From Methanobacteriota archaeon (lineage in GTDB: Archaea; Thermoplasmatota; Poseidoniia; Poseidoniales; Thalassarchaeaceae): a DNA stretch of 64,000 nt. Below the pieces are notes generated by a model. It did not search any database. It saw nothing but the letters and a program-made list of their open reading frames with translations, and was not told where the DNA came from. Within the stretch, counting starts at the first letter, position 1; each line of letters begins with the position of its first letter. This document shows, one piece after another, positions 1 to 64,000 of this stretch. The stretch spans positions 29,937 to 93,936 of the forward strand of contig PSPX01000002.1 in assembly GCA_004195715.1 (NCBI GenBank). Direction: 5' to 3'. A program made the position numbers and the translations under genes.

Positions 1-13
1 CCATAACGATTCG

Positions 14-2992
14 TCACGGAGGGTTGCCCGATCCTGCGGTAGTGATGGTCTGCGATTCGGGCGTGCCGTCCTGATTGGAATCAACAGTGATAACTGTGAC
101 AGTGATGCCTTGCGATGTCCCAGTTACATAGTCGATCTGAAAGCCGATCCAGGTGCTGTTGGTATGGTAGGCGTGACCTAGGGAGTTGATGTTCCACTCA
201 AGCACGTTATGCGAGAGATAAGCCTCCTGCAGAACCTCTATGTTGCCGCTAGACGAGAGCGAAAGATTCCTTGCGTGCCAGATGTTGGAATTGATCGAGA
301 AAGTCACGTTGCCGTCAGCATTGTCGTCCCTCTGCATCATGTGGTGGCGGTGGAACACCCTGCGATTGAGGAAGTCGTCGTTATTGGTGTCAGATCCCTG
401 CCAAGTCCTGCTTAGGTGGTCGTAGGTGTCCGGGCTGCCATCGGAGTTGTTGTCCCATGAAGACAGTCCGATGACGACCACGCGCTTGGCATGCAGGTTG
501 TGGTTCGAGTCGCGCCAGATTTCCATCGAGCGTGTCTCCTCGGTCTGGCTAGTCCAACCATGGGCGTGCTCATCGAGATAGGAGGCCTCTCTGACTCTTC
601 TGAAGATGTGTTCCTCGTAGCCGTCCTCATTAGAGTCCCACCATGTCAAGGTGGCAGTGTATGACTCACGCTGCTCTAGATGGCGATCAAAGTCCCAATC
701 TGTGGCGTTTGACATATGGATAGTGCGCTGTTTCCACTCAAGTATCCCATCGGCATCGTGGTCGATCGTTCGAGTCAGTGCGAATCGGTGGATGTGGTAC
801 TCGATCATTCCCCAGTCCCAATGCTGGTGCCATCCTCGCATCCGGGCAGTGTAGTCTAGATCGCCGTCGTGGTCAGTGTCGACCTTGAGGACCCCCGCTC
901 GCCATGTCCACTGCAATTCGACAACACCGTTCGAGTCATTGTCGAACTGAACGGTGTTCTGCTGAAGCGCTCGGACTACATCGACGCTACCATCTGAGTC
1001 TGTATCTCTCTTGACCACAGCGCGTAGATTGTCTCGATGACGGTCGGCATTACCATCCTCGGTAGGATCCCAAATCCATGAGGTGTGGTCTATGGTCATC
1101 CAGCGCTCTGGTGTGCCGTCGTCGTTGTTGTCAACTCTCAGGATGAATCGGGAGTGCGAGAAGTACGCTGTCAAAACCGAGCCAATGCCCTGGTCAACCA
1201 TCCTCTGATCTCGGTTCACAACCACTCTACGCTCGAGGTTGCCATCTTGGTCGGCATCAGTTCGAGCGTGGGCAAAGAGATGTATGTTGACATCCTCATA
1301 GGTGCCGTTGTCCCAAGTCCACACGGTTCTAGTCAGGACGTCGTGGCGCTCAGGGATACCGTCAGAGTTCTGATCAACTAGGTCGAGACCCCTGAAGCGG
1401 GTGAAGAACAGGTCGTCATTGCCGTCGCCGTCACGGTCCTGCGAACAGTGTGTGGTGCGCACTAGGATGATGCGTTCCGGCCCAGGGATGCCATCCGAAT
1501 CAAACCAGAACACTCCTATTGTCCTATGACACAGAGTCTCGGGCACGCCGTCGTTGTCCCAGTCCTCCCAGAAGCTGTCATTCCACCATGTGGCGGTGAC
1601 TTGTGAAATTGAACGCAAGTAGGTTTGTTCCTGCATCGAGGCGTCATCCACATCGCCCCACGCCTCGTTGAAAACTGGGTTGACAATCTCGATATCAGCT
1701 TCATTGTAGAAGGGAATCGGAGTGAGTTCATCCTCAGATGGGCCCTCTCCCTCGTTGACGACACTACTCTCGATCATCAGAGAGTCGCTAGGGATAGTGT
1801 CGGTCGCCTCCTCGTCACCGACCTCGTCGCGCACTGATTCCTCGTCGGTGGTTACCCAGTCATCGACCTCTTGGTCATCATCATAGTATCCGTCTCCATC
1901 TGGGTCGAAGTCAGACTGCCAGTCATACTCAGAGTCCCCCTGAGCTTCAGTAACCTCGTCGACAGTACCATCGCCGTCGGGGTCGAGTCCCTGCTCGACT
2001 TCGTTCTCCAACTGCCCCTCAGCCTCGTCCTCCAGCTCGTCCTGGAGTTGCGCGGCCTCTAGATCGTCGACGACCGAGACCACTTCGACGTGGAACACAC
2101 GCTCGGTGGTTATCCCGGTGGGCCCTGTGGCAGTCACGCGGACCACGTAGATGCCTTCTTCGGAGTACTGGTGCGATTCTTCAGCCAGAGCTGGGTCGGA
2201 TGTGGAGTCGTCGCCCCAGTCAATGGATACAGAGGTCGACCCTAGTGGGTCCTCTACTACAGTGGCGATGCTGAGCTCACCGGCCAGATTGAGGTGGATG
2301 CGTCCCTGGGGAGAAGGATTGGTTGAGACGGTGAGCAATGGGGCATTTGCGTCGTCAATTCTTATCGATTCCTGCGCGGTGGCTAGGAAACCCGAGGAAT
2401 CAGTGGCCGAGACACGAACTGAGTAGGTACCTGGCTCACCCCAAATATGCTGACCAGAGAGGTCGCGCAAAGTGACCCCATCTGAGAAATCCACCTCCAC
2501 AACTAGATTGTCTCCATCAGGGTCGGCAGCGTCCACGGACCAAGCAATGGGGATTCCTGCAATGCCCACGGAAGGGAGTTCAAGAGAGACAGTGGGCGCT
2601 CTGTTGGGCTCAAGTAGTGTGAATATGACTGTTGACACGGTAGAGGCGCCCATTGAATCAGTCAACTCTACCTCGATGGTGTGGGTCCCAACTGAGAGGA
2701 ATCCCGCATCGTAGGCCAGGCTGTTGGAAGTCTGGACGAGTACACCATCGAGGCGCCAATTGGCGATGAAAGGGGCGGTTCCCTCTTCGATGACGGCATT
2801 TGCGATAATCAGGTCGCTGGCCGAGATCGGCGAGCCTTCGATAGTCACACTGGCGGTCACTACCGACGGCTCTGGCTGCCCAACAATCTCATCGGTGGCA
2901 CTCAAGCATCCGGAACCCAGCATCAGGGCAACTAGGAACAGACCGGTATGGATTCGGTGTCGGCTATTTCTTTCTCGGGCAGTCCTGTACAT
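14..2992 (-). CDS. Large acidic secreted lipoprotein: lipobox, Ig/PKD domains, acidic linker, C-terminal array of 21-aa Dx[DN]xDG repeats
   Basis: Hydrophobic signal ending LGSGC. Two PKD-like domains (DFSDG...HIWGEPGTYSVRVSATD; DWGDD...HQYSEEGIYVVRVTAT). Start ATG 2992 preferred over 3016 because a TATA-like CTTTAAG lies about 25 nt upstream. Confidence 0.75.
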   Translation of the reverse strand: MYRTARERNSRHRIHTGLFLVALMLGSGCLSATDEIVGQPEPSVVTASVTIEGSPISASDLIIANAVIEEGTAPFIANWRLDGVLVQTSNSLAYDAGFLSVGTHTIEVELTDSMGASTVSTVIFTLLEPNRAPTVSLELPSVGIAGIPIAWSVDAADPDGDNLVVEVDFSDGVTLRDLSGQHIWGEPGTYSVRVSATDSSGFLATAQESIRIDDANAPLLTVSTNPSPQGRIHLNLAGELSIATVVEDPLGSTSVSIDWGDDSTSDPALAEESHQYSEEGIYVVRVTATGPTGITTERVFHVEVVSVVDDLEAAQLQDELEDEAEGQLENEVEQGLDPDGDGTVDEVTEAQGDSEYDWQSDFDPDGDGYYDDDQEVDDWVTTDEESVRDEVGDEEATDTIPSDSLMIESSVVNEGEGPSEDELTPIPFYNEADIEIVNPVFNEAWGDVDDASMQEQTYLRSISQVTATWWNDSFWEDWDNDGVPETLCHRTIGVFWFDSDGIPGPERIILVRTTHCSQDRDGDGNDDLFFTRFRGLDLVDQNSDGIPERHDVLTRTVWTWDNGTYEDVNIHLFAHARTDADQDGNLERRVVVNRDQRMVDQGIGSVLTAYFSHSRFILRVDNNDDGTPERWMTIDHTSWIWDPTEDGNADRHRDNLRAVVKRDTDSDGSVDVVRALQQNTVQFDNDSNGVVELQWTWRAGVLKVDTDHDGDLDYTARMRGWHQHWDWGMIEYHIHRFALTRTIDHDADGILEWKQRTIHMSNATDWDFDRHLEQRESYTATLTWWDSNEDGYEEHIFRRVREASYLDEHAHGWTSQTEETRSMEIWRDSNHNLHAKRVVVIGLSSWDNNSDGSPDTYDHLSRTWQGSDTNNDDFLNRRVFHRHHMMQRDDNADGNVTFSINSNIWHARNLSLSSSGNIEVLQEAYLSHNVLEWNINSLGHAYHTNSTWIGFQIDYVTGTSQGITVTVITVDSNQDGTPESQTITTAGSGNPP
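266..1564 (-). repeat. Protein-level tandem repeat, 21 units, consensus D-x-[DN]-x-D-G-x-x-[ED] plus ~12-aa strand
   Basis: Counted from the translation: 17 of the first 20 units are exactly 21 aa and the other three are 18, 18 and 19 aa (sum 412 aa, matching 1236 nt). No DNA-level identity is evident. Confidence 0.85.
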
Positions 2993-3044
2993 CAACCAGA
3001 GGGCGTCCCTTGCCACCTTAAAGGAAAGTGGGTCATTGGATTTG

Positions 3045-4037
3045 TCAAAGCCTCGAAGAGAGAGGCTCTACGAGCGTCGTCCATAGCCTCAAGCCCTCTT
3101 CAGTAAGCTCACGATTGGTTCGCAATCCACTCCTTCTGCGGATGATTAGCCCCTGTGATTCGAGTCTCTTCAGGTGGTGCCCTACCAGTTGCTGACTAGT
3201 CTCAAGTCTCGATGCTAATTCCCTCTGTGTCGGAGAGGGTTGTCCGTCCTCTTGCTCGGCGATCGAGCGCAGCACCATCAGAGCCACGTCACTGAGTTGA
3301 TTGGTATCGACTGGACGAGGCAGATTGGATAACTCTGCGGCGCGGTCGACTGCCGAAGTGTAGTAGCGCAGTAGGCGACCGTCGCGCCTGCACCACACAC
3401 GGCCCTCGTTCTCGAGAATCCTGAGGTGGTGCACTGCCTGATGGTTGCCCATCTTGAGAGCGCGGATTATACCAGAGAGGTGGCAGCCGGGATGTGCAGT
3501 AAGAAAACCCTCGAGTCGCCCTCTCTGGTAGGTCCCGGCCAGTGTGCCAGAACCCTCGGTGACCCTGAGTTGTGAGAAGCGGCCCATGGATCTAGCCATC
3601 TTCGCCCTTGTCGGCTCATCTCCTGCTGAAACCAAAGCGAGAGAGAACAGGATGACTGCGAGGAATGCGGAGGCGTATGGGACAACTGGCAATGAAAAAT
3701 CTAGGTTCGCTCCTCTATCTTGAGATTCCGGGGTGTCTTGCTGTAATTCCTGCTGATCATCTGCGATGATTCCATTGATGGTCCATGTCCCAGCCGTCGA
3801 ACCACTCACTGAAACATCTACCAACTCGCCTACGATAGGACTGAGGAACAGCCCTGCCTCGGGCTGCGGCTCGTGCAGCAGGCCCTGAGAGTCCTCCAGC
3901 ATCCACACACCAGGGGATGTCCGCACCCAGGTGGCCTCCTGATCTGCGGCAACAGAGGGGGCAGAAACAATGAGCAGTGTAGTCAGCACAGCGATGATGG
4001 AAACCGTGCGTGTGGCACACGCTTGCGCCCTTGCCAT
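3045..4037 (-). CDS. Membrane-anchored winged helix-turn-helix transcription regulator (signal/TM, extracellular segment, TM, two wHTH)
   Basis: N-terminal hydrophobic stretch ending SVAA and a second TM (YASAFLAVILFSLALVSA). HTH-like segments HPGCHLSGIIRALKMGNHQAVHHLRILE and TQRELASRLETSQQLVGHHLKRLE. Confidence 0.7.
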   Translation of the reverse strand: MARAQACATRTVSIIAVLTTLLIVSAPSVAADQEATWVRTSPGVWMLEDSQGLLHEPQPEAGLFLSPIVGELVDVSVSGSTAGTWTINGIIADDQQELQQDTPESQDRGANLDFSLPVVPYASAFLAVILFSLALVSAGDEPTRAKMARSMGRFSQLRVTEGSGTLAGTYQRGRLEGFLTAHPGCHLSGIIRALKMGNHQAVHHLRILENEGRVWCRRDGRLLRYYTSAVDRAAELSNLPRPVDTNQLSDVALMVLRSIAEQEDGQPSPTQRELASRLETSQQLVGHHLKRLESQGLIIRRRSGLRTNRELTEEGLRLWTTLVEPLSSRL

Positions 4038-4098
4038 GCGAAATCGGAGATGCTTGCAGGGGTTAAGGGTCGTGGGTTGTCGCGTTTGTCAGGAATCG

Positions 4099-4695
4099 TT
4101 ACTCGCTGTCAACTGCTTCCGCTAGTCCCGTCCACCAGCCCATCAAAGGAAAAATCAGTAACAATCCCAATAATCCGCCGACAAGCCAAGCTAGCGGGTT
4201 CTCAATCAGGCTGAGGAACTCGTCACCCCAAATCCCAAGCACTATTCCCTCCATACCGAACCTTATGCCTCGGCCGAAGAGACCCGCTGCGATGAACAGC
4301 CTGAGGTCCATCCTGCCGGCCCCCGCAGCCCATGCCAGCGCCTTGTAGGGGATCGGGGAGACTGCTGCGAGGAAGATGCCGACGGACCCATACCTAATCA
4401 TCAGGGCATCGAGTCTGGCAACTGTGGCATCGCTGGCGAAACGCCCGAGTATCGGTCTGCCAGCATAGGCACCGATTCCATAGCCCCCTACTGCTCCAAC
4501 CACGCTCGAGAAGGTAGCAACTAGGACGATGGCTAGGATATCGAGAGAACTATCGGTCCCGAGGACCATAGGGATGACCAGTAAGTCGGGCGGTGCTGGT
4601 TGGAAGGCTGCTTCGGAGGCCGAAACGATGGCCAAACCTAGCAGACCCCATTCACCCGCCCAATCGATTATCGAGCCTATAACACCCTCTAACAC
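4099..4695 (-). CDS. DedA/YqaA family (VTT domain) membrane protein
   Basis: SEAAFQPAPPDLLVIP, GAVGGYGIG, SPIPYKALAWAAG, GRGIRF motifs. GTG 4695 chosen to avoid overlap with the divergent gene. Confidence 0.85.
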   Translation of the reverse strand: MLEGVIGSIIDWAGEWGLLGLAIVSASEAAFQPAPPDLLVIPMVLGTDSSLDILAIVLVATFSSVVGAVGGYGIGAYAGRPILGRFASDATVARLDALMIRYGSVGIFLAAVSPIPYKALAWAAGAGRMDLRLFIAAGLFGRGIRFGMEGIVLGIWGDEFLSLIENPLAWLVGGLLGLLLIFPLMGWWTGLAEAVDSE

Positions 4696-4794
4696 GTACC
4701 TTCGTCCATCCTTTTCGGGATGAACGTTGCTTCCCGCGGACACTGGCTAGGCACGGAGGCGACCCCTGAAAGCGCAGCCGACCTCCGCCCGAGC

Positions 4795-5292
4795 ATGGCG
4801 GAGGGTGAGGTCTTGGACACCGCTGCGCTAATCGCGTGGCCTCTGGAGAGGATGCGGGGCAGCCTCGTTGTCCCCTCTCAGAGAGCAGAGCTCTCCCGAA
4901 TATCGCCAGATCGCGAGATTATGCTCGACGCAGCAGAACTAGAATGGGCATCTCCGGGATCTGCTGCGATTGCTCGAGCCAGTGACCTCGCCACCACCAC
5001 AGGGGACATGGCTGGCCTGTCGCCTGTCGACCTCGAATTGCTGGCGCTGGCCATCGAGAGGGTCGCAACTCTGGCAACTGATGATTACAGACTGCAGAAT
5101 TTGTGTGAGTTAGGCGGAGTGCCTTGGCTCTCTGTGACCATGGAGGGCATAAGCTCACTTTGGTCCTGGGAGTTGCGCTGTACGGGGTGCGGGGCGGTAC
5201 TCCCCTCTCCCGGCACACCTAGTTCCCGCCGAGAATTGGGAAACTGTTCTGATTGTGGTTCCACTCTCAAACTGAGTCGTAAGAAGGACTGA
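4795..5292 (+). CDS. nob1: NOB1 family endoribonuclease (PIN domain plus Zn ribbon)
   Basis: VLDTAALI, LSPVDLELLALA, TDDYRLQN, and CTGC...CSDCGS zinc ribbon. Confidence 0.85.
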   Translation: MAEGEVLDTAALIAWPLERMRGSLVVPSQRAELSRISPDREIMLDAAELEWASPGSAAIARASDLATTTGDMAGLSPVDLELLALAIERVATLATDDYRLQNLCELGGVPWLSVTMEGISSLWSWELRCTGCGAVLPSPGTPSSRRELGNCSDCGSTLKLSRKKD

Positions 5293-5502
5293 TTATTCGG
5301 CCTCGTCAGCGACATCTTCAGTCATGCCGCCTCTGTCCATATCGCGCTCGGATTCGGATGGACTTCTGACCTCACTCACTGCCATTTCATACTCACCTTT
5401 AGCCAATCCGAGACTGCGGGCCAACTCTGGTATCTTCTTGGAGCCGAATAACAGTACTGCAAATCCAATCAGAATCGCCATCTCTGTAGTTCCTATTGCC
5501 AT
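5293..5502 (-). CDS. tatA: Twin-arginine translocase TatA/E subunit
   Basis: GTTEMAILIGFAVLLFGSKKIPELARSLG matches the TatA TM/FG hinge/amphipathic helix. Confidence 0.92.
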   Translation of the reverse strand: MAIGTTEMAILIGFAVLLFGSKKIPELARSLGLAKGEYEMAVSEVRSPSESERDMDRGGMTEDVADEAE

Positions 5503-5557
5503 GCTATCATCCCTAGGTGAGAGTGTCCTCGTTCAAATGCTTCGGCTCGGTAGCCTG

Positions 5558-5815
5558 TCAACCGCCAGAAACAGGAGGGAGGAAGGCTACCTCGGAAGAA
5601 TCGGCCAGTGGGGCATCGAGAGATGCTCCTATCTGACCGTCGATTGCCACTCTGAGGCCAGAATCGAGGTATTCTGAGAGCTCGAACCTGTTGATTAGTT
5701 GCTCAGCGGTGGTTCCGAACTTGAGTGCGACCTCAATCTCGCGTTCGCCTATCCTCTCGGCTAGCGGTCCGAAGAACAGCATTCTAACCTTGACAGCCTT
5801 CCCTGTGTCAGCCAC
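5558..5815 (-). CDS. MoaD/SAMP1-type ubiquitin-like sulfur carrier
   Basis: VKVRMLFFG...VAFLPPVSGG with C-terminal GG, 85 aa. Confidence 0.88.
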   Translation of the reverse strand: MADTGKAVKVRMLFFGPLAERIGEREIEVALKFGTTAEQLINRFELSEYLDSGLRVAIDGQIGASLDAPLADSSEVAFLPPVSGG

Positions 5816-5892
5816 GCACCACCGAACTCAGCGGCTCCCATCAACCCATCTCCCTCGCAGGGACTATACCGCCCACGCACCGCGAAGGGGCG

Positions 5893-6585
5893 ATGAGCGA
5901 ACTCGGTGCCGTGGTCTTCGACTGCGATGGTGTTCTCACAGACAACGGCTCCTCGTGGCAGAACATTCACGATTACTTCGGGACTGAAAACCTCGAGACC
6001 TTGGAGCGTTTCCTCAATCGTGAAATCAGCGATGACGAGTTCATGGCAGAAGACATACGCCTGTGGACAGCGGTGCAGCCTCGCATACATCGTGATGACA
6101 TCATGCGATGCTATTCCGGCATCACCCTGATGACCGGGGCACGTGATGTCGTGCGCGAATTGCAGGAGAGGGGGGTCTTCGTGGCCATAGTCTCCGCGGG
6201 CGTAGATGTCTTCGTCGCGAGTATAGCATCGATGCTCAAGGTCGATGACTGGGTCGCCAATGGCTTCGACTGGGATGACGACGGTTGGCTGCGCGGGCCC
6301 GCACCCTCGCGTGTTAACTCTCACGAGAAGGGGCTGTTGGTAGAGAAACTGGCTAGGATCGAGGGAATTGACCCGTCGGGAATCGTCTCAGTGGGAGATT
6401 CCAGTACGGACTTGTCAATGATGATCCCTGGCTCTCGGTTCATCGGTTTCAACCCGGCCCGGCAGAGGGCTGTGGATGCCTTCAAGAGAGCAGGGGTGCC
6501 GGTGGTGGAAGGCGATGATCTGCGTGATCTCTGGCAGTATCTGTATGGCGGCGAGGATTTTCCCGATTCAGGCGAAGGGGATTGA
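5893..6585 (+). CDS. HAD-superfamily phosphatase, SerB-like
   Basis: Motif I FDCDGVLT, motif II IVSAG, K in HEKG, motif IV VGDSSTDLSM. Confidence 0.8.
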   Translation: MSELGAVVFDCDGVLTDNGSSWQNIHDYFGTENLETLERFLNREISDDEFMAEDIRLWTAVQPRIHRDDIMRCYSGITLMTGARDVVRELQERGVFVAIVSAGVDVFVASIASMLKVDDWVANGFDWDDDGWLRGPAPSRVNSHEKGLLVEKLARIEGIDPSGIVSVGDSSTDLSMMIPGSRFIGFNPARQRAVDAFKRAGVPVVEGDDLRDLWQYLYGGEDFPDSGEGD

Positions 6586-8190
6586 GGCCGTGGCGTGCGT
6601 GTGCAGATTGACGATTGTCAGGATGCAGGGCTTGGGCTGGAACCCCAGCATACGTTGGTAGTCGGTCTGATCCTGCCAGGTCGAACTGTGTACCATCGTG
6701 GTTCCTTTGTGGTTGCCTACGTAGTGCCCATGCACGTGACCAGTCACGAAGATATCGGGGACAGTTGAGATGACCATTCTATCCTCCGGCTCGGGGGAAA
6801 GCGGAGTCTTTCCACCCCATGACGGAGCTAGGTGCCTGCGTTCCATCATTGCCCTCATCGCTAATTCCGGAGATGAGTAAGTTACAGAGCGAAGTCCTGC
6901 GACGAAGTCGTCGATACTCTTGCCGTGGTACGACAGTATACGAACGCCGTGCAGACTGAAGTCGCACGGATTGCCCACGAACACTGCGTCTGAGTAGTCC
7001 TGTTGGACCTCTGGGTCCAACGCCGGTTGCGGCTCGGCTGGACGAACCGCGTCGTGGTTGCCCGGCAGGATCATCAAATCGACCCAGTCGGGAAGATCCT
7101 CCAGCAGCCTTGCCAGCTCGCCGTACTGGTTGAACAGGTCCTTGATGGCGAGGTGACGCTCTTGGCCCGGATAGATACCCACGCCGTCGACACCGTCGCC
7201 ACTCAGTACGAAGTACTTCACAGTCCGGGCTAGAGGGTCATTTCTGAACCACTCAATCATTTTCTCCCATTGTGGTGCTAGGAAGGTCTTACTGCCAACA
7301 TGAACATCGGACAGGAAGGCGGCTGAGACGGCCTCGGCCTCACTGGCAGCGGACTTGGAATGCCTTCCCAATGGAGGCATGTGGATGTCGCTCACCGAGA
7401 AATATGGATCCCTGTTCCCTATCACGAAGTGACCGCTGACTCCGACTACATCGTCGTTCATCAGGCCATCCAGCGATGGGTGGAAGCTAGAGGCCCCAGT
7501 GGGTTCCTTCAGCATGCACCTGACCTGCATGGAGTCGTCTTCGATATCAAACCACAGATAGCCTCCTTTGGACCACTTATCCACGCTGACAAGACCCACC
7601 AAAGTGACTTCGTAATCTCGACTCGAGTGACGCTGCCTGTTGCGCCACGCCTCCGAGACACTGATTGGGCGACGCGGCAGAACTCTACCTGAGATCATCA
7701 TCTGGCGAATCTGACGCAGCCTGTCAGAGAAGCACGACCTTATGTCGTTCATCTTACCCTCCGTAGTCGAGTTGCCCGTGATATCGAAGTGAATCTCAAT
7801 TTCCGAGTCGACATCCTTGGCCTGCATTGGGAAGTCGTCGAGGTTGTAGTAATCAAGGCCGTGGCGACGCACTGGAGGGGAGAGCACCTGGGACCCTACG
7901 GGTGCCAGTGTCCGGCCGATAGAAGATTGGCTCTCCGGATCCGGCAGAGTTGCCTGTTCGGACCTTGGAGTGCCCTGAGGTGCATCGATGGTCTCCTCAG
8001 TCGGGACCAGTGTCAGCATCTCCTCTACGGCCCTCTCACTGAGCATCACAACATTCGATCTCTGAGCTGCTTCGATTAAGGATGAGATGTCAGAGAGGCG
8101 CTGAATCCTCTCTTGGGCCGCCTTACCGAGCACGAGCAGCCCCGCAGCGGTCAGTTGACGCTGCCGATTCGCCCATTCCTCATCGACCAT
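6568..8190 (-). CDS. dp1: DNA polymerase D small (proofreading exonuclease) subunit DP1
   Basis: OB fold followed by calcineurin-like motifs SDVHVGS, GDGVDGVGIYPGQ, PGNHDAVR, YHGKSIDD, RRHLAP, GHVH. Confidence 0.95.
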   Translation of the reverse strand: MVDEEWANRQRQLTAAGLLVLGKAAQERIQRLSDISSLIEAAQRSNVVMLSERAVEEMLTLVPTEETIDAPQGTPRSEQATLPDPESQSSIGRTLAPVGSQVLSPPVRRHGLDYYNLDDFPMQAKDVDSEIEIHFDITGNSTTEGKMNDIRSCFSDRLRQIRQMMISGRVLPRRPISVSEAWRNRQRHSSRDYEVTLVGLVSVDKWSKGGYLWFDIEDDSMQVRCMLKEPTGASSFHPSLDGLMNDDVVGVSGHFVIGNRDPYFSVSDIHMPPLGRHSKSAASEAEAVSAAFLSDVHVGSKTFLAPQWEKMIEWFRNDPLARTVKYFVLSGDGVDGVGIYPGQERHLAIKDLFNQYGELARLLEDLPDWVDLMILPGNHDAVRPAEPQPALDPEVQQDYSDAVFVGNPCDFSLHGVRILSYHGKSIDDFVAGLRSVTYSSPELAMRAMMERRHLAPSWGGKTPLSPEPEDRMVISTVPDIFVTGHVHGHYVGNHKGTTMVHSSTWQDQTDYQRMLGFQPKPCILTIVNLHTHATASIPFA

Positions 8191-8262
8191 CCTTAGCGGG
8201 TGTGCCGGGAACGCTCATGATAATATCGCAGGAATTCCAGTGCCGGTGCCATAGGCACCGAT

Positions 8263-8952
8263 TCAGTCGTCCCAATCTGTGAGTGAAGCGAGATCGACCT
8301 CGGATATCTCCTCGGCCACCGTCTTCTTGGTGCCCTGCCATCTCATGCTGCCTTCCCACTCCTCGTCAGACGGGTCGAGCCCGGAGGTGTCTATCTCAGC
8401 ACCCTCGACCTGTCCGTTGGACGCTTTGGACTCCCTCTCCTCGTTTTCTTCCACCCTGTCTAGGGCCTCGAGAGCCAGTCTGAGCGCGAAGGCGGCGAAA
8501 GATCGCTTGTTGTCCAGCCGGTCGTTATCACCATAGTCCATCCTCCTGACTAGGAAATAATCCTCGGTTACCACTGCCACGTGCACCCTGCCAACCTCCT
8601 TGTCAGCGGTCGCACCCCCTGGTCCAGCGATTCCGGTGATGGAGATTGCCACGTCTGAGTCCGACTGGTAGCGCGCTCCTCGGGCCATCTGCACTGCGAC
8701 CTCGTGTGAAACGGCTCCGGCCTCGCCCTCGTCAAACGCCGTCTTCTCGACACCGAGTTCGCGCATCTTGGACCCGTTGGAGTAGACCACCCATCCTTGC
8801 TTGAACCATTCAGACGCTCCAGAGATGTCAGTAATCAATGATGCCAGCAGCCCTCCTGTGCAAGACTCGGCGGTCGATACGGTCCAACCTCGCATGCGAA
8901 GTCGGCGGGTCACTCGGGAAGCCAGTCCCGCAGTCTCTTCGACCACGTTCAC
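8263..8952 (-). CDS. cinA: CinA C-terminal/PncC nicotinamide-nucleotide amidohydrolase with acidic tail
   Basis: TAESCTGGL, GAVSHEVAVQMARGA, SITGIAGPGG motifs. Confidence 0.88.
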   Translation of the reverse strand: MNVVEETAGLASRVTRRLRMRGWTVSTAESCTGGLLASLITDISGASEWFKQGWVVYSNGSKMRELGVEKTAFDEGEAGAVSHEVAVQMARGARYQSDSDVAISITGIAGPGGATADKEVGRVHVAVVTEDYFLVRRMDYGDNDRLDNKRSFAAFALRLALEALDRVEENEERESKASNGQVEGAEIDTSGLDPSDEEWEGSMRWQGTKKTVAEEISEVDLASLTDWDD

Positions 8953-9048
8953 CGGCCATGGCCGACACTCTTGAGAGTTTCACTCACCTCTCGGAGCCGA
9001 ATAGGGACTCAATAGTGCGATTGACGGAGTCTGACGTCGTTTTACGCT

Positions 9049-9124
9049 TGGTGGGTCCGGCAGGAATTGAACCTGCGATCTTCGCTTTGTAAAAGCGACG
9101 TCATAACCCCTAGACCACGGACCC
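9049..9124 (-). tRNA. tRNA-Val(TAC), CCA encoded
   Basis: Reverse complement folds as a 76-nt cloverleaf: anticodon arm TCGCT-TTTACAA-AGCGA, T loop TTCAATT, ends ACCA. Confidence 0.95.
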
Positions 9125-9183
9125 TAGGAGAGCGCACGGGCGTTGTGTTCAAATCCTCTGCGGCTTAGTGACAGTACAGAGGA

Positions 9184-10182
9184 GTGTGTGTGGAGGGTAT
9201 TTCCGACTTGGTCGAACGGCTCAGGGCCGCTGGGGTACCAGTCGATGACAGAATCGCCGAAGCTATGAATTCCGTTGACCTTGGAAATTTCACCGACTAC
9301 GACACGGAGCCGTTCCTGATGGACAAGCCAGTCCCATTCCTAGTCACTGAGAGCGGTGCGGCCAAGACCATTTCTGCCCCTCACATGGTAGCGACCCTGT
9401 TGCACCACCTTGAGATTAGAGAGGGGCAGCACGTGCTGTTGATGGGTTCCAAGGGAGGGTATCTTGCTTCACTCCTCGATTGTATGCTCGGTCCAGACGG
9501 CACTGTGACTATCATAGAACCTCACCCTGAGGTCCTGCAGCACACCAGCGAGAGATTGGAACTGCACCGCTCGATGGGCCTGCTGAGGGCGTTGCCGCCT
9601 GATGCCATAGAGGGTTGGGCGGACTTCAGCAGACGAGTAGACAGGGTACTTGTCACTGGGGCCGTTAGGGGACTGGCTCCCGAGGTGGAGTCGGTGGTCG
9701 AAGAAGGCGGCTTCGTGCTAGGTCCGTTTGGAGGCCCGCTCCACCAGAGGCTGCTCAAGAGGGAAAGGCAGGGGAATGATTGGATGGATACCGACCTTGG
9801 AGGAGTGGTTTTCGGACCAATGGACCTCGCTGAGTCGGAGAGATCTCCCCTAGACCCTCATTCTCTGGCTGAACACCTTGAAGACTTACTTGATTTGATG
9901 GCTGAAGTAATAGAAATAGAAGAAGAGACTATCGATAGATTGGAGGGACTGATCCTCTCTCTCAGAGACCTTCCTATCGACCTGCCTCTCCTAGATGAGG
10001 AATCCACCGAGGACGATATCCTAGAGCACCCGGTGATGGAACTTCTGCTAATGGAGATGGAGTGGCTTGGCCCCATGTGGCCGCTGTTCGGAGATTATCT
10101 GTCAGTTGAGATGGCCAACCCCGGCTCGCCCGAAGATGATGACCAGGATATATTCGGCGGTCACGAGGATCTCATACCTTAG
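9184..10182 (+). CDS. pcm: Protein-L-isoaspartate O-methyltransferase-like protein with acidic C-terminal extension
   Basis: KTISAPHMVA motif and VDRVLVTGAV...GGFVLGP. SAM motif is degenerate (LLMGSKGGY). Start may be GTG 9190. Confidence 0.7.
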   Translation: MCVEGISDLVERLRAAGVPVDDRIAEAMNSVDLGNFTDYDTEPFLMDKPVPFLVTESGAAKTISAPHMVATLLHHLEIREGQHVLLMGSKGGYLASLLDCMLGPDGTVTIIEPHPEVLQHTSERLELHRSMGLLRALPPDAIEGWADFSRRVDRVLVTGAVRGLAPEVESVVEEGGFVLGPFGGPLHQRLLKRERQGNDWMDTDLGGVVFGPMDLAESERSPLDPHSLAEHLEDLLDLMAEVIEIEEETIDRLEGLILSLRDLPIDLPLLDEESTEDDILEHPVMELLLMEMEWLGPMWPLFGDYLSVEMANPGSPEDDDQDIFGGHEDLIP

Positions 10183-10186
10183 ATGG

Positions 10187-10636
10187 TTAATTTTCTATTG
10201 CTGGCTGTAAGAGTCTGGACAGCGGTATCGAAATCGGCGGAAGATGATCCGAGAGAAAATGTCTGGATGTCTTAGGAGGAAACAGTTCACCGGACAGCGC
10301 TGCTTCGACGACCTCTTCCTTCTCTAATGAGTCGCGTCCACAGCGAGGCCAAACAGTCAGCGCCACCCGGTCGTCTTCGAGATAGTCGACTCGTACGCAC
10401 GGCAGGCACAGAAGCTCCAGCCTATGCGCAACGCTAGTCCGGTGGTGGCCGTCCAGTATTGTGCCTGTCTTGTGGTCGACCAGCAAGGGCTTAGTGTAAG
10501 CCTTCCAGCGCAGAGTCATCTTCTCTAGATTGTCGACTCGGTGTTCCTCTACCTGCTCGTGTGGAAGCAGAGTTTCGACGGGCACAAGTTCGACCTTCAC
10601 CTGGTTCCCAATATGCCTAACGCCCGAAGCAATCAT
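10187..10636 (-). CDS. ParB/Srx-fold protein resembling the archaeal free-serine kinase SerK, without its middle domain
   Basis: PHEQ, ILDGHHR, VDY, and C-terminal KEEVV...GELFPPKTSRH motifs. Confidence 0.65.
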   Translation of the reverse strand: MIASGVRHIGNQVKVELVPVETLLPHEQVEEHRVDNLEKMTLRWKAYTKPLLVDHKTGTILDGHHRTSVAHRLELLCLPCVRVDYLEDDRVALTVWPRCGRDSLEKEEVVEAALSGELFPPKTSRHFLSDHLPPISIPLSRLLQPAIEN

Positions 10637-10659
10637 GTCCAGAAGGCCGTCGGCGCAAC

Positions 10660-11898
10660 ATGGGACCCGAGTATGAGCACCTCAGCAAAGCCGACAGGCT
10701 GGTGTTGGAAGGACTGCGCTCAGCCGGTGAGGCGTGGATAGTCGGAGGCTGGGTCAGGGAGGCTTTCTCGGACAGTGACTACAACGACATTGATATCGCC
10801 ACTACACTGCTGCCTGCTGAGGTCAAAGAGCTGTTTCCGCGCTCTCTCATGGTAGGGGAGAAGTATGGTACAGTGATTGTCCGATTGGAAAATAATATCT
10901 CTGATGGAACTTGGGAGGTGACTACGTTGCGAAGCGAAGGTAGTTACGGCGATGGCAGGAGACCAGATCAAGTAGAATTTGGCCAAAGTATAGAGGATGA
11001 TTTGGCCCGGCGAGACTTCACAATCAATGCGATGGCCATCGACTCGGATGGCAATGTGATAGATCCATTTGACGGTATATCCGACCTACGAGCGGGCGTC
11101 CTGAGGGCAGTGGGTGAAGCAAGCGAGAGGCTTGGTGAAGATGGTCTACGGATTATGAGGGCATACCGGTTCCTAGATTCCACTGGCGGCATGCGGAGCA
11201 TGGAGTCCTCGTTGAGATCTGCTGTGAGAGAGAATCTCGGCATGCTCGATGTGGTTTCCAGAGAGCGGATTGGAATGGAGATGGAGAAAATTCTTGGAGG
11301 AAGAAATGCCGGAGAGGTAATCTCTCAAATGCATGAAGACGGTGTTCTGAATCATATCTTACCTGGAATCGCCTGCACCGTATCACCATCGTTCTGCACT
11401 GACTCTCTGGTCAATCTCGCTCTGCTATGCAGCGGAGACTCAGTCGAGGGCAGTGCCCTTGCAGGTACTCTACGCAGTGCCCTTATGATGGCAAAAGAAC
11501 CGTTGCGTCAGGTCGCGTTTCTTCACAGCGCTAGGAATGCCCCTGTGCCAACTGAAATCGGTGGACTTCGCCGCTTCCGTGCCGCCCTCCCTCCAGAGTG
11601 GCAGAATGCTTTCATTGCCTATTCACACGGATTGGGACGGGAAACTGTCGAGTTCGCCGAGGCTCTGGCCTCACTAAGCCCTCTCATTGCAGGTAACGCC
11701 CCTCTGATAGACGGAAACACTCTGGCTGCTGCCACCGGGCTAGATCCGGGGCCGAGGATGGGGCGTCTGAAGGGACTGTTACACAGAATCCAGATAGAGC
11801 AAGACCTGTCTACTGCAGAAAGAGTTCTGTCGTTGCTGGATGAGTTGGAATGGAAAGACTCGGACTACGAAGAGTGGCCAGCACTAAGTTGGCCCTAA
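10660..11898 (+). CDS. cca: Class II (bacterial/eukaryotic-type) tRNA nucleotidyltransferase, CCA-adding/poly(A) polymerase family
   Basis: VGGWVRE, DIDIAT (DxD), EVTTLRSE..Y.DGRRP loop, EDDLARRDFTINAMA, EDGLRIMRAYRF, SRERIGME. Confidence 0.9.
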   Translation: MGPEYEHLSKADRLVLEGLRSAGEAWIVGGWVREAFSDSDYNDIDIATTLLPAEVKELFPRSLMVGEKYGTVIVRLENNISDGTWEVTTLRSEGSYGDGRRPDQVEFGQSIEDDLARRDFTINAMAIDSDGNVIDPFDGISDLRAGVLRAVGEASERLGEDGLRIMRAYRFLDSTGGMRSMESSLRSAVRENLGMLDVVSRERIGMEMEKILGGRNAGEVISQMHEDGVLNHILPGIACTVSPSFCTDSLVNLALLCSGDSVEGSALAGTLRSALMMAKEPLRQVAFLHSARNAPVPTEIGGLRRFRAALPPEWQNAFIAYSHGLGRETVEFAEALASLSPLIAGNAPLIDGNTLAAATGLDPGPRMGRLKGLLHRIQIEQDLSTAERVLSLLDELEWKDSDYEEWPALSWP

Positions 11899-12398
11899 GG
11901 CAACTCGTTCAGCATCTCAATGTACTCTTCCTGATTGAGGAATTGGTCCTCGTCGAATTCGTGTGGCCCCACTATCACGCACCAACCGTCTCCATAGGCC
12001 TCGTCGTTGATTAGGTCTGGATTGTCCTCGACCTCTCCATTAAGTTCCAGAATCTTACAAGAGAAAGGGGAATTGATCAGAAGTGTCTCGATCTCGCCGT
12101 CGAAGCTGGTGGTGAGGGTAATCAGCAGGTCCTCCGCCCCGACCTCGTCACCGCTCCCCATAATTTGAGGAGAGTCATCATCGGTGTCCTCGGTATCGGA
12201 GTCACCCTTGAACTCGCTATCATCCTCAGGGCGAGTGAGTACTATTCTGATGATGTTGCCGTACTCAGAACGGATGAATTCACTGATTCCGATCTTCACC
12301 GATTCTGCCTTGTCATCCAATGGTTGGAGCCAAAGATGGTCCAACGTGTACCTACGGTCGTGTGCGATGCTGAACTCGGAATAGTCGCCGTTTGCCAT
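11895..12398 (-). CDS. Glycine-cleavage H-protein-like fold lacking the canonical lipoyl-lysine hairpin
   Basis: RYTLDHLWL, KIGIS, SPFSCKILELNGEVEDNPDLINDEAYGDGW align with GcvH. The ESVK position reads LTTSF. Confidence 0.7.
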   Translation of the reverse strand: MANGDYSEFSIAHDRRYTLDHLWLQPLDDKAESVKIGISEFIRSEYGNIIRIVLTRPEDDSEFKGDSDTEDTDDDSPQIMGSGDEVGAEDLLITLTTSFDGEIETLLINSPFSCKILELNGEVEDNPDLINDEAYGDGWCVIVGPHEFDEDQFLNQEEYIEMLNELP

Positions 12399-12511
12399 GT
12401 TATACCGAACCGGCCGCTCAGATGTGCAATTTGAACTATTCGATTGGGATGCCCCTAGAAAGACCACGAGGGATTAACAACGAAACCCGCTTCGGTTGCA
12501 TGGGGAGAGAT

Positions 12512-13690
12512 ATGGATTTCCGCGAGACTGAGGAACAATGCATGATTCGCGAGATGGTGCGCGATTTCGCTGAGAGCGTACTCGCCCCAACTTGTTTGGA
12601 ACGTGACAGGGCGCAGCGGGCCCCCCTTGAGGAATGGGCAGCATTCTGCGAGCAATCCGGACTGCAGGGCATCACAATACCCGAGGAGTATGGAGGTAGC
12701 CCAGTCGACGACATCTCGGAAGCGATAATTGTCGAGGAACTTGCCCGTGTCGATCCATCGTTCTCCGTGATGTTTTGCGTACATGTCGGGCTATGCTCGA
12801 AGACCATAGCCCTGCACGGCAACCACGAGCAGAAACAGAAGTACCTCTCAAGACTGGCTGGAAGCGAGATTGGGGCCTATTCGTTATCCGAGGCCGGAGC
12901 AGGTACCGACGCTGCTGCACTCGGATGCAAGGCGAAACTGAACGAGGATGGTAGCCACTATGTCCTGAACGGTGAGAAGATGTGGGTAACCAACGGCGCG
13001 AGCGCCGACATCTACGTGTTGTTCGCCAAGGATGTCGACCATCCTGAATACGGTCAGAAGAAGCATGGGGGAACGACGGCATTCATCATCGAGAGGGATT
13101 TCGATGGTTTCTCCGTTGGAAAGAAGGAAGACAAGCTTGGAATTAGATCTAGCGACACCTGTTCGTTGCTTCTTGAGGACTGTAAAGTCCCGGTGGAAAA
13201 TGTCCTAAAGAGCTCCGACGAGGGATTTCCAATAGCCATGAATGCGCTCGACAACTCAAGGATAGGAATCGCTGCCCAGGCTCTAGGAATCGCGCAAGGG
13301 GCATACGAGGCGGCACTGAACTACGCTCACGAGCGGGTCGCCTTCGGCAAGCCGATTGCCCACCACCAGAGCATCGGCAACTACCTCGCAGACATGGCTA
13401 CCCGAACTGAAGCGGCCAGAATGATGGTTTACAAGGCGGCTTGGGCCAAGCAGAGGCATTACGAGGATGCAGCCCCCAGACACACCAAGGAGGCCAGCAT
13501 GGCCAAACTTTTCGCGGGCGATACCGCGATGTGGGTTTCTGAGAGGGCGGTCCAAGTCCTCGGAGGGTATGGCTACACAACCGACTTTCCTGTCGAGCGA
13601 TTCTTCCGCGATGCCAAAATCACCCAGATTTACGAAGGTACCCAAGAGGTTCAGAGGATTGTTATCAACCGCTCAATAGCACCTGAGTGA
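12512..13690 (+). CDS. Acyl-CoA dehydrogenase (short/branched-chain type)
   Basis: YSLSEAGAGTD, LNGEKMWVTNG, GKKEDKLGIR, VQVLGGYGY, QIYEGTQEVQR. Confidence 0.92.
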   Translation: MDFRETEEQCMIREMVRDFAESVLAPTCLERDRAQRAPLEEWAAFCEQSGLQGITIPEEYGGSPVDDISEAIIVEELARVDPSFSVMFCVHVGLCSKTIALHGNHEQKQKYLSRLAGSEIGAYSLSEAGAGTDAAALGCKAKLNEDGSHYVLNGEKMWVTNGASADIYVLFAKDVDHPEYGQKKHGGTTAFIIERDFDGFSVGKKEDKLGIRSSDTCSLLLEDCKVPVENVLKSSDEGFPIAMNALDNSRIGIAAQALGIAQGAYEAALNYAHERVAFGKPIAHHQSIGNYLADMATRTEAARMMVYKAAWAKQRHYEDAAPRHTKEASMAKLFAGDTAMWVSERAVQVLGGYGYTTDFPVERFFRDAKITQIYEGTQEVQRIVINRSIAPE

Positions 13691-13704
13691 GGAATGGTTA
13701 GCGT

Positions 13705-15255
13705 TTACTCAACCCAGCGATACTCGCGCTGACCCTCGAGATTTCCTTCGGCACCAATGCTGACTAGTGCGAACTCGCCGTTCGGCTTGATCACTGAACG
13801 CTTACGGGAGCCCCTGTGCAGGGCCTCGTAGACCGTCTTGTTGATCGGATGGCGTCCAGACAGGCGTTCGAAGAGGTGGAACCTTGAGGCAATCTCGCGC
13901 CACTGTGGCTGAATGATGCCTTCGAAGACCTTGGCCTTAGCACCCGAACCGTAGCCGCACAGCCCAAGCTTCTCCCCTGACATATCGATGTTCTCAATAT
14001 AATCGGACTCCATAGTCGACATCAGAGCGAGGAAGATGGAACCAGTATACTGATTGCCAATCAGGCTTGATGCGCGGGTGGTTCTCTCGATTCTTTCATC
14101 CACGAAGATCTGGAATGCATCTGTCTTGGAGATCAATCTACGATACGAATCATTCGCTCGCTCGAACTCCTCAATCCCCTCGGGTGTGTCCGGGAAGTCC
14201 TCAGGCATTGGCTCTGGGCCAATCTGCTCGACAATCTCTGCCCACATCGGCAGGTGCCTCCTGTCGTGACGGAAGACATCCGGGAACATCCTCTTACCTT
14301 GGAATGCATATGGCAAGTGGACGATGATGCGGCTCCATTGATTGGTCAGAATCTCGTCGTTCTCGGGGCTATAGCGACCCTCGCGAATCGCCTTTTCGCG
14401 GAAGTTGATGAATGCCTGCTTGACTGACTCAGAATAGCAGCGGTTGGAGAACTGGCCGTCAAAGACGGGAGTGTCCTTGTGAATCTGTAGCATCGGGTTC
14501 TCGAACATGACATTGTTCTTCTGAGAAGAGCGTGGAAGGTGCTTGAGTATACGCTCAGCGAGTCCTTCCTTGATCTTCTCGCCACTCTCACGGGCGAGGT
14601 CGAGAACATTCTCTACGATGGTCCTAGTGTCGATTTCTCTGCGCGGCTTGAAGAAGTCATGAACGGGCATCGTCGAGACACCCCAGATGTCAGGGATCTC
14701 AAGCAGCCGGGGATTGTGACGTATCAGTATCGCACCGCCACCAGCACCTTGAGTATACTCGCCTGTCGAACCAATGTCGTACTTGGCGTTGTCAGCGAAC
14801 ACAACGATGCCGATTCTACCCCTCTCCTCGCCCCCACGAGCAACCCAGTCGAGGGTGTTGTGCATGGCATCCACTGCACCTATGCAAGCGAAGGTCATGT
14901 CGACTACGTCGCAGTTGCGGAAGCAGTCCTTCCCCTGTGTGGGGGTGTAACGCTGCTCGAGCATGTCCATGATGTAAGTCGCGGTCGGCTTGGAACCGTC
15001 TAAGGCTGACTCGGTTCCGAGGTATATCCTGCCGATGGTAGTAGGGTCAAGCCCATTGCGGTCGAGCAGCCTGCAAACCGCGTTAGCACCCATTGTTGCT
15101 GTATCCTCGTGGACGTCGGGAATTGCCATCGCTGCAAGTCCGAGTCCACGGTTCAACTTACCGAAATCGGCCCCTCTGAGCTTGGCGAAATCCTCCATGT
15201 CGAAGTAGAGGCGAGGGAAGTGAATCGCGATGTCGTCTATCCCGACTGATGTCAT
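13705..15255 (-). CDS. mvaS: Hydroxymethylglutaryl-CoA synthase, long bacterial-like form
   Basis: Catalytic E (GTESALD), C (FACIGA) and H (VHLPYA), plus EYTQGAGG, GNQYTGSIF and GYGSG motifs. Confidence 0.85.
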   Translation of the reverse strand: MTSVGIDDIAIHFPRLYFDMEDFAKLRGADFGKLNRGLGLAAMAIPDVHEDTATMGANAVCRLLDRNGLDPTTIGRIYLGTESALDGSKPTATYIMDMLEQRYTPTQGKDCFRNCDVVDMTFACIGAVDAMHNTLDWVARGGEERGRIGIVVFADNAKYDIGSTGEYTQGAGGGAILIRHNPRLLEIPDIWGVSTMPVHDFFKPRREIDTRTIVENVLDLARESGEKIKEGLAERILKHLPRSSQKNNVMFENPMLQIHKDTPVFDGQFSNRCYSESVKQAFINFREKAIREGRYSPENDEILTNQWSRIIVHLPYAFQGKRMFPDVFRHDRRHLPMWAEIVEQIGPEPMPEDFPDTPEGIEEFERANDSYRRLISKTDAFQIFVDERIERTTRASSLIGNQYTGSIFLALMSTMESDYIENIDMSGEKLGLCGYGSGAKAKVFEGIIQPQWREIASRFHLFERLSGRHPINKTVYEALHRGSRKRSVIKPNGEFALVSIGAEGNLEGQREYRWVE

Positions 15256-15259
15256 TAGT

Positions 15260-15289
15260 CCACTCTCAAACCCGCGCGGGTGAGAGTGG
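15260..15289. promoter_or_regulatory. Interrupted inverted repeat directly upstream of HMG-CoA synthase
   Basis: CCACTCTCA-AA-CCCGCGCGGG-TGAGAGTGG, ending 5 nt before the start codon. Confidence 0.45.
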
Positions 15290-15339
15290 GTTATGAGTCC
15301 TCGCCCTGCGCAACAACCATTAGATTCAGTAATAACGTA

Positions 15340-16458
15340 CTACTGTGAGCCGGTTAGTTGGTTCATCGCTGCTAGGAGGTCCGGTTTTTGAGAGAAGTGC
15401 TGCGAAACCGGAGCAAGGACTTCGGACAGGGCGTCTGCTACGGCCATCTTGGCGTCGAGCGGGTGTATAGATCCGTCCGAGACGGCTTCGACGAAACTCT
15501 GCAGGTCATCCCAATTCGAGGGCTCTCCAAACTTGGGGTCGGGAGTCACCGCGATGGAGTCGAGTTTTGGTAGTACGATGTATTGGGCAATCTCGAATAC
15601 TGGAGAGGCGGGGTTGCCGATCTCAAGGAATGCTTTCCTCATCTTGGTTCTGAGTGATTCGGGGTCGTCATCAAGCAGGATTGCGTTGCCTGGGTCGGAC
15701 TTGGACATCTTGTGATCGAACGAATCCATCCTCCCCCCTGATCCCTTCAGGCCCGACAACATGGGAGTGTGGATGCACGTGGCCTTGATCCAATCGTACT
15801 TGTCGGCAACCTCTCGCATGTACATGTGCGCCTTGCGCTGATCCATACCTCCGAAAGCAATGTCAATCTCCAACTCGAAAATGTCTGCTGCCTGTAGGGC
15901 TGGGTAGTAGAACGCGGCTAGGTCGTGATCCGAGGAGTCCTCGTCGCGACCCATGATGCTGAACGTCCTGCGCACCCTAGAGAGACTCATGTTCTTCGAG
16001 CACCTGAGTACTCTCTCCCAGTACCTGCCTGAGTCCATCAGCTGTGATGCGCTCAGGAATCTGAGCTGGCCTGCCCCCTCGCCCTCTGGAGGATTTCCCA
16101 GCAGCGCCCTGAAAACCTCGGTCATGTATTCGCCGGCGAGTGTAATCTTGTCCATATCGCGATCGAACTTGTCATTCACCCAAGCGTGCCAGTCGGCGAG
16201 TAGGATGATTACGTTCACGCCTTCGTCAAGCATGTTGCGTATGGTGTCGGCAAGCAGTATCCAACCCAAGTGTGCCTTGCCACTGGGCTCAAGTCCAATA
16301 TATGCAACCAGTTGGTCGTCTCCAGAATGCGTCGACCCTCCTGAAACAACAGATGCGACGTGTCCCACGCCAACGACTTCAGCGCAGCCGGCGAACATAC
16401 GGGAGACGCGAGAGCGCCCCTCCTCATCTAGCGACGAGAGGGGGTCATCGTCGTTCAT
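15340..16458 (-). CDS. tyrS: Tyrosyl-tRNA synthetase (archaeal type)
   Basis: YIGLEPSGKAHLG, LLADWHA, YPALQAAD, GGMDQRKAH, KMSKS. Confidence 0.95.
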   Translation of the reverse strand: MNDDDPLSSLDEEGRSRVSRMFAGCAEVVGVGHVASVVSGGSTHSGDDQLVAYIGLEPSGKAHLGWILLADTIRNMLDEGVNVIILLADWHAWVNDKFDRDMDKITLAGEYMTEVFRALLGNPPEGEGAGQLRFLSASQLMDSGRYWERVLRCSKNMSLSRVRRTFSIMGRDEDSSDHDLAAFYYPALQAADIFELEIDIAFGGMDQRKAHMYMREVADKYDWIKATCIHTPMLSGLKGSGGRMDSFDHKMSKSDPGNAILLDDDPESLRTKMRKAFLEIGNPASPVFEIAQYIVLPKLDSIAVTPDPKFGEPSNWDDLQSFVEAVSDGSIHPLDAKMAVADALSEVLAPVSQHFSQKPDLLAAMNQLTGSQ

Positions 16459-16466
16459 GATTCACC

Positions 16467-16982
16467 TCATTCGAGCAGTTTGGCCAGTTTCCCCGCGCGT
16501 CCTGCCGCCTTCGTGTTGTCTCCCTGCTCCAACGCGGCCTCGATTTCCTCAATCATAGACTCTGCCTGTTCGGATATCTCTTCGGGGATGTTTTGTGACA
16601 TTGATATGAAGTGCCGCGCTGCAGAAATGCCGGACTTCGCCTTACTGGCCTTCTTGGCCCATTCTTTGGCCTTGTCTCCTCTCTGCTTGGAATTGTATCC
16701 GGTGGCAGCGTCGAGGAACGAAGTCCAATTCTTGCGCGCCTCCATGGCTGATTTCACGGCCTCCGCATCATCGAAGTCAGGAGGGACATTGGTTATGTTC
16801 ACAACCAGTGCGCCCTGCTCGTTGTAACTGGCTACAATGGAGGTCATTATGTCGTGCGAACCGTTGAATGAATTGTCACCGGCGTCCTTGATATTGTCGA
16901 AGTAATCCCGCGCTAGCACTGCCAGCCCTCCATTCGAAGTTACCTGCTTTACCAGTCCGCGCTTGACATCAAATCTCTCCAT
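16467..16982 (-). CDS. Conserved archaeal protein, DUF5611-like, with a helical C-terminal extension
   Basis: Starts MERFDVKRG and contains FLDAATGYNSKQR, recalled from DUF5611 members. Confidence 0.55.
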   Translation of the reverse strand: MERFDVKRGLVKQVTSNGGLAVLARDYFDNIKDAGDNSFNGSHDIMTSIVASYNEQGALVVNITNVPPDFDDAEAVKSAMEARKNWTSFLDAATGYNSKQRGDKAKEWAKKASKAKSGISAARHFISMSQNIPEEISEQAESMIEEIEAALEQGDNTKAAGRAGKLAKLLE

Positions 16983-17082
16983 GGTCGAGCGCTGGCTGAA
17001 CCCTTCTTGAATGCTGTTGCCATGCAAGTCCAATCGATGCTTGTGTCGAACGGGCTAAACCGGCATCGCCCGTCGGCGGGAC

Positions 17083-18300
17083 GTGCACCGAGGCAGCAGC
17101 AGCGCGCTAGCAGTAATCTTCGCGATGTTGATGCTGACTCCTGTGGCCAGCGCTGGTTCCGCTGTCGGACTGTACGATAAAATCAGTCTGTCTGAGCAGG
17201 ATCTCGGGCTAAATGGGGCTGCGGTAGATCCTCTGGGAGAATGGGCGATAGTGTTCGGGGCCGACTCATACCTAGAGTTAGTGAAGACCTCTAATCCAGA
17301 TGACAGAGTGGAACTGATTTGGAATGGCGGTGAGGATTTGACGTATGGCGACTTCCACCCCGGAGGGCAAACAGCCCTCATCGTAGGCAGTGATGGGCAG
17401 GTCCTCAGATACGCACGCGAGGACCACTCGGTAACCGACGCCGGAGGGGATCTGGAGTTTAATCAAATCAGGTTGACCGCAGTGGCATGGAACTCCGGAG
17501 GATCTTGGGCCTATGTAGGAGGGTCCGATGGCTGGCTGTGGAGGATGAGGGCCGCTGCTGACGGTGGTGCCGAGGTGCATCTAGTTCAGGGCCGAGGAGA
17601 GAGTGACATCACAGGAATAGACTGTCATCCATCGGTAATGGCCTGCGTAGTCACCAGCCTGATGGATGGCATCGGAGTGATTGACAGGGACCATACTCTG
17701 TACTGGCTAGGTGGTACCGGATATCCGTGGTCCGACGTCGTATGCCCCTCAACTGAGACAGCAGACTGCGTCGCTGTTTCGAGCGACAGGAACATCGCGA
17801 GGGTGACTCTGGACGCAGACGTCGTGTCAACCTCTGATGTGAGGTTGGTGCAAGTTACCGGTGCCGAGGGTTACTTCACCGGGATATCGCGTCAGAGCGA
17901 TGGCCGATCTCTAATCTACGTGGCTCCCTTCGGCCTGATTGAGCACGACCTGAGCTTGAATTCCTCCTTCCCCTGGCTGGAGAACTCAGATGTGGCGGAA
18001 TACGACACGGGCGTCTCAGGTAGCCGGATAGTAGCGACATGGGGTACCGACAGAGACAGTGGGTGGATACTCACGGACCGAGGTGAGTTGGTGCAATACC
18101 ACCCGCCATACTCGAACGCCATCGGAGGCGTGCTAGAGGTTTGGATCCTCATTGCCATCCCTGCTGTTACACTACTGGTGTTACTCAGTTTCGCGCTCAG
18201 CCTCTCTCCGGGGCTTCAACAGCGTTTCACCCTGCGATTCGGCACTGTCGAAGAGAAGCGGGCGGCACGTCGAGAAGCACGTAGGAAGAAGGGCAGATAA
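17083..18300 (+). CDS. Secreted, C-terminally membrane-anchored WD40/YVTN-like beta-propeller protein
   Basis: Signal peptide, blade repeats (AVDPLGEWAIVFG, DFHPGGQTALIVG, AWNSGGSWAYVGG), C-terminal TM and basic tail. Confidence 0.65.
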   Translation: MHRGSSSALAVIFAMLMLTPVASAGSAVGLYDKISLSEQDLGLNGAAVDPLGEWAIVFGADSYLELVKTSNPDDRVELIWNGGEDLTYGDFHPGGQTALIVGSDGQVLRYAREDHSVTDAGGDLEFNQIRLTAVAWNSGGSWAYVGGSDGWLWRMRAAADGGAEVHLVQGRGESDITGIDCHPSVMACVVTSLMDGIGVIDRDHTLYWLGGTGYPWSDVVCPSTETADCVAVSSDRNIARVTLDADVVSTSDVRLVQVTGAEGYFTGISRQSDGRSLIYVAPFGLIEHDLSLNSSFPWLENSDVAEYDTGVSGSRIVATWGTDRDSGWILTDRGELVQYHPPYSNAIGGVLEVWILIAIPAVTLLVLLSFALSLSPGLQQRFTLRFGTVEEKRAARREARRKKGR

Positions 18301-18347
18301 TCGAGCAACGTTCATTTGCAGTGCACTGTCGCGGAGTGTTGAGGAAG

Positions 18348-19520
18348 ATGGCGTACGAGGCTTTGGACTTCTACGATATCGATTCATTGCTAACCGATGA
18401 GGAACGCATGGTGCGCGACATGGTGCGCGACTGGGTAGATGAGAAAATTCTACCAAACATCGAGAAGGCTTGCCATGATGGCGTGTTCCCCGATGAATGG
18501 CGGGTCGACCTCGGTGAAATGGGCATTCTCGGCGCCCCCCTAGAGGGCTATGGCTGCCCTGGACTCTCATACATCGCTTACGGTCTAATCTGCCAGGAGT
18601 TGGAGCGTGGCGACAGTGGCGTGCGCTCTTTTGCCAGTGTTCAGGGCTCACTAGCCATGTATCCAATCTGGGACTTCGGAAGTGAGGAGCAGAAGAATCA
18701 CTACCTCCCCAAGATGACGACTGGTGAGTGGATTGGATGCTTCGGTCTAACTGAGCCCGACTATGGCTCAAATCCTGGTGACATGATCACTCGGGCCGAG
18801 GACAAGGGGGATTACTACCTGCTCAACGGTGCGAAGATGTGGATAACCAACGGAACCATCGCGGACCTAGCCGTGGTGTGGGCCAAACTTGATGGTGTAA
18901 TCCGAGGTTTCATAGTCGAGAAAGACGACCCTGGATTCACAGCCCCCGAGATGACAGGAAAGCACTCACTGAAGGCCAGTGTCACCAGCGAGTTGGTGTT
19001 CCAAGACTGCAAAATCCCCAAGGACAGGATGCTGCCGCATGTTAAGGGACTTAAGGGGCCTTTCAGCTGCCTCAACAACGCCCGTTACGGAATATCATGG
19101 GGGGCTGTGGGGGCTGCTCAATCATGCTTCAGTTCGGCTAGAGAGTACGCTCTGAGCAGGATACAGTTCGACCACCCGATAGCCTCTTTCCAACTGGTGC
19201 AGAATAAGTTGGCGTGGATGCTAAGGGAGATCACCAAGGCCCAGTTGCTGGCGTACCACCTAGGCAAGAAAAAAGATGAGGGGACTTGGATACCTGAGCA
19301 TATCTCGTTGGCCAAGATGAATAACGTCGACATCGCACTCGATGTTGCACGTATGGCTCGTGACATCCACGGTGCCAACGGAATCCTAGATGAGTATCCG
19401 GTGATGCGGCACATGGCCAACCTAGAGTCGGTCAAGACCTACGAGGGCACTCACGACATCCACAACCTGATTCTCGGTCGCTACATTACCGGGATACAGG
19501 CATTCACAAGAGAGTCTTGA
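18348..19520 (+). CDS. gcdH: Glutaryl-CoA dehydrogenase-type acyl-CoA dehydrogenase
   Basis: ERGDSGVRSFASVQGSL, FGLTEPDYGS, CLNNARYGISWG, HGANGI, TYEGTHDIH. Confidence 0.85.
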   Translation: MAYEALDFYDIDSLLTDEERMVRDMVRDWVDEKILPNIEKACHDGVFPDEWRVDLGEMGILGAPLEGYGCPGLSYIAYGLICQELERGDSGVRSFASVQGSLAMYPIWDFGSEEQKNHYLPKMTTGEWIGCFGLTEPDYGSNPGDMITRAEDKGDYYLLNGAKMWITNGTIADLAVVWAKLDGVIRGFIVEKDDPGFTAPEMTGKHSLKASVTSELVFQDCKIPKDRMLPHVKGLKGPFSCLNNARYGISWGAVGAAQSCFSSAREYALSRIQFDHPIASFQLVQNKLAWMLREITKAQLLAYHLGKKKDEGTWIPEHISLAKMNNVDIALDVARMARDIHGANGILDEYPVMRHMANLESVKTYEGTHDIHNLILGRYITGIQAFTRES

Positions 19521-19536
19521 AGTCTGGATTGATGTT

Positions 19537-19553
19537 TCCCACCTACGGTGGGA
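19537..19553. other. Small inverted repeat between gcdH and etfB (possible terminator or operator)
   Basis: TCCCACC-TAC-GGTGGGA, 16 nt after the gcdH stop. No U-tract follows. Confidence 0.25.
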
Positions 19554-19604
19554 CTGCCGAAAATTCATAGAGGGGGCTTTAGTCGCCAGAGCGCTGGTGA
19601 TGAT

Positions 19605-20360
19605 ATGGGAATAGCCGTACTACTCAAGCAGGTTCCCGACACCACAGCCAAAATCTCTGTCTCGGGCGATAGGGTGGACGAAACCGCTGTCAGCAAGTGG
19701 TCCATGAGTCCTTACGACGAGTACGCGCTCGAAGCCGCACTCCAGTTGAAGGAGGCCGGAGGAGGGGATATCGTCGCGATTACATGCGGTCCGATTCGAG
19801 CCACGAAGATGCTGACGGATGCCGCTGCCGTAGGTGTTGACAACCTGATTCTAATCCAAGATGAGGGGGTTACCGATAGCACGCACGTTCAGTCTCTACT
19901 CGCAGCCGCGGTCAAGAGGTCTGGGTCGGATGTGGTGCTCTGTGGCAAGCAGGCCGCCGACACCAATGGAGGGTCGACCGGCCCTGGAGTTTCCCATCTG
20001 ATTGGAGCTGCCTGTGTGGGAATGATTTCGGAAGTATATGCAGAAGGGGATGGGTTCATCGCCCTGCGAGCCAGCCCGACCGGTAACGAACGGGTCGAAG
20101 TCTCCCGACCTTGCCTCTTCACATTCGACAAGGGGGCCACGGAACTGCGCAGGCCAAATGTGCGAGGGATTATGATGGCCAAGAAGAAACAGATTGAAAC
20201 TGTGACCTCAGATGACCTAGGGGTGGCAATTGGAACTTCCTCCGTCTCACTGCAATCTCACTCCCCTCCTCCAGTGAAGCCACCTGGACAGAAATTCGAA
20301 GGTGCCGATTCTGTACCCGTAGTAGTAGCAAAGCTTCGTGATGAAGCCAATGTCATTTGA
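19605..20360 (+). CDS. etfB: Electron transfer flavoprotein beta subunit
   Basis: VLLKQVPDT, SPYDEYALEAAL, GKQAADTNGG, RRPNVRGIMMAKKK. Confidence 0.93.
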   Translation: MGIAVLLKQVPDTTAKISVSGDRVDETAVSKWSMSPYDEYALEAALQLKEAGGGDIVAITCGPIRATKMLTDAAAVGVDNLILIQDEGVTDSTHVQSLLAAAVKRSGSDVVLCGKQAADTNGGSTGPGVSHLIGAACVGMISEVYAEGDGFIALRASPTGNERVEVSRPCLFTFDKGATELRRPNVRGIMMAKKKQIETVTSDDLGVAIGTSSVSLQSHSPPPVKPPGQKFEGADSVPVVVAKLRDEANVI

Positions 20361-20369
20361 GGTGCAATA

Positions 20370-21290
20370 ATGGACGTGACAATCATCGCAGAAACCACAG
20401 TGGATGGTCTTCACCCGGTGACATCGCAACTCGTCGGCGCCGCAATTGCCATTGGCGGAACTCCGACCGTACTGTGCCCGGGAGGATTAGGTACGACCGC
20501 CGCTGCTTCCATCAGCGGTGTTTCCAAAGTAATAGGCGTCGAAGGAGATTGCTTCAACACCTTCGACAGCGGTGCTTGGGCGACTGCTCTCAACCCTCTC
20601 GTCTCCGACGGAGTCATCATAGCTGCTTCGGCACCCTCTGGAAGGGAGGTCGCAGCGCAGATCGCAGCTATGCGCGGGATCCCAATCATACAGGATGCGA
20701 CCGGACTAGAAGCTGGCATCACCGTCACTAGGGGCATATACTCCGGCAAGGCAATCGAGATCTCAACGGTAACTGCGCCATGCGCCATCACCCTGCGAGC
20801 CAATGCCTTCGATGCCGCCGGAGGAGGTGGTTCGGCGGTGGTCAGTACGGTGAATCAGAGCGCTGACGTGGCCGTGGCCGTGAGAGAAGCCATTGCCAAG
20901 GCCAGTGAGAGACTGGATGTCGCAGAAGCTGACATCATCATCTCCGGTGGCAGAGGGATGGGAGATCCCGCCAACTTCTCTCATCTAAACGATATCGCGG
21001 ACATGATAGGTGCCGCCGTCGGCGCCAGCAGGGCAGCAGTAGACACTTGGGGGGAGATACCTCACGGAATGCAGGTGGGGCAAACCGGGAAGACGGTAAC
21101 ACCGAGCCTGTACATCGCGGTCGGGATCAGCGGAGCAATACAGCATCTTGCCGGGATGAGGACGAGCAAGTACATCGTCGCCATCAACAAAGACCCTGAT
21201 GCCCCCATATTCGGTGTGGCTGACTATGGGATAGTAGCTACTTGGGAAGCTGCGCTTCCCGCCCTCAAAGAAGAATTAGGCAAACTCTAA
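20370..21290 (+). CDS. etfA: Electron transfer flavoprotein alpha subunit
   Basis: [45 protein letters not shown]. Confidence 0.95.
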
Positions 21291-22778
21291 TCATCGGACC
21301 TGGACGGTTATCGTGGACTTGTTAGAGGCGCCTCTGTCGTCGGTCACAGTCAGATGGAAAACGTGGACTCCGCCGGACAACCTGGCACGGATCTGTGGAG
21401 TGTCTCCTATGACATTCCCTCTACCATCCTCCCAAGCCCATCTCCTGATACTGCCGTCCGGGTCGTAAGATCGTCCCCCGTCCAGCAGCACTGTTGCCTT
21501 GCCCTCCTCGTCGACATCGACTGTCTTGTCTTCTCCGGCATCTGCAACCGGTGGCAGGTTAATCGCTCGCGCCGCCGCCGAGAGATCTTCGAGCAGGTCG
21601 CTCTCTATGGTCGGCGGGCCAACCTCAAGCTCTGTCTCTTCGTGCAGCGTGTCCAGAATACCTTCAGCCCCCTCAGGCATTTTGGGCCTCATGTCAACCT
21701 GCCTCTCCTCCTCGTCGGATAGTGCCCCCGAGTGCTTCTCAGAGATCGAGGGATTTTCCTCCTCCACAGGCATATCGTCGTACCTAGGTGGTGAGTCGGG
21801 GTCGATTATGACGAGAGGTGCTGGTGTCCTGTCCTTCCTGTCGTCGCCCATAAGAGCGATTCTCTCTGTGAGAGGGAGGATATGCTCGACCACCCCAATG
21901 TGCTCAAAATGCCAGACCATCTCTCCCTTGGTGGTGATTCGGAATACATCGAACCACGAGGCGACCAAGATGTCATCACCCCACTGGATGATTTGAGAGA
22001 CCTGATAGTCCAATCTGGCGATTATCCTAGGGTCTGAATCGCCTATGTCGAGGGAAAGAATACTGCCATCGAAGCAGCCCACTATTGTCCCGGACCCTGT
22101 AGGCAGCAACGCTGTGGCCCTAGAAGGGAGTTCCGAGGTGTTCAGCATCCCCTCCTCTGGATGCCAGCACTCGAGCCTGTTCTCAGGCCTGTCGTCGACG
22201 GTCATCCCGAGAGAGTTTCGTGCGACCAGGAGGACACCATCATGACGGAATGCCATGCACGATATGGTCTCGACGTCGTCCTCGGCGGCGGGCGAATCGT
22301 GCAACACCTCGAGCGCTGACCCGAGGAGAAGCAACCTGCCGTCCTCAAGGGCAGCAGCGCATACTCCCTCGGGCGAACATGTGAGAGATGTGACGTGTCC
22401 AAACTTTGCTTTGGCGACTTCGCTTCCGTCGTCTGCTAAAGAGACGATCCGTCCAGTGCCATCGGCCACCACCGCGCGGAACGATGACGTTGTCACCGCC
22501 TCGCACCCGGATTCCAGAGGATGATCCCAGAGAAGTTCGTCGTGGAATGCTTGAACGCCACCAGTGCTGGTGCCGGCGACCAAAACACCTCGTAAGCTCG
22601 CGAGACCTACTACTCGACTGTCAAGCGTAGCGGAGTCGATGACTACTCCGTCAGAGCCGTAAATGTGGAGAGCCCCTGAGTCGAAGCCCGCTGCGAAGTT
22701 GCCTTCAGGGAGCATGCAGACGCAGCGAGCCACCTCATCCATCTCGATGGTCGCCAGCGCGTCAATGACCCCTCTCAT
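21291..22778 (-). CDS. PQQ/WD40-like beta-propeller, acidic linker and C-terminal PKD domain; no signal peptide seen
   Basis: Blade-like repeats, then PPVADAGED...LDGGRSYDPDG...FHLTVTDDRG PKD motif. Start moved to 22778 to clear purF. Confidence 0.6.
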   Translation of the reverse strand: MRGVIDALATIEMDEVARCVCMLPEGNFAAGFDSGALHIYGSDGVVIDSATLDSRVVGLASLRGVLVAGTSTGGVQAFHDELLWDHPLESGCEAVTTSSFRAVVADGTGRIVSLADDGSEVAKAKFGHVTSLTCSPEGVCAAALEDGRLLLLGSALEVLHDSPAAEDDVETISCMAFRHDGVLLVARNSLGMTVDDRPENRLECWHPEEGMLNTSELPSRATALLPTGSGTIVGCFDGSILSLDIGDSDPRIIARLDYQVSQIIQWGDDILVASWFDVFRITTKGEMVWHFEHIGVVEHILPLTERIALMGDDRKDRTPAPLVIIDPDSPPRYDDMPVEEENPSISEKHSGALSDEEERQVDMRPKMPEGAEGILDTLHEETELEVGPPTIESDLLEDLSAAARAINLPPVADAGEDKTVDVDEEGKATVLLDGGRSYDPDGSIRRWAWEDGRGNVIGDTPQIRARLSGGVHVFHLTVTDDRGASNKSTITVQVR

Positions 22779-22803
22779 GGATTCCTGAGCAATCGCTGCG
22801 ACT

Positions 22804-24327
22804 TCATTCTGCCGCGTCGGCGTGCTCAGCCGAAGATTCTCTCTTGGCGGCATCGCTGCGTGCGCCCTCTATCCTCGCTAGGTACTCCTCAGTAATTCCC
22901 CCGGTGACGTACACCCCGTTGAAGCAGGAGCAGTCAAAGTTTACCAGATTATGGTCCCCCGTCATTAGGCAGGCCTCAATGAGGTCTGGCAACTCTTGAT
23001 AGATCAGCCAATCAGCGCCGATGGCCTCCCTGATCTCATCGATAGTCCTGTCATGGGCGACGTACTCATCGCGGGCCGGCATGTCGATGCCGTACACGTT
23101 CGGATGTATGATAGGAGGTGCCGAGGATGCAAAGTATACTTGTTTGGCACCGGCTTCCTTGGCCATTTCGACAATCCTTTGTGACGTGTTACCTCTGACT
23201 ATGCTGTCGTCAACAATCATCACCGTCTTGCCGGAGAACTCCTCCTCTATCGTGTTGAGTTTTTTCTTAACCGAATCCTTACGGATAGACTGACCTGGCA
23301 TGATGAACGTCCTGCCTATGTAGCGGTTCTTGACGAAGCCCTCTCGAAACGGCACACCCATCTCAGAGGCCATCTCCATAGCGGCTATCCTGCCGCTGTC
23401 CGGCACTGGGATCACCGCATCGATACCGTGCTCGGGGCGCTCTTTGAGGACCCTCCTAGCCAAAGCCGCCCCCATCCTTAGCCTCGCCCCGTGTACCGAT
23501 ATACCGTCAATGGCAGAGTCCGGGCGAGCGAAGTAGACGTGCTCGAAAATACAGGGAGTGTGGACCGGCTCAGCGTGGCAGACCTTGGATGAGAACGAGC
23601 CATCCATCTTGGCTATCACCGCCTCGCCGGGGGAGACATCTCGATCTGTTTCGAATCCTAAAGCAGAACAGGTCACGCTCTCTGAGGCGAATAGTCGCTC
23701 AGTGAAGCCGTCGACCTCGTTCTTGCCCATGAATAGAGGCCTTATCCCGTTGGGGTCGCGGAAGGCCACTAGCCCCCATCCCGTGATCATGGTGACTACG
23801 CTGTAACTGCCCTCAGCCCGGAGGTGTGTGCGCTCTACGGCGCGGAAGATATCGTCCTCGGTGAGTGCTTCCATGCCTCCCGGTCGGCCGTTAACAGAGC
23901 GCTGAATCTCAGCGGAGAAGAGATTCAGTAGGGCCTCGGAATCAGAACTGGTGTTGATTCTCCTGTGGTCATACTCGAGCAGGCTGTTGATGATGTCCGT
24001 AGTATTGTTCAGATTGCCATTGTGGGCGAGGCTTACTCCGAACGGGGTGTTGGTGTAGAAGGGCTGAGCCTCGCTCGCTGAGCCTGAGCCTGCTGTGGGA
24101 TAGCGAACGTGCCCGATTCCCATTGACCCTATGAGCTTAGACATGTGCTTCGACCTGAAGACGTCTCTAACTAGTCCATTGGCCCGGCGGTGCGAGATGT
24201 TGTCGGAATCACTGGTCACTATTCCGGCGGCGTCCTGCCCACGGTGCTGCAGTACAATCATGCCGTCGTAGATGCAGCCTGCGACCTGAGAGTCCGGGTT
24301 CCCCAAGATCCCGATGATGCCGCACAT
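22804..24327 (-). CDS. purF: Amidophosphoribosyltransferase
   Basis: N-terminal MCGI, QHRGQDAAG, GHVRYPT, HNGN, VDDSIVRGNT. Confidence 0.97.
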   Translation of the reverse strand: MCGIIGILGNPDSQVAGCIYDGMIVLQHRGQDAAGIVTSDSDNISHRRANGLVRDVFRSKHMSKLIGSMGIGHVRYPTAGSGSASEAQPFYTNTPFGVSLAHNGNLNNTTDIINSLLEYDHRRINTSSDSEALLNLFSAEIQRSVNGRPGGMEALTEDDIFRAVERTHLRAEGSYSVVTMITGWGLVAFRDPNGIRPLFMGKNEVDGFTERLFASESVTCSALGFETDRDVSPGEAVIAKMDGSFSSKVCHAEPVHTPCIFEHVYFARPDSAIDGISVHGARLRMGAALARRVLKERPEHGIDAVIPVPDSGRIAAMEMASEMGVPFREGFVKNRYIGRTFIMPGQSIRKDSVKKKLNTIEEEFSGKTVMIVDDSIVRGNTSQRIVEMAKEAGAKQVYFASSAPPIIHPNVYGIDMPARDEYVAHDRTIDEIREAIGADWLIYQELPDLIEACLMTGDHNLVNFDCSCFNGVYVTGGITEEYLARIEGARSDAAKRESSAEHADAAE

Positions 24328-24373
24328 CGGATACCATTGGGCCCTAGTGGTCCGGGACTTAGCCCTTTCCGGC

Positions 24374-24559
24374 TTACTTGCGTGCTCCCATTAATCGGGA
24401 GCGTTTGTTCCACCGGTACTTGCGTATCCTAGCGGTGGCGCCGTAGCCGCAGTGAGCGCAGACGCTCTTGGTCTTGTGATATGAGTGTCTGCCACAGCGT
24501 CGGCAACGGATGTGTGTCGACTTCTGCCGCTTGCCCATACTTGGAGTTCCCTTTGACAT
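24374..24559 (-). CDS. rpl37e: 50S ribosomal protein L37e
   Basis: [28 protein letters not shown]...CAHCGYG. Confidence 0.96.
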
Positions 24560-24623
24560 CGTACCACCTAGGACAGCGCGGCGACCGAAGGGAGTGTTAT
24601 GAGAGTTGCCCAAGCGAAACGAA

Positions 24624-24980
24624 TCACTCGGTACCGGGTTCAGACTCCAGCAGGGCCAGTAGAGGGTCTTCGGGGCGTTTGCGCAATGAGGCCTGAAGAA
24701 ACATGAAGGTGGACACTAAGAAGATAATCGACAATATATCGAGCAAGGCAAACACGCCCTCGGACATCGTCATTCTAAGGGCGACGTTGTCAGCAGGTAT
24801 GCCAACGGTTTTGGCGAACAAGTAGGTGGAAGCAAGGATGACAGTTGAGGCGCCCAGCACCGGGATGGCAGGACGGTGATAGGGGTTCAACGTGCCTATC
24901 AATGCGAGTATTATGAACAGCGAGGTTAGTGCGGCCGATCCCGCAAACGCTGAGATCGCCGATTCGAGATTAGGGTTCAT
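24624..24980 (-). CDS. Small membrane protein (about 3 TM), unknown function
   Basis: Three hydrophobic segments; overlaps the upstream membrane gene by 11 nt. Confidence 0.6.
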
Positions 24981-25509
24981 CCGCCACCTCCAAATGCCTC
25001 CTCAAGACGCTCTCAACGTACTTCCTCTCCTTCTCAGACAGGCCCTCTGTCTCGGGCTCCTGCGGGGTCATCCTCTCAGCCGTGCGGACACACAGCGCAA
25101 ACACTGCGAAAGCCAGAACCGCTCCAAGCAGAGCGCTTACCCACCTAATGGTGTCCGATAGGACCACACTCATGGTCGAATAGTACTGGTACCATGCCAC
25201 CACAATCAGAGCCCAGCCGACCAGCAACGGTAACAATCGCGTCCTCCAGTACAACGGCGCTCCCATGAGTACGAGTGTCGAACCAGCCAGAGCCGGCAGA
25301 AGCCACATGGCGGCCTCTATAGCAGCTGCCACCACTTCTAACTCGGGCTGCGGGGGCTCCTCGACTCGAAATAGCATCACCGTCAATCCAAGCAGGGCCA
25401 CAGGGGCTCCGAAGAGGTGCCGCCTGAATGCAGGCCCCGTTCTGTGCATGCTGATACCAATGACAGCAATGGCCATGCCGAGCCACACCTGAGCGGCCCA
25501 TGGCGACAT
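24970..25509 (-). CDS. Multi-pass membrane protein, unknown function
   Basis: About 5 hydrophobic segments and a charged C-terminus. Confidence 0.6.
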   Translation of the reverse strand: MSPWAAQVWLGMAIAVIGISMHRTGPAFRRHLFGAPVALLGLTVMLFRVEEPPQPELEVVAAAIEAAMWLLPALAGSTLVLMGAPLYWRTRLLPLLVGWALIVVAWYQYYSTMSVVLSDTIRWVSALLGAVLAFAVFALCVRTAERMTPQEPETEGLSEKERKYVESVLRRHLEVADEP

Positions 25510-25647
25510 GTTCCGCTGCGCGTTGACTCATTACATCGTATTTGTGCAATCGGCCTATCATGAGGATTCCTGCTACGCAGGAGTCTCGATAGAGTTCATA
25601 AACGGGTCATCGGTGGCCGCGACGTCGCAAGACGCTGAGGTGGAGAC

Positions 25648-25929
25648 ATGGTGAAGATGCCGCGGACGGTGAAGCGCTACAGCCCTACAGCTGGTAAGCA
25701 CACCATACACACCGTCGAGCGTGTCAAGAAGCGACGTGCTAGCGAACTGAAGTGGGGTCAGCGCCGCTTCCGCCGTGTTACCGCGGGATACCGCGGTTTC
25801 CCCCGGCCGAAGCCTTCCGGAGAGAAGCCTACCAAGCGCGTGAACCTAATCTTCCGATGCCAAGAGACCGGTAAGGCGCACTCTCCTGCTGGGAAGCGCG
25901 CTAAGAAGTTCGAACTAGTCGACAAGTGA
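25648..25929 (+). CDS. rpl44e: 50S ribosomal protein L44e
   Basis: MVKMPRTVKRY...KWGQRRFRRVTAGYRGFPRP...KPTKRVNL; SD-like GAGGTGG upstream. Confidence 0.95.
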   Translation: MVKMPRTVKRYSPTAGKHTIHTVERVKKRRASELKWGQRRFRRVTAGYRGFPRPKPSGEKPTKRVNLIFRCQETGKAHSPAGKRAKKFELVDK

Positions 25930-25939
25930 TTGAGGTGGG

Positions 25940-26113
25940 ATGATGAGTGGAAGGTTCCTTCGTGTGAATTGTCGTGACTGCGGTCACGAGGCCATCATCT
26001 TCGAAAGGGCATCGACCTCGATTGCCTGCTCCATCTGCGGTGCGACACTAGCTCGCCCCGCAGGAGGCAGGGCGGACTTGTCAGGTAGCACGATTGTAGA
26101 TGTCCTCGAGTAA
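25940..26113 (+). CDS. rps27e: 30S ribosomal protein S27e (not in the ORF track)
   Basis: Manual translation (M)MSGRFLRVNCRDCGHEAIIFERASTSIACSICGATLARPAGGRA...; expected position between rpl44e and eif2a. Confidence 0.93.
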   Translation: MMSGRFLRVNCRDCGHEAIIFERASTSIACSICGATLARPAGGRADLSGSTIVDVLE

Positions 26114-26126
26114 AGGGGGCGTTTAG

Positions 26127-26909
26127 GTGAGTTCTGCTGATTGGCCCGAAGAGGGGGAACTGCTGATTTGTACGGTCAGGAGCGTCAAGGAAAACGGTGC
26201 CTACCTCAATCTTGAGGGTTACGAGGGCAGAACCGGTTTCGTCTTCATTGGAGAGGTCGCCTCTGGCTGGGTTAAGAACATCGGCAGCCACCTGAGAGAA
26301 GGTCAGCGCGTGGTCGCCAAGGCGATTCAGGTGAAGCGTGCCAAGGAGCGTATCGAACTCTCGATAAAATCCGTTTCCGACGAGCGTAGGAGAGACACTC
26401 TGCAGAAGTGGAAGAACCGTAAGAGGGCCAGCCAGATCATGCGAGTCGCGGCCGAGAGAGTCGGCTGGGACGAACAGAAGACAGTCGAAATCTGCGATGA
26501 GATGCGTGAGATCTTCGGGACTCTGTATGGGGCTCTCGAGGAGTGCGCCATGAGCGAGAATGTTCTGAGTGAATCAGGTTTCACCGGAGATTGGATAACC
26601 GTGGTCACCGAGCTCGCAGTAGAGAACATCGTGCCTCCATTCGTCGAGATTCGTGGCGAGTTCGACCTACAGGTCTGGGGGCCTGAAGGCGTCAGTGCGA
26701 TTCGTGAGGCGTTGCAAGCCGCGGAATCCTGTGCCGTAGACCTCGAGGATGTCACACTGACCTGTCACTACGACGGGGCCCCTCACTACAGAGTGGACAT
26801 ACGGGCCCCTGACTATCGGGCGGCGGAGTCTGTGTGGGAAGCTGCACAGAAGGCAGCCTCGGAGCGCATGTCCTCGGTCGAGGGCTCAATCTCCCTTGAA
26901 CGCCTCTGA
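26127..26909 (+). CDS. eif2a: Translation initiation factor aIF2 alpha subunit
   Basis: S1 domain WPEEGELLICTV...EVASGWVKNI, C-terminal YDGAPHYR; conserved synteny. Confidence 0.95.
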   Translation: MSSADWPEEGELLICTVRSVKENGAYLNLEGYEGRTGFVFIGEVASGWVKNIGSHLREGQRVVAKAIQVKRAKERIELSIKSVSDERRRDTLQKWKNRKRASQIMRVAAERVGWDEQKTVEICDEMREIFGTLYGALEECAMSENVLSESGFTGDWITVVTELAVENIVPPFVEIRGEFDLQVWGPEGVSAIREALQAAESCAVDLEDVTLTCHYDGAPHYRVDIRAPDYRAAESVWEAAQKAASERMSSVEGSISLERL

Positions 26910-26970
26910 GAAGTACGAACAAGGCACAGACTTCATTGACTCTTCCTAGCGGACGCTGATTGAGGATAGG

Positions 26971-27189
26971 ATGGTTCGCACCAGATTACAACGCTGCAGT
27001 ACCTGTGGCGAGTACGGCTTGGCTACGAGATGCAAGGAGTGCGGAGCTGCTATGGTGGCTGTTTCACCGATGAAGTACTCGCCAGAGGACCCGCAGGGGG
27101 CAAGACGTAGGAAGAGGCTCGATGTCGGCAGCAAGGAGTGGCTCGCATCCCTCCCAACACCTAGGGCTGATGGGAGTGAAGAGGAATGA
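26971..27189 (+). CDS. nop10: H/ACA RNP protein Nop10
   Basis: CSTCGEYGL...CKECG...PMKYSPEDPQG; follows eif2a. Confidence 0.92.
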   Translation: MVRTRLQRCSTCGEYGLATRCKECGAAMVAVSPMKYSPEDPQGARRRKRLDVGSKEWLASLPTPRADGSEEE

Positions 27190-27950
27190 ACCGTACGAAG
27201 ATTCACTGGCTCGTAGGCGAAGGGACGCCTGAGCACGCGGCAATACTGGAGGCGGTGCCTGGTGTGGGCAACGTCGGCAAGATAGTGGTCGACTCCCTAG
27301 TGGATAAACACCCCTCGCGAACCATAGGATGGATCCTACATCCTGACTTCCCTCCCCATTCAACACTAGACGGCAATGGGCTCGTCTCACCTCCTCGCAT
27401 CAACATCAATTCAATCCTACTCCCCGATGGCAGGACGGTAATCACGGTCGGTGGGCCATTGCAGCCGATGACAGCTGCCGGTCAGCACGAGGTCTCCGAG
27501 GCAATCCTCGAGATGGCTTCGGAATCGGGCACCCCTCAGTTGCTGGTGTTAGCCGGTCTCGCAGCAGGTACCGACGACAGAGAGATTCACGTAATCTGCG
27601 CCGATGCCGAAGTCAGGAAGAATCTCGAGGCCAATGACATCCCAGTTAGCAGGGAGCACCCTAAGGCCGGGATGATAGGGATAGCAGGGCTACTGATTTC
27701 CCTCTCACCCCTATATGGCGTTCCCACAGTCGGCCTTGTAGCAGAGACCATTGGAGCCAGCACCGATGTGCTGGCAGCTGACCGTCTGGCTTCGTGGATA
27801 GAGGCCGGGTTGGACCTTCCCCTGGACCTGGATCTCGATTCAACTGAAGAGACGGCTAGGAAACTGGTGGAAACTATGGAGGTCGGCGGCACGATAGAGG
27901 AGACACTCGGTGCATCGGAGTCTGAAGGTTCCAGCGACTTTTATGTCTGA
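27186..27950 (+). CDS. PAC2 family proteasome assembly chaperone
   Basis: PGVGNVGKI, GIAGLL, LVAET and C-terminal HbYX-like FYV; usual position after nop10. Confidence 0.85.
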   Translation: MNRTKIHWLVGEGTPEHAAILEAVPGVGNVGKIVVDSLVDKHPSRTIGWILHPDFPPHSTLDGNGLVSPPRININSILLPDGRTVITVGGPLQPMTAAGQHEVSEAILEMASESGTPQLLVLAGLAAGTDDREIHVICADAEVRKNLEANDIPVSREHPKAGMIGIAGLLISLSPLYGVPTVGLVAETIGASTDVLAADRLASWIEAGLDLPLDLDLDSTEETARKLVETMEVGGTIEETLGASESEGSSDFYV

Positions 27951-29761
27951 GTTGAGAGAATCAGCGAGACGTCGTCAGCATAGGCATCGTTGTAGCCATA
28001 CTCCAGATATGCGTTCAACGTGACTCGGATCCAAGCAGAATCCGCTGGGACCTGTCCAATCACGCCGTGAAGGTGGATTCCGGTCGTGTAGTTGCGGTCG
28101 GCCGCGTAGACAGGCCCGATTCCCCCCGAGAGGAGGAGGTTGCCGGAAGAATCGAAGAATTCGACGAGCACCTCCATGCAGTCATTCTGACTCAAATAAC
28201 CCCCAATGTATGCCGTGAGCGAGTAGGTCAGATTGCCCCAACCAATCTCCTCTGCGATTCCGGTGAGGTCGATCTCCTGGTGCATCGTTGAGTTTCCATC
28301 TCCAGATCCCCCGCCGAAGTAGTTCGACCCCCCGTCGGCCGGCCCCGGATCGGTCTTCTGCAGGTAATCCCAGACATCGTAGATCCAAGTCGTCATCGTT
28401 CCGTTATCGACCCATCCCGGCACAGATGCGTCGAAGCCGGGAGTCATCCCGCGCTCGAGCTCGCCGTCGCCATTGAAGACCAGATTAACTCCCAGTTCGG
28501 CGTCCGGCGGCCCGGTCGGCTCCAAGCCAACGGCTCGTCCGTCCAAATCCCATTCGGGCCTCACCTCCACCCCCATGTGGTGCAGTGCCGTGGGCACGAT
28601 GTCAACCGCATCAGGGGCTGGCCAGATTGGACCTGGGGACTCGGCACCCCAGATGATCAACGGAACCTCTCTATGCTCAGGGATGTTGTACCCGTGGCCA
28701 TATCCGGACCCAGCGTGGTCCGTGGAGAGGATCACCATCCAGTCTTCCTCGGCGTAGTTGGTCCGAGCGAATATCGCATCCATTATCGTGCCAAGCCACG
28801 CATCGCTCTGGTTCATGGCTGCGACATACTGGGGAATCAAGGGGTGGTAGCCGTAGCCGTGTCCTGCTGCGTCCGGGGCGTCGATAACTATCGTCACCGC
28901 GTCCATCTGCTGGTTAGCAAGGTCAGTGGCGAGCTGTGTTGCGATCAAATTGTCGCTCCCTGTAACGTACATGTCCACGCAGTAGCCGCACACCGAGAAA
29001 TCGAGAGCAGTATTGGCCATCGGAAGCCAGTTGTGGTACGCTGCCGTATGCATCTCCGGTCGTTCGTACTTCAGGAGGTTGAACCAGTATGGGTATTCCT
29101 GATAGTTCGCATCACCGAAGCTGTTGCCATGCACGTTGTGCTTATCCCTGTGGACACCAGTCAGGAAGCTGGAGTGCCCTGATCCACTGATGGTCGTATC
29201 CTCTACTCTTGCTTCCATCGAGTAGGCGCTGTCTTGCATCATCATGTCGATGGTCGGGGTGTGCGCCGCAGCGATGACATCGGGCCTCCAACCGTCTAGC
29301 AGCACCATCAGAACATGGGGCTGGATATACCTGCAGGAGCCGTTATCGGTGTCGGCTGTCGCATTGAAGTTCAGGGCAGAAGAATTCGTGCAACCCAAGA
29401 CTGGGTCGGGAGGGTACTCGCAAGAGCCGTCGTCTACTGTGGCGGCCTCGTCGTAGTTGGTGGCCCCCTCGTACGTGCACCCAGGAGTCTCCTCGGGCGG
29501 TTCGGGGTACTCACAGGAGCCGTCGTCTACTGTGGCGGCCTCGTTGTAGTTGGTGGCCCCCTCGTACGTGCACCCAGGAGTCTCCTCGGGCGGTTCGGGG
29601 TACTCACAGGAGCCGTCGTCAGTTACGGCCGACTCGTTGAAATTGAGCGCATCCGAATAGGTGCATCCGGAAGCGATTTCGGTGCCATCCGGGGGAGAGG
29701 TGCAACCGGCCAGAGAAGCGGAGAGAATTAGGAGCACAGCAAGATAGCTCAGGCGGCGCAT
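27941..29761 (-). CDS. Lipoprotein: four Cys-rich GCT...DGSC repeats, alkaline phosphatase/NPP-superfamily domain, C-terminal jelly-roll-like domain
   Basis: Lipobox LAGC; metal and nucleophile motifs LLDGWRPD, TISGSGHSSFLTG, DAPDAAGH, STDHAG. Confidence 0.82.
   Translation of the reverse strand: MRRLSYLAVLLILSASLAGCTSPPDGTEIASGCTYSDALNFNESAVTDDGSCEYPEPPEETPGCTYEGATNYNEAATVDDGSCEYPEPPEETPGCTYEGATNYDEAATVDDGSCEYPPDPVLGCTNSSALNFNATADTDNGSCRYIQPHVLMVLLDGWRPDVIAAAHTPTIDMMMQDSAYSMEARVEDTTISGSGHSSFLTGVHRDKHNVHGNSFGDANYQEYPYWFNLLKYERPEMHTAAYHNWLPMANTALDFSVCGYCVDMYVTGSDNLIATQLATDLANQQMDAVTIVIDAPDAAGHGYGYHPLIPQYVAAMNQSDAWLGTIMDAIFARTNYAEEDWMVILSTDHAGSGYGHGYNIPEHREVPLIIWGAESPGPIWPAPDAVDIVPTALHHMGVEVRPEWDLDGRAVGLEPTGPPDAELGVNLVFNGDGELERGMTPGFDASVPGWVDNGTMTTWIYDVWDYLQKTDPGPADGGSNYFGGGSGDGNSTMHQEIDLTGIAEEIGWGNLTYSLTAYIGGYLSQNDCMEVLVEFFDSSGNLLLSGGIGPVYAADRNYTTGIHLHGVIGQVPADSAWIRVTLNAYLEYGYNDAYADDVSLILSTQT
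29412..29620. repeat. 93-bp tandem duplication (about 2.2 copies) encoding 31-aa Cys-rich units
   Basis: GTCGTC anchor recurs at 29429, 29522 and 29615; only 3 mismatches found between aligned copies. Confidence 0.92.
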
Positions 29762-29816
29762 GCCCAGTCGTTAGACGGCGGACGTAAAATACAATGCAAT
29801 AAGCGATTGACTCGAG

Positions 29817-30038
29817 TCAACCGCCAGATGAGACCACAATCAATTCCAGACTGACATCGGACTCTATTCGAGATGTGTGAGGTACTATTGTATCGTCGTG
29901 AACCGCGAGAACGGTAGACGAAGGTATGCCTAGTTTCTCTAGTAACTCCGATATGGCGATAGGTCCTTCGGATTCGATCGAGAGTACTTCTCCGTCGTGG
30001 CTGACCTCGATTCGCACAGCCCTTGCGTGTCGGGTCAT
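29817..30038 (-). CDS. ThiS/MoaD (SAMP2-like) ubiquitin-like protein
   Basis: ISELLEKLGIPSSTVLAVHDDTIVP...LIVVSSGG with C-terminal GG. The longer ORF-track start lies in the antisense of the tRNA. Confidence 0.8.
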   Translation of the reverse strand: MTRHARAVRIEVSHDGEVLSIESEGPIAISELLEKLGIPSSTVLAVHDDTIVPHTSRIESDVSLELIVVSSGG

Positions 30039-30071
30039 GCTTATCTCTAATCCGTAGGTGGCCGGACCGCT

Positions 30072-30157
30072 GCCGAGATCGCATAGCCCGGTATTGCGGT
30101 GGATTCGAAATCCACTGTCCATTGGACGCGGGGGTTCAAATCCCTCTCTCGGCGCCA
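30072..30157 (+). tRNA. tRNA-Ser(CGA), CCA encoded
   Basis: Acceptor GCCGAGA/TCTCGGC, anticodon arm GTGGA-TTCGAAA-TCCAC, long variable arm GTCC-ATT-GGAC, G discriminator. Confidence 0.95.
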
Positions 30158-31999
30158 TTAGAAATCTGGCACTTCAGAGGCTTTTCGGAGTATGACGAGC
30201 CGTCCACCGGGGCCAATCCTGACCTGCGGCTGCCCATTGAATTCACCAATCTCTCCATTCAACACCGCTATCTCGTCACCCCTCGCCACCCCTGCTGCAG
30301 CTAGGGGGATGAACTGCCTGAACGCCACCACTCCGGCAGAGCCTGTCTGATCCATCATCGTTACCGACCACCTAGTCACTCCTGCTCCATCCGGGAATGC
30401 GTTTATCGACCAAACTCTGCCAATAGCGTTGATTTTGGTCTCTATGTCCACGATGGGAGCGGAGTCGGACTCGTCTGTGATTGCGACTGAGGTCTTCTCG
30501 TCGAGATCGAGGACGACCTCGCCCTTCCACACCGATGCCATAGCGTTCTCGATGCGTACCCTGCTGCCGTTGGTAATTGAGCGGGTCACCTCTCTCGGAG
30601 TGCCGTAGCGCGAGGTTTGGACCTTGGCGCGGTCGTAGCCCTCCTGTAACATGAAAGAGAGTTCTACTGAGCCGTCTTTTGCTAGGTTAGGCCCGCGCAA
30701 ACCTGAAACTTCTCCGACGACTTTTACACGGGTCACTATCTCTCCGATTGGGGTGACGGGCCAGCGGTGACCGAAGCGCTCTATGCTGCGCTCAAGGGGG
30801 AGTTCGAGTTCGTGATTGCTGCCCTCACATACACCTCGCAACTGACAGCGTTTGCAACGGGCTCTCGGGTCGGGGTCGACTGGGGTCTTGGAAGGCACAC
30901 CTCCCTCGTCGAAGTATCGCAGTGGTGCCGGGTCGGGCTGGCACTCATCAATCGAGGGGTTACGAGCGTGGATAGTCTGATACAACTCCTCGAGCTCATC
31001 GCTGAGAGTCTGCATTTCCTCCGGATTCGGCCTAGGGACATCCTTAACTGAACCAGTTCCGAGATACCAGATCTCCAGCGCCTCGACCTCATCGGCTCTT
31101 CCATGTGTCTCCCACCACAGCCAGCAGTACAGGCGCAGTTGGTCGATATAGCCACCTGAGCGGTCGCCCCTTCCTATCGAAGCCTTGAGGTCAATAATCC
31201 TGATGGCTCCTGTCCAATAGTACACCATATCGTACTCTCCCTGGAACCACTCTTCGGGATGTGAAGTGGTCTGCTTCCACTGCCCAGCATCAGGGTCAAC
31301 GAACCATGGCCGGGCTACCTCCCATGCCTCACACCAAGTGATGTCTCCAGAGTCGATTGCGGCAGGGTGCCTCTCAATCCAAGTTCGTGGGAAGCCATCT
31401 GGGGCAGGCCAATGACCCCTGATTCCACCTGCGCGCCACTGTGGAAACCTTGGACCGCCTCCGGCATCTAAGCAGGCTTCGACCTGGTCGAGGTGCATCC
31501 TGATACCAGCCCGTGTCATCTCAAGAGCTTCTTCGGGATCAGCATCAGCAACCGAGCCAGAGTGGTTGGGAGATGATTTCCAATCTGCGACAGCCGCCTC
31601 CCAGCAGACATCGAAATGAACCTTGACTCGGGCCAGTGCCCAAGCCTCAAGGGACTGTCTGTCGGTGGGCCACTGCTCCCGGGGTAACTCGGACATGGCA
31701 GGGCAGGGCCATGCATTCTGATTGTCATAGTCAAGTGAGCCGTCATCGAGCAAAGGAGATGTCATTTCGTCGGCTGAGTCGGCTGAAACTAGAACTGGAG
31801 AGTCCCTGAGAACACGACAGACGCATTCCTCTGCAGCGTTACCGCGGATAATCTGAGGCGGTAGGGGGCTCTTCAACCGCTCTATGTAGGTGTAGTACCA
31901 GAGCCTGTTGCAGGACTTCCAAGTGATGACCTGAGAGGCTGAGAGCCTGCGGAACGGATTGACTCCAACAGCCTGAGGGTCTCCGATTCTAACTGGCAT
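30158..31999 (-). CDS. PD-(D/E)XK (Cas4/AddB-like) nuclease with Fe-S staple cysteines and C-terminal OB folds
   Basis: LSASQVITWKSC; GEYD...IIDLKAS...QLRLY; CKRCQLRGVC; two OB-like beta-rich segments. Confidence 0.75.
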   Translation of the reverse strand: MPVRIGDPQAVGVNPFRRLSASQVITWKSCNRLWYYTYIERLKSPLPPQIIRGNAAEECVCRVLRDSPVLVSADSADEMTSPLLDDGSLDYDNQNAWPCPAMSELPREQWPTDRQSLEAWALARVKVHFDVCWEAAVADWKSSPNHSGSVADADPEEALEMTRAGIRMHLDQVEACLDAGGGPRFPQWRAGGIRGHWPAPDGFPRTWIERHPAAIDSGDITWCEAWEVARPWFVDPDAGQWKQTTSHPEEWFQGEYDMVYYWTGAIRIIDLKASIGRGDRSGGYIDQLRLYCWLWWETHGRADEVEALEIWYLGTGSVKDVPRPNPEEMQTLSDELEELYQTIHARNPSIDECQPDPAPLRYFDEGGVPSKTPVDPDPRARCKRCQLRGVCEGSNHELELPLERSIERFGHRWPVTPIGEIVTRVKVVGEVSGLRGPNLAKDGSVELSFMLQEGYDRAKVQTSRYGTPREVTRSITNGSRVRIENAMASVWKGEVVLDLDEKTSVAITDESDSAPIVDIETKINAIGRVWSINAFPDGAGVTRWSVTMMDQTGSAGVVAFRQFIPLAAAGVARGDEIAVLNGEIGEFNGQPQVRIGPGGRLVILRKASEVPDF

Positions 32000-32049
32000 A
32001 ACAGGTAACGAAAGTCGAGGCTCTATGAACCCAACGAGAAGGGCTTGCT

Positions 32050-33192
32050 CTATCTATTGTCATTGAGCCAAACCACCGTGACCTCCATTCTCTCAAAGGT
32101 TGGTGTGACTTCCACCATGGCGACTGGAGTGTCGACGTGCTCGGCTATCGACTCAGCCACGACGAGTGGGATTTCGATGCGCTGGTTATCGGAATCCCAC
32201 AGCATGAACCTGTGCGGCAGGTCGGTCTGCTCGGCTATCTCCTCTATCCACGATTCCTGATCTCTCTCGGTAGCGTATACGGCACCGAACATCAGCGTCG
32301 AGTCCTCAGTCAGCGTCTCGTGAGGTGCTATGGTCGCTTCGCCACGACGCTGGAACCTCCTTCGCAACTGCCCGGCGTCCTTGTAGACGGCGGTGCAGAA
32401 CTTCAGGTGGTAGCCATACGGGTCTCGCGTCTCTCCATCGGTTGGGTCAGGGAGACCGCTCGCTGCGGCATTTACGCGATTACGCAGAATATGCGCCAGT
32501 TCGGCTGAACCAGCAGCGCCAGCGGTTATCTCAGTTGACAGGTTGAATCCGCGCAACTCCATGTTGTCGATGTTGCCAACGGTGATTTCAAGCTCGTTGA
32601 GATTGATGAAGTCTACATCGAAGTCTCGTAGGGCCTCCAGCAGTTCTAGCAGTTCGGATTCCTTGTCGGGCTCGCATGGCAGTTCGACGCCGGTGAGGAT
32701 ACTGGCAGAAGAGCAGGCTGCTATGGTTTCACGGTACTGCTCGGCTTCGAGGTCGAGGAAGTGGAAGCGTATCTCATCAAGGCCCGCCTCGGCGAACTCG
32801 GATGCCCACTCCGAACGGAATGGGATGCTGGTGTACATGTGTAGATGGAAATCCGTGCCGAACTCGGCCTTTAGACGCCTGATTCCCTCAAGTGTCCTCT
32901 CGCGTGCCATCAGCGGATCACCCCCGGTGATTCCTGCGCCTGTGGCGCGCATAGCCCTCGCCTCCTCGATTACCTCATCGAAACTCTCGCATCGCCGTTC
33001 GTTGGCGAACATGTGGTCGATGTCGCGTCGGGTCTCGGAGAGTGGGCAGTAATCACAGCGCCAGTGACAGTTACCTGTGATAAACAGCACCAGTTTGCTT
33101 CCCATCTGGCACTGTATACACCCCTCTGTGTCAGCCTCCTCGGGAGGTTCATGCAACTCGGGCACCTGTGGCAGGCCAACTATGATGCTCAT
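32050..33192 (-). CDS. Archaeal radical SAM protein (COG2108-like, PFL-activase related)
   Basis: GCIQC...LVLFITGNCHWRCDYCPLS (CxxxCxxC), GITGGDP, EIRFH, NLNELE. Confidence 0.85.
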   Translation of the reverse strand: MSIIVGLPQVPELHEPPEEADTEGCIQCQMGSKLVLFITGNCHWRCDYCPLSETRRDIDHMFANERRCESFDEVIEEARAMRATGAGITGGDPLMARERTLEGIRRLKAEFGTDFHLHMYTSIPFRSEWASEFAEAGLDEIRFHFLDLEAEQYRETIAACSSASILTGVELPCEPDKESELLELLEALRDFDVDFINLNELEITVGNIDNMELRGFNLSTEITAGAAGSAELAHILRNRVNAAASGLPDPTDGETRDPYGYHLKFCTAVYKDAGQLRRRFQRRGEATIAPHETLTEDSTLMFGAVYATERDQESWIEEIAEQTDLPHRFMLWDSDNQRIEIPLVVAESIAEHVDTPVAMVEVTPTFERMEVTVVWLNDNR

Positions 33193-33809
33193 GTCGCAGC
33201 ACCTGTCGCGGTCTCAAGCAACCAACGGTGGAAGCCTGTGTCAGATGAGAGTTCAGGGTGGAAGGTCAGGGCGAGTCTGTTACCGGTCCTCACGCCAACC
33301 ACCTCCTCTCCGTGCAGTGCGGCCACAGATGAGGACTCGCTGTGCGATGCGAACCGAGGTGCCCGGATGAACACACCGGGGAAATCGCGCCCTAGGATAG
33401 TGGCCTTGAGTGGACTCTGGAATGAATCGGACTGTCGACCGTACGCGTTACGATCGATGTTTGCGCCGATTAGTGGATCGCCGCCATCCTGCGGGTCGGC
33501 CAGTAGAATCGCGCCCGCGCAGGTGCCAAGCACAGGGAGCGATGAGTCAGATCGAATCCATTCGAATAGAGCGGGCAGGAGCCCTGATGCCTCGTGGTTA
33601 CCAGTCAGTCGCATGGTCGTCGACTCCCCTCCTGGCAGCACGATGGCGTGAGGATCTGCTGCGGCCAAATCGGAGGCCTTGCGTAGCTCGTGGACCTCAA
33701 TCTCGATATTGCACTCTTCGGCGGCCCGCTGGAGCGCTGCAATGTGGACGTGGCGGGCGCCTTGCAGCATGACGAGACCTATGCGAAGCACGGCTGTCCG
33801 TCCGGCCAT
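33189..33809 (-). CDS. pdxT: PLP synthase glutaminase subunit
   Basis: LQGA-like MLQGA, LPGGESTT, GTCAGAIL, RNAYGRQ, FIRAP, TFHPEL. Confidence 0.93.
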   Translation of the reverse strand: MAGRTAVLRIGLVMLQGARHVHIAALQRAAEECNIEIEVHELRKASDLAAADPHAIVLPGGESTTMRLTGNHEASGLLPALFEWIRSDSSLPVLGTCAGAILLADPQDGGDPLIGANIDRNAYGRQSDSFQSPLKATILGRDFPGVFIRAPRFASHSESSSVAALHGEEVVGVRTGNRLALTFHPELSSDTGFHRWLLETATGAAT

Positions 33810-33872
33810 CCGAAAATGAACCCTATCGTAGGCTCCGATGGGCTGAAAGGTCGGAAGCGGGCGCGTCGGAGT

Positions 33873-34964
33873 GTGCAACCTGTAGGTCGCATCCACAACT
33901 TCGGCGCCGGACCGGCTGTACTGCCACTGGAAGTAGTTGAGGAGGTTGCGGCGACGCTGCCCAACCTCGGCGAGAGTGGTTTCGGGCTACTTGAGGTGTC
34001 TCATCGCAGTCCGACCTTCCAGAGCGTAATCGACTCGGCTGTGGAACGAATCAGGAGAGTCCTATCTGTTCCAGATGACTACGAGGTGCTGTTCCTGCAG
34101 GGAGGTGCCTCAACTCAATTCTACATGACTGCCCTGAATCTACTCAAAGAGGGAGAGAAGGCGGATTTCCTAGTTACTGGTGGTTGGTCGCAGAAGGCTC
34201 TCAAGGAGGCCAGCAGAGTAGGCGATGCATTTGCAGTTTGGGATGACTCTGAGAACGGTTTCAAATCAGTCCCGCAGGATGGAGACTACACGATTCGCGA
34301 GGATGCGTCCTACATCCACTATACCTCTAACAATACCCTGTACGGCACCCAATTCCACCACCTGCCTGACAGTGGGGGCAAACCGAGGGTGGTCGATGCC
34401 AGCTCGGACATTTGCGGCGTTCCAATTGATGTCTCCGCTCACGATGTCATCTATGCAGGCGCGCAGAAGAACCTCGGTCCGAGTGGCGTGACTCTGGTGA
34501 TTCTCTCGCCGTGGGCATTGACCAGAGCCAAGCAGGGCATCCCTACGATGCTCGACTACCGCACCCACGTCTCCAAGGGTTCGATGTTCAACACCCCCAA
34601 CACCTTCGGCATCTACGTGCTCGACCGGGTTTTCGCTTGGATTGAGCGCAACGGTGGGCTCGATGGCGCCATCGAGCGAAACCGCACCAAGGCTGCTCTC
34701 CTCTACGGAGAGCTCGACCGGAGTGATTTCTGGCGTCCGCACGCGCATGGCGGCTCGCGCTCGATGATGAATGTCACATGGCGTCTGGCCAATGAGGATC
34801 TCGAGGGAGTCTTCCTAACAGAGGCCGCAGCAGCAGGATTCGGCGGACTGAAGGGGCATCGCAGCGTCGGCGGCATACGTGCCAGCATGTACAATGGGTG
34901 CCCGATTGGGAGCGTCGTGGCCCTAGTTGGTTTCATGCGTGACTTCGAGTCGCAGCACGGTTGA
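33873..34964 (+). CDS. serC: Phosphoserine aminotransferase (bacterial type)
   Basis: HNFGAGPA, SHRS, LFLQGGA, NNTLYG, DASS, YAGAQKNLGPSG, NTP, KGHRSVGGIRAS. GTG 33873 is the likely start. Confidence 0.93.
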   Translation: MQPVGRIHNFGAGPAVLPLEVVEEVAATLPNLGESGFGLLEVSHRSPTFQSVIDSAVERIRRVLSVPDDYEVLFLQGGASTQFYMTALNLLKEGEKADFLVTGGWSQKALKEASRVGDAFAVWDDSENGFKSVPQDGDYTIREDASYIHYTSNNTLYGTQFHHLPDSGGKPRVVDASSDICGVPIDVSAHDVIYAGAQKNLGPSGVTLVILSPWALTRAKQGIPTMLDYRTHVSKGSMFNTPNTFGIYVLDRVFAWIERNGGLDGAIERNRTKAALLYGELDRSDFWRPHAHGGSRSMMNVTWRLANEDLEGVFLTEAAAAGFGGLKGHRSVGGIRASMYNGCPIGSVVALVGFMRDFESQHG

Positions 34965-34969
34965 GTGAT

Positions 34970-35674
34970 ATGATGGACGCGAGGGGCGTGCTCGATCTAC
35001 TCGACCTCACACTGCTCGACCACGATGCCAGCGAAGTCGACCTCGATATACTATGTGAGAATGCCAATGAGCACTTTCCTGCAGCGATTTGCGTCTTCAC
35101 TGAGCACGTCGCTTATGTCAAGAGTCGGCTGAACGATGGAATACCTGTGGCTGCCGTAGCCGCTGGCTTCCCTGTCGGAGAGAGTGATTCCACTGCTGCG
35201 TCCGAGGCCATCCGTGCAGCAGTACAGGTCGGGGCAGACGAGATTGATTGCGTCCTAGAGCCGCGCGAGGACGAGGATTTTCCTGGAGAGCCTGAACTGG
35301 CGATGCTGATTGCTATGCGCGAGGCTTCGGCAGGCTGCGTCCTAAAGGTCATCATCGAGACTCCTTTGCTCGATGAGCGCAGTATGCGCGCCTCCGCTCG
35401 GATGACGCTGGCAGTAGGGGCGGATTTCGTCAAGAGTTGTACAGGCAAGCGAGGGGGGTGCAGCAACGAGGCGGCTGAGATTCTGGCATTCGAGGTCATG
35501 AGGCATGGCATCACCATGGGCAGCCACCCAGGAGTCAAGTTATCGGGAGGGATAAGCACCCTCGAAGACGTAGAGCGCCTGCTTAAACTGGTCAACTCTG
35601 AGGACCCGAGCATCAAGGGGCCTGAGCGACTGAGAATTGGCGCATCGACGTTGCTCGATGAACTCATAGAATGA
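34970..35674 (+). CDS. deoC: Deoxyribose-phosphate aldolase
   Basis: DLTLL, AAGFPVG, GADEID, KVIIET, FVKSCTG, VKLSGGI, RIGAS. Confidence 0.85.
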   Translation: MMDARGVLDLLDLTLLDHDASEVDLDILCENANEHFPAAICVFTEHVAYVKSRLNDGIPVAAVAAGFPVGESDSTAASEAIRAAVQVGADEIDCVLEPREDEDFPGEPELAMLIAMREASAGCVLKVIIETPLLDERSMRASARMTLAVGADFVKSCTGKRGGCSNEAAEILAFEVMRHGITMGSHPGVKLSGGISTLEDVERLLKLVNSEDPSIKGPERLRIGASTLLDELIE

Positions 35675-35750
35675 TGGTGGGCTCGGCAGGAATTGAACCT
35701 GCGATCTTCGCCATGTGAAGGCGACGTCATAACCCCTAGACCACGAGCCC
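35675..35750 (-). tRNA. tRNA-Val(CAC), CCA encoded
   Basis: 76-nt cloverleaf with anticodon arm TCGCC-TTCACAT-GGCGA; near-identical to the Val(TAC) gene. Confidence 0.95.
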
Positions 35751-35849
35751 GCGCTCCACAGCCGGCCATGAGTCGGCAATAAGCGTGATGACTCGTCTCA
35801 AGAGCACAACTCCCGCCGGAATCAAAAGTCGACCCTAATTCGGTGTTCC

Positions 35850-37295
35850 ATGGTAGCAGGCCTAGACTTCGATGTTCTGCACCAGAAAGAGACTTGGCAG
35901 GCATTTGGTGTTGGCCTTGTCTTGTTCTGCATCATAGGATATTCATCCCTGACACTATTTGGCCTCTCGGCATCTGCGTATGGGGTGTCTGACGACATCG
36001 AGCTGGTGCCTGACTTTGAGGTTTCTACGATGAATCGGACAGGAATCGATGATGCAATCGCCGACGATTCGGGAATGGTTCGTCTTTCCGATCTACGCGG
36101 AAGCGTGGTCATTCTGGACTTCATGGCGGTGGACTGCTCGAATTGCCACTACGTCCAGACACATATAGACCAGAATCTCGAGGGTTGGCGGGCTCTCAAT
36201 GGGCCATACGAGGTATTGGTCCTGTCAATTGGCTCCTGGTATGGCTACGAGACCTTTGAAGACATCAACGAGACCTTTGGGGAATCAGGCTCAGACAAGC
36301 ACATGCCGTGGCCGGTCGCCAACGGTGGGACCGATGTCATAATCCTCGAGAATGGCGACACAGGTGACCTAGTCGAGTACTATTCGGCCCAAGCCATCCC
36401 GCTGGTGATTGTGGTCGACCATGAAGGGTACGTCGTCGCCAAGGAGAACACTGGGACGCCTCTCGATGGTTGGTCATCCTTCGACTCGGCTATTGCAAGC
36501 GCCAATGCTGGCGGGGCCAGTGACCTCCGATTCGGCATTGAGAAGGCTGATCGATCGCTCTCCGGAGTCTTCGTGATTGGCCTGTTCTTGGGCGTACTGG
36601 TCTACTTCTCTCCCTGTGCCTTCCCAGTACTACCCTCTTACATCGCTTACTACCTCAACCTCGGGATGAGAGAGGACGAACTGCAAGAGGCTGGAAAGCT
36701 CTCTGGCAGCATGCCCAAGGCCTTCGAGGTCGGTGGCTATGCTGCTCTGGGCCAACTAACCTTCTTTGGTGCGGTCGGAACTGTCATCTTCGGACTTGAC
36801 GGAATCATTAATCTCTCGGGAGTGCTGCATGACATCGCAATTGGTATCGCATTGCTGTTGGTAATCCTCGGGGTACTCATGCTACTCGGCTGGACCTCGC
36901 ACTTGCTGAACTGGGTCCAAGGTGTGCTCGACCGCTATCAGACCACGGAGATGGATGAGCAATTCACACCTAGACGCAACATGTATCTGTGGGGCATAGG
37001 CTACAGTGCGGCCTCGGTAGATTGCACCGCTGCGGCGGTCTTCCCGTTCGTCGCTTGGCTCGCTGTAGTCGGCAACGGTGCCTTCGCGTTCGGGATGGCA
37101 GGGCTCATCCTTTCAGTCACTATGCTGATGATAGCCGTGACAGTGCTAGTCGGCCTCGGACGGCAGTCGATGCTCGACTTCCTAAGACGCTCTACAGGGA
37201 TAGTCAAGGCCACTGGTGCGTGGATGATGATGTTCGCTGGAATTGGCCTGCTCGCCTACCTGACACAACCCGAAATCGTGGCAGGTTTGCTCTGA
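35850..37295 (+). CDS. Fusion of TlpA/redoxin domain and CcdA/DsbD transmembrane domain
   Basis: LSDLRGSVVILDFMAVDCSNC (CxxC); then FSPCAFPVLPSY and a second TM Cys in SVDCTAAA. Confidence 0.8.
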   Translation: MVAGLDFDVLHQKETWQAFGVGLVLFCIIGYSSLTLFGLSASAYGVSDDIELVPDFEVSTMNRTGIDDAIADDSGMVRLSDLRGSVVILDFMAVDCSNCHYVQTHIDQNLEGWRALNGPYEVLVLSIGSWYGYETFEDINETFGESGSDKHMPWPVANGGTDVIILENGDTGDLVEYYSAQAIPLVIVVDHEGYVVAKENTGTPLDGWSSFDSAIASANAGGASDLRFGIEKADRSLSGVFVIGLFLGVLVYFSPCAFPVLPSYIAYYLNLGMREDELQEAGKLSGSMPKAFEVGGYAALGQLTFFGAVGTVIFGLDGIINLSGVLHDIAIGIALLLVILGVLMLLGWTSHLLNWVQGVLDRYQTTEMDEQFTPRRNMYLWGIGYSAASVDCTAAAVFPFVAWLAVVGNGAFAFGMAGLILSVTMLMIAVTVLVGLGRQSMLDFLRRSTGIVKATGAWMMMFAGIGLLAYLTQPEIVAGLL

Positions 37296-37332
37296 GCAGA
37301 AGTCAAGTACCATCAGCGATGCGCGCGAATCA

Positions 37333-39459
37333 ATGGAACCTCTGATGATGCTCGTTCTGTTCGTCACGATTTTGGTTTGCGCATACCTTGCGTGGAATAT
37401 CGGTGCCAACGATGTCGCGAATGCGATGGGGACATCTGTCGGCTCTCGCGCGCTGACGCTTAAGCAAGCAGTAATCATCGCTGCCATCTTTGAGTTCATA
37501 GGTGCTTTTTTTGCTGGAGATGCAGTTACAGACACAGTTCGCAAGGGAATCTTAGTTGTTGATTTCGACAATCAGGTCCTAGTTGACGCGATTTCGAATG
37601 ACCTAATGTATGGTTTCATCGCTGCCATGATGGCAGCGGCGGTCTGGCTAACTATTGCCACAAGATACGGACTGCCGGTTTCGACAACTCACAGTATCAT
37701 CGGTGGAATCGTAGGTGTCGGGTTAGTCATGGAGGTTCAGCATGAAACCTCCCTCATCGACTGGGTGGTGGTTGAAAAGGTCGCTATGTCATGGGTTGCT
37801 AGCCCAGTGATGGGGGGTCTATTCGCATTCTTCACCTTCTGGGTCATCAGAGAGACTATTCTCGATACGTCTGATCCTGAGGCGCGCGCTCGCTGGATGG
37901 CACCGGTACTTTCTATCCCTACGTTCTTCGTGCTTGGCCTCGCACTGCAGTTCAAAGCTCTGAAGGGTTTCTTCGCAAATGCCCAGGAGAATGGCTGGAT
38001 TGAGAACAAGTACGACTGGTTGCCAGTCAAGGAGAATGGTTCTTGGAACCCGATGATGGATAATGCATGGTTCCCAATCAACAGCCTCATCCTAGCAGGA
38101 ATGGTTTCTATCATCGCTGCAGGGACTCTGGCCTACATCCTGAGGAACTACGACTTCAAGGGCGAGAAAGAGGGTTTTCATGGTGTTGAGAAGATATTTG
38201 TCTGGTTGCAAGTCATCGCCGCTGCCTACGTCGCCTTCGCTCACGGGGCAAATGACCGATCTAATGCTATAGGTCCTATGGCCGCTGTTTACCAAGTCCT
38301 TTCGAACGGTGGGCAACTTGAAGCGGTGGCTGATGTACCGACTTGGCTCGTTCTTCTGGGAAGCGTCGGGATAGCCGTCGGTGTGGTCACCTGGGGATGG
38401 AGAGTGATGGAAACGATAGGAAGCAAGATCACCGACATCACACCTACTCGTGGCTTCGCAGCGACATTTGGTGCTGCAACGACTGTCTTAATCTTCTCCA
38501 TGCCCTTCCTCGCTGTCCCAGTCTCTACCACCCACACTCTCGTAGGCGCAGTAGTTGGAGTAGGGCTAGCAGGGGGTGCAAAGGCCGTCGACTTCAGGGT
38601 CTTCGGCAAGATTATCGCCTCCTGGTTGGCGAGTCTTCCGGCTGCAGGATTTGGTTCGATAGTAATCTACGTAGCCATCAGTTCGGATCCCATCAAGATG
38701 CTCATCGTAATACCCATCGCACTCGCTATGGTGATCTATGTGATTTGGTCCACTCGTGACGGAGAGGTGTTTGTCGATGACGCCTTGGCCGATGCAGGAG
38801 GCGATGCAGAGAGGGGGGCTTCAACCTACTTCGAGTTGTTCCATACACACGCCGTGGCTGTCGAGGACACGGTCAACCACATGCTGGAAGCAGTGAACAA
38901 CGCAGCAGACGGAAAGGATCCGAGCGAAGCCATCGAGGCGACAATATCGGCCGAATTGAACGCTGACAATGTGAAGAATGATTTGAGAAAGAGGGTCGGT
39001 TCAGGCAAGTGGAATCTGCTAATGAGGTCTGATGATTTCTACCACATGCTAGCTCGCCAAGATCGCATTGCCGACTATGCCCAAAACGTCGCCGAACAAC
39101 TCTCCTTCAGACCTCTCTACGACAATGCGGAGGCCAAAACCCTGCTCAAGGAAATGGCACAAGCAGTCGCTAAGACCGCGGCTACTTACGAGGATGCTGT
39201 CGAAGCGCTGCGTGACCTGACGCTCTCCGGGTACACTAGAGCTGGCCGAGAGAAGTTGGGAGGGCTGATTGACGATGTCAATCTGGCTGAGCACGAGTCT
39301 GACTTGGTCGAGAGTCGGGCCGCTGGGTTCGTGTTCAGCATCGGCGAGGACGATCCACTGGCTGCTGTACACATGTACCGAGTCCTACAACGTCTCGACG
39401 ATGTATCCAATGCATGTGAGACTGCGGCAAACGCCTTCCTGCCGATAGTGTACAACTGA
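37333..39459 (+). CDS. pit: PiT family inorganic phosphate transporter fused to a DUF47/PhoU-like domain
   Basis: GANDVANAMGT, PVSTTHS, HGANDRSNAIGP, PVSTTHT; soluble C-terminus with ADNVK...QDRIADYAQ...EHESD...DDVSNACE. Confidence 0.88.
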   Translation: MEPLMMLVLFVTILVCAYLAWNIGANDVANAMGTSVGSRALTLKQAVIIAAIFEFIGAFFAGDAVTDTVRKGILVVDFDNQVLVDAISNDLMYGFIAAMMAAAVWLTIATRYGLPVSTTHSIIGGIVGVGLVMEVQHETSLIDWVVVEKVAMSWVASPVMGGLFAFFTFWVIRETILDTSDPEARARWMAPVLSIPTFFVLGLALQFKALKGFFANAQENGWIENKYDWLPVKENGSWNPMMDNAWFPINSLILAGMVSIIAAGTLAYILRNYDFKGEKEGFHGVEKIFVWLQVIAAAYVAFAHGANDRSNAIGPMAAVYQVLSNGGQLEAVADVPTWLVLLGSVGIAVGVVTWGWRVMETIGSKITDITPTRGFAATFGAATTVLIFSMPFLAVPVSTTHTLVGAVVGVGLAGGAKAVDFRVFGKIIASWLASLPAAGFGSIVIYVAISSDPIKMLIVIPIALAMVIYVIWSTRDGEVFVDDALADAGGDAERGASTYFELFHTHAVAVEDTVNHMLEAVNNAADGKDPSEAIEATISAELNADNVKNDLRKRVGSGKWNLLMRSDDFYHMLARQDRIADYAQNVAEQLSFRPLYDNAEAKTLLKEMAQAVAKTAATYEDAVEALRDLTLSGYTRAGREKLGGLIDDVNLAEHESDLVESRAAGFVFSIGEDDPLAAVHMYRVLQRLDDVSNACETAANAFLPIVYN

Positions 39460-40245
39460 TCAGGCCCATCCGGCGTCCTCTGCGATCTGCCCAGGTGACT
39501 GGCGCTCTGCGAGCCCCAGCGCATACTCGAACAGTTTCCACGCCAGCATGGCCGTGGCAAGTCCGGTTACCAGATCGAATAGATAGTGCTGCTTAGTCGT
39601 CAGAATACTCACGCACAGCAGCACATACTCAACCCATAACAAAACCAGAAAGGCCTTTGCGAGAGACTTTTCACCATGTTCTCGATTAACCCAGAAAGTT
39701 ATCACCCTAGCGAGCAGGTAAGAGTGGACTATGTGTAGACTCGGCCATGCGTTCCACGGGTTGTCGGAAAAGTGAATGAAACTAAACAGGGAGGCTTCGA
39801 GTCCACTTAGCGAGTCCAAATCAAGCTGGTCCCTTAGGTCGATCTCAGCCGGGAAGACAAGAAAGAAAAAGGTGCAGAAAAGAGTGATGAGAATGAGTCC
39901 TTGCATTGCCAGAATCAGTTCGGCCCTACCTCTATCGTCTCTAGGACTGATTACGAGCGTGGCAGGGTAGAACAGGTATAGCGCAGTATATGGGACAATC
40001 ATCCAGTTGACTACGGGAATCTCGCGGTCCAGCCAAATCTCCGGATCCCAAACCGTACTGAGGTAATGTTCTGCGATGTTGTTTGAGCCGAAGTAAGGAA
40101 CGGCAATGCAGAGTATGCCAAAGAGGAACATCTCGATTGGGAACCAGTACCCACCCATCATCTCACGGCGTGACCACGTCGAACGCCAGAACCCCCTCCA
40201 CGGCATCATAAGAGAGTGAATACGAGTTGGGTGCGACTCATCCAT
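39460..40245 (-). CDS. PAP2-superfamily membrane enzyme (AUR1/IPC-synthase-like)
   Basis: About 6 TM; NAWPSLH and KQHYLFDLVTG catalytic-type motifs. Confidence 0.75.
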   Translation of the reverse strand: MDESHPTRIHSLMMPWRGFWRSTWSRREMMGGYWFPIEMFLFGILCIAVPYFGSNNIAEHYLSTVWDPEIWLDREIPVVNWMIVPYTALYLFYPATLVISPRDDRGRAELILAMQGLILITLFCTFFFLVFPAEIDLRDQLDLDSLSGLEASLFSFIHFSDNPWNAWPSLHIVHSYLLARVITFWVNREHGEKSLAKAFLVLLWVEYVLLCVSILTTKQHYLFDLVTGLATAMLAWKLFEYALGLAERQSPGQIAEDAGWA

Positions 40246-40274
40246 GGGGCCCCGATGCGAGTCCGGCAAATGAA

Positions 40275-41750
40275 TCACTCGACTTTGTCTGGCAGAGCGT
40301 ATGAGCCTGCCATCGTTACTGCGGCCGAGCCGAAGATGGCTGAGACGAATGGCCATAAGTTCGTCAGGCCACCATCGGATGCAGGTATTGCGCCCCCTGT
40401 TGGATGAATCAAGTACATGTAAAACTGGGAGTCCACGGGAGGTTCAATAATCCCGTACGCTGCTACCGATACCAGACCCGCCAAGCATCCGAGTAAGGCA
40501 CCCCTCGATGACACCCCTCCCCAGAGGGTCAATAGAATCGGGGCAACCGTTGCTGCGGCTAGCATGTCTGCGAACAGAAAGATTCCGAATACACTCCAGG
40601 CATTGAACTGGAATCCGAATATTGTAGGCCCTGTTGCAAGATAGATTGCCAGCGGAATCATAGTCACTGTGACGATTCGCGAATATACGATGCTCATCCC
40701 TCCGTCCGTAATGTCCCTGGACACAGACGCTACTATGGCGTTCTGCAGTGTGTCGGTGCTCGAACATACCAGTGAGACTACCAGAACAATGAAGGCGGCT
40801 ACAATCAAACTGCTAGTGCCATCAACTAGGTAGAAGAAAGCAATGGATGGATCAGACACACCCCCCTGGCCAGCAGCCACAGTACCTAGGACACCCATCA
40901 CGAAAACTAGGGGGAAGACCATGCCCGCAGCTAGGAGAGCCCCCTTCTGTAGGGCTTCGTCATCCTCTGAGGCGTAGGCTCGCTGCCAATTACCCTGGGA
41001 GAACATCTCTGCGGCGGTAATGGCGACTACCAAGGCCAGTCCCGATTTTAAGGAGCCCATGTAGCTCATGCTACCGTGAGACCAAGTCGCGTCGAACCCA
41101 TCTGGATTGTAGGCCTTGGCGTCATCAATCAACTGCCCCATGTCGGCTCCGAACAAGAAGAGTAGTAGAGTTGTGACGAGCAGGCCGATGGCCAAGGCCT
41201 GAACCCTGTCAGTGGCCAAAGAGGCGGGCAAACCACCGTACGCGGTGTAGGCTGCAGTGATGACCCCGACCAGAACCATTGGGATTAGAGGCTTGATGCT
41301 TACCAATTCATCCATTACCTTGCCGATGGCGGTGAATTCTGCGAATAGGAAGGTGAACATGTAGAGAATAGAAATCAGACCCACATAGATCTGCATCCTT
41401 CTTCCCAAACGTAATCTGACATAGTCTGCCAAGGTGACTCCGTCTGGTAGGCTGTCTCTAATCTTAGGTCCCACATAAGCAAGAAGTAGGAACGGTGTCG
41501 AGGAGGAGACTGCGTACCCCATCACGTCCCAGAAGCCGCCGTAGTATGCGACCTCTGAAGGCCCCAGTAACACCCAGACTCCCATTCCAGAAGCGAAGAG
41601 GCTCAGGCCGATTCTCTGCCATCCCTGAGTGCCTCGGGCTGAAAGATAGGTATCATCATCGATCTCATATTCCGTTGCAGCCTTGTAGCCGACATAGGCG
41701 AAAATGCCAAGAGTTCCTAGCAGCAGTGTGTAGGAAAATAGTGTGTCCAT
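40275..41750 (-). CDS. Sodium:solute symporter (PutP-like)
   Basis: About 13 TM; YLSARG, YTAYGGLPASLATD, QGNWQRAYA, SSTDT; coupled to pruA. Confidence 0.85.
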   Translation of the reverse strand: MDTLFSYTLLLGTLGIFAYVGYKAATEYEIDDDTYLSARGTQGWQRIGLSLFASGMGVWVLLGPSEVAYYGGFWDVMGYAVSSSTPFLLLAYVGPKIRDSLPDGVTLADYVRLRLGRRMQIYVGLISILYMFTFLFAEFTAIGKVMDELVSIKPLIPMVLVGVITAAYTAYGGLPASLATDRVQALAIGLLVTTLLLFLFGADMGQLIDDAKAYNPDGFDATWSHGSMSYMGSLKSGLALVVAITAAEMFSQGNWQRAYASEDDEALQKGALLAAGMVFPLVFVMGVLGTVAAGQGGVSDPSIAFFYLVDGTSSLIVAAFIVLVVSLVCSSTDTLQNAIVASVSRDITDGGMSIVYSRIVTVTMIPLAIYLATGPTIFGFQFNAWSVFGIFLFADMLAAATVAPILLTLWGGVSSRGALLGCLAGLVSVAAYGIIEPPVDSQFYMYLIHPTGGAIPASDGGLTNLWPFVSAIFGSAAVTMAGSYALPDKVE

Positions 41751-43369
41751 CAATCCTCACCCATGAACGGGTAACTCCAGTCCTGTGGGATGTCGATTGC
41801 CCGCTTTACTGAGCGCGGGCTAATCCAGCGGAGCAGGTTCAGAGGCCCGCCTGCCTTGTCATTGGTGCCGCTGGCCCGTGCCCCGCCGAACGGCTGCTGG
41901 CCGACGACTGCCCCGGTCGGCTTGTCGTTGATGTAGAAGTTCCCGGCTGTGAAGCGAAGAGCGTTGAACGCCTTCTGTATGTTGGACTCGTCACTGGAGA
42001 AAATCGAGCCAGTGAGGGCGTACGGGGATGCCTCGTCGCACATCTTCAGGACGTTGTCGAAGTCATCGTCGTCGTACACGAACACGGTGAGTACCGGTCC
42101 GAATATCTCCTCGACCATGGTCTCCGAGGCCGGATTGGTGGTGACGATGATTGTTGGCTCAATGAACCATCCCGTGCTGTCATCCGAGCCGCCTCCGACG
42201 ATAATCTGGCAGCAGTCGCGACCCTCGGCGCGCTCGATGTAGCCTGTAATCTTGTCAAAGGCCCGCTGGTCTATCACAGCGGTCATGAAGTTCGTGAAAT
42301 CTCTCGCATCGCCTATCTTAATCTTGCCAATCTCTGCACACAGGTCATCCGAGATGGCATTCCAGACGGATTGTGGGATGTATGCGCGACTGGCTGCGCT
42401 GCACTTCTGTCCCTGGAACTCGAAAGCCCCGCGTAGAAGCGCGACAAGTAGACCCTGGCGGTCACAGTCGGAGTGAGCGACAACGAAGTCCTTACCCCCA
42501 GTCTCGCCGACTATCCGAGGGTATGACCGAAGATTGGGCAGGGCTAGACCAATTTCTTGCCACAGTCCCTGGAAGGTGGCAGTCGATCCGGTGAAATGAA
42601 GTCCGGCGAAATCCGGATTTGCCAGAGCGATTTCGGTGATTTCGGCGCCCGATCCGGGCAGGAAGTTGATGACTCCGGCCGGCAGGCCTGCCTCCATCAT
42701 CAGCTGCATCAGGACGTAGTTTGAGTGGTATGAATTCCGGCTTGGTTTCCATACTGCGGTGCAGCCAACTATCGCTGGCGCACTGGGTAGATTTCCAGCG
42801 ATGCTGGTGAAATTGAAGGGTGTGATTGCAAGAACGAAGCCTTCGAGAGGTCTAATCTCAGTCGAGTTCTGGACGCCCTCAGGAGAGATGAGTGGCTGGA
42901 AATCATCGTGGAAGCTGCGCGCGTAGTGGCAGTTGAAGCGCCAGAAGTCGATGAGTTCGCAAGCCGCGTCTACCTCTGCTTGGAAGGCTGTCTTGGACTG
43001 GTTTAGCATCGTCGCTGCGTTGACTCTCATGCGCCAGTCGCCTGCCAGTAATTCTGCACAGCGCTCGTACACGGCACAACGGCCCTCAAGTCCGAGTTCA
43101 ATCCAGTCCTGTTGGGCCTGTACTGCCGCGTCGCAGGCGGCTTCCATCTCGGCCCTTCCTGCCAGATGCACATTTGCGATGATGTGCCCGTGATCATGAG
43201 GGATGACCTGAGTGGCGGTGACCTCGGTGTAGACCTCCTCGCCATTGATGATGCATGGTATCTCAATAACCTCGCTCATCTGCCGGTCCATCTCTGCATG
43301 TAGCAGTGCCCTCTCCTCGGAGCCGGGGGCGTATCCGAGAATCGGTTCGTTATCGGGATGTCCCGCCAT
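41750..43369 (-). CDS. pruA: L-glutamate gamma-semialdehyde (P5C) dehydrogenase
   Basis: AEVDAACELIDF, RPLEGFV, PFNFT, GETGGKDF, FEFQGQKCSA, QPFGG...SGTNDK. Confidence 0.93.
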   Translation of the reverse strand: MAGHPDNEPILGYAPGSEERALLHAEMDRQMSEVIEIPCIINGEEVYTEVTATQVIPHDHGHIIANVHLAGRAEMEAACDAAVQAQQDWIELGLEGRCAVYERCAELLAGDWRMRVNAATMLNQSKTAFQAEVDAACELIDFWRFNCHYARSFHDDFQPLISPEGVQNSTEIRPLEGFVLAITPFNFTSIAGNLPSAPAIVGCTAVWKPSRNSYHSNYVLMQLMMEAGLPAGVINFLPGSGAEITEIALANPDFAGLHFTGSTATFQGLWQEIGLALPNLRSYPRIVGETGGKDFVVAHSDCDRQGLLVALLRGAFEFQGQKCSAASRAYIPQSVWNAISDDLCAEIGKIKIGDARDFTNFMTAVIDQRAFDKITGYIERAEGRDCCQIIVGGGSDDSTGWFIEPTIIVTTNPASETMVEEIFGPVLTVFVYDDDDFDNVLKMCDEASPYALTGSIFSSDESNIQKAFNALRFTAGNFYINDKPTGAVVGQQPFGGARASGTNDKAGGPLNLLRWISPRSVKRAIDIPQDWSYPFMGED

Positions 43370-43587
43370 GGCTGCGGGTCAATCAAGTTGGCTTTGATGA
43401 TTGCGAATCCCACTCTAAGATTCCATCTAACATTGTTACGATTAAGAATTCAGAAGAATCCTAAGATTTTTTCTCCCACCAATTCTTTTTCCCCTTCCAA
43501 AGGAGAATAAGAACAGCCCCATCAATATTGAACCGATTCGATTTAGTTCAGTCCCTCCAACCATGGAAAATCACTTGTTACGATTCA
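43370..43587. other. AT-rich intergenic region with direct and inverted repeats
   Basis: TTGTTACGATT at 43433 and 43575; CTAAGATT at 43415 and 43461; palindrome TCAATATTGA at 43522-43531; visibly the most AT-rich stretch of the window. Confidence 0.6.
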
Positions 43588-43875
43588 CTATGTCCACTCG
43601 GTCGGCTCGTCCTTCTTTGCCTTCTTCCATGACCTGTAGCACGACTTGCATACTGTGACTCGCTTCGAGTCCTTGGTGAGTCCTGACTCACCCCAGACGT
43701 CAACTGCTCTGTCGAAGGCTAATTTTCGACCGCCGACCTTCTTGTCTGACCAGTTTTCGCATCCTGCAACATCGCACTTGATTTCGCCTACGTATTCCTC
43801 GTCTTCCTTCTTCCCAGTGCCAGCGGCGGCTGACGCTGTATTACGCCTCTTACGTGCGTTGGCCTTGAATCCCAT
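43588..43875 (-). CDS. Small basic putative zinc-binding protein
   Basis: CDVAGC and VCKSCY pairs; K/R-rich ends; fills the gap after purA. Confidence 0.6.
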   Translation of the reverse strand: MGFKANARKRRNTASAAAGTGKKEDEEYVGEIKCDVAGCENWSDKKVGGRKLAFDRAVDVWGESGLTKDSKRVTVCKSCYRSWKKAKKDEPTEWT

Positions 43876-43899
43876 ACGGCGCACGCCAAAGTGGACTGA

Positions 43900-45246
43900 T
43901 TAGAAGGTTGCCTCATCCGCAGGGAAGTCGAACGGGCCTCCTCTGCTAGCGACCGATGCGCGACGATCGGGGCCGACTCCAACACTGACGATGGGGACTC
44001 CTACTAGGTACTCAATCCGCGCGATGTACTTCTTGATGACTTCTGGGAAGGTGTCGAATCCAGTGCCCTCTGACCTAGAAGCGTCGGCCATAGCGATCCA
44101 CTCATCCATAGAAATCGCTGGGAATCCTGGATGAGTCTCGTATATCGGAGTGCATCTCGCAAGGTCTTCGCTGGTGGTCGGCATAACATGGAGTGTCCTG
44201 CCGTCCAGCTCGTAGCCAATGCATATCCTCAGTTCGTCAAGCCCCCCGAGTACGTCCAACTTAGTGACCACCAAGCCGGTGTAGCCATTGATACGATTGC
44301 TCTCACGCAGTGCCACCATGTCCAGCCACCCGGTACGCCTCGGTCGGCCTGTGGTGGTTCCGTACTCGTTGCCCACCTGCGCCATGTGCATTCCGGGGCC
44401 CCCTTCCAGAGAGAGTTCAGAAGGGAACGGCCCGTTGCCAACCCTCGTCGTATAGGCCTTGGTGATTCCGAAGCACTGGTCTACATGCCCGGGGTGGATT
44501 CCCGCACCGTGAGTGGCGTTGGCTCTGCTGGTCACCGACGAGGTAACGAAGGGGTAAGTGCCCTGATCTATGTCAAGCATAGCTCCCTGAGCTCCCTCTA
44601 GCAGTACCCTCTCTCCGTTCCTCAGGGCCATGTCAATCATCAGTCCAGTTGGCCTAATTGCATCCGAATAGCGCTCGAGTATCCACTTGAGGTCTGACTG
44701 CAGGGCATCAACCTCAATGCCATCGCTCACCCCTACTGTCTCGAGTTGCTTACTCATCCGTTCTGCCTGAGTTTGAATTGCCTCTTCGTTGGCTACCAGA
44801 TTAGCGAGGTCGGCGAATCTGATACCTACTCTCTCTATGCGGTCTCGATAGGTCGGGCCGATGCCACGGCCGGTCGTGCCAACGACGCGATCCGCGCTGT
44901 CGTACAGCCTGTGGAAGGGGAGGATGATTGAGGCTCTCTCACTGATGAACAACCGCTTGCCCTCGGGCCTCTCGCCAGTTAGGTCGTGCCACTTGTCGAG
45001 TTCTTCCTCGAGGACCCAGGGGTCGATGACCATGCCATCACCAAGGACGAGATTGCAGTGCTCGTAAGAAACTCCCGAGGGTATCTGATGGAGTTTGAGA
45101 GTGGTGTCGCCATGTACGATTGTGTGGCCGGCATTGTTGCCTCCTTGGAAGCGGACGGTCCACGTCGAATGGTTGGCTAGTTGATCTATGGCCTTGCCTT
45201 TGCCCTCATCACCCCACTGGGCTCCAAGTACGACGCTAGCAGGCAC
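43900..45246 (-). CDS. purA: Adenylosuccinate synthetase (long form)
   Basis: GAQWGDEGKGK, GGNNAGHT, GTTGRGIGP, EGAQG, TTGRPRRTGW. Confidence 0.96.
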   Translation of the reverse strand: MPASVVLGAQWGDEGKGKAIDQLANHSTWTVRFQGGNNAGHTIVHGDTTLKLHQIPSGVSYEHCNLVLGDGMVIDPWVLEEELDKWHDLTGERPEGKRLFISERASIILPFHRLYDSADRVVGTTGRGIGPTYRDRIERVGIRFADLANLVANEEAIQTQAERMSKQLETVGVSDGIEVDALQSDLKWILERYSDAIRPTGLMIDMALRNGERVLLEGAQGAMLDIDQGTYPFVTSSVTSRANATHGAGIHPGHVDQCFGITKAYTTRVGNGPFPSELSLEGGPGMHMAQVGNEYGTTTGRPRRTGWLDMVALRESNRINGYTGLVVTKLDVLGGLDELRICIGYELDGRTLHVMPTTSEDLARCTPIYETHPGFPAISMDEWIAMADASRSEGTGFDTFPEVIKKYIARIEYLVGVPIVSVGVGPDRRASVASRGGPFDFPADEATF

Positions 45247-45362
45247 CGTAGCCTCGGGCAGTATGAACTGCGGATGAATGCTTTGGCGGGAAGCAATCCG
45301 CATATCTCAGAGATTTGACGGTGGGAAGCGATTATGAAGGGTTGTCAGGTCGGCCGAACTGC

Positions 45363-45518
45363 ATGGCTCAGAGACACCCCGAGGCAGAGGCTCGTCTGCT
45401 CAAGAAGTGGATATGTATGCGTTGCTCTGCAACCCACAGGGGGCGCAAGCCGAGAGCATGTCGTAAGTGCAAATACACGGGCCTGAGAATGAAGGCTTCC
45501 GAGCGCAGGAAGACATGA
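45363..45518 (+). CDS. rpl40e: 50S ribosomal protein L40e
   Basis: [15 protein letters not shown]...[12 protein letters not shown]. Confidence 0.92.
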
Positions 45519-46135
45519 GCATGAGTGTCGGGTCTGCAGGACTCGAAGGCTTTGCTCTGAGTCTAGGACTCATACTCGCTCTCGGTCCACAAAACGTGTT
45601 CGTCCTCCGGCAGGGCCTACTGCGCTCGCATGTCTTCGCCGTATGCTTGGTCTGCTCTCTTGCCGATGCCAGTCTGATAGCAGCGGGAGTGCTCGGAATG
45701 GGCTCAGTGCTATCGGATATCGAGGGAGCAGAGATTTGGATTGCCGTTGCTGCGGCAGTGTTCCTAACTGGATATGGTCTGCTGCGTATCAGGTCTGCGA
45801 TGAGCCCGGTTGGAATGTCTGCAGAGGGCGAGGGAGAAAGCGAACTTGGGCCAACTATAGGGGCAGCTCTTGCATTTACCTTTCTCAACCCACACGTCTA
45901 CATCGACACGCTGCTTCTAATCGGAGGCGCATCAAGCAGGTACTTCGGCGATGACCGTTTGGCGTTCGGAATAGGTGCTGCTACTGCCTCGTTCGTGTTC
46001 TTCTTCTCTCTCGGTTACGGCGCCAAGAGTCTCTCCGGCGTTCTGAACAAGCCGGAGTCTTGGAGGACCATAGATTTCGGAATTGCCTGCATAATGTTCG
46101 TGATTGCAGGAGCGATTCTGCTGCCGTACCTATGA
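45515..46135 (+). CDS. LysE/ArgO family amino-acid exporter
   Basis: [27 protein letters not shown]; ATGA overlap with the rpl40e stop. Confidence 0.88.
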
Positions 46136-47245
46136 GAGTAGATGCTTGAGCGCATCGAGTAGGGACTGCACATCTGCCTGTGAATTATCAATGTGAGGAG
46201 ATACTCTAAGCAGTCCGGCCCGGCTAGTTACCAAGATGGAGTATTCGTCCTGAAGCCTGCGGGATATCTCCTCGCTGCTGACTCCCTCCGGGAGCCTCAG
46301 ACTGACAATGGCGCTGCGCTCTGAATCCGAGAGCGGCGAGGCCACCTCGATACCGAGGAGACGTGCACCATCGACGACCGAGTCGGCAAGTGTTAGGTCA
46401 TGTTTCCAAACCTCTTCAATCCCTATCTCGTTAATCTCCTCCACTGCAGCGGCAAGTCCGAGCGCTGCGCCGAAGTGGATTGTGGTGTACTCGAATCGAC
46501 TGGCATCCTTTGGCAGCTCCATGCGGTCGGCCCTGAGATCCCAAATGTCAACGTGACTTCGGAATCCCAGTAGGCCGGGATTCAGGTCGTCCCTGATTTC
46601 TGGTGAAATGTAAGCGACTGCGGCGCCGTAGGTACCACGCAGCCATTTGTACCCAGAGGACACTATGGCATCGGCCCCCGACAAGACGGCATTGATTGGT
46701 ACCATTCCCATCGACTGGGTCGCGTCAACTACCAGCAACGCTCCCACCGAATGTGCTGCATCTGCAAACCTCCTGAGATCGTAACGCTGACCATTGGAGT
46801 ACTCGACATGGGACAAAGTGACCACTGAGGTGGTATCGTCTATCAAATCCAAGATGCTGTCTGGATTAGTATAGAGTGCCTCGTCATGATCTGCGAGTCT
46901 TATTTCCGCCCCGTTTGCCTCAGCCACCCTGCTCCAAGGGTAAACCGTGGATGGGAACGCGGTTCTGGTGGATACGATGTTGCTACCTCTTGGAGGGGAA
47001 ACTGCCCATGCCAGAGAACATAGCAGTTCGGTCGCGCTCGAGCCCACACAAACATCTGCGACCTCGCTGGAAAGCAGTCTCGCAGCGGCTCTGCGCAAGG
47101 GCATCATTCCGTTCTTCTCCGCCTCTCCACCGAATTCTGCCGCACCGCCGCGCGCAAGAGCATCGGACCATTCCATGGAGGCCTTGTGTGCCGCGGGCGA
47201 GGTAGTCGCCACATTGGCGTAAGAGAGATTTGTCCAATTCTTCAT
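46130..47245 (-). CDS. Class V PLP-dependent enzyme (cysteine desulfurase/epimerase-like), substrate unknown
   Basis: YANVATT, VVDATQSMG, SSGYKWL (PLP Lys), LRVSPH. Confidence 0.8.
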   Translation of the reverse strand: MKNWTNLSYANVATTSPAAHKASMEWSDALARGGAAEFGGEAEKNGMMPLRRAAARLLSSEVADVCVGSSATELLCSLAWAVSPPRGSNIVSTRTAFPSTVYPWSRVAEANGAEIRLADHDEALYTNPDSILDLIDDTTSVVTLSHVEYSNGQRYDLRRFADAAHSVGALLVVDATQSMGMVPINAVLSGADAIVSSGYKWLRGTYGAAVAYISPEIRDDLNPGLLGFRSHVDIWDLRADRMELPKDASRFEYTTIHFGAALGLAAAVEEINEIGIEEVWKHDLTLADSVVDGARLLGIEVASPLSDSERSAIVSLRLPEGVSSEEISRRLQDEYSILVTSRAGLLRVSPHIDNSQADVQSLLDALKHLLS

Positions 47246-47289
47246 ACGAGTCCCAGGGAACAAGCGACAGGTGTTGCGCACTTCAAGGC

Positions 47290-47565
47290 TCAGGAGTGTC
47301 TAACTTCGTTCAGAAGAGTCTCCAGAACTGTCTGAATCTGTAGGCACAGGGGACCGTAGTGAATTGGCAGGTTAGCATCGTTGAAGATGTCATCTAGGAT
47401 CGATGCGGTCATGCCCAGCCTGAGGTCCATCTCCTTGTCTTTGTTGAGCAGCCACTTCTCGACTGCGTCCTTCGCAGATGTCCTGATGTTACGGGGCACT
47501 TGTGTGTCATCGAGCTGACCGAGGACCTGCGCAATCTGCTGTATTCTTTCTTCGATGTCGGTCAC
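47290..47565 (-). CDS. UPF0147 family protein
   Basis: DTQVPRNIR...DDIFNDANLP matches the archaeal UPF0147 pattern. Confidence 0.85.
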   Translation of the reverse strand: MTDIEERIQQIAQVLGQLDDTQVPRNIRTSAKDAVEKWLLNKDKEMDLRLGMTASILDDIFNDANLPIHYGPLCLQIQTVLETLLNEVRHS

Positions 47566-47624
47566 GCATATCCCTCTGACGCGGCCACCCGAGGGGGCCC
47601 CTTAAGCGCATCCCCGGAACTGCC

Positions 47625-48419
47625 CTAGGGCGATTCACCCCTCCATGCTGCCCATGGCATTTCGGTGTTCGAGTGACCCACCCCCTCGCCCTCAGAGGCA
47701 AGGGAGATTAGGCCGACGGATACGCCGTCGTCGATGAGTTCATTGATACCCCACTGCATCGCCGATTCTATAGTCGACTCAGTCGAGAGTATCTTGTCAT
47801 GGACTCTGTAACTCAACAGCGATCTGGTGATAGCCTCACCGACCCCGGTTGCGGCAACTGCGAGGCCGTGGCCGGCCCAGAATCCAGAGCCCGGCAGTGG
47901 GACATCTCCCACCCGGCCTGCTGGACGGTAACTGGTCCCGCCCGTGCTGGTAGCACAAGCCAGAGTCCCAATAGAGTCCCTAGTGATAACGCCTACAGTA
48001 TCTCCAGCCCCCACACGAGGGGGCCTGCCCTCGACAGCTGCCTTGAGATGGCCCTTGGAATCTGCCCAGACCCTTGCACCGTCGCCTGCTAGTCCGTTAA
48101 TCTCCTCGTCCAGCAAATCGGCTGCGACTCGTATCGGGTTGGGCGTGTCTCGCATAGCTATCACGAATCCCATGCGACCGTCCGAAGTATGCAGTGAGGC
48201 GTCCAGCAAAACTGAACCGTCGGTCCTGCATACAGCCCCGGTACCGGCGTTGAACACAGGGTCGTCCTCCAGTACCACACATGCCTCTACTGCCGCCTCA
48301 ACAGCGGAGCCTCCGGCCTCAAGAATATTTGCCGCCCGAACGATTGCGGCCTCCACATTTTCCTGCCTAGGAGGCCCCGGACCTGCGCCGCCATGAGCAA
48401 CTACTGCTGGAACTGCCAT
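47625..48419 (-). CDS. iaaA: Isoaspartyl peptidase/L-asparaginase (Ntn hydrolase, class 2)
   Basis: VAHGGAG, LEDDPVFNAG, nucleophile GDTVG, ATSTGG, GRVGD, ATGVGE. Confidence 0.88.
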   Translation of the reverse strand: MAVPAVVAHGGAGPGPPRQENVEAAIVRAANILEAGGSAVEAAVEACVVLEDDPVFNAGTGAVCRTDGSVLLDASLHTSDGRMGFVIAMRDTPNPIRVAADLLDEEINGLAGDGARVWADSKGHLKAAVEGRPPRVGAGDTVGVITRDSIGTLACATSTGGTSYRPAGRVGDVPLPGSGFWAGHGLAVAATGVGEAITRSLLSYRVHDKILSTESTIESAMQWGINELIDDGVSVGLISLASEGEGVGHSNTEMPWAAWRGESP

Positions 48420-48426
48420 ACTATCA

Positions 48427-49767
48427 CTACACCATTCTAGACTTATTCACAGACTCGCCATTCAATCTCAATCGGAGTTGGAGCAGTATGGCTAGGACGA
48501 ATATTATTCCTGCTACTCTAAAGCAGGTGTGGTAAGTCCATAGGCCTGTTCCCTGGACCGTAAGAGACCACAAGTAGGCGGCAAACAGCGGGCCGATGAT
48601 GCGCGCTAAGGCACCAAATCCTTCCTGCGCCCCCATGACCATACCAAGTTCGTAACCCCGTGACTTAGCCTCGAAGGTCAGCACCGAGGACTGGGTCGGA
48701 GAGAATAGCCCGTTACCTATCGCTAGGCCAGCAGATGATGCGAAAATCAGCCAACTTACATCATGCCGGACATACGGAATACTGGCTATCCCGACACCGC
48801 ACAGGAGTGTTCCTACAATCATCAGACGGGGCATGCTGAACCTGTCAGTCAGCGGACCGATGAGTCCCCCTTGGATGATAACACCCAGTAATCCAATGAA
48901 GGCGAATATCCAGCCGTTGTCAAGTTCGCTCCAACCAAGACCGCCATCAACGGGAGTCATCGATGTGTACAGGATGAATGTCCCGTGCATCATGCTGAAC
49001 CCCATCATGAATAGGAAGTTGATCGAAACCAATGTGGATACTGTTGGGAACTTCATGACCTTGACGATGTTAGTCATCATCCCACCCATTCCGCTGAACA
49101 GCGAGCCATCAGAGGGGGTTCGGGACTCGGGTGGCAGGGTTTCAGGGAGCCGAGTAACAGCGAGAGCCAATGAGGCCAGTGAAAGAGCGCTGGAGAACAA
49201 GCACGGGAGCAAGTAGGGGTGATCTATCCAGAGCTGTCCATCGAACGGCGCTCCGATACTGTTGGCTGGATCAGAAAGGATCCCTCCGATGAACGGACCG
49301 ATCATGAAACCTAGTCCGAAGGCAGCCCCTATCATGCCCATCCTGCGGGCTATCATCTCGGGTTCGCTGATGTCGCCAATGTAGGCTCGGGCAACGGCGA
49401 TGTTACCGTTACCGGCTCCGGCTAGGAAGCGTGCTACGAGCGCCATGGCCAAACTTCCAGAGAGGCCGAAAACGGTGAAGAAGACAGTGTTTGAGAACAA
49501 TCCAAACATCAGGATAGGTCTGCGCCCCATCCTGTCGCTGAGGGACCCCAGCACAGGGGTGAAGATGAACTGGGCTAGAGAGTAGGTGGCGATGACGATG
49601 CCTACCCAGAGATCGCGGCTGCCAACATCCATGATACCTTCCGCGGTAGCAAGATCCTGGACAAAGTAGGTCAGGAATGGAATTACTATGGTGAAGCCGA
49701 TCATGTCGACAAGGACAACTAGGAACAATATTCCCATAGGGGATCTATGCTGTTCGGTCAAGGACAT
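48427..49767 (-). CDS. MFS transporter (DHA1/TetA-like)
   Basis: GSLSDRMGRRP (motif A), ARFLAG, GFMIGPFIGG; 12 TM. Confidence 0.88.
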   Translation of the reverse strand: MSLTEQHRSPMGILFLVVLVDMIGFTIVIPFLTYFVQDLATAEGIMDVGSRDLWVGIVIATYSLAQFIFTPVLGSLSDRMGRRPILMFGLFSNTVFFTVFGLSGSLAMALVARFLAGAGNGNIAVARAYIGDISEPEMIARRMGMIGAAFGLGFMIGPFIGGILSDPANSIGAPFDGQLWIDHPYLLPCLFSSALSLASLALAVTRLPETLPPESRTPSDGSLFSGMGGMMTNIVKVMKFPTVSTLVSINFLFMMGFSMMHGTFILYTSMTPVDGGLGWSELDNGWIFAFIGLLGVIIQGGLIGPLTDRFSMPRLMIVGTLLCGVGIASIPYVRHDVSWLIFASSAGLAIGNGLFSPTQSSVLTFEAKSRGYELGMVMGAQEGFGALARIIGPLFAAYLWSLTVQGTGLWTYHTCFRVAGIIFVLAILLQLRLRLNGESVNKSRMV

Positions 49768-49819
49768 CCCCGCTTTGCGGGGATGATACAGGACTTGAAA
49801 CATTATGACGAGCAGGTGC

Positions 49820-51874
49820 TCAAGCCGATGGTTGGGTGTCGGTGCCCTTCGAGATGGTGTCTATGACCTTGGAGAGGCGATCTACCAAGCTGACCTTCTC
49901 CTCGGCCCCGACGAGCGCATACTCAAGAACCTCGTCCAGAGAGTCCACAGGTAGCACCTCGACCACCTTCTCCCACTTCTCATCCATCAGAACGTCCTGC
50001 AGGTTGGAGCGAGGGATGATGACTTTCTGAATGCCGGCTTTGGCGGCAGCCTCAATCTTCGCGGTGACTCCGCCCACAGGCAGAATCTCCCCTCTAACAG
50101 AAAGCGAACCTGTCATAGCTAGGTTCTGCTCAATTGGCACGCCCTCGAAGGCACTGATTATGGCAGTGGCCATAGTAATCGATGCACTATCGCCGTCGAC
50201 ATTGTGAGTCCCAGGGAACTGAACGTGGAGATCGAAGTCCTTGATGTCCTTGCCAGTGAGCTTCTTCACGACTGCGCTGATGTTAGTCACGCTCTCGTTA
50301 GCGAGGTCTGAGAGGCCACCGGTAGCCATGACTCGCCCTGACATCCCCTGAGCCGGCGTAACCATGGCCTCGACAGGCAGCACGACCCCGGAGTAGTCAG
50401 AGAGGCCACTATCGGCCCCTAGAACAGCGAGGCCGTTGACTCGTCCCACTCGATTGCCGCGGTTGACCAGCATGGCATACTCGGCCTGGCGGTCGAGGTA
50501 GCGATCGGCCACCTGCTGCTCTAGAGGCTTGGCAATCATCCTCGCTCTAGTGACGTGCTCGGCGCGGGTCAGTTCTACACCCTCTTCAGCGGCTAGGTCG
50601 CCAGCGATGCGAACAAGTCCGCCGAGTTCCCTCAGACGCAGAGACAATTTGCCACGGCGACCGCTGCGCCTCTGCGCCTCCTTCAGAATAAGGGATATTG
50701 AGCCACGATCGAAGTGAGGTATCGGCCTGCCAGATCCCTTCTTGAGCTCGTTGCGGACCTCCTGAGCAATGAATCGGATTAGACGACGACGGTTGCGCTC
50801 AGTGTCACGCATATCGGTGTTGACGTAGACCTCGTAGCCATATCCTCGGATACGACTGCGCAGAGCAGGGTGCATGTTCTGTACGCTGTCGAGGTTTCCT
50901 GCAGCGATGAGTATGAAGTCGGTTGGGACAGGTTCTGACTTGGTAAGGGCTCCCGAGGAGCGCTCGGATCGGCCGCTGATGGAGAGTTCCTTCTCCTGCA
51001 TGGCGATCAGTAGTGCCTGTTGCTCCTCCATTCTGAGCATACGAATCTCGTCGATGTACAGAACACCCTTGTTGGATCTGTGCACGGCCCCGGGCTCAAC
51101 CCTCTCGTGGGCAGGGGTAGCGAGGTCGGCACCAGACTGGAACGGGTCGTGGCGAACATCACCCAGAAGAGCTCCGGCTAGAGTCCCGGTGGCATCAACG
51201 AACGGGGGGTCATCTTCGCGCTCGTGCTTAATCAGCAGTTTCGGAATGTTAGCATCGTCGCCTGCTGTCAGACGGGTCCTGAGGAAGAAGTATCCGAAGA
51301 CAAGGATAAAGGAACCGAAGATGAATGTCAGTATCTCGCCGCTGGAGATGGTTGCAAGCAGTAGGGCGGCGCCGACTACCAGAGCCACAAACAAGAGGGT
51401 GCGGTTGGTCCTTTCTCGCTGAAGTCTAATCTGCGCCTTCCTCTCTGAGATGATGCGTGAGCCTCGTCCAGCGGGAACGGTTCTCACCTTGGGTTCATTC
51501 TCGTCTTCGTGGTTGCGGAATACAAGGATGTCTTCGAGTTGCTCTCTAGGCAGGAACTCGGTCATAGAGCGGGCAAGCATCGACTTGCCCGTTCCAGGCT
51601 CTCCGACCATGATTACGTGTCGCCTCTGCTGGGCGGCCTTCCTGACCACTATCGAAGCAGCCTCCTGGCCAATCACCTGATCTACCAGTTTCTCCGGTAT
51701 CGGCACATCGGTCGTCGATGTGATATCGACCCCCTTAATCCAATCCTCCACAGAGTTCCCGCATACCGGATCCTTGTCCTCGGAGACGCCGAAAGCAGGC
51801 CCGTCCTCCCATGATTCCAGAGCGTCCTCTTCGGCCTCAATTGCGTCCTGCGTGTGCTCGGACTCTCTCGACAT
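49820..51874 (-). CDS. lonB: Archaeal membrane-bound Lon protease (LonB)
   Basis: DQVIGQ, Walker A GEPGTGKS, two TM, YIDEI, catalytic Ser (DGDSAS) and Lys (TAKIEAA). Confidence 0.95.
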   Translation of the reverse strand: MSRESEHTQDAIEAEEDALESWEDGPAFGVSEDKDPVCGNSVEDWIKGVDITSTTDVPIPEKLVDQVIGQEAASIVVRKAAQQRRHVIMVGEPGTGKSMLARSMTEFLPREQLEDILVFRNHEDENEPKVRTVPAGRGSRIISERKAQIRLQRERTNRTLLFVALVVGAALLLATISSGEILTFIFGSFILVFGYFFLRTRLTAGDDANIPKLLIKHEREDDPPFVDATGTLAGALLGDVRHDPFQSGADLATPAHERVEPGAVHRSNKGVLYIDEIRMLRMEEQQALLIAMQEKELSISGRSERSSGALTKSEPVPTDFILIAAGNLDSVQNMHPALRSRIRGYGYEVYVNTDMRDTERNRRRLIRFIAQEVRNELKKGSGRPIPHFDRGSISLILKEAQRRSGRRGKLSLRLRELGGLVRIAGDLAAEEGVELTRAEHVTRARMIAKPLEQQVADRYLDRQAEYAMLVNRGNRVGRVNGLAVLGADSGLSDYSGVVLPVEAMVTPAQGMSGRVMATGGLSDLANESVTNISAVVKKLTGKDIKDFDLHVQFPGTHNVDGDSASITMATAIISAFEGVPIEQNLAMTGSLSVRGEILPVGGVTAKIEAAAKAGIQKVIIPRSNLQDVLMDEKWEKVVEVLPVDSLDEVLEYALVGAEEKVSLVDRLSKVIDTISKGTDTQPSA

Positions 51875-51904
51875 AGTGCCCCCCCGGGGTCACTCCTGAT
51901 GCTG

Positions 51905-51922
51905 GCACCTTCTTGAAGGTGC
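51905..51922. promoter_or_regulatory. Inverted repeat over the lonB promoter region
   Basis: GCACCTTC-TT-GAAGGTGC, perfect 8-bp arms, 31 nt upstream of the lonB ATG. Confidence 0.5.
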
Positions 51923-51951
51923 GTTACAGGTATCAAACCCCAATGAGGTGA

Positions 51952-54900
51952 TTATTCGCGTCGGTGGAGGTACTCTGCACCATAGTAGTGCCACTGTTCC
52001 ATGGTCCAACCCGGCGGTAGGCCCTCAGGTGGCAGCGGGGGGGTCATCGGAGGAGGTGGTGGGGCTTCTCCAGTCAGATCAGTAGAGTAGGAGTCGTTTC
52101 CTTCATACGCCTCAATCTCAGAAGCGAAATCGATAGCCGACTCCGAATCGAGCCCTTGTCGACGCAGGACGATGGCCAGCGCCAGTACGAGAGCGACTGA
52201 CAGCATTAGTCCCAAAGCTATGAGGCCTGCTGACATAATCGAACTTGTGCCGCCGATCTTGACATTGGACTCTTCCTCATCGGGTTCGTCAATGACCTCC
52301 TCGGCCTCGGCTGCATATACTCGGAACTGCTCCTCTGTGACTCGGTCGAATCCGTTCTCGTCCTCGCCCTCGACAGAGAGAGTGACGTAGTCTCCTACTC
52401 CGAGTCCCTCCCCACTCACTGGGTAGACAATGAATGGACCATAGTTGTGCGACACTCCTGAGGAGTGGCAGATTCCGGTGATACTGTTGCATACCGTCCA
52501 AGTAATCCTGATGTCACTGAGCTCGTGCTGACCGACATTCTCTATGATAACAGAGGGATTTGAGCCATACTCGACGGTGCTGAAAGTCGCAACTAGGTCC
52601 GTGCCCCAATATAGCGGCATATCGTCGACAACAGTGACCGTAATCAGGTAGGCACTGGCGTCGCCGTGCCTATCCTCCAGAGTGATGGTCACAATCTCAG
52701 TCCCAGCCTCTTCCCAAGCCATGGTCAGGATACCGGTAATCGGGTTGAACTGAGCGGCTCCCGCGACGAAGGTCATCGCAGACGCCCAGATCTCCTCATC
52801 CGGGTCATCGATGTCCGTCATTCGATCAAGGAGTTCTAGGGTTATCCTGTCGCCAATCTCAACGGTGAATTCGTCAATTCCAGCCATTTCCATCCGCGGG
52901 GCGTCGTTGACATTCAGTACGTGGAATGTGATGACAGTGTCCGAGAATTTGACTCCGTCGCTGGCCCTCAATGTAAGGTCCACAACGCCAATGGAGTCGT
53001 CATCTATGGCACTGACAGAGAGGGTGTGCCCCGAGATACTCGCATCGACGAGGGCTCCGTTAGAGATTCCCAGTAACTCTAGGGACAGTCCAGAAACCGG
53101 CACCGAGTAGCCGTTGTCATCAGTGTCTGAAAGGTACTCAGACAGGCCGAAGCTGGCCGAGCCGCCCTCGTTGAAAGATTGCGAGGGGACTGGTGACCAC
53201 CTCGGGGCGCCGTTCTCCACCACGTTGAACATCATCATGCCGGAATTGCTGTCATCGCCGTCATTGATAGTGACGAATATACCCTGAGGAATAGGATTGC
53301 CTTGGCTGTCTCTGATGACCTCGCTAAACTCGACGACAATCTCAAGCGAGGACGAGTCCCACTCGATGAACTCGGGCGAGTTGCTGTCAATTTGCAGCAT
53401 TGAGAGCGGAGTCTCAGCATCGTACACCAGACCCATTAGGGAGACTCTTTCCTGAGTCTCAACCTTGACAGTCGGCATTCCTGCATACTGCGGGTAATCG
53501 CTATTCAGCACTGTGGGCAGGGCGTTGCGAAATTCAAAGGCCTCCTCGGACACCAGCCAGTCACCATACTGGCCACCAGCATCCACCCAACGGACCCTGA
53601 GGTCGTAATCGCCCACCTCAGCATTGAGGGGTGCGTCGAGGGTATGCACATAGCGAGCGTTACCTCCGCTGCCAACTAGGTCGGAGGAAGTTATCCACGA
53701 GTTGTCCCACATCTCAGTACCCGACTCGGCATAATGCAGAGTCGGCGTCATTGATGACATGTCGTCGACCATGTCGTTGGACAGAGCCGTGGACTCGAAC
53801 TGGATTGTACTGCCTCTCTCTATGGAGGTGGAAGCGATGGCGGTTGGTTGGTTGGCTATCGGAGCCATATCATGCAGGGCATTATCGTCCGTGTAGTCAT
53901 TGGAGGAGACACGGTCACCTGTCAGACCTGAGAGTTTCGCCCTGAAGGTAGTGGAGCCAGATGCATAGGGCTCTATGTCGGAGGTGTCGAACTGGATTGT
54001 GAGGATCTGAGTGCCTCCCGAAGCGAGATTGGAAATTGCTGAGCCGCCAACATAGACCTCATCAAGTCCCACTAACTCGTAGATTGATATCTCGCCACCA
54101 TCGTTGTAGGGGTCGACACCGTAGTTAGTCACCTCAACTGAGAGGTCGAGAATATCGCTAGGCACGAATCCGAGATTGCCGTTCTGGTTGTCGGCATCGA
54201 AGTCGGAAATGCCGACATCGATGAGCGGCGCCATGTCCAAGTCCGCTGCTGTTAGGAAATCGTTGTAAGAGGTGTGAGAGCCATCCATCAAAGCAACTAC
54301 CGGCCAGAAGTTCTCGTACTGGGTGTTGCCTGAAGTGGCCCTGACGGTGTTGAGTGGAACGGTCCAAGTCCTCTCGGCGGCGTTATTAGGAGTCAGGGTC
54401 AATTCCTCGAAGCCGTCCCCATTGCTGTTCAGCAACCACTCTCTCCAGTTGTGGTGAGGTCGAACACCATTATCGTAGGCGTCACCGCCAATTTTCTCGG
54501 TCACTGCTGCGTAGAGGTAGACAGTCACGGATGACAATGAACCGAGGTAGGTCGACTCTACGGTGATGGTAACCTCGTCGCCGGCGCTGTTCAGGACGAT
54601 AGAGAGTTCCATTGCGTAGTCGGATACATCCGAGCCCATGCACCCCCCGGCCGAGTAGTCGGCGTCGTAGTAGTTGGTTCCGGCGGAGCCGACCTTGTAG
54701 CAGGTCCCGCTCTGGGCGTCGGCGAAGCCAAATGTCGGGTAGCCGCTTGAGGCCGCCATCACGTGGTCCGTCCTGGAGATCGGGCCGTCGGAGGGCCAAC
54801 CTCCGGAAGAGGACTCGAAGAACGAGACGAAGGTGAAATCCTCACCGTTCGAGCTCTTGAGGTTGTCAAGCGAAGGGGCCGCGCTGTCCATGCACGGCCC

Positions 54901-55131
54901 GCACCAGTGCGCTCCGACGTATTCGCCGAACACAGCGTGCCCCGGGCTGGTTGCATACAGGGGCATTTCCTTCTGCTTCAGTTGTTCGCGTTCCTCGACC
55001 TTATCGTCCATCGCCATGAAGCCTGTGAAGGACATCATGACCACCAAGGCTGCCAATGCTGCCGGTTGAACGATTGATAGCATTCGCACTCTAGTCATCA
55101 TTTTTCCCGTAGCGAGGCGCCGTATAACCAT
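51952..55131 (-). CDS. Large surface protein: thioredoxin/Omp28-like domain (WCGPC), Ig/cadherin-like repeats, C-terminal TM and Pro-rich tail
   Basis: EYVGAHWCGPC; NDAP/NALP/NGAP domain starts; TM LIALGLMLSVALVLALAIVL; tail PPPPP...GLPPGWTMEQWHYYG. Confidence 0.75.
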   Translation of the reverse strand: MVIRRLATGKMMTRVRMLSIVQPAALAALVVMMSFTGFMAMDDKVEEREQLKQKEMPLYATSPGHAVFGEYVGAHWCGPCMDSAAPSLDNLKSSNGEDFTFVSFFESSSGGWPSDGPISRTDHVMAASSGYPTFGFADAQSGTCYKVGSAGTNYYDADYSAGGCMGSDVSDYAMELSIVLNSAGDEVTITVESTYLGSLSSVTVYLYAAVTEKIGGDAYDNGVRPHHNWREWLLNSNGDGFEELTLTPNNAAERTWTVPLNTVRATSGNTQYENFWPVVALMDGSHTSYNDFLTAADLDMAPLIDVGISDFDADNQNGNLGFVPSDILDLSVEVTNYGVDPYNDGGEISIYELVGLDEVYVGGSAISNLASGGTQILTIQFDTSDIEPYASGSTTFRAKLSGLTGDRVSSNDYTDDNALHDMAPIANQPTAIASTSIERGSTIQFESTALSNDMVDDMSSMTPTLHYAESGTEMWDNSWITSSDLVGSGGNARYVHTLDAPLNAEVGDYDLRVRWVDAGGQYGDWLVSEEAFEFRNALPTVLNSDYPQYAGMPTVKVETQERVSLMGLVYDAETPLSMLQIDSNSPEFIEWDSSSLEIVVEFSEVIRDSQGNPIPQGIFVTINDGDDSNSGMMMFNVVENGAPRWSPVPSQSFNEGGSASFGLSEYLSDTDDNGYSVPVSGLSLELLGISNGALVDASISGHTLSVSAIDDDSIGVVDLTLRASDGVKFSDTVITFHVLNVNDAPRMEMAGIDEFTVEIGDRITLELLDRMTDIDDPDEEIWASAMTFVAGAAQFNPITGILTMAWEEAGTEIVTITLEDRHGDASAYLITVTVVDDMPLYWGTDLVATFSTVEYGSNPSVIIENVGQHELSDIRITWTVCNSITGICHSSGVSHNYGPFIVYPVSGEGLGVGDYVTLSVEGEDENGFDRVTEEQFRVYAAEAEEVIDEPDEEESNVKIGGTSSIMSAGLIALGLMLSVALVLALAIVLRRQGLDSESAIDFASEIEAYEGNDSYSTDLTGEAPPPPPMTPPLPPEGLPPGWTMEQWHYYGAEYLHRRE

Positions 55132-55157
55132 GCTGCACTCACGAAAGAACGGATTAC

Positions 55158-55173
55158 CGGCTCTATAGAGCCG
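55158..55173. promoter_or_regulatory. Perfect 16-bp palindrome with a TATA core in a divergent promoter region
   Basis: CGGCTCTATAGAGCCG between the surface-protein start (55131) and trmI (55211). Confidence 0.5.
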
Positions 55174-55210
55174 CCGAAGAACTTGATTAGGCAGAGTACG
55201 GCCCCGAAGC

Positions 55211-56023
55211 GTGAATCAGGACGGAGGCGGCGAGTGGGTTGCTCTTAGGGAGGACGATGGTCGCGCCTACTTGCTACAGCGAACCCCTGGTGAAGTCAAA
55301 GTGAAGGGGCTCGGGAGATTCGATGCCGAGCAACTCCTGAACGGATACTCAATTGGAGATAGGATTACCGTCGGCCAGAAGTCCTTGTCCATCGTCGATC
55401 CTGCACTTCCTGAGGCCCGCCGGAACATGGCACGGAGGGCTCAGGTCATCGGCGCCAAGGATTCTGGATTCCTCATCTCTTGGATGGGCATCGGAGTGGG
55501 CTCGAAGGTGCTTGAGGGGGGTCATGGCTCGGCCGGTCTCGCCATGCATCTGGCCAATGTCCTAGGCTCTTCTGGTATCCTCATCTCAGTCGAATCACGG
55601 CCCGAGCACGCCGAGGTCGGACGAGCCAACATGGAGCGTCTAGCCGAGGTGCTACCTGAGTTCCCGGATTGGCACCTGATTGACGGCGATCTAATCGAAG
55701 TCGAACAAGCTGTCTCAGGAATCTGTCAATCCCTCGATGCGGCGATTATAGATGTGGCCGAGCCTTGGCGAGTTGTCCCGGCTATCGAACCACTGCTGAG
55801 GGCAGGAGGCAGGTTGGCCTGCTATTGCCCGACCACCGTGCAGCTCGAGAGGTCCTGGGAATCCGCCCAGAGGCAGGGGCTGGTCATCGAATGGGCGGGC
55901 GAGATAATCGAGCGCAAGTGGGTCAAGGCGAGCAAAGGAGGAGTGAGGCCTGGCAACCAGCCTATGGGGCACACGGCGTTCCTAGTCATCGCTGCCAAGG
56001 TGGCTCCGACCGAGGAGGAATGA
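55211..56023 (+). CDS. trmI: tRNA (adenine-N1)-methyltransferase TrmI
   Basis: RRAQVIGAKD, VLEGGHGS, DAAIIDVAEPW, PMGHTAFL. Confidence 0.85.
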   Translation: MNQDGGGEWVALREDDGRAYLLQRTPGEVKVKGLGRFDAEQLLNGYSIGDRITVGQKSLSIVDPALPEARRNMARRAQVIGAKDSGFLISWMGIGVGSKVLEGGHGSAGLAMHLANVLGSSGILISVESRPEHAEVGRANMERLAEVLPEFPDWHLIDGDLIEVEQAVSGICQSLDAAIIDVAEPWRVVPAIEPLLRAGGRLACYCPTTVQLERSWESAQRQGLVIEWAGEIIERKWVKASKGGVRPGNQPMGHTAFLVIAAKVAPTEEE

Positions 56024-56027
56024 CCAC

Positions 56028-56333
56028 ATGATTGTCACAGTCTTCCGATCCCGACTCAATCTGGATGTCAATGAGGAGTACACGGAGATAGCAGTCCGAA
56101 TGAGCGAATTGGCCAAGACCATGCCCGGATACATCTCGCACAAGTCCTTCACTGCAGAGGATGGCGAGAGGGTCACCATCGTCGAGTTCGAGTCGATGGA
56201 GGGACAACTCGAATGGCGAAGGAATGCCGAGCATGCCGAGGCGATGCGGCTCGGGCGGTCCACATTCTACGAGGAATTCAAGATTCAGGTCTGCGAGATG
56301 ATACGCATGAGCGAATACCAGAAATCGGACTGA
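56028..56333 (+). CDS. Antibiotic biosynthesis monooxygenase (ABM) family protein
   Basis: MPGYISH...IVEFESMEGQLEWRRNAEHAEAMRLGR. Confidence 0.85.
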   Translation: MIVTVFRSRLNLDVNEEYTEIAVRMSELAKTMPGYISHKSFTAEDGERVTIVEFESMEGQLEWRRNAEHAEAMRLGRSTFYEEFKIQVCEMIRMSEYQKSD

Positions 56334-56368
56334 TTAGCGCGGCACGAGGAAGGGAGAGTGGTTTCCTC

Positions 56369-56848
56369 ATGGACTGGGTCAACGACTTCAAGGACAGGGT
56401 GACTGATGTCGGCTGGACCTCGGGTACAGTCTTCCGTGAGTTCATGAGGTTCAACGTCACTGGTTGCTTCAATTCCGCGTTCGCTTTCGCAGTTTATCAG
56501 ATTCTGTACTGGGCGAATCTCTGGGATGCTCACACAGCGGTGTCAGCCTGGGTTGTGTCCAACATCATAGGGAACGTCGAAGCCCATTATATGCACTACA
56601 GATTCACCTTCAAGTCGACATTTGCCTACTCCACTAGCCTCAACAGGGCATTCTGGTGCTACACTGCGCAACTGGCAGTGACAACTTCTCTCGAATACAT
56701 CATGATAGAGAAGTGGTTGATTAATCACTACGTCGCTTGGCCAATCAACTCCTGCTTGTTCGGATTCCTCAACTTCGTGCTCATCCGCTGGCTAGCCTTC
56801 CCTCCTGAACTCGATGATGCGTATCTCGAGCGATTGTCGGATGATTGA
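56369..56848 (+). CDS. GtrA family membrane protein
   Basis: EFMRFNVTG, HYRFTF, FLNFVLIRWLAF; 4 TM. Confidence 0.75.
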   Translation: MDWVNDFKDRVTDVGWTSGTVFREFMRFNVTGCFNSAFAFAVYQILYWANLWDAHTAVSAWVVSNIIGNVEAHYMHYRFTFKSTFAYSTSLNRAFWCYTAQLAVTTSLEYIMIEKWLINHYVAWPINSCLFGFLNFVLIRWLAFPPELDDAYLERLSDD

Positions 56849-56896
56849 GTCCCCCAGCCCGATACCATTCAAAACCCCGTCCCGACACGAGAGGGC

Positions 56897-58306
56897 ATGA
56901 GAGACAGTAGCGGATGGAGACCTACGGCCTACCGCTCCCACACCATAGGGCAGGTGGTGTCCGACGGCGCGGACATGGTTGGCTCCGAAGTAACCGTTGC
57001 GGGCTATGCGGAAACAGTGCGAGGACGCGGAGGAATCTGCTTCCTGATGCTGCGTGACGGCACCGGTCGCATACAGGCGTTCTTGAAGAGAGACAACATG
57101 GACGAGGGACTTTTCAGCGCCATTCAATCAGCGACTAGAGAGTCGACCATCCAAGTCACTGGAACGGTGGCTCAGAAGCGTCCTCCAAAACTCGCCGAGG
57201 GCGAGTCCGCGCCGCCTCCGGAGTTTGAGGTCAATGTGACAGTTGCGAGAGTTCTCGCCGGTGCTGCTGCTCCACTACCCGTAGGTGTGACTGACGATGT
57301 TCACGTAGGTCTCGATGTCAGACTGGACAATCGTCACCTCGACCTACGACGAGCGCATGTTAACGCGATGTTTCAACTGCGAGGGAAAGTACTGCAGTAC
57401 GGCCGTGACCACCTCATCTCCGAGGGCTTTCAAGAAATCAACACCCCGAAAATCATCGCTGCTGCTGCAGAAGGCGGCACCAACCTATTCCCGATAAAGT
57501 ATTTTGAGACAGACGCCTATCTCTCGCAAAGCCCTCAGCTGTACAAGCAGCTCGCGGTCCTCGGTGGACTCGAGCGTGTCTTTGAGATCGGCCCGGCCTT
57601 CCGTGCCGAGAAGCACGACACCTACCGCCACCTGAACGAGTTCATCTCCTTCGACATCGAGGGCGCTTGGATGGACGACGAGGACGTGATGGGAGTTCAG
57701 GAAAGGATGATTCACCATATCTGGAGCCAAGTTGCAGTCAACGACCAGGGCCTCATCGATATGGTCAACGAATACCGTGCCGGCCAGGGCCAAGAGCCTG
57801 TCACAGTCGAGGTCCCAAATGTGCCGTTCCCACGCATCCCCTACTGCGATGCCATCGAGATTGTCAAGTCGGGCGGTGGCCAGATAGAGTGGGGTGATGA
57901 CATCGAGAGTCACCACTGTGACATTGTCGCAGCACAGTATCCCGGTTTCCACTTTATCCTGTGCTGGCCGATGTCGATGAAACCGTTCTACATTCACCAC
58001 AAGGAAGACGAGAAGGGTTCCTCGGGCGGCCAGTTGAGTCGCGGCTTCGATCTCAACTACGGGCGAGATGAGATGACCAGCGGTGGTCAGCGCGAGCACC
58101 GAGTCGACGTGCTTGAGCAGAACCTGCGCAACATGGGTCTTGAGCCGGCAGACTTCGCCTTCTATACAGATGGATTCCGCTACGGCGCGCCTCCACATGC
58201 TGGCTGGGGACTTGGCGTAGCCCGCCTACTGATGGTACTGACTGATGCCGGCAATGTCCGTGAGGTCGTGCTTTTCCCGCGCGACCGGAGCCGAGTCACT
58301 CCGTGA
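56897..58306 (+). CDS. aspS: Aspartyl-tRNA synthetase (archaeal type)
   Basis: OB anticodon domain, AEGGTNLF, SQSPQLYKQ, FRAE...HLNEF, GGQREH, PPHAGWGLG, FPRD. Confidence 0.95.
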   Translation: MRDSSGWRPTAYRSHTIGQVVSDGADMVGSEVTVAGYAETVRGRGGICFLMLRDGTGRIQAFLKRDNMDEGLFSAIQSATRESTIQVTGTVAQKRPPKLAEGESAPPPEFEVNVTVARVLAGAAAPLPVGVTDDVHVGLDVRLDNRHLDLRRAHVNAMFQLRGKVLQYGRDHLISEGFQEINTPKIIAAAAEGGTNLFPIKYFETDAYLSQSPQLYKQLAVLGGLERVFEIGPAFRAEKHDTYRHLNEFISFDIEGAWMDDEDVMGVQERMIHHIWSQVAVNDQGLIDMVNEYRAGQGQEPVTVEVPNVPFPRIPYCDAIEIVKSGGGQIEWGDDIESHHCDIVAAQYPGFHFILCWPMSMKPFYIHHKEDEKGSSGGQLSRGFDLNYGRDEMTSGGQREHRVDVLEQNLRNMGLEPADFAFYTDGFRYGAPPHAGWGLGVARLLMVLTDAGNVREVVLFPRDRSRVTP

Positions 58307-59073
58307 CCGAAAATAACGGGTATCTAAGGCCCCTACGCGAAACGGGGACCATGGCCAAGCCGAGATTCGCCTACTTGCTCTTGAAGGAGCATCCGTACGG
58401 TCGCGAGATGCTGCGTCAGATACTCTCTGAGGGATTTGTTCCCGAGATTATCATTGAGGAGGATTCGCCAGTCGGAGATGAGGAGCGCGAGAAGTTTCTC
58501 GACCGAATTGAGGGCAACCCGATAGCTCCACCGATAGCCGAGCAGGCTGCTGAAAATGGAATCCCCCTAGTGACTGTCCCGATTCACAAGTCACCCGAGG
58601 TCATGCCTCACTTAGAGGGATTGGATCTCAACCTCATCGTATTCGGAGGAACCCGGATAATCCGAGGAGATATACTTGACTACCCCTCTGACGGGGTAAT
58701 CAACGCTCATCCCGGGCTGCTGCCCGAATGCAGAGGATCGGCCTCGCCTGCATGGTCGGTGTACCACGATATCCGCGTCGGCTCGACCTGTCACTTCTGT
58801 GACAACGGCATAGACACGGGAGAGATGTTAATCAAGCGCGAAGTCGCGGTGAAGAAGGGTATGACCTACGAGGATCTGTGCTACGAGACTCTGGTTCTGG
58901 CTGGGGTCTTGATGAAGGAGGCATTGATGGCATACGAGGACGGCCGCTGGCATGAGATGCGCCGTCCGCAAGGTGAAAGCGAGCACCCGACCTTCCGCAA
59001 TGCGTCGGAAGAGGTGCTCGAAGTTGTCCACCAGAAACTGCGCGACCAGACGTACGCTCATTACGTGGATTAG
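58303..59073 (+). CDS. 10-formyl-THF-dependent formyltransferase family protein (Fmt/PurN fold)
   Basis: INAHPGLLPECRGS and DNGIDTG motifs. Start either GTG 58303 (overlapping the aspS stop) or ATG 58351. Confidence 0.8.
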   Translation: MTENNGYLRPLRETGTMAKPRFAYLLLKEHPYGREMLRQILSEGFVPEIIIEEDSPVGDEEREKFLDRIEGNPIAPPIAEQAAENGIPLVTVPIHKSPEVMPHLEGLDLNLIVFGGTRIIRGDILDYPSDGVINAHPGLLPECRGSASPAWSVYHDIRVGSTCHFCDNGIDTGEMLIKREVAVKKGMTYEDLCYETLVLAGVLMKEALMAYEDGRWHEMRRPQGESEHPTFRNASEEVLEVVHQKLRDQTYAHYVD

Positions 59074-59081
59074 GTGACAAG

Positions 59082-59882
59082 ATGAACGATGGACTACTAA
59101 ATGATGGGTTTCCCTTCGCCGAGAGGGCACTAGATGGACAGACTGCACTGGTTTGCGGTGCTTCGAAGGGAATCGGGCGCGCCTGCGCGCTGATGCTTGC
59201 TCGTGCGGGCGCCCGCGTGGTCGCGTGTGCCCGTTCTGTAGTCGACCTCGATTCGCTGGTTGCAGAAATGCACGGAGACGGGCACGAGGCTCTTGCACTG
59301 GATCTTGAAGATTTGAGCGCCGTACGCGAGGCCGTATCCGATATGGACACCATACACATCCTCGTGAATAACTCCGGTGGACCTCCCGGCGGACCGCTGC
59401 TTGAGAATACCGTCGATGAATTTGAGGGGCCGTTCCGCCGCCACCTGCATGCCGCCCACACGATCACACAGGCACTAGTGCCCGGCATGGAGGCCTCTGG
59501 CACAGGGCGAATCGTGAACATCATCTCTACCTCGGTGCGCGAGCCGATTGACAACATAGGCCTCTCAAACACCCTTCGCGGAGCGATGGCATCGTGGGCC
59601 AAGTCGCTGTCGCGCGAGTTGCCTGCCTGCGTGACCATCAACAATATCATGCCCGGTTTCACCGACACTGACAGGCTGGGCTCACTGGCTGCATCCATCT
59701 CCGAGCGCACTGGCAAGCCGGTCGAGGATGTTCGAGATGATTGGATGAACGGGGTGCCCATTCAACGCCTCATCGATCCATTGGAAACTGCCGCAGCGGT
59801 CACTTGGCTCTGTCTTCCGAGCAGCAGCGCTGTTCGCGGCATCAGTCTAGCAGTAGATGGCGGGAGAATGCGTTCAATCTGA
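59082..59882 (+). CDS. SDR oxidoreductase
   Basis: CGASKGIG, LVNNSGGP, SNTLR (no YxxxK), NNIMPG, AVDGG. Confidence 0.88.
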   Translation: MNDGLLNDGFPFAERALDGQTALVCGASKGIGRACALMLARAGARVVACARSVVDLDSLVAEMHGDGHEALALDLEDLSAVREAVSDMDTIHILVNNSGGPPGGPLLENTVDEFEGPFRRHLHAAHTITQALVPGMEASGTGRIVNIISTSVREPIDNIGLSNTLRGAMASWAKSLSRELPACVTINNIMPGFTDTDRLGSLAASISERTGKPVEDVRDDWMNGVPIQRLIDPLETAAAVTWLCLPSSSAVRGISLAVDGGRMRSI

Positions 59883-59895
59883 ATGGGGTCCCGCT

Positions 59896-61137
59896 ATGCG
59901 GTTTGACATCTTCTTCTCAATCTCCCAGACACCGGACACGTCCGGTCACACACCCTCCGAAAGCGAGATGTTTAACAATTTCTTCGAACAGGTCGAGTTA
60001 GCCGACAAACTTGGGTTCGGAGTCGGATGGGTCGCTCAGGCGCATCTCTCGACCGTTGTTCAGAAACGGAACAGCAGACCTGTGGTCCCACACTATCCTG
60101 GCGAGGTTGGTCTTTGTACCGACTTCTTCCAAGTCGCAAGTCACATGTTCGCCCGCACTGAACGGATGGAGGTCGGGAGTGCAGTGATGTCGATACTCGC
60201 TTCAGGCGGGCCAATCGCCCAGGCAGAGCGGGTCGGTGCTTTCCTAGCTCTGCACGGCATGGACCCGAGCGAGAGTCGTAGACTGCACATCGGATTCTCT
60301 GCAGGACGCTTCGAGTTCATGGCACGGCCATATGGCATCGTGCCGCGCGACGCAGTCGAAGAGGCGGCGTGGCCCGCACTGCGTGGACAGGTCTTCGCCG
60401 AGGCCTCGGAGGTCTTTCTCCGGCTACTAAACGGCGAAGTGGTCTCCTCGGATATGATTCTCCCCACAATACTGACTCGTTCGAACTTCCGCTCTGATGA
60501 GGACTGGAGGGGTGTTCAGGAGGCTGCTGTGTCACTGCGAGGTCTCGATTCGCCCCCAGATTCCATCGAAATCGCTAGGCGTTACGAGTTTGAGGAGATC
60601 AAGACAATCCCTCAGGAATGGCGCCGGGAACTGCTCAACCTCGTGCTCGGCAGCCACGACCCTAACTTACAGGTCGAAGTGAACAAGCACAGGCCGGTGC
60701 AGGTATTCAACCTCAGCATCACCCCTCCGCACATCATCGAAGAGACGCATGACAGGTTCCGTAAGCACTACCATCCCGATGGAGGGGCATGGGAGCGCAG
60801 CATGATGCCGCGCACCACCATGGTCTTCGTGAACGACGAAGAGGGACTCACTCCCAATGAGCAGAACGATGCTGCGATGGAGGAGGCGAGGGCTGCGCTC
60901 TCGACGTACTGGAACGCACTGGAGGGGACCATTGATCCGGCGAAAATCGAGCGGGCGACGGATAATGCGGTAATCGGCAATGTCGATAGTGTCTGCGAGC
61001 AGATACTCGAGAGGTTTCACCCCGAAGATCGTCTGATGTGCTGGTTCGACTTCTTCAACCACGACAGTGAGCGCGTCCAGAGGAACATGGCGGCATTCAT
61101 GACCAAGGTCGCACCGCGCGTCAACGGAGGTGTCTGA
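59896..61137 (+). CDS. Luciferase-like (LLM class) flavin-dependent oxidoreductase
   Basis: EQVELADKLGFGVGWVAQAH, RTERMEVGSAV, AER...GRL-type pattern, C-terminal GNVDSVCEQI. Confidence 0.8.
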   Translation: MRFDIFFSISQTPDTSGHTPSESEMFNNFFEQVELADKLGFGVGWVAQAHLSTVVQKRNSRPVVPHYPGEVGLCTDFFQVASHMFARTERMEVGSAVMSILASGGPIAQAERVGAFLALHGMDPSESRRLHIGFSAGRFEFMARPYGIVPRDAVEEAAWPALRGQVFAEASEVFLRLLNGEVVSSDMILPTILTRSNFRSDEDWRGVQEAAVSLRGLDSPPDSIEIARRYEFEEIKTIPQEWRRELLNLVLGSHDPNLQVEVNKHRPVQVFNLSITPPHIIEETHDRFRKHYHPDGGAWERSMMPRTTMVFVNDEEGLTPNEQNDAAMEEARAALSTYWNALEGTIDPAKIERATDNAVIGNVDSVCEQILERFHPEDRLMCWFDFFNHDSERVQRNMAAFMTKVAPRVNGGV

Positions 61138-62323
61138 GATGAGCGAGGACGGGAGCGGCAGGCCATCGAGCGTGACCCCCGGCAGGCCGGGTTCCGCAAT
61201 CTATCCAACCAATCCCCTCGGCGAGCAGTATGAGGGTATCGCGACTGGTCGCGATGTCGAGTGGGAGCCTCTAGTCGACTTTCGCCGCATGGATATCTCC
61301 GAGAACACCATCCACGGTGCCATCGCATGGGCCCACGGCACCGAGATAGTGCACTCCTTCGGAGGTAACGTACTGGTCTACGGGCGCTCGATGATGAAGC
61401 CGCTGATGATGAAGACATTTCAAGAGGCTTTGGCCTCGGACGGACTGACCAGCGAACAGATGGCCATAGCCTGCTCCTCGCACAACGGCGACACTGAGCA
61501 CGTGGCAGCCGCGCAGTCACTGCTGACAGAGTCTGAATGGGGGCTGATGCAGTGCCCACTGGACGTCCCACTCATTCAGTTCGGCCGGCAGGTCAGACGC
61601 CCACGCCGCTGGTTCCACACCTGTTCTGGAGAACATGCAGCGATGCTCAAGGCACTGCGGAGTATGGGCATCAATAGGGCCGGCTACACCCTGCCGAGCT
61701 CACCTTGGTTCTCGATGTACCTCGATGTGCTCCGGCGCATGATGGGAAAACCCGACTGGGAGCCACAGAGGGTCGCCAAGGACGGCTGCGGATTGCCTAC
61801 GGTCTCCAACACCGTTGACGAGCTTGCAGTGATGTTTGCAGGGCTCGTCCGCGAGAAGGACGATGACTGGATCTGGGGTGCCATGAACAGCCATCCCGAC
61901 CTCGTCGGCGGATTCAACCGTCTCGATTCTACCTGCCTGAAGGCGGGCGAGGGCAGGATCCTAGCCAAGGAGGGCGCCGACGGTCTGCTCGGTCTGTCTA
62001 TTATCCACCCTGACTGGCCTGAAGGCCTAGGGATAGTAATCAAGATTGCCCACGGTTGGAACAGCCAGGCCACTTGGTACGTCGCCCGCGCTGTACTAGG
62101 AGTGCTTGGAATTCGTCTGCGTAACCCGTATCCACTGCATCGACAGAAGGCATTCATAGTTCCGGGAATGGTACCATCGCAGTACCTCGAGGAACTTGAG
62201 AGCGTCGTTACCTGGGATGAGTGGGACCCTGACCGGGACAGATTCTCGCTGGATTGGAAGGAATACTCAGCAGGGATGACTCGTTCTGACCCGTTCGCCA
62301 ACGAAGGCCCGGGAGACTCGTGA
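61130..62323 (+). CDS. Class 3 (Rhizobium AnsA-type) asparaginase-family protein with an altered metal motif
   Basis: RSMMKP, CSSHNG, TCSGEH (family NCSGKH), DGCG, KEGADG. Confidence 0.75.
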   Translation: MSEMSEDGSGRPSSVTPGRPGSAIYPTNPLGEQYEGIATGRDVEWEPLVDFRRMDISENTIHGAIAWAHGTEIVHSFGGNVLVYGRSMMKPLMMKTFQEALASDGLTSEQMAIACSSHNGDTEHVAAAQSLLTESEWGLMQCPLDVPLIQFGRQVRRPRRWFHTCSGEHAAMLKALRSMGINRAGYTLPSSPWFSMYLDVLRRMMGKPDWEPQRVAKDGCGLPTVSNTVDELAVMFAGLVREKDDDWIWGAMNSHPDLVGGFNRLDSTCLKAGEGRILAKEGADGLLGLSIIHPDWPEGLGIVIKIAHGWNSQATWYVARAVLGVLGIRLRNPYPLHRQKAFIVPGMVPSQYLEELESVVTWDEWDPDRDRFSLDWKEYSAGMTRSDPFANEGPGDS

Positions 62324-63828
62324 TGGAACCGGACAAGTGCTGCGAATCAGGCTGCATCCCGTGTGAGCGCGATCCTGATGGACAAGAGCCTCTGGACCTG
62401 TGCAATTACATCGGAGGGGAGTTCGTATGCCACTCCGGTGACGAGTGGATCAACGTCCTCGAACCAGCCACTGGCCACCGCTTCGCAAGAGCCCCCCTGT
62501 CCAGAGAGAGCGATGTCGGCGATGCCGTCAGCGCCGCGAGGCAGGCACAGCCGGCATGGGGTGCTCTGAGCCACTCCGAGCGTGCCGACTGGCTGGACCG
62601 CATCGCCGATGCGCTCGAGGCGCGATACGAGGATGTCGCAGCGCTCGAGAGCCGTGACACCGGCAAGCCAATCTCGCTGGCCCGTGACGTCGATGCACAG
62701 CGCTCAGTGTCCAACTTCCGCTTCTTCGCGGGCATGCTGCGAGAGCACGAAGAGGAAGTCTTCGAGATGGCCAGCGCGACCAACTACGTCGTCCATAAGC
62801 CGGTCGGAGTCGGCGCTCTAATCACTCCTTGGAACCTGCCGCTCTACCTACTCTCGTGGAAGATTGCACCATCGATTGGCATGGGTAACACCGTGGTGTG
62901 CAAGCCCAGTGAGTTGACTCCGATGACCGCGGACCTGCTGATGCAAATCATCGACGAGGTCGGCCTGCCAGCTGGAGTGGTCAATCTGGTGCACGGGGAC
63001 GGAGCCGGCGCTGGAGCCCATCTGGTGGCCCACTCGGACGTCGATCTGGTCTCGTTCACCGGTGGAACGTCAACCGGTGAGAAGGTGGCCGCATCGGCCG
63101 CTCCTGCGTTCAAGAAACTCAGCCTCGAGCTCGGCGGTAAGAATGCGAGCATTGTTTTCGCAGACTGCAATATGGAATCCACAGTGGCAGGGGTCATCCG
63201 AGCGGGCTTCCTGAACCAAGGCCAGGTCTGCCTGTGCGGCTCTAGGGTTCTGATTGAGGACTCAATTTACGACGAATTCCGTGACCGCTTCGTTAACGCG
63301 GTCGAAGCGATGCGAATGGGCGATCCCTCGGACGAGGCCACCGACCTCGGGGCACTTATCTCAGGGGGACACCTCGAGAAGGTTCAGGGCTACGTCGAGC
63401 TGGCCAAGCAGGAAGGAGGCAGTCTGCTCACCGGCGGAACGCCGTGCATGCCCACAGGATTCGAGCATGGCAACTGGATGGCGCCCACGGTCATCGAGGG
63501 ACTGAGTTCCGATTCGCGGTGCTCGACCGAGGAGATCTTCGGGCCCGTGGTCACGCTCCACCCATTCAGCAGCGAAGACGAGGCAGTGACCATCGCCAAC
63601 AACACCCGCTACGGGCTCGCCGGAAGCGTATGGACGGGTGACCTTGCGAGGGGCAAGCGGATTTCCGAGGCCATGGACACAGGGATGGTATGGGTCAACA
63701 CCTGGCTGCACAGGGACCTGCGAGTTCCATTCGGTGGCGTCAAGGACAGCGGAGTGGGCCGCGAGGGCGGCAAGTGGAGTCTGGGCTTCTTCTCAGAGGC
63801 CATGAACGTCTGTGTCAAGCACGACTGA
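62320..63828 (+). CDS. Aldehyde dehydrogenase, 2-aminomuconate/2-hydroxymuconate semialdehyde dehydrogenase (ALDH8) type
   Basis: [45 protein letters not shown]. Confidence 0.85.
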
Positions 63829-63871
63829 TGCAGTAAGAGTGAAAGTCCGCTCTTGGGCGATGCGAAGCAAT

Positions 63872-64000
63872 ATGGCGCCAGTGGGCATTGTCGGATTGGG
63901 TGCATACGTCCCACCCAATATCATGACCAACGACGACTGGGCCGAGATAATCGATACTAGCGACGAGTGGATAACCACCAAGACCGGCATCAAAGAGCGT
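63872..64000 (+). CDS. fabH: 3-oxoacyl-ACP synthase III (FabH) family, 5' fragment running off the window
   Basis: Manual translation [43 protein letters not shown] carries the FabH hallmark DTSDEWIxxxTGIxER. Confidence 0.82.

Follow-up and report, generated by a model that had tools for sequence, protein, structure and literature searches.

A same-strand gene run downstream of aspS

The window analysed here, 64,000 nucleotides from a Poseidoniales (Marine Group II) archaeon, closes with a run of forward-strand genes that follows aspS and passes out of the window inside a FabH gene. The open reading frames of the window and contig place six same-strand genes exactly as an earlier note on this DNA had described them, and every family call made there was upheld by Pfam. 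The features are as follows.

56897-58306, + strand, aspS, an open reading frame
58303-59073, + strand, Formyl_trans_N protein (FT) of 256 aa (PF00551, 49 bits)
59082-59882, + strand, atypical SDR of 266 aa (PF00106/PF13561)
59896-61137, + strand, LLM flavin monooxygenase of 413 aa with an ATG start (PF00296, 39 bits)
61130-62323, + strand, Asparaginase_II (AnsII) hydrolase of 397 aa (PF06089, 163 bits)
62320-63828, + strand, ALDH of 502 aa (PF00171, 554 bits)
63872-64000, + strand, 5' end of FabH, a bacterial-type KAS III that leaves the window and has its full ORF on the contig

The start of FT overlaps the stop of aspS by 4 nt, and the spacings that follow are those already reported (8 nt between FT and SDR and 13 nt between SDR and LLM, an overlap of 8 nt between LLM and AnsII and of 4 nt between AnsII and ALDH, and 43 nt before FabH). 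The motifs quoted for the SDR (NNSGGP and SNTLR) and for the ALDH ([23 protein letters not shown]) were likewise found in the sequence. The contig was also read past the window, as the earlier note had proposed. The complete FabH (326 aa, positions 7809-8789 of L001) is followed there by a gene for a secreted BNR-like protein and then by genes for surface proteins on the opposite strand, so the gene run ends at FabH.

Conservation and expression in Poseidoniales

A co-occurrence search, another of the proposed checks, revealed that the LLM-AnsII-ALDH core is kept together. In a sample of 20 loci covering 20 genera of the order, 19 had the three genes next to one another, and all 20 had the SDR within a few kb of them. 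The gene arrangement is far beyond chance, and five of the six genes (FT-SDR-LLM-AnsII-ALDH) constitute a core operon of the Marine Group II ocean archaea. The LLM itself was present in 147 of 151 Poseidoniales genomes, representing 22 of 22 genera. The slot 5' of the SDR is filled by either an FT gene or an alpha/beta hydrolase, the latter in five other sampled loci (L032-L036), and no locus has both together. An aspS of the non-discriminating type adjoins the cluster in most Poseidoniales loci, and in 13 of the 20 two LigB genes in tandem are found at a distance of 0.5-3 kb from the ALDH. Expression, which had also been put forward as a check, is documented by RNA-derived contigs of close relatives that span the whole cluster and bridge three of its junctions (SDR-LLM, LLM-AnsII and AnsII-ALDH); the point at which RNA contigs of related strains begin to differ is precisely the boundary of aspS and FT.

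FabH does not belong to the conserved unit. Among the 20 Poseidoniales loci only 5, all of one family, have it 3' of the ALDH, and none of 52 bacterial loci has it; it is a separable neighbour. This bears on one of two pathways envisaged in the earlier note, a small biosynthetic cluster making an N-formylated acyl or amino-acid metabolite via the KAS III. Such a cluster would agree with a FabH on the same strand 43 nt 3' of the ALDH and with a formyltransferase-fold gene at the head of the run. However, with FabH outside the conserved unit the proposal lacks support; moreover, the FT slot can be taken by the alpha/beta hydrolase, and the conserved partners are catabolic ring-cleavage genes. 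We consider it extremely unlikely and already largely refuted by synteny.

Families and conserved residues of the encoded enzymes

The LLM protein is a strongly divergent member of the luciferase-like flavin monooxygenases. PF00296 covers only its N-terminal half, and a search against NCBIfam returned zero matches. Its AlphaFold model (pLDDT 87, pTM 0.88) is an LLM TIM barrel; the best Foldseek matches are LLM TIM barrels at 12-17% identity, and the structural neighbours include luciferase and the type II Baeyer-Villiger enzyme 3,6-diketocamphane monooxygenase. The operon has no gene for a flavin reductase partner, and PF01613 is absent from the genus.

The only solved relatives of AnsII are the L-asparaginase II enzymes ReAIV and ReAV of Rhizobium etli (8cly, 7os3; E 1e-17). 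The Pfam match spans residues 50-330 of 397, leaving N- and C-terminal extensions. The Ser-x-x-Lys motif (S87, K90), S117, K280, C165 and C220 are kept in archaeal and bacterial members, and the zinc-site Lys of the Rhizobium enzymes is replaced by Glu in the window protein (CSGEHA versus CSGKHA).

The ALDH, which carries a Cys-rich N-terminal extension, had been assigned to the 2-aminomuconate-semialdehyde dehydrogenase (AMSDH) type, and comparison with proteins of solved structure agrees. AMSDHs make up all seven of its best solved relatives (E 1.7e-139 to 1e-132), the substrate-binding Arg120 and Arg464 of the Pseudomonas enzyme align with R128 and R465, and the ALDH retains both catalytic residues, Cys (GQVCLC) and Glu (ELGGKN).

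FT does not reach any of the NCBIfam equivalog cut-offs (fmt, PurN, ArnA). It retains the residues of a folate-dependent formyltransferase; its catalytic His (INAHPGLLP) and Asp (DNGIDTG) align with the His and Asp that 10-formyl-THF dehydrogenase has in its hydrolase domain. The alpha/beta hydrolase found in its place is nearer to generic carboxylesterases than to known kynurenine formamidases (E 0.0026 against 4e11). The SDR has Ser and Arg (SNTLR) at the classical SDR Tyr and Lys sites, and the closest structures are uncharacterised SDR entries (5va8, 5idx) that share its NNAGGPP and LSNxxR motifs.

Pathway content of the genomes

Tryptophan 2,3-dioxygenase was found in 99 of 101 Poseidoniales genomes and the ring-cleavage subunit AmnB in 97 of 101. 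Among 61 Poseidoniales genomes searched, one had kynureninase, one a genuine 3-HAO and none KynB. These patterns define a gap between kynurenine and 2-aminophenol, and LLM and AnsII are the only enzymes placed so as to close it. In the source genome, AmnB (E 3e-102 to PDB 8ihg_A), AmnA (2e-41) and RidA are encoded side by side on another contig (C31), outside the window and hence out of view of the earlier note. Tryptophan 2,3-dioxygenase was not found in the source assembly (92% complete) and is never adjacent to the cluster in Poseidoniales. A search of the source genome for the bacterial FAH genes (putative 4-oxalocrotonate decarboxylase and hydratase) gave no homologues.

The anthranilate route would also join tryptophan 2,3-dioxygenase to AmnBA: kynurenine would be converted to anthranilate by AnsII or by an unknown enzyme, and the LLM would oxidatively decarboxylate anthranilate to 2-aminophenol in the manner of salicylate hydroxylase. 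Decarboxylative hydroxylation is known from other classes of flavin monooxygenase, but to our knowledge from no LLM. Kynureninase was present in only one of the 61 archaeal genomes and one of 27 bacterial genomes, and C-C cleavage of kynurenine needs PLP chemistry that a Ser-Lys amidohydrolase fold does not have. Since the retained asparaginase catalytic residues also suit a beta-aspartyl substrate better, we regard this route as unlikely.

The LLM-AnsII pair crosses domains

A search of 1.84 billion representative proteins yielded only 329 relatives of the LLM (E<=1e-3), which makes its family a very small one. Its bacterial members belong to Bdellovibrionota and to some contigs labelled Myxococcota, and in most of the 52 bacterial loci an Asparaginase_II gene lies directly 3' of the LLM. 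In Bdellovibrionota, AnsII is often fused to a PF04199 domain of the kynurenine-formamidase (KynB) type and lies next to tryptophan 2,3-dioxygenase; it can also share an operon with amnB-amnA-ridA-ALDH. In two loci (L116/L117) the genes LigB-LigB-RidA-Aldedh-FAH-FAH-LLM-AnsII::KynB form a single operon, and Trp_dioxygenase is encoded on the other strand some 2.3 kb further downstream; L114 and L104 repeat these themes. The window ALDH is 44-48% identical to the ALDH of the bacterial amnBA-ridA-ALDH-FAH-FAH-LLM operons. LLM, the AnsII::cyclase fusion and tryptophan 2,3-dioxygenase occur together in at least 15 loci, and bacteria with the LLM-AnsII pair have tryptophan 2,3-dioxygenase in 27 of 27 genomes, AmnB in 23 and kynureninase in one. 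The link to kynurenine-type catabolism that the earlier note had pointed to is therefore real, given the AnsII::KynB fusions, the adjoining tryptophan 2,3-dioxygenase and the near-universal presence of this dioxygenase in Poseidoniales.

The SDR accompanies ring-cleavage genes in bacteria, close to what the earlier note had stated. Its best homologue (33-38% identity) lies 1-5 kb from amnB in 15 of 19 genomes of bacteria with the LLM-AnsII pair, and in one locus (L123) it is the last gene of an amnB-amnA-ridA-aldh-FAH-FAH-SDR operon. We infer that the SDR acts in the part of the pathway that follows ring cleavage.

A fortuitous housekeeping neighbourhood, in which a true asparaginase feeds aspS beside a generic ALDH and a generic SDR, appears highly improbable. 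The non-discriminating aspS adjoining most Poseidoniales loci and the annotation of the AnsII family as asparaginase would fit it, but a rare LLM and AnsII are kept paired across two domains, AnsII is fused to KynB, and the bacterial pair sits in amnBA-ridA-ALDH operons beside tryptophan 2,3-dioxygenase. The bacterial loci give only weak matches to aspS (28-33% identity), at a distance of about 8-9 kb from LLM-AnsII, and the RNA contigs of related strains part exactly where aspS meets FT.

A proposed kynureninase-independent route of tryptophan catabolism

The operon most likely serves tryptophan degradation, with kynurenine split into aspartate and 2-aminophenol and the enzymes of the classical kynurenine pathway bypassed. 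We propose, with a probability of about 0.68, that FT-SDR-LLM-AnsII-ALDH encodes the middle and lower steps of a tryptophan catabolism that does without kynureninase and is core to Marine Group II archaea. The grounds of this reading are gene content, synteny, co-occurrence, fold, residue conservation and expression, and the assignment to a tryptophan pathway is well supported. No published description of such a pathway was found, in keeping with the original view of the run as an undescribed-pathway operon.

What follows is a proposal in its choice of substrates, its Baeyer-Villiger reaction, the timing of deformylation and the functions given to FT and SDR. Tryptophan 2,3-dioxygenase, encoded elsewhere in the genome, would convert tryptophan to N-formylkynurenine, and the formyl group would be lost before or after the LLM and AnsII steps. 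Deformylation would fall to FT here, to the alpha/beta hydrolase in other Poseidoniales and to the fused KynB domain in bacteria. FT is thus a candidate for removing the N-formyl group from N-formylkynurenine or 2-formamidophenol, via transfer to tetrahydrofolate or hydrolysis; we know of no earlier case in which this fold deformylates an aryl formamide. The LLM would act as a Baeyer-Villiger oxygenase on the aryl ketone of kynurenine or N-formylkynurenine, a step deduced from what must connect kynurenine to 2-aminophenol. With an oxygen atom placed between the ketone carbon and the aromatic ring, kynurenine would become the 2-aminophenyl beta-ester of aspartate, a compound that may in turn rearrange to N4-(2-hydroxyphenyl)asparagine. 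A 4-hydroxyacetophenone monooxygenase (HAPMO) and an esterase cut an aryl ketone in the same manner. The proposed product would bear exactly the beta-aspartyl acyl group handled by asparaginases, and AnsII is the putative hydrolase of this ester or amide, releasing L-aspartate and 2-aminophenol through an asparaginase-like beta-aspartyl acyl-enzyme. AmnBA would then open the ring of 2-aminophenol to 2-aminomuconate 6-semialdehyde, the window ALDH would oxidize this to 2-aminomuconate, the RidA-family protein encoded beside amnBA would deaminate it, and the atypical SDR would work on a later intermediate.

The other pathway envisaged in the earlier note came close in its variant N-aromatic catabolic route. 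In its original form the LLM acts as the oxygenase of an N-aromatic or amide compound, the AnsA-like protein frees ammonia and the SDR reduces the product toward 2-oxoadipate. The AMSDH-like ALDH and the tie between SDR and ring-cleavage genes fit this scheme, and the PF06089 family is known only for freeing ammonia from asparagine. The ammonia-releasing step is not supported, however: the RidA-family protein beside amnBA is of the usual 2-aminomuconate deaminase type and the better candidate for deamination, and aspartate and 2-aminophenol are the likelier products of AnsII. The strict pairing of AnsII with LLM and its fusion to a KynB-type domain place it upstream of ring cleavage, near the kynurenine-forming steps, and the scheme leaves the origin of 2-aminophenol unexplained. 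In this form it is improbable.

Comparison with known systems

The proposed kynureninase-independent route resembles the 2-aminophenol meta-cleavage pathway (amnBACD of Pseudomonas sp. AP-3, and the cnb/nbz clusters of nitrobenzene and chloronitrobenzene degraders) in its AmnB and AmnA orthologues (E 3e-102 and 2e-41 to solved 2-aminophenol 1,6-dioxygenase subunits) and, in the archaeon, in an AMSDH-type ALDH and a RidA-type candidate deaminase. The two FAH-family genes of the Bdellovibrionota operon compare with amnE/amnF. In amn systems, however, 2-aminophenol derives from nitroaromatic xenobiotics, whereas in the present case the module is accompanied by tryptophan 2,3-dioxygenase, LLM and AnsII, the last two of which occur in no amn cluster. 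The archaeal genes are further split over two contigs, with an atypical SDR added and no FAH-type decarboxylase or hydratase found.

With the canonical kynurenine pathway (TDO, KynB, KMO, kynureninase, 3-HAO, ACMSD, AMSDH) it shares tryptophan 2,3-dioxygenase at the start and an AMSDH-type dehydrogenase acting on 2-aminomuconate semialdehyde at the end. The order is nearly devoid of kynureninase, 3-HAO and KynB (1/61, 1/61 and 0/61). PLP-dependent cleavage to alanine would be replaced by oxygen insertion and hydrolysis to aspartate, and the ring-cleavage substrate would be 2-aminophenol instead of 3-hydroxyanthranilate.

The proposed sequence from aryl ketone to aryl ester to phenol and acid parallels that of HAPMO and its aryl-ester hydrolase in Pseudomonas fluorescens ACB. 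HAPMO is a type I enzyme (FAD/NADPH, Rossmann-type) and its partner an esterase, whereas the window encodes an LLM, at 12-17% identity to any solved LLM, and a hydrolase of asparaginase fold. The type II diketocamphane monooxygenases, among the structural neighbours of the LLM model, show that this fold can carry out Baeyer-Villiger oxygenation.

Finally, AnsII shares its fold family (PF06089) and Ser-Lys catalytic residues with the class 3 L-asparaginases ReAIV and ReAV of Rhizobium etli, and the proposed reaction keeps the beta-aspartyl acyl group while exchanging ammonia for 2-aminophenol as the leaving group. It differs from them in its zinc-site Glu, its terminal extensions, its strict pairing with LLM and, in bacteria, its fusion to a KynB-type domain.

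The gene run and its surroundings

Contig C25, part of a 1.45-Mb genome that is 92% complete, contains the window. The source names of close homologues place the organism in Marine Group II (Poseidoniales). The earlier note had described six genes of named families that follow aspS on the same strand; the run and the family calls were borne out by the ORF list and Pfam for each gene, and the spacings from FT to FabH (+8, +13, -8, -4 and +43 nt) matched exactly.

56897-58306, + strand, aspS, non-discriminating type (ORF list)
58303-59073, + strand, FT, Formyl_trans_N protein (ORF list, Pfam)
59082-59882, + strand, SDR (ORF list, Pfam)
59896-61137, + strand, LLM, luciferase-like protein (ORF list, Pfam)
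61130-62323, + strand, AnsII, Asparaginase_II-family protein (ORF list, Pfam)
62320-63828, + strand, ALDH (ORF list, Pfam)
63872-64000 in the window, full ORF 7809-8789 in the continued locus L001, + strand, FabH, bacterial-type KAS III (326 aa on the contig)

Because a secreted BNR-like protein and then giant surface proteins on the opposite strand come next on the contig, the gene run ends at FabH. Flanking the region are acidic proteins of very large size (1059, 1298 and 487 aa), secreted or on the surface (window 51952-55131, minus strand; L001 10344-15547, minus strand); in the 1298-aa one, Cys-containing modules recur alongside Asp-rich repeats of calcium-binding-like type. Between a GCD14-type tRNA methyltransferase and aspS (window 56028-56848) there is a small ORF with an ABM domain (antibiotic biosynthesis monooxygenase-like), together with a gene for a GtrA-family membrane protein. 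In the ORF list these two share about 120 nt, so one of the starts probably lies further downstream.

A conserved unit in Poseidoniales

We mapped the window proteins onto 20-kb regions from 20 genera of the order. LLM is a single-copy gene; 147 of 151 Poseidoniales genomes carry it, and it occurs in 22 of 22 genera. LLM, AnsII and ALDH were contiguous in 19 of the 20 regions, an SDR orthologue was found at a distance of a few kb in every one of the 20, and FT was present in 13. An alpha/beta hydrolase occupies the slot directly upstream of SDR in five regions without FT (L032-L036), and none of the 20 regions carries FT and the hydrolase together. A tandem pair of LigB-family genes lies 0.5-3 kb past ALDH in 13 of the 20 regions. 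This pattern of synteny defines the conserved unit as FT or hydrolase, SDR, LLM, AnsII and ALDH, often followed by the LigB pair. One Poseidoniales family has a TPR protein, often accompanied by an endonuclease/exonuclease/phosphatase-family gene, between SDR and LLM (L032 10634-12543 and equivalents in L033-L038), and the loci of this family (L032-L038) have GST-like and glutathione-peroxidase-like ORFs near aspS.

FabH, which had been counted as a member of the operon, is a local neighbour of this unit: it adjoins ALDH in 5 of the 20 Poseidoniales regions and in none of 52 bacterial loci. All five regions belong to one family, and only some of its genera have this bacterial-type gene of an archaeal genome next to the operon. 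The proposal that the genes form a biosynthetic cluster using the KAS III is likewise without support.

The co-expression check suggested by the earlier note gave a qualified answer. Contigs from four marine or hydrothermal metatranscriptome runs were 92-99% identical to the cluster over the cluster's whole length, and single RNA-derived contigs span the SDR-LLM, LLM-AnsII and AnsII-ALDH junctions; this is consistent with co-transcription, although the contigs are unstranded and may reflect DNA carry-over. Contigs from three of these runs (X1, X3 and X4) match the window from 58303 on and those from the fourth (X2) from 58305, with diverging sequence upstream. Consequently, the gene upstream of FT in related strains is not aspS, and the adjacency of aspS is a strain-level feature.

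A rare gene pair shared by two domains

Distant relatives of LLM were sought in species-representative genomes with a profile of three distant full-length members. The search recovered 52 loci. All are bacterial: most come from Oligoflexales and Bdellovibrionales, and some contigs bear a Myxococcota label. Several loci are recorded under the names Pseudobacteriovorax antillogorgiicola or Bdellovibrio sp., and these records are MAGs. The LLM sequence from a Polyangiaceae-labelled contig (L083) had no exact counterpart on record. In most of the loci LLM has directly after it an Asparaginase_II gene whose identity to the window AnsII is 25-32%. That so rare a pair stays adjacent across two domains is strong evidence for functional coupling of LLM and AnsII.

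The neighbourhoods of the pair are informative. The AnsII gene of Bdellovibrionota carries, as a fusion, a PF04199 domain of the kynurenine formamidase (KynB) family, and a convergent gene for tryptophan 2,3-dioxygenase comes next; LLM, the AnsII::KynB fusion and tryptophan 2,3-dioxygenase occur together in at least 15 bacterial loci. A block of genes for 2-aminophenol 1,6-dioxygenase (amnBA), ridA, ALDH and two FAH proteins lies upstream in six bacterial loci, and in two loci (L116 and L117) a single same-strand operon reads LigB, LigB, RidA, Aldedh, FAH, FAH, LLM and AnsII::KynB. Given these contexts, with tryptophan 2,3-dioxygenase, KynB and amnBA, we dropped three other assignments: a Rut-like pyrimidine pathway, a LadA-type route from alkane through alcohol to aldehyde, and a folate/Mer-like C1 role for LLM and FT. 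In an Oligoflexales-like genome (L105 7478-9948), an Amidohydro_1 protein and a divergent MFS transporter precede the pair; these could be an alternative deformylase and a substrate importer, respectively.

LLM and AnsII

LLM scores 39.2 bits against PF00296 (cut-off 27.9), with only residues 1-183, the N-terminal half, aligning. No NCBIfam model and no PDB sequence significantly matched the window protein, and a search of 1.84 billion representative proteins returned 329 relatives at E<=1e-3, most of them fragments of the same family. The AlphaFold model (pLDDT 87, pTM 0.88) is a TIM barrel of the LLM type, and the top 50 Foldseek matches are all LLM-superfamily folds, with TM-scores up to 0.75 on the target and a probability of 1.00. 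They include RslO1, LuxA/B, SsuD, RutA, 3,6-diketocamphane monooxygenase, the riboflavin lyase RcaE, and the F420-dependent Mer and Adf. The protein is thus predicted to have the (beta/alpha)8 fold of the LLM superfamily, which includes luciferase and the type II Baeyer-Villiger diketocamphane monooxygenases. No flavin reductase partner is encoded in the window operon or nearby, and none was found in the gaps upstream of FT in the seven Poseidoniales loci searched. PF01613 occurs in 31 of 41 genomes searched, never near the cluster, and is absent from the genus of the window organism.

AnsII matches PF06089 with 162.9 bits. Like class 3 L-asparaginases of the ReAV type, it combines this Pfam match with both Ser-Lys catalytic tandems; S87-x-x-K90, S117 and K280 line up with the ReAIV motifs and are conserved across the 28 members compared, archaeal and bacterial. 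Unlike the Cys-Lys-Cys zinc site of ReAV-type enzymes, of which C165 and C220 are conserved across archaeal and bacterial members, the Lys position is Glu in the window protein (CSGEHA instead of CSGKHA). The genomic context argues for a beta-aspartyl compound other than L-asparagine as the likely physiological substrate.

ALDH and the lower pathway

The seven best PDB matches of ALDH are all 2-aminomuconate-6-semialdehyde dehydrogenases (AMSDHs; E 1.7e-139 to 1e-132). ALDH keeps the catalytic Cys (GQVCLC) and Glu (ELGGKN), and its R128 and R465 occupy the aligned positions of Arg120 and Arg464 in the Pseudomonas enzyme (4i1w), the two residues that bind the substrate carboxylate. With its closest characterised relatives, its catalytic residues and the two arginines all those of AMSDHs, ALDH is on sequence grounds a predicted member of this group. 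Against the 2-hydroxymuconic semialdehyde dehydrogenase equivalog (TIGR03216) it scores 561.5 bits, under the cut-off of 693.25, as a relative and not a member. The N-terminus of ALDH is extended by a Cys-rich stretch of some 25 residues (window 62320-62400; [18 protein letters not shown]...), which is absent from the AMSDH structures and may form a metal or redox site.

Another contig of the same genome, C31, has three same-strand genes assigned to the lower pathway:

1993-3051, AmnB (E 3e-102 to 8ihg_A, 2-aminophenol 1,6-dioxygenase beta subunit)
1057-1983, AmnA (E 2e-41 to the 2-aminophenol 1,6-dioxygenase alpha subunit)
446-1060, RidA-family protein (97.2 bits, under the TIGR00004 cut-off of 106.25)

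Bacterial 2-aminomuconate deaminases belong to the RidA family (bioRxiv 10.64898/2026.06.05.730449).

SDR has an SNTLR motif and lacks the classical Tyr and Lys. In its subfamily NN(A/S)GGPP and LSNxxR replace Tyr-x-x-x-Lys, and these motifs are common to the uncharacterised SDR entries 5va8, 5vps and 5idx. Its best bacterial homologues lie 1-5 kb from amnB in 15 of 19 genomes, in operons of the order ridA-aldh-SDR or amnB-amnA-ridA-aldh-FAH-FAH-SDR. Since these homologues sit with amnB operons, SDR is assigned to the part of the pathway that follows ring cleavage.

Enzymes present and absent

The distribution of kynurenine-related and ring-opening enzymes points to the two ends of the proposed route. 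Tryptophan 2,3-dioxygenase was found in all 27 of 27 bacteria with the LLM-AnsII pair, in 99 of 101 Poseidoniales and in 2 of 14 control genomes; it was not found in the window organism's assembly, which is 92% complete. No pathway genes surround it in the 4-kb loci of Poseidoniales. An AmnB orthologue is present in 23 of the 27 pair-bearing bacteria and in 97 of the 101 Poseidoniales.

The known connecting enzymes are rare. Kynureninase scored above cut-off in 1 of 27 pair-bearing bacteria and in 1 of 61 Poseidoniales (TIGR01814), and a genuine 3-hydroxyanthranilate dioxygenase (3-HAO) was present in 1 of the 61 (PF06052, 162 bits), with one further match at the cut-off (25.5 bits). KynB (PF04199) was found in none of the 61, and in Bdellovibrionota loci it is present as the AnsII fusion. 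A single genome from another genus of the window organism's family (G033) is the only one of the 61 with both genuine kynureninase (426 bits) and 3-HAO (162 bits); either the canonical pathway was acquired laterally, or the bin may be contaminated.

A proposed route from tryptophan to 2-aminophenol

Because both ends are present, the known connecting enzymes are lacking and no other genes than this pair always accompany both ends, LLM and AnsII are placed between kynurenine and 2-aminophenol. We consider it probable (about 0.8) that the genes belong to a kynureninase-independent pathway from tryptophan to 2-aminophenol. The undescribed kynurenine-related pathway suspected in the earlier note was therefore right in outline, its FabH component and biosynthetic alternative aside.

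At the upper end of the route, (N-formyl)kynurenine would be made from tryptophan. LLM would then oxygenate the aryl ketone in a Baeyer-Villiger reaction in which the aryl group migrates, as known from 4-hydroxyacetophenone monooxygenase. The product would be aspartate 2-aminophenyl beta-ester, and a rearrangement of this ester to N4-(2-hydroxyphenyl)asparagine is conceivable. AnsII would hydrolyze the product through its usual beta-aspartyl acyl-enzyme, releasing L-aspartate and 2-aminophenol, whose ring would be opened by AmnBA at the lower end, with SDR acting after cleavage. Baeyer-Villiger oxygenation followed by hydrolysis is the simplest chemistry and leaves each fold its known type of reaction; we lean slightly towards this specific mechanism.

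The formyl group would be removed before or after the LLM and AnsII steps by FT, the alpha/beta hydrolase or the fused KynB. These three are proposed because KynB is absent from the order, FT and the hydrolase share a slot, and bacteria fuse KynB to AnsII, a fusion consistent with consecutive deformylation and AnsII steps. FT matches PF00551 (49.1 bits), and its nearest relative is the hydrolase domain of 10-formyl-THF dehydrogenase; its His (HPGLLP) and Asp (IDTG) align with that domain and are those of folate-dependent formyl transferases and hydrolases. It falls in none of the characterised equivalogs (Fmt, PurN, ArnA and sugar N-formyltransferases), all NCBIfam scores being far under cut-off (fmt 54.7 against 201.5; PurN 37.2 against 150.1). 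The hydrolase gave one marginal match to kynurenine formamidases, the Drosophila enzyme (E 0.0026). A formyl-handling role for FT is evenly balanced; the enzyme might pass the formyl group to tetrahydrofolate, and the archaea may in this way salvage it into the folate C1 pool rather than releasing formate.

In its fullest form, the proposal has an even chance of describing a third exit from kynurenine beside kynureninase and KMO, with oxygenation by LLM, release by AnsII and possible formyl salvage by FT, as the standard means of tryptophan catabolism in Marine Group II (MGII) and many predatory Bdellovibrionota. Among surface-ocean heterotrophs, MGII archaea rank with the most abundant. Full-text searches on kynurenine with LLM, 2-aminophenol, Baeyer-Villiger, asparaginase II/PF06089, amn dioxygenase or Poseidoniales, outside subscription journals, found no published description of the route. 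If true, it would add a new branch to tryptophan catabolism, among the best-studied amino-acid pathways, and two new activities, a luciferase-like kynurenine Baeyer-Villiger monooxygenase and an asparaginase-fold beta-aspartyl-aminophenol hydrolase. It would explain why MGII universally has tryptophan 2,3-dioxygenase and nitrobenzene-type amnBA without the classical kynurenine enzymes, and new annotations would be due for thousands of metagenomic genes that now go under 'L-asparaginase II' or 'alkanesulfonate monooxygenase-like'. The route also bears on the turnover of marine dissolved organic nitrogen by an abundant uncultured group.

Comparison with known systems

The canonical kynurenine pathway differs from that of Poseidoniales in having KynB, kynureninase and 3-HAO, of which the order shows only the single-genome kynureninase and 3-HAO matches among 61. 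The 2-aminophenol meta-cleavage (amn) module is so far known mainly from xenobiotic degraders, and the proposed route would give it a natural role. Unlike the amn-type cluster and the Bdellovibrionota operons, which carry FAH genes, the window genome gave no match to two bacterial FAH proteins (putative 4-oxalocrotonate decarboxylase and 2-oxopent-4-enoate hydratase; tblastn, two queries, E 1e-5). Like the amn-type cluster, it has AmnB, AmnA and a candidate deaminase of the RidA type.
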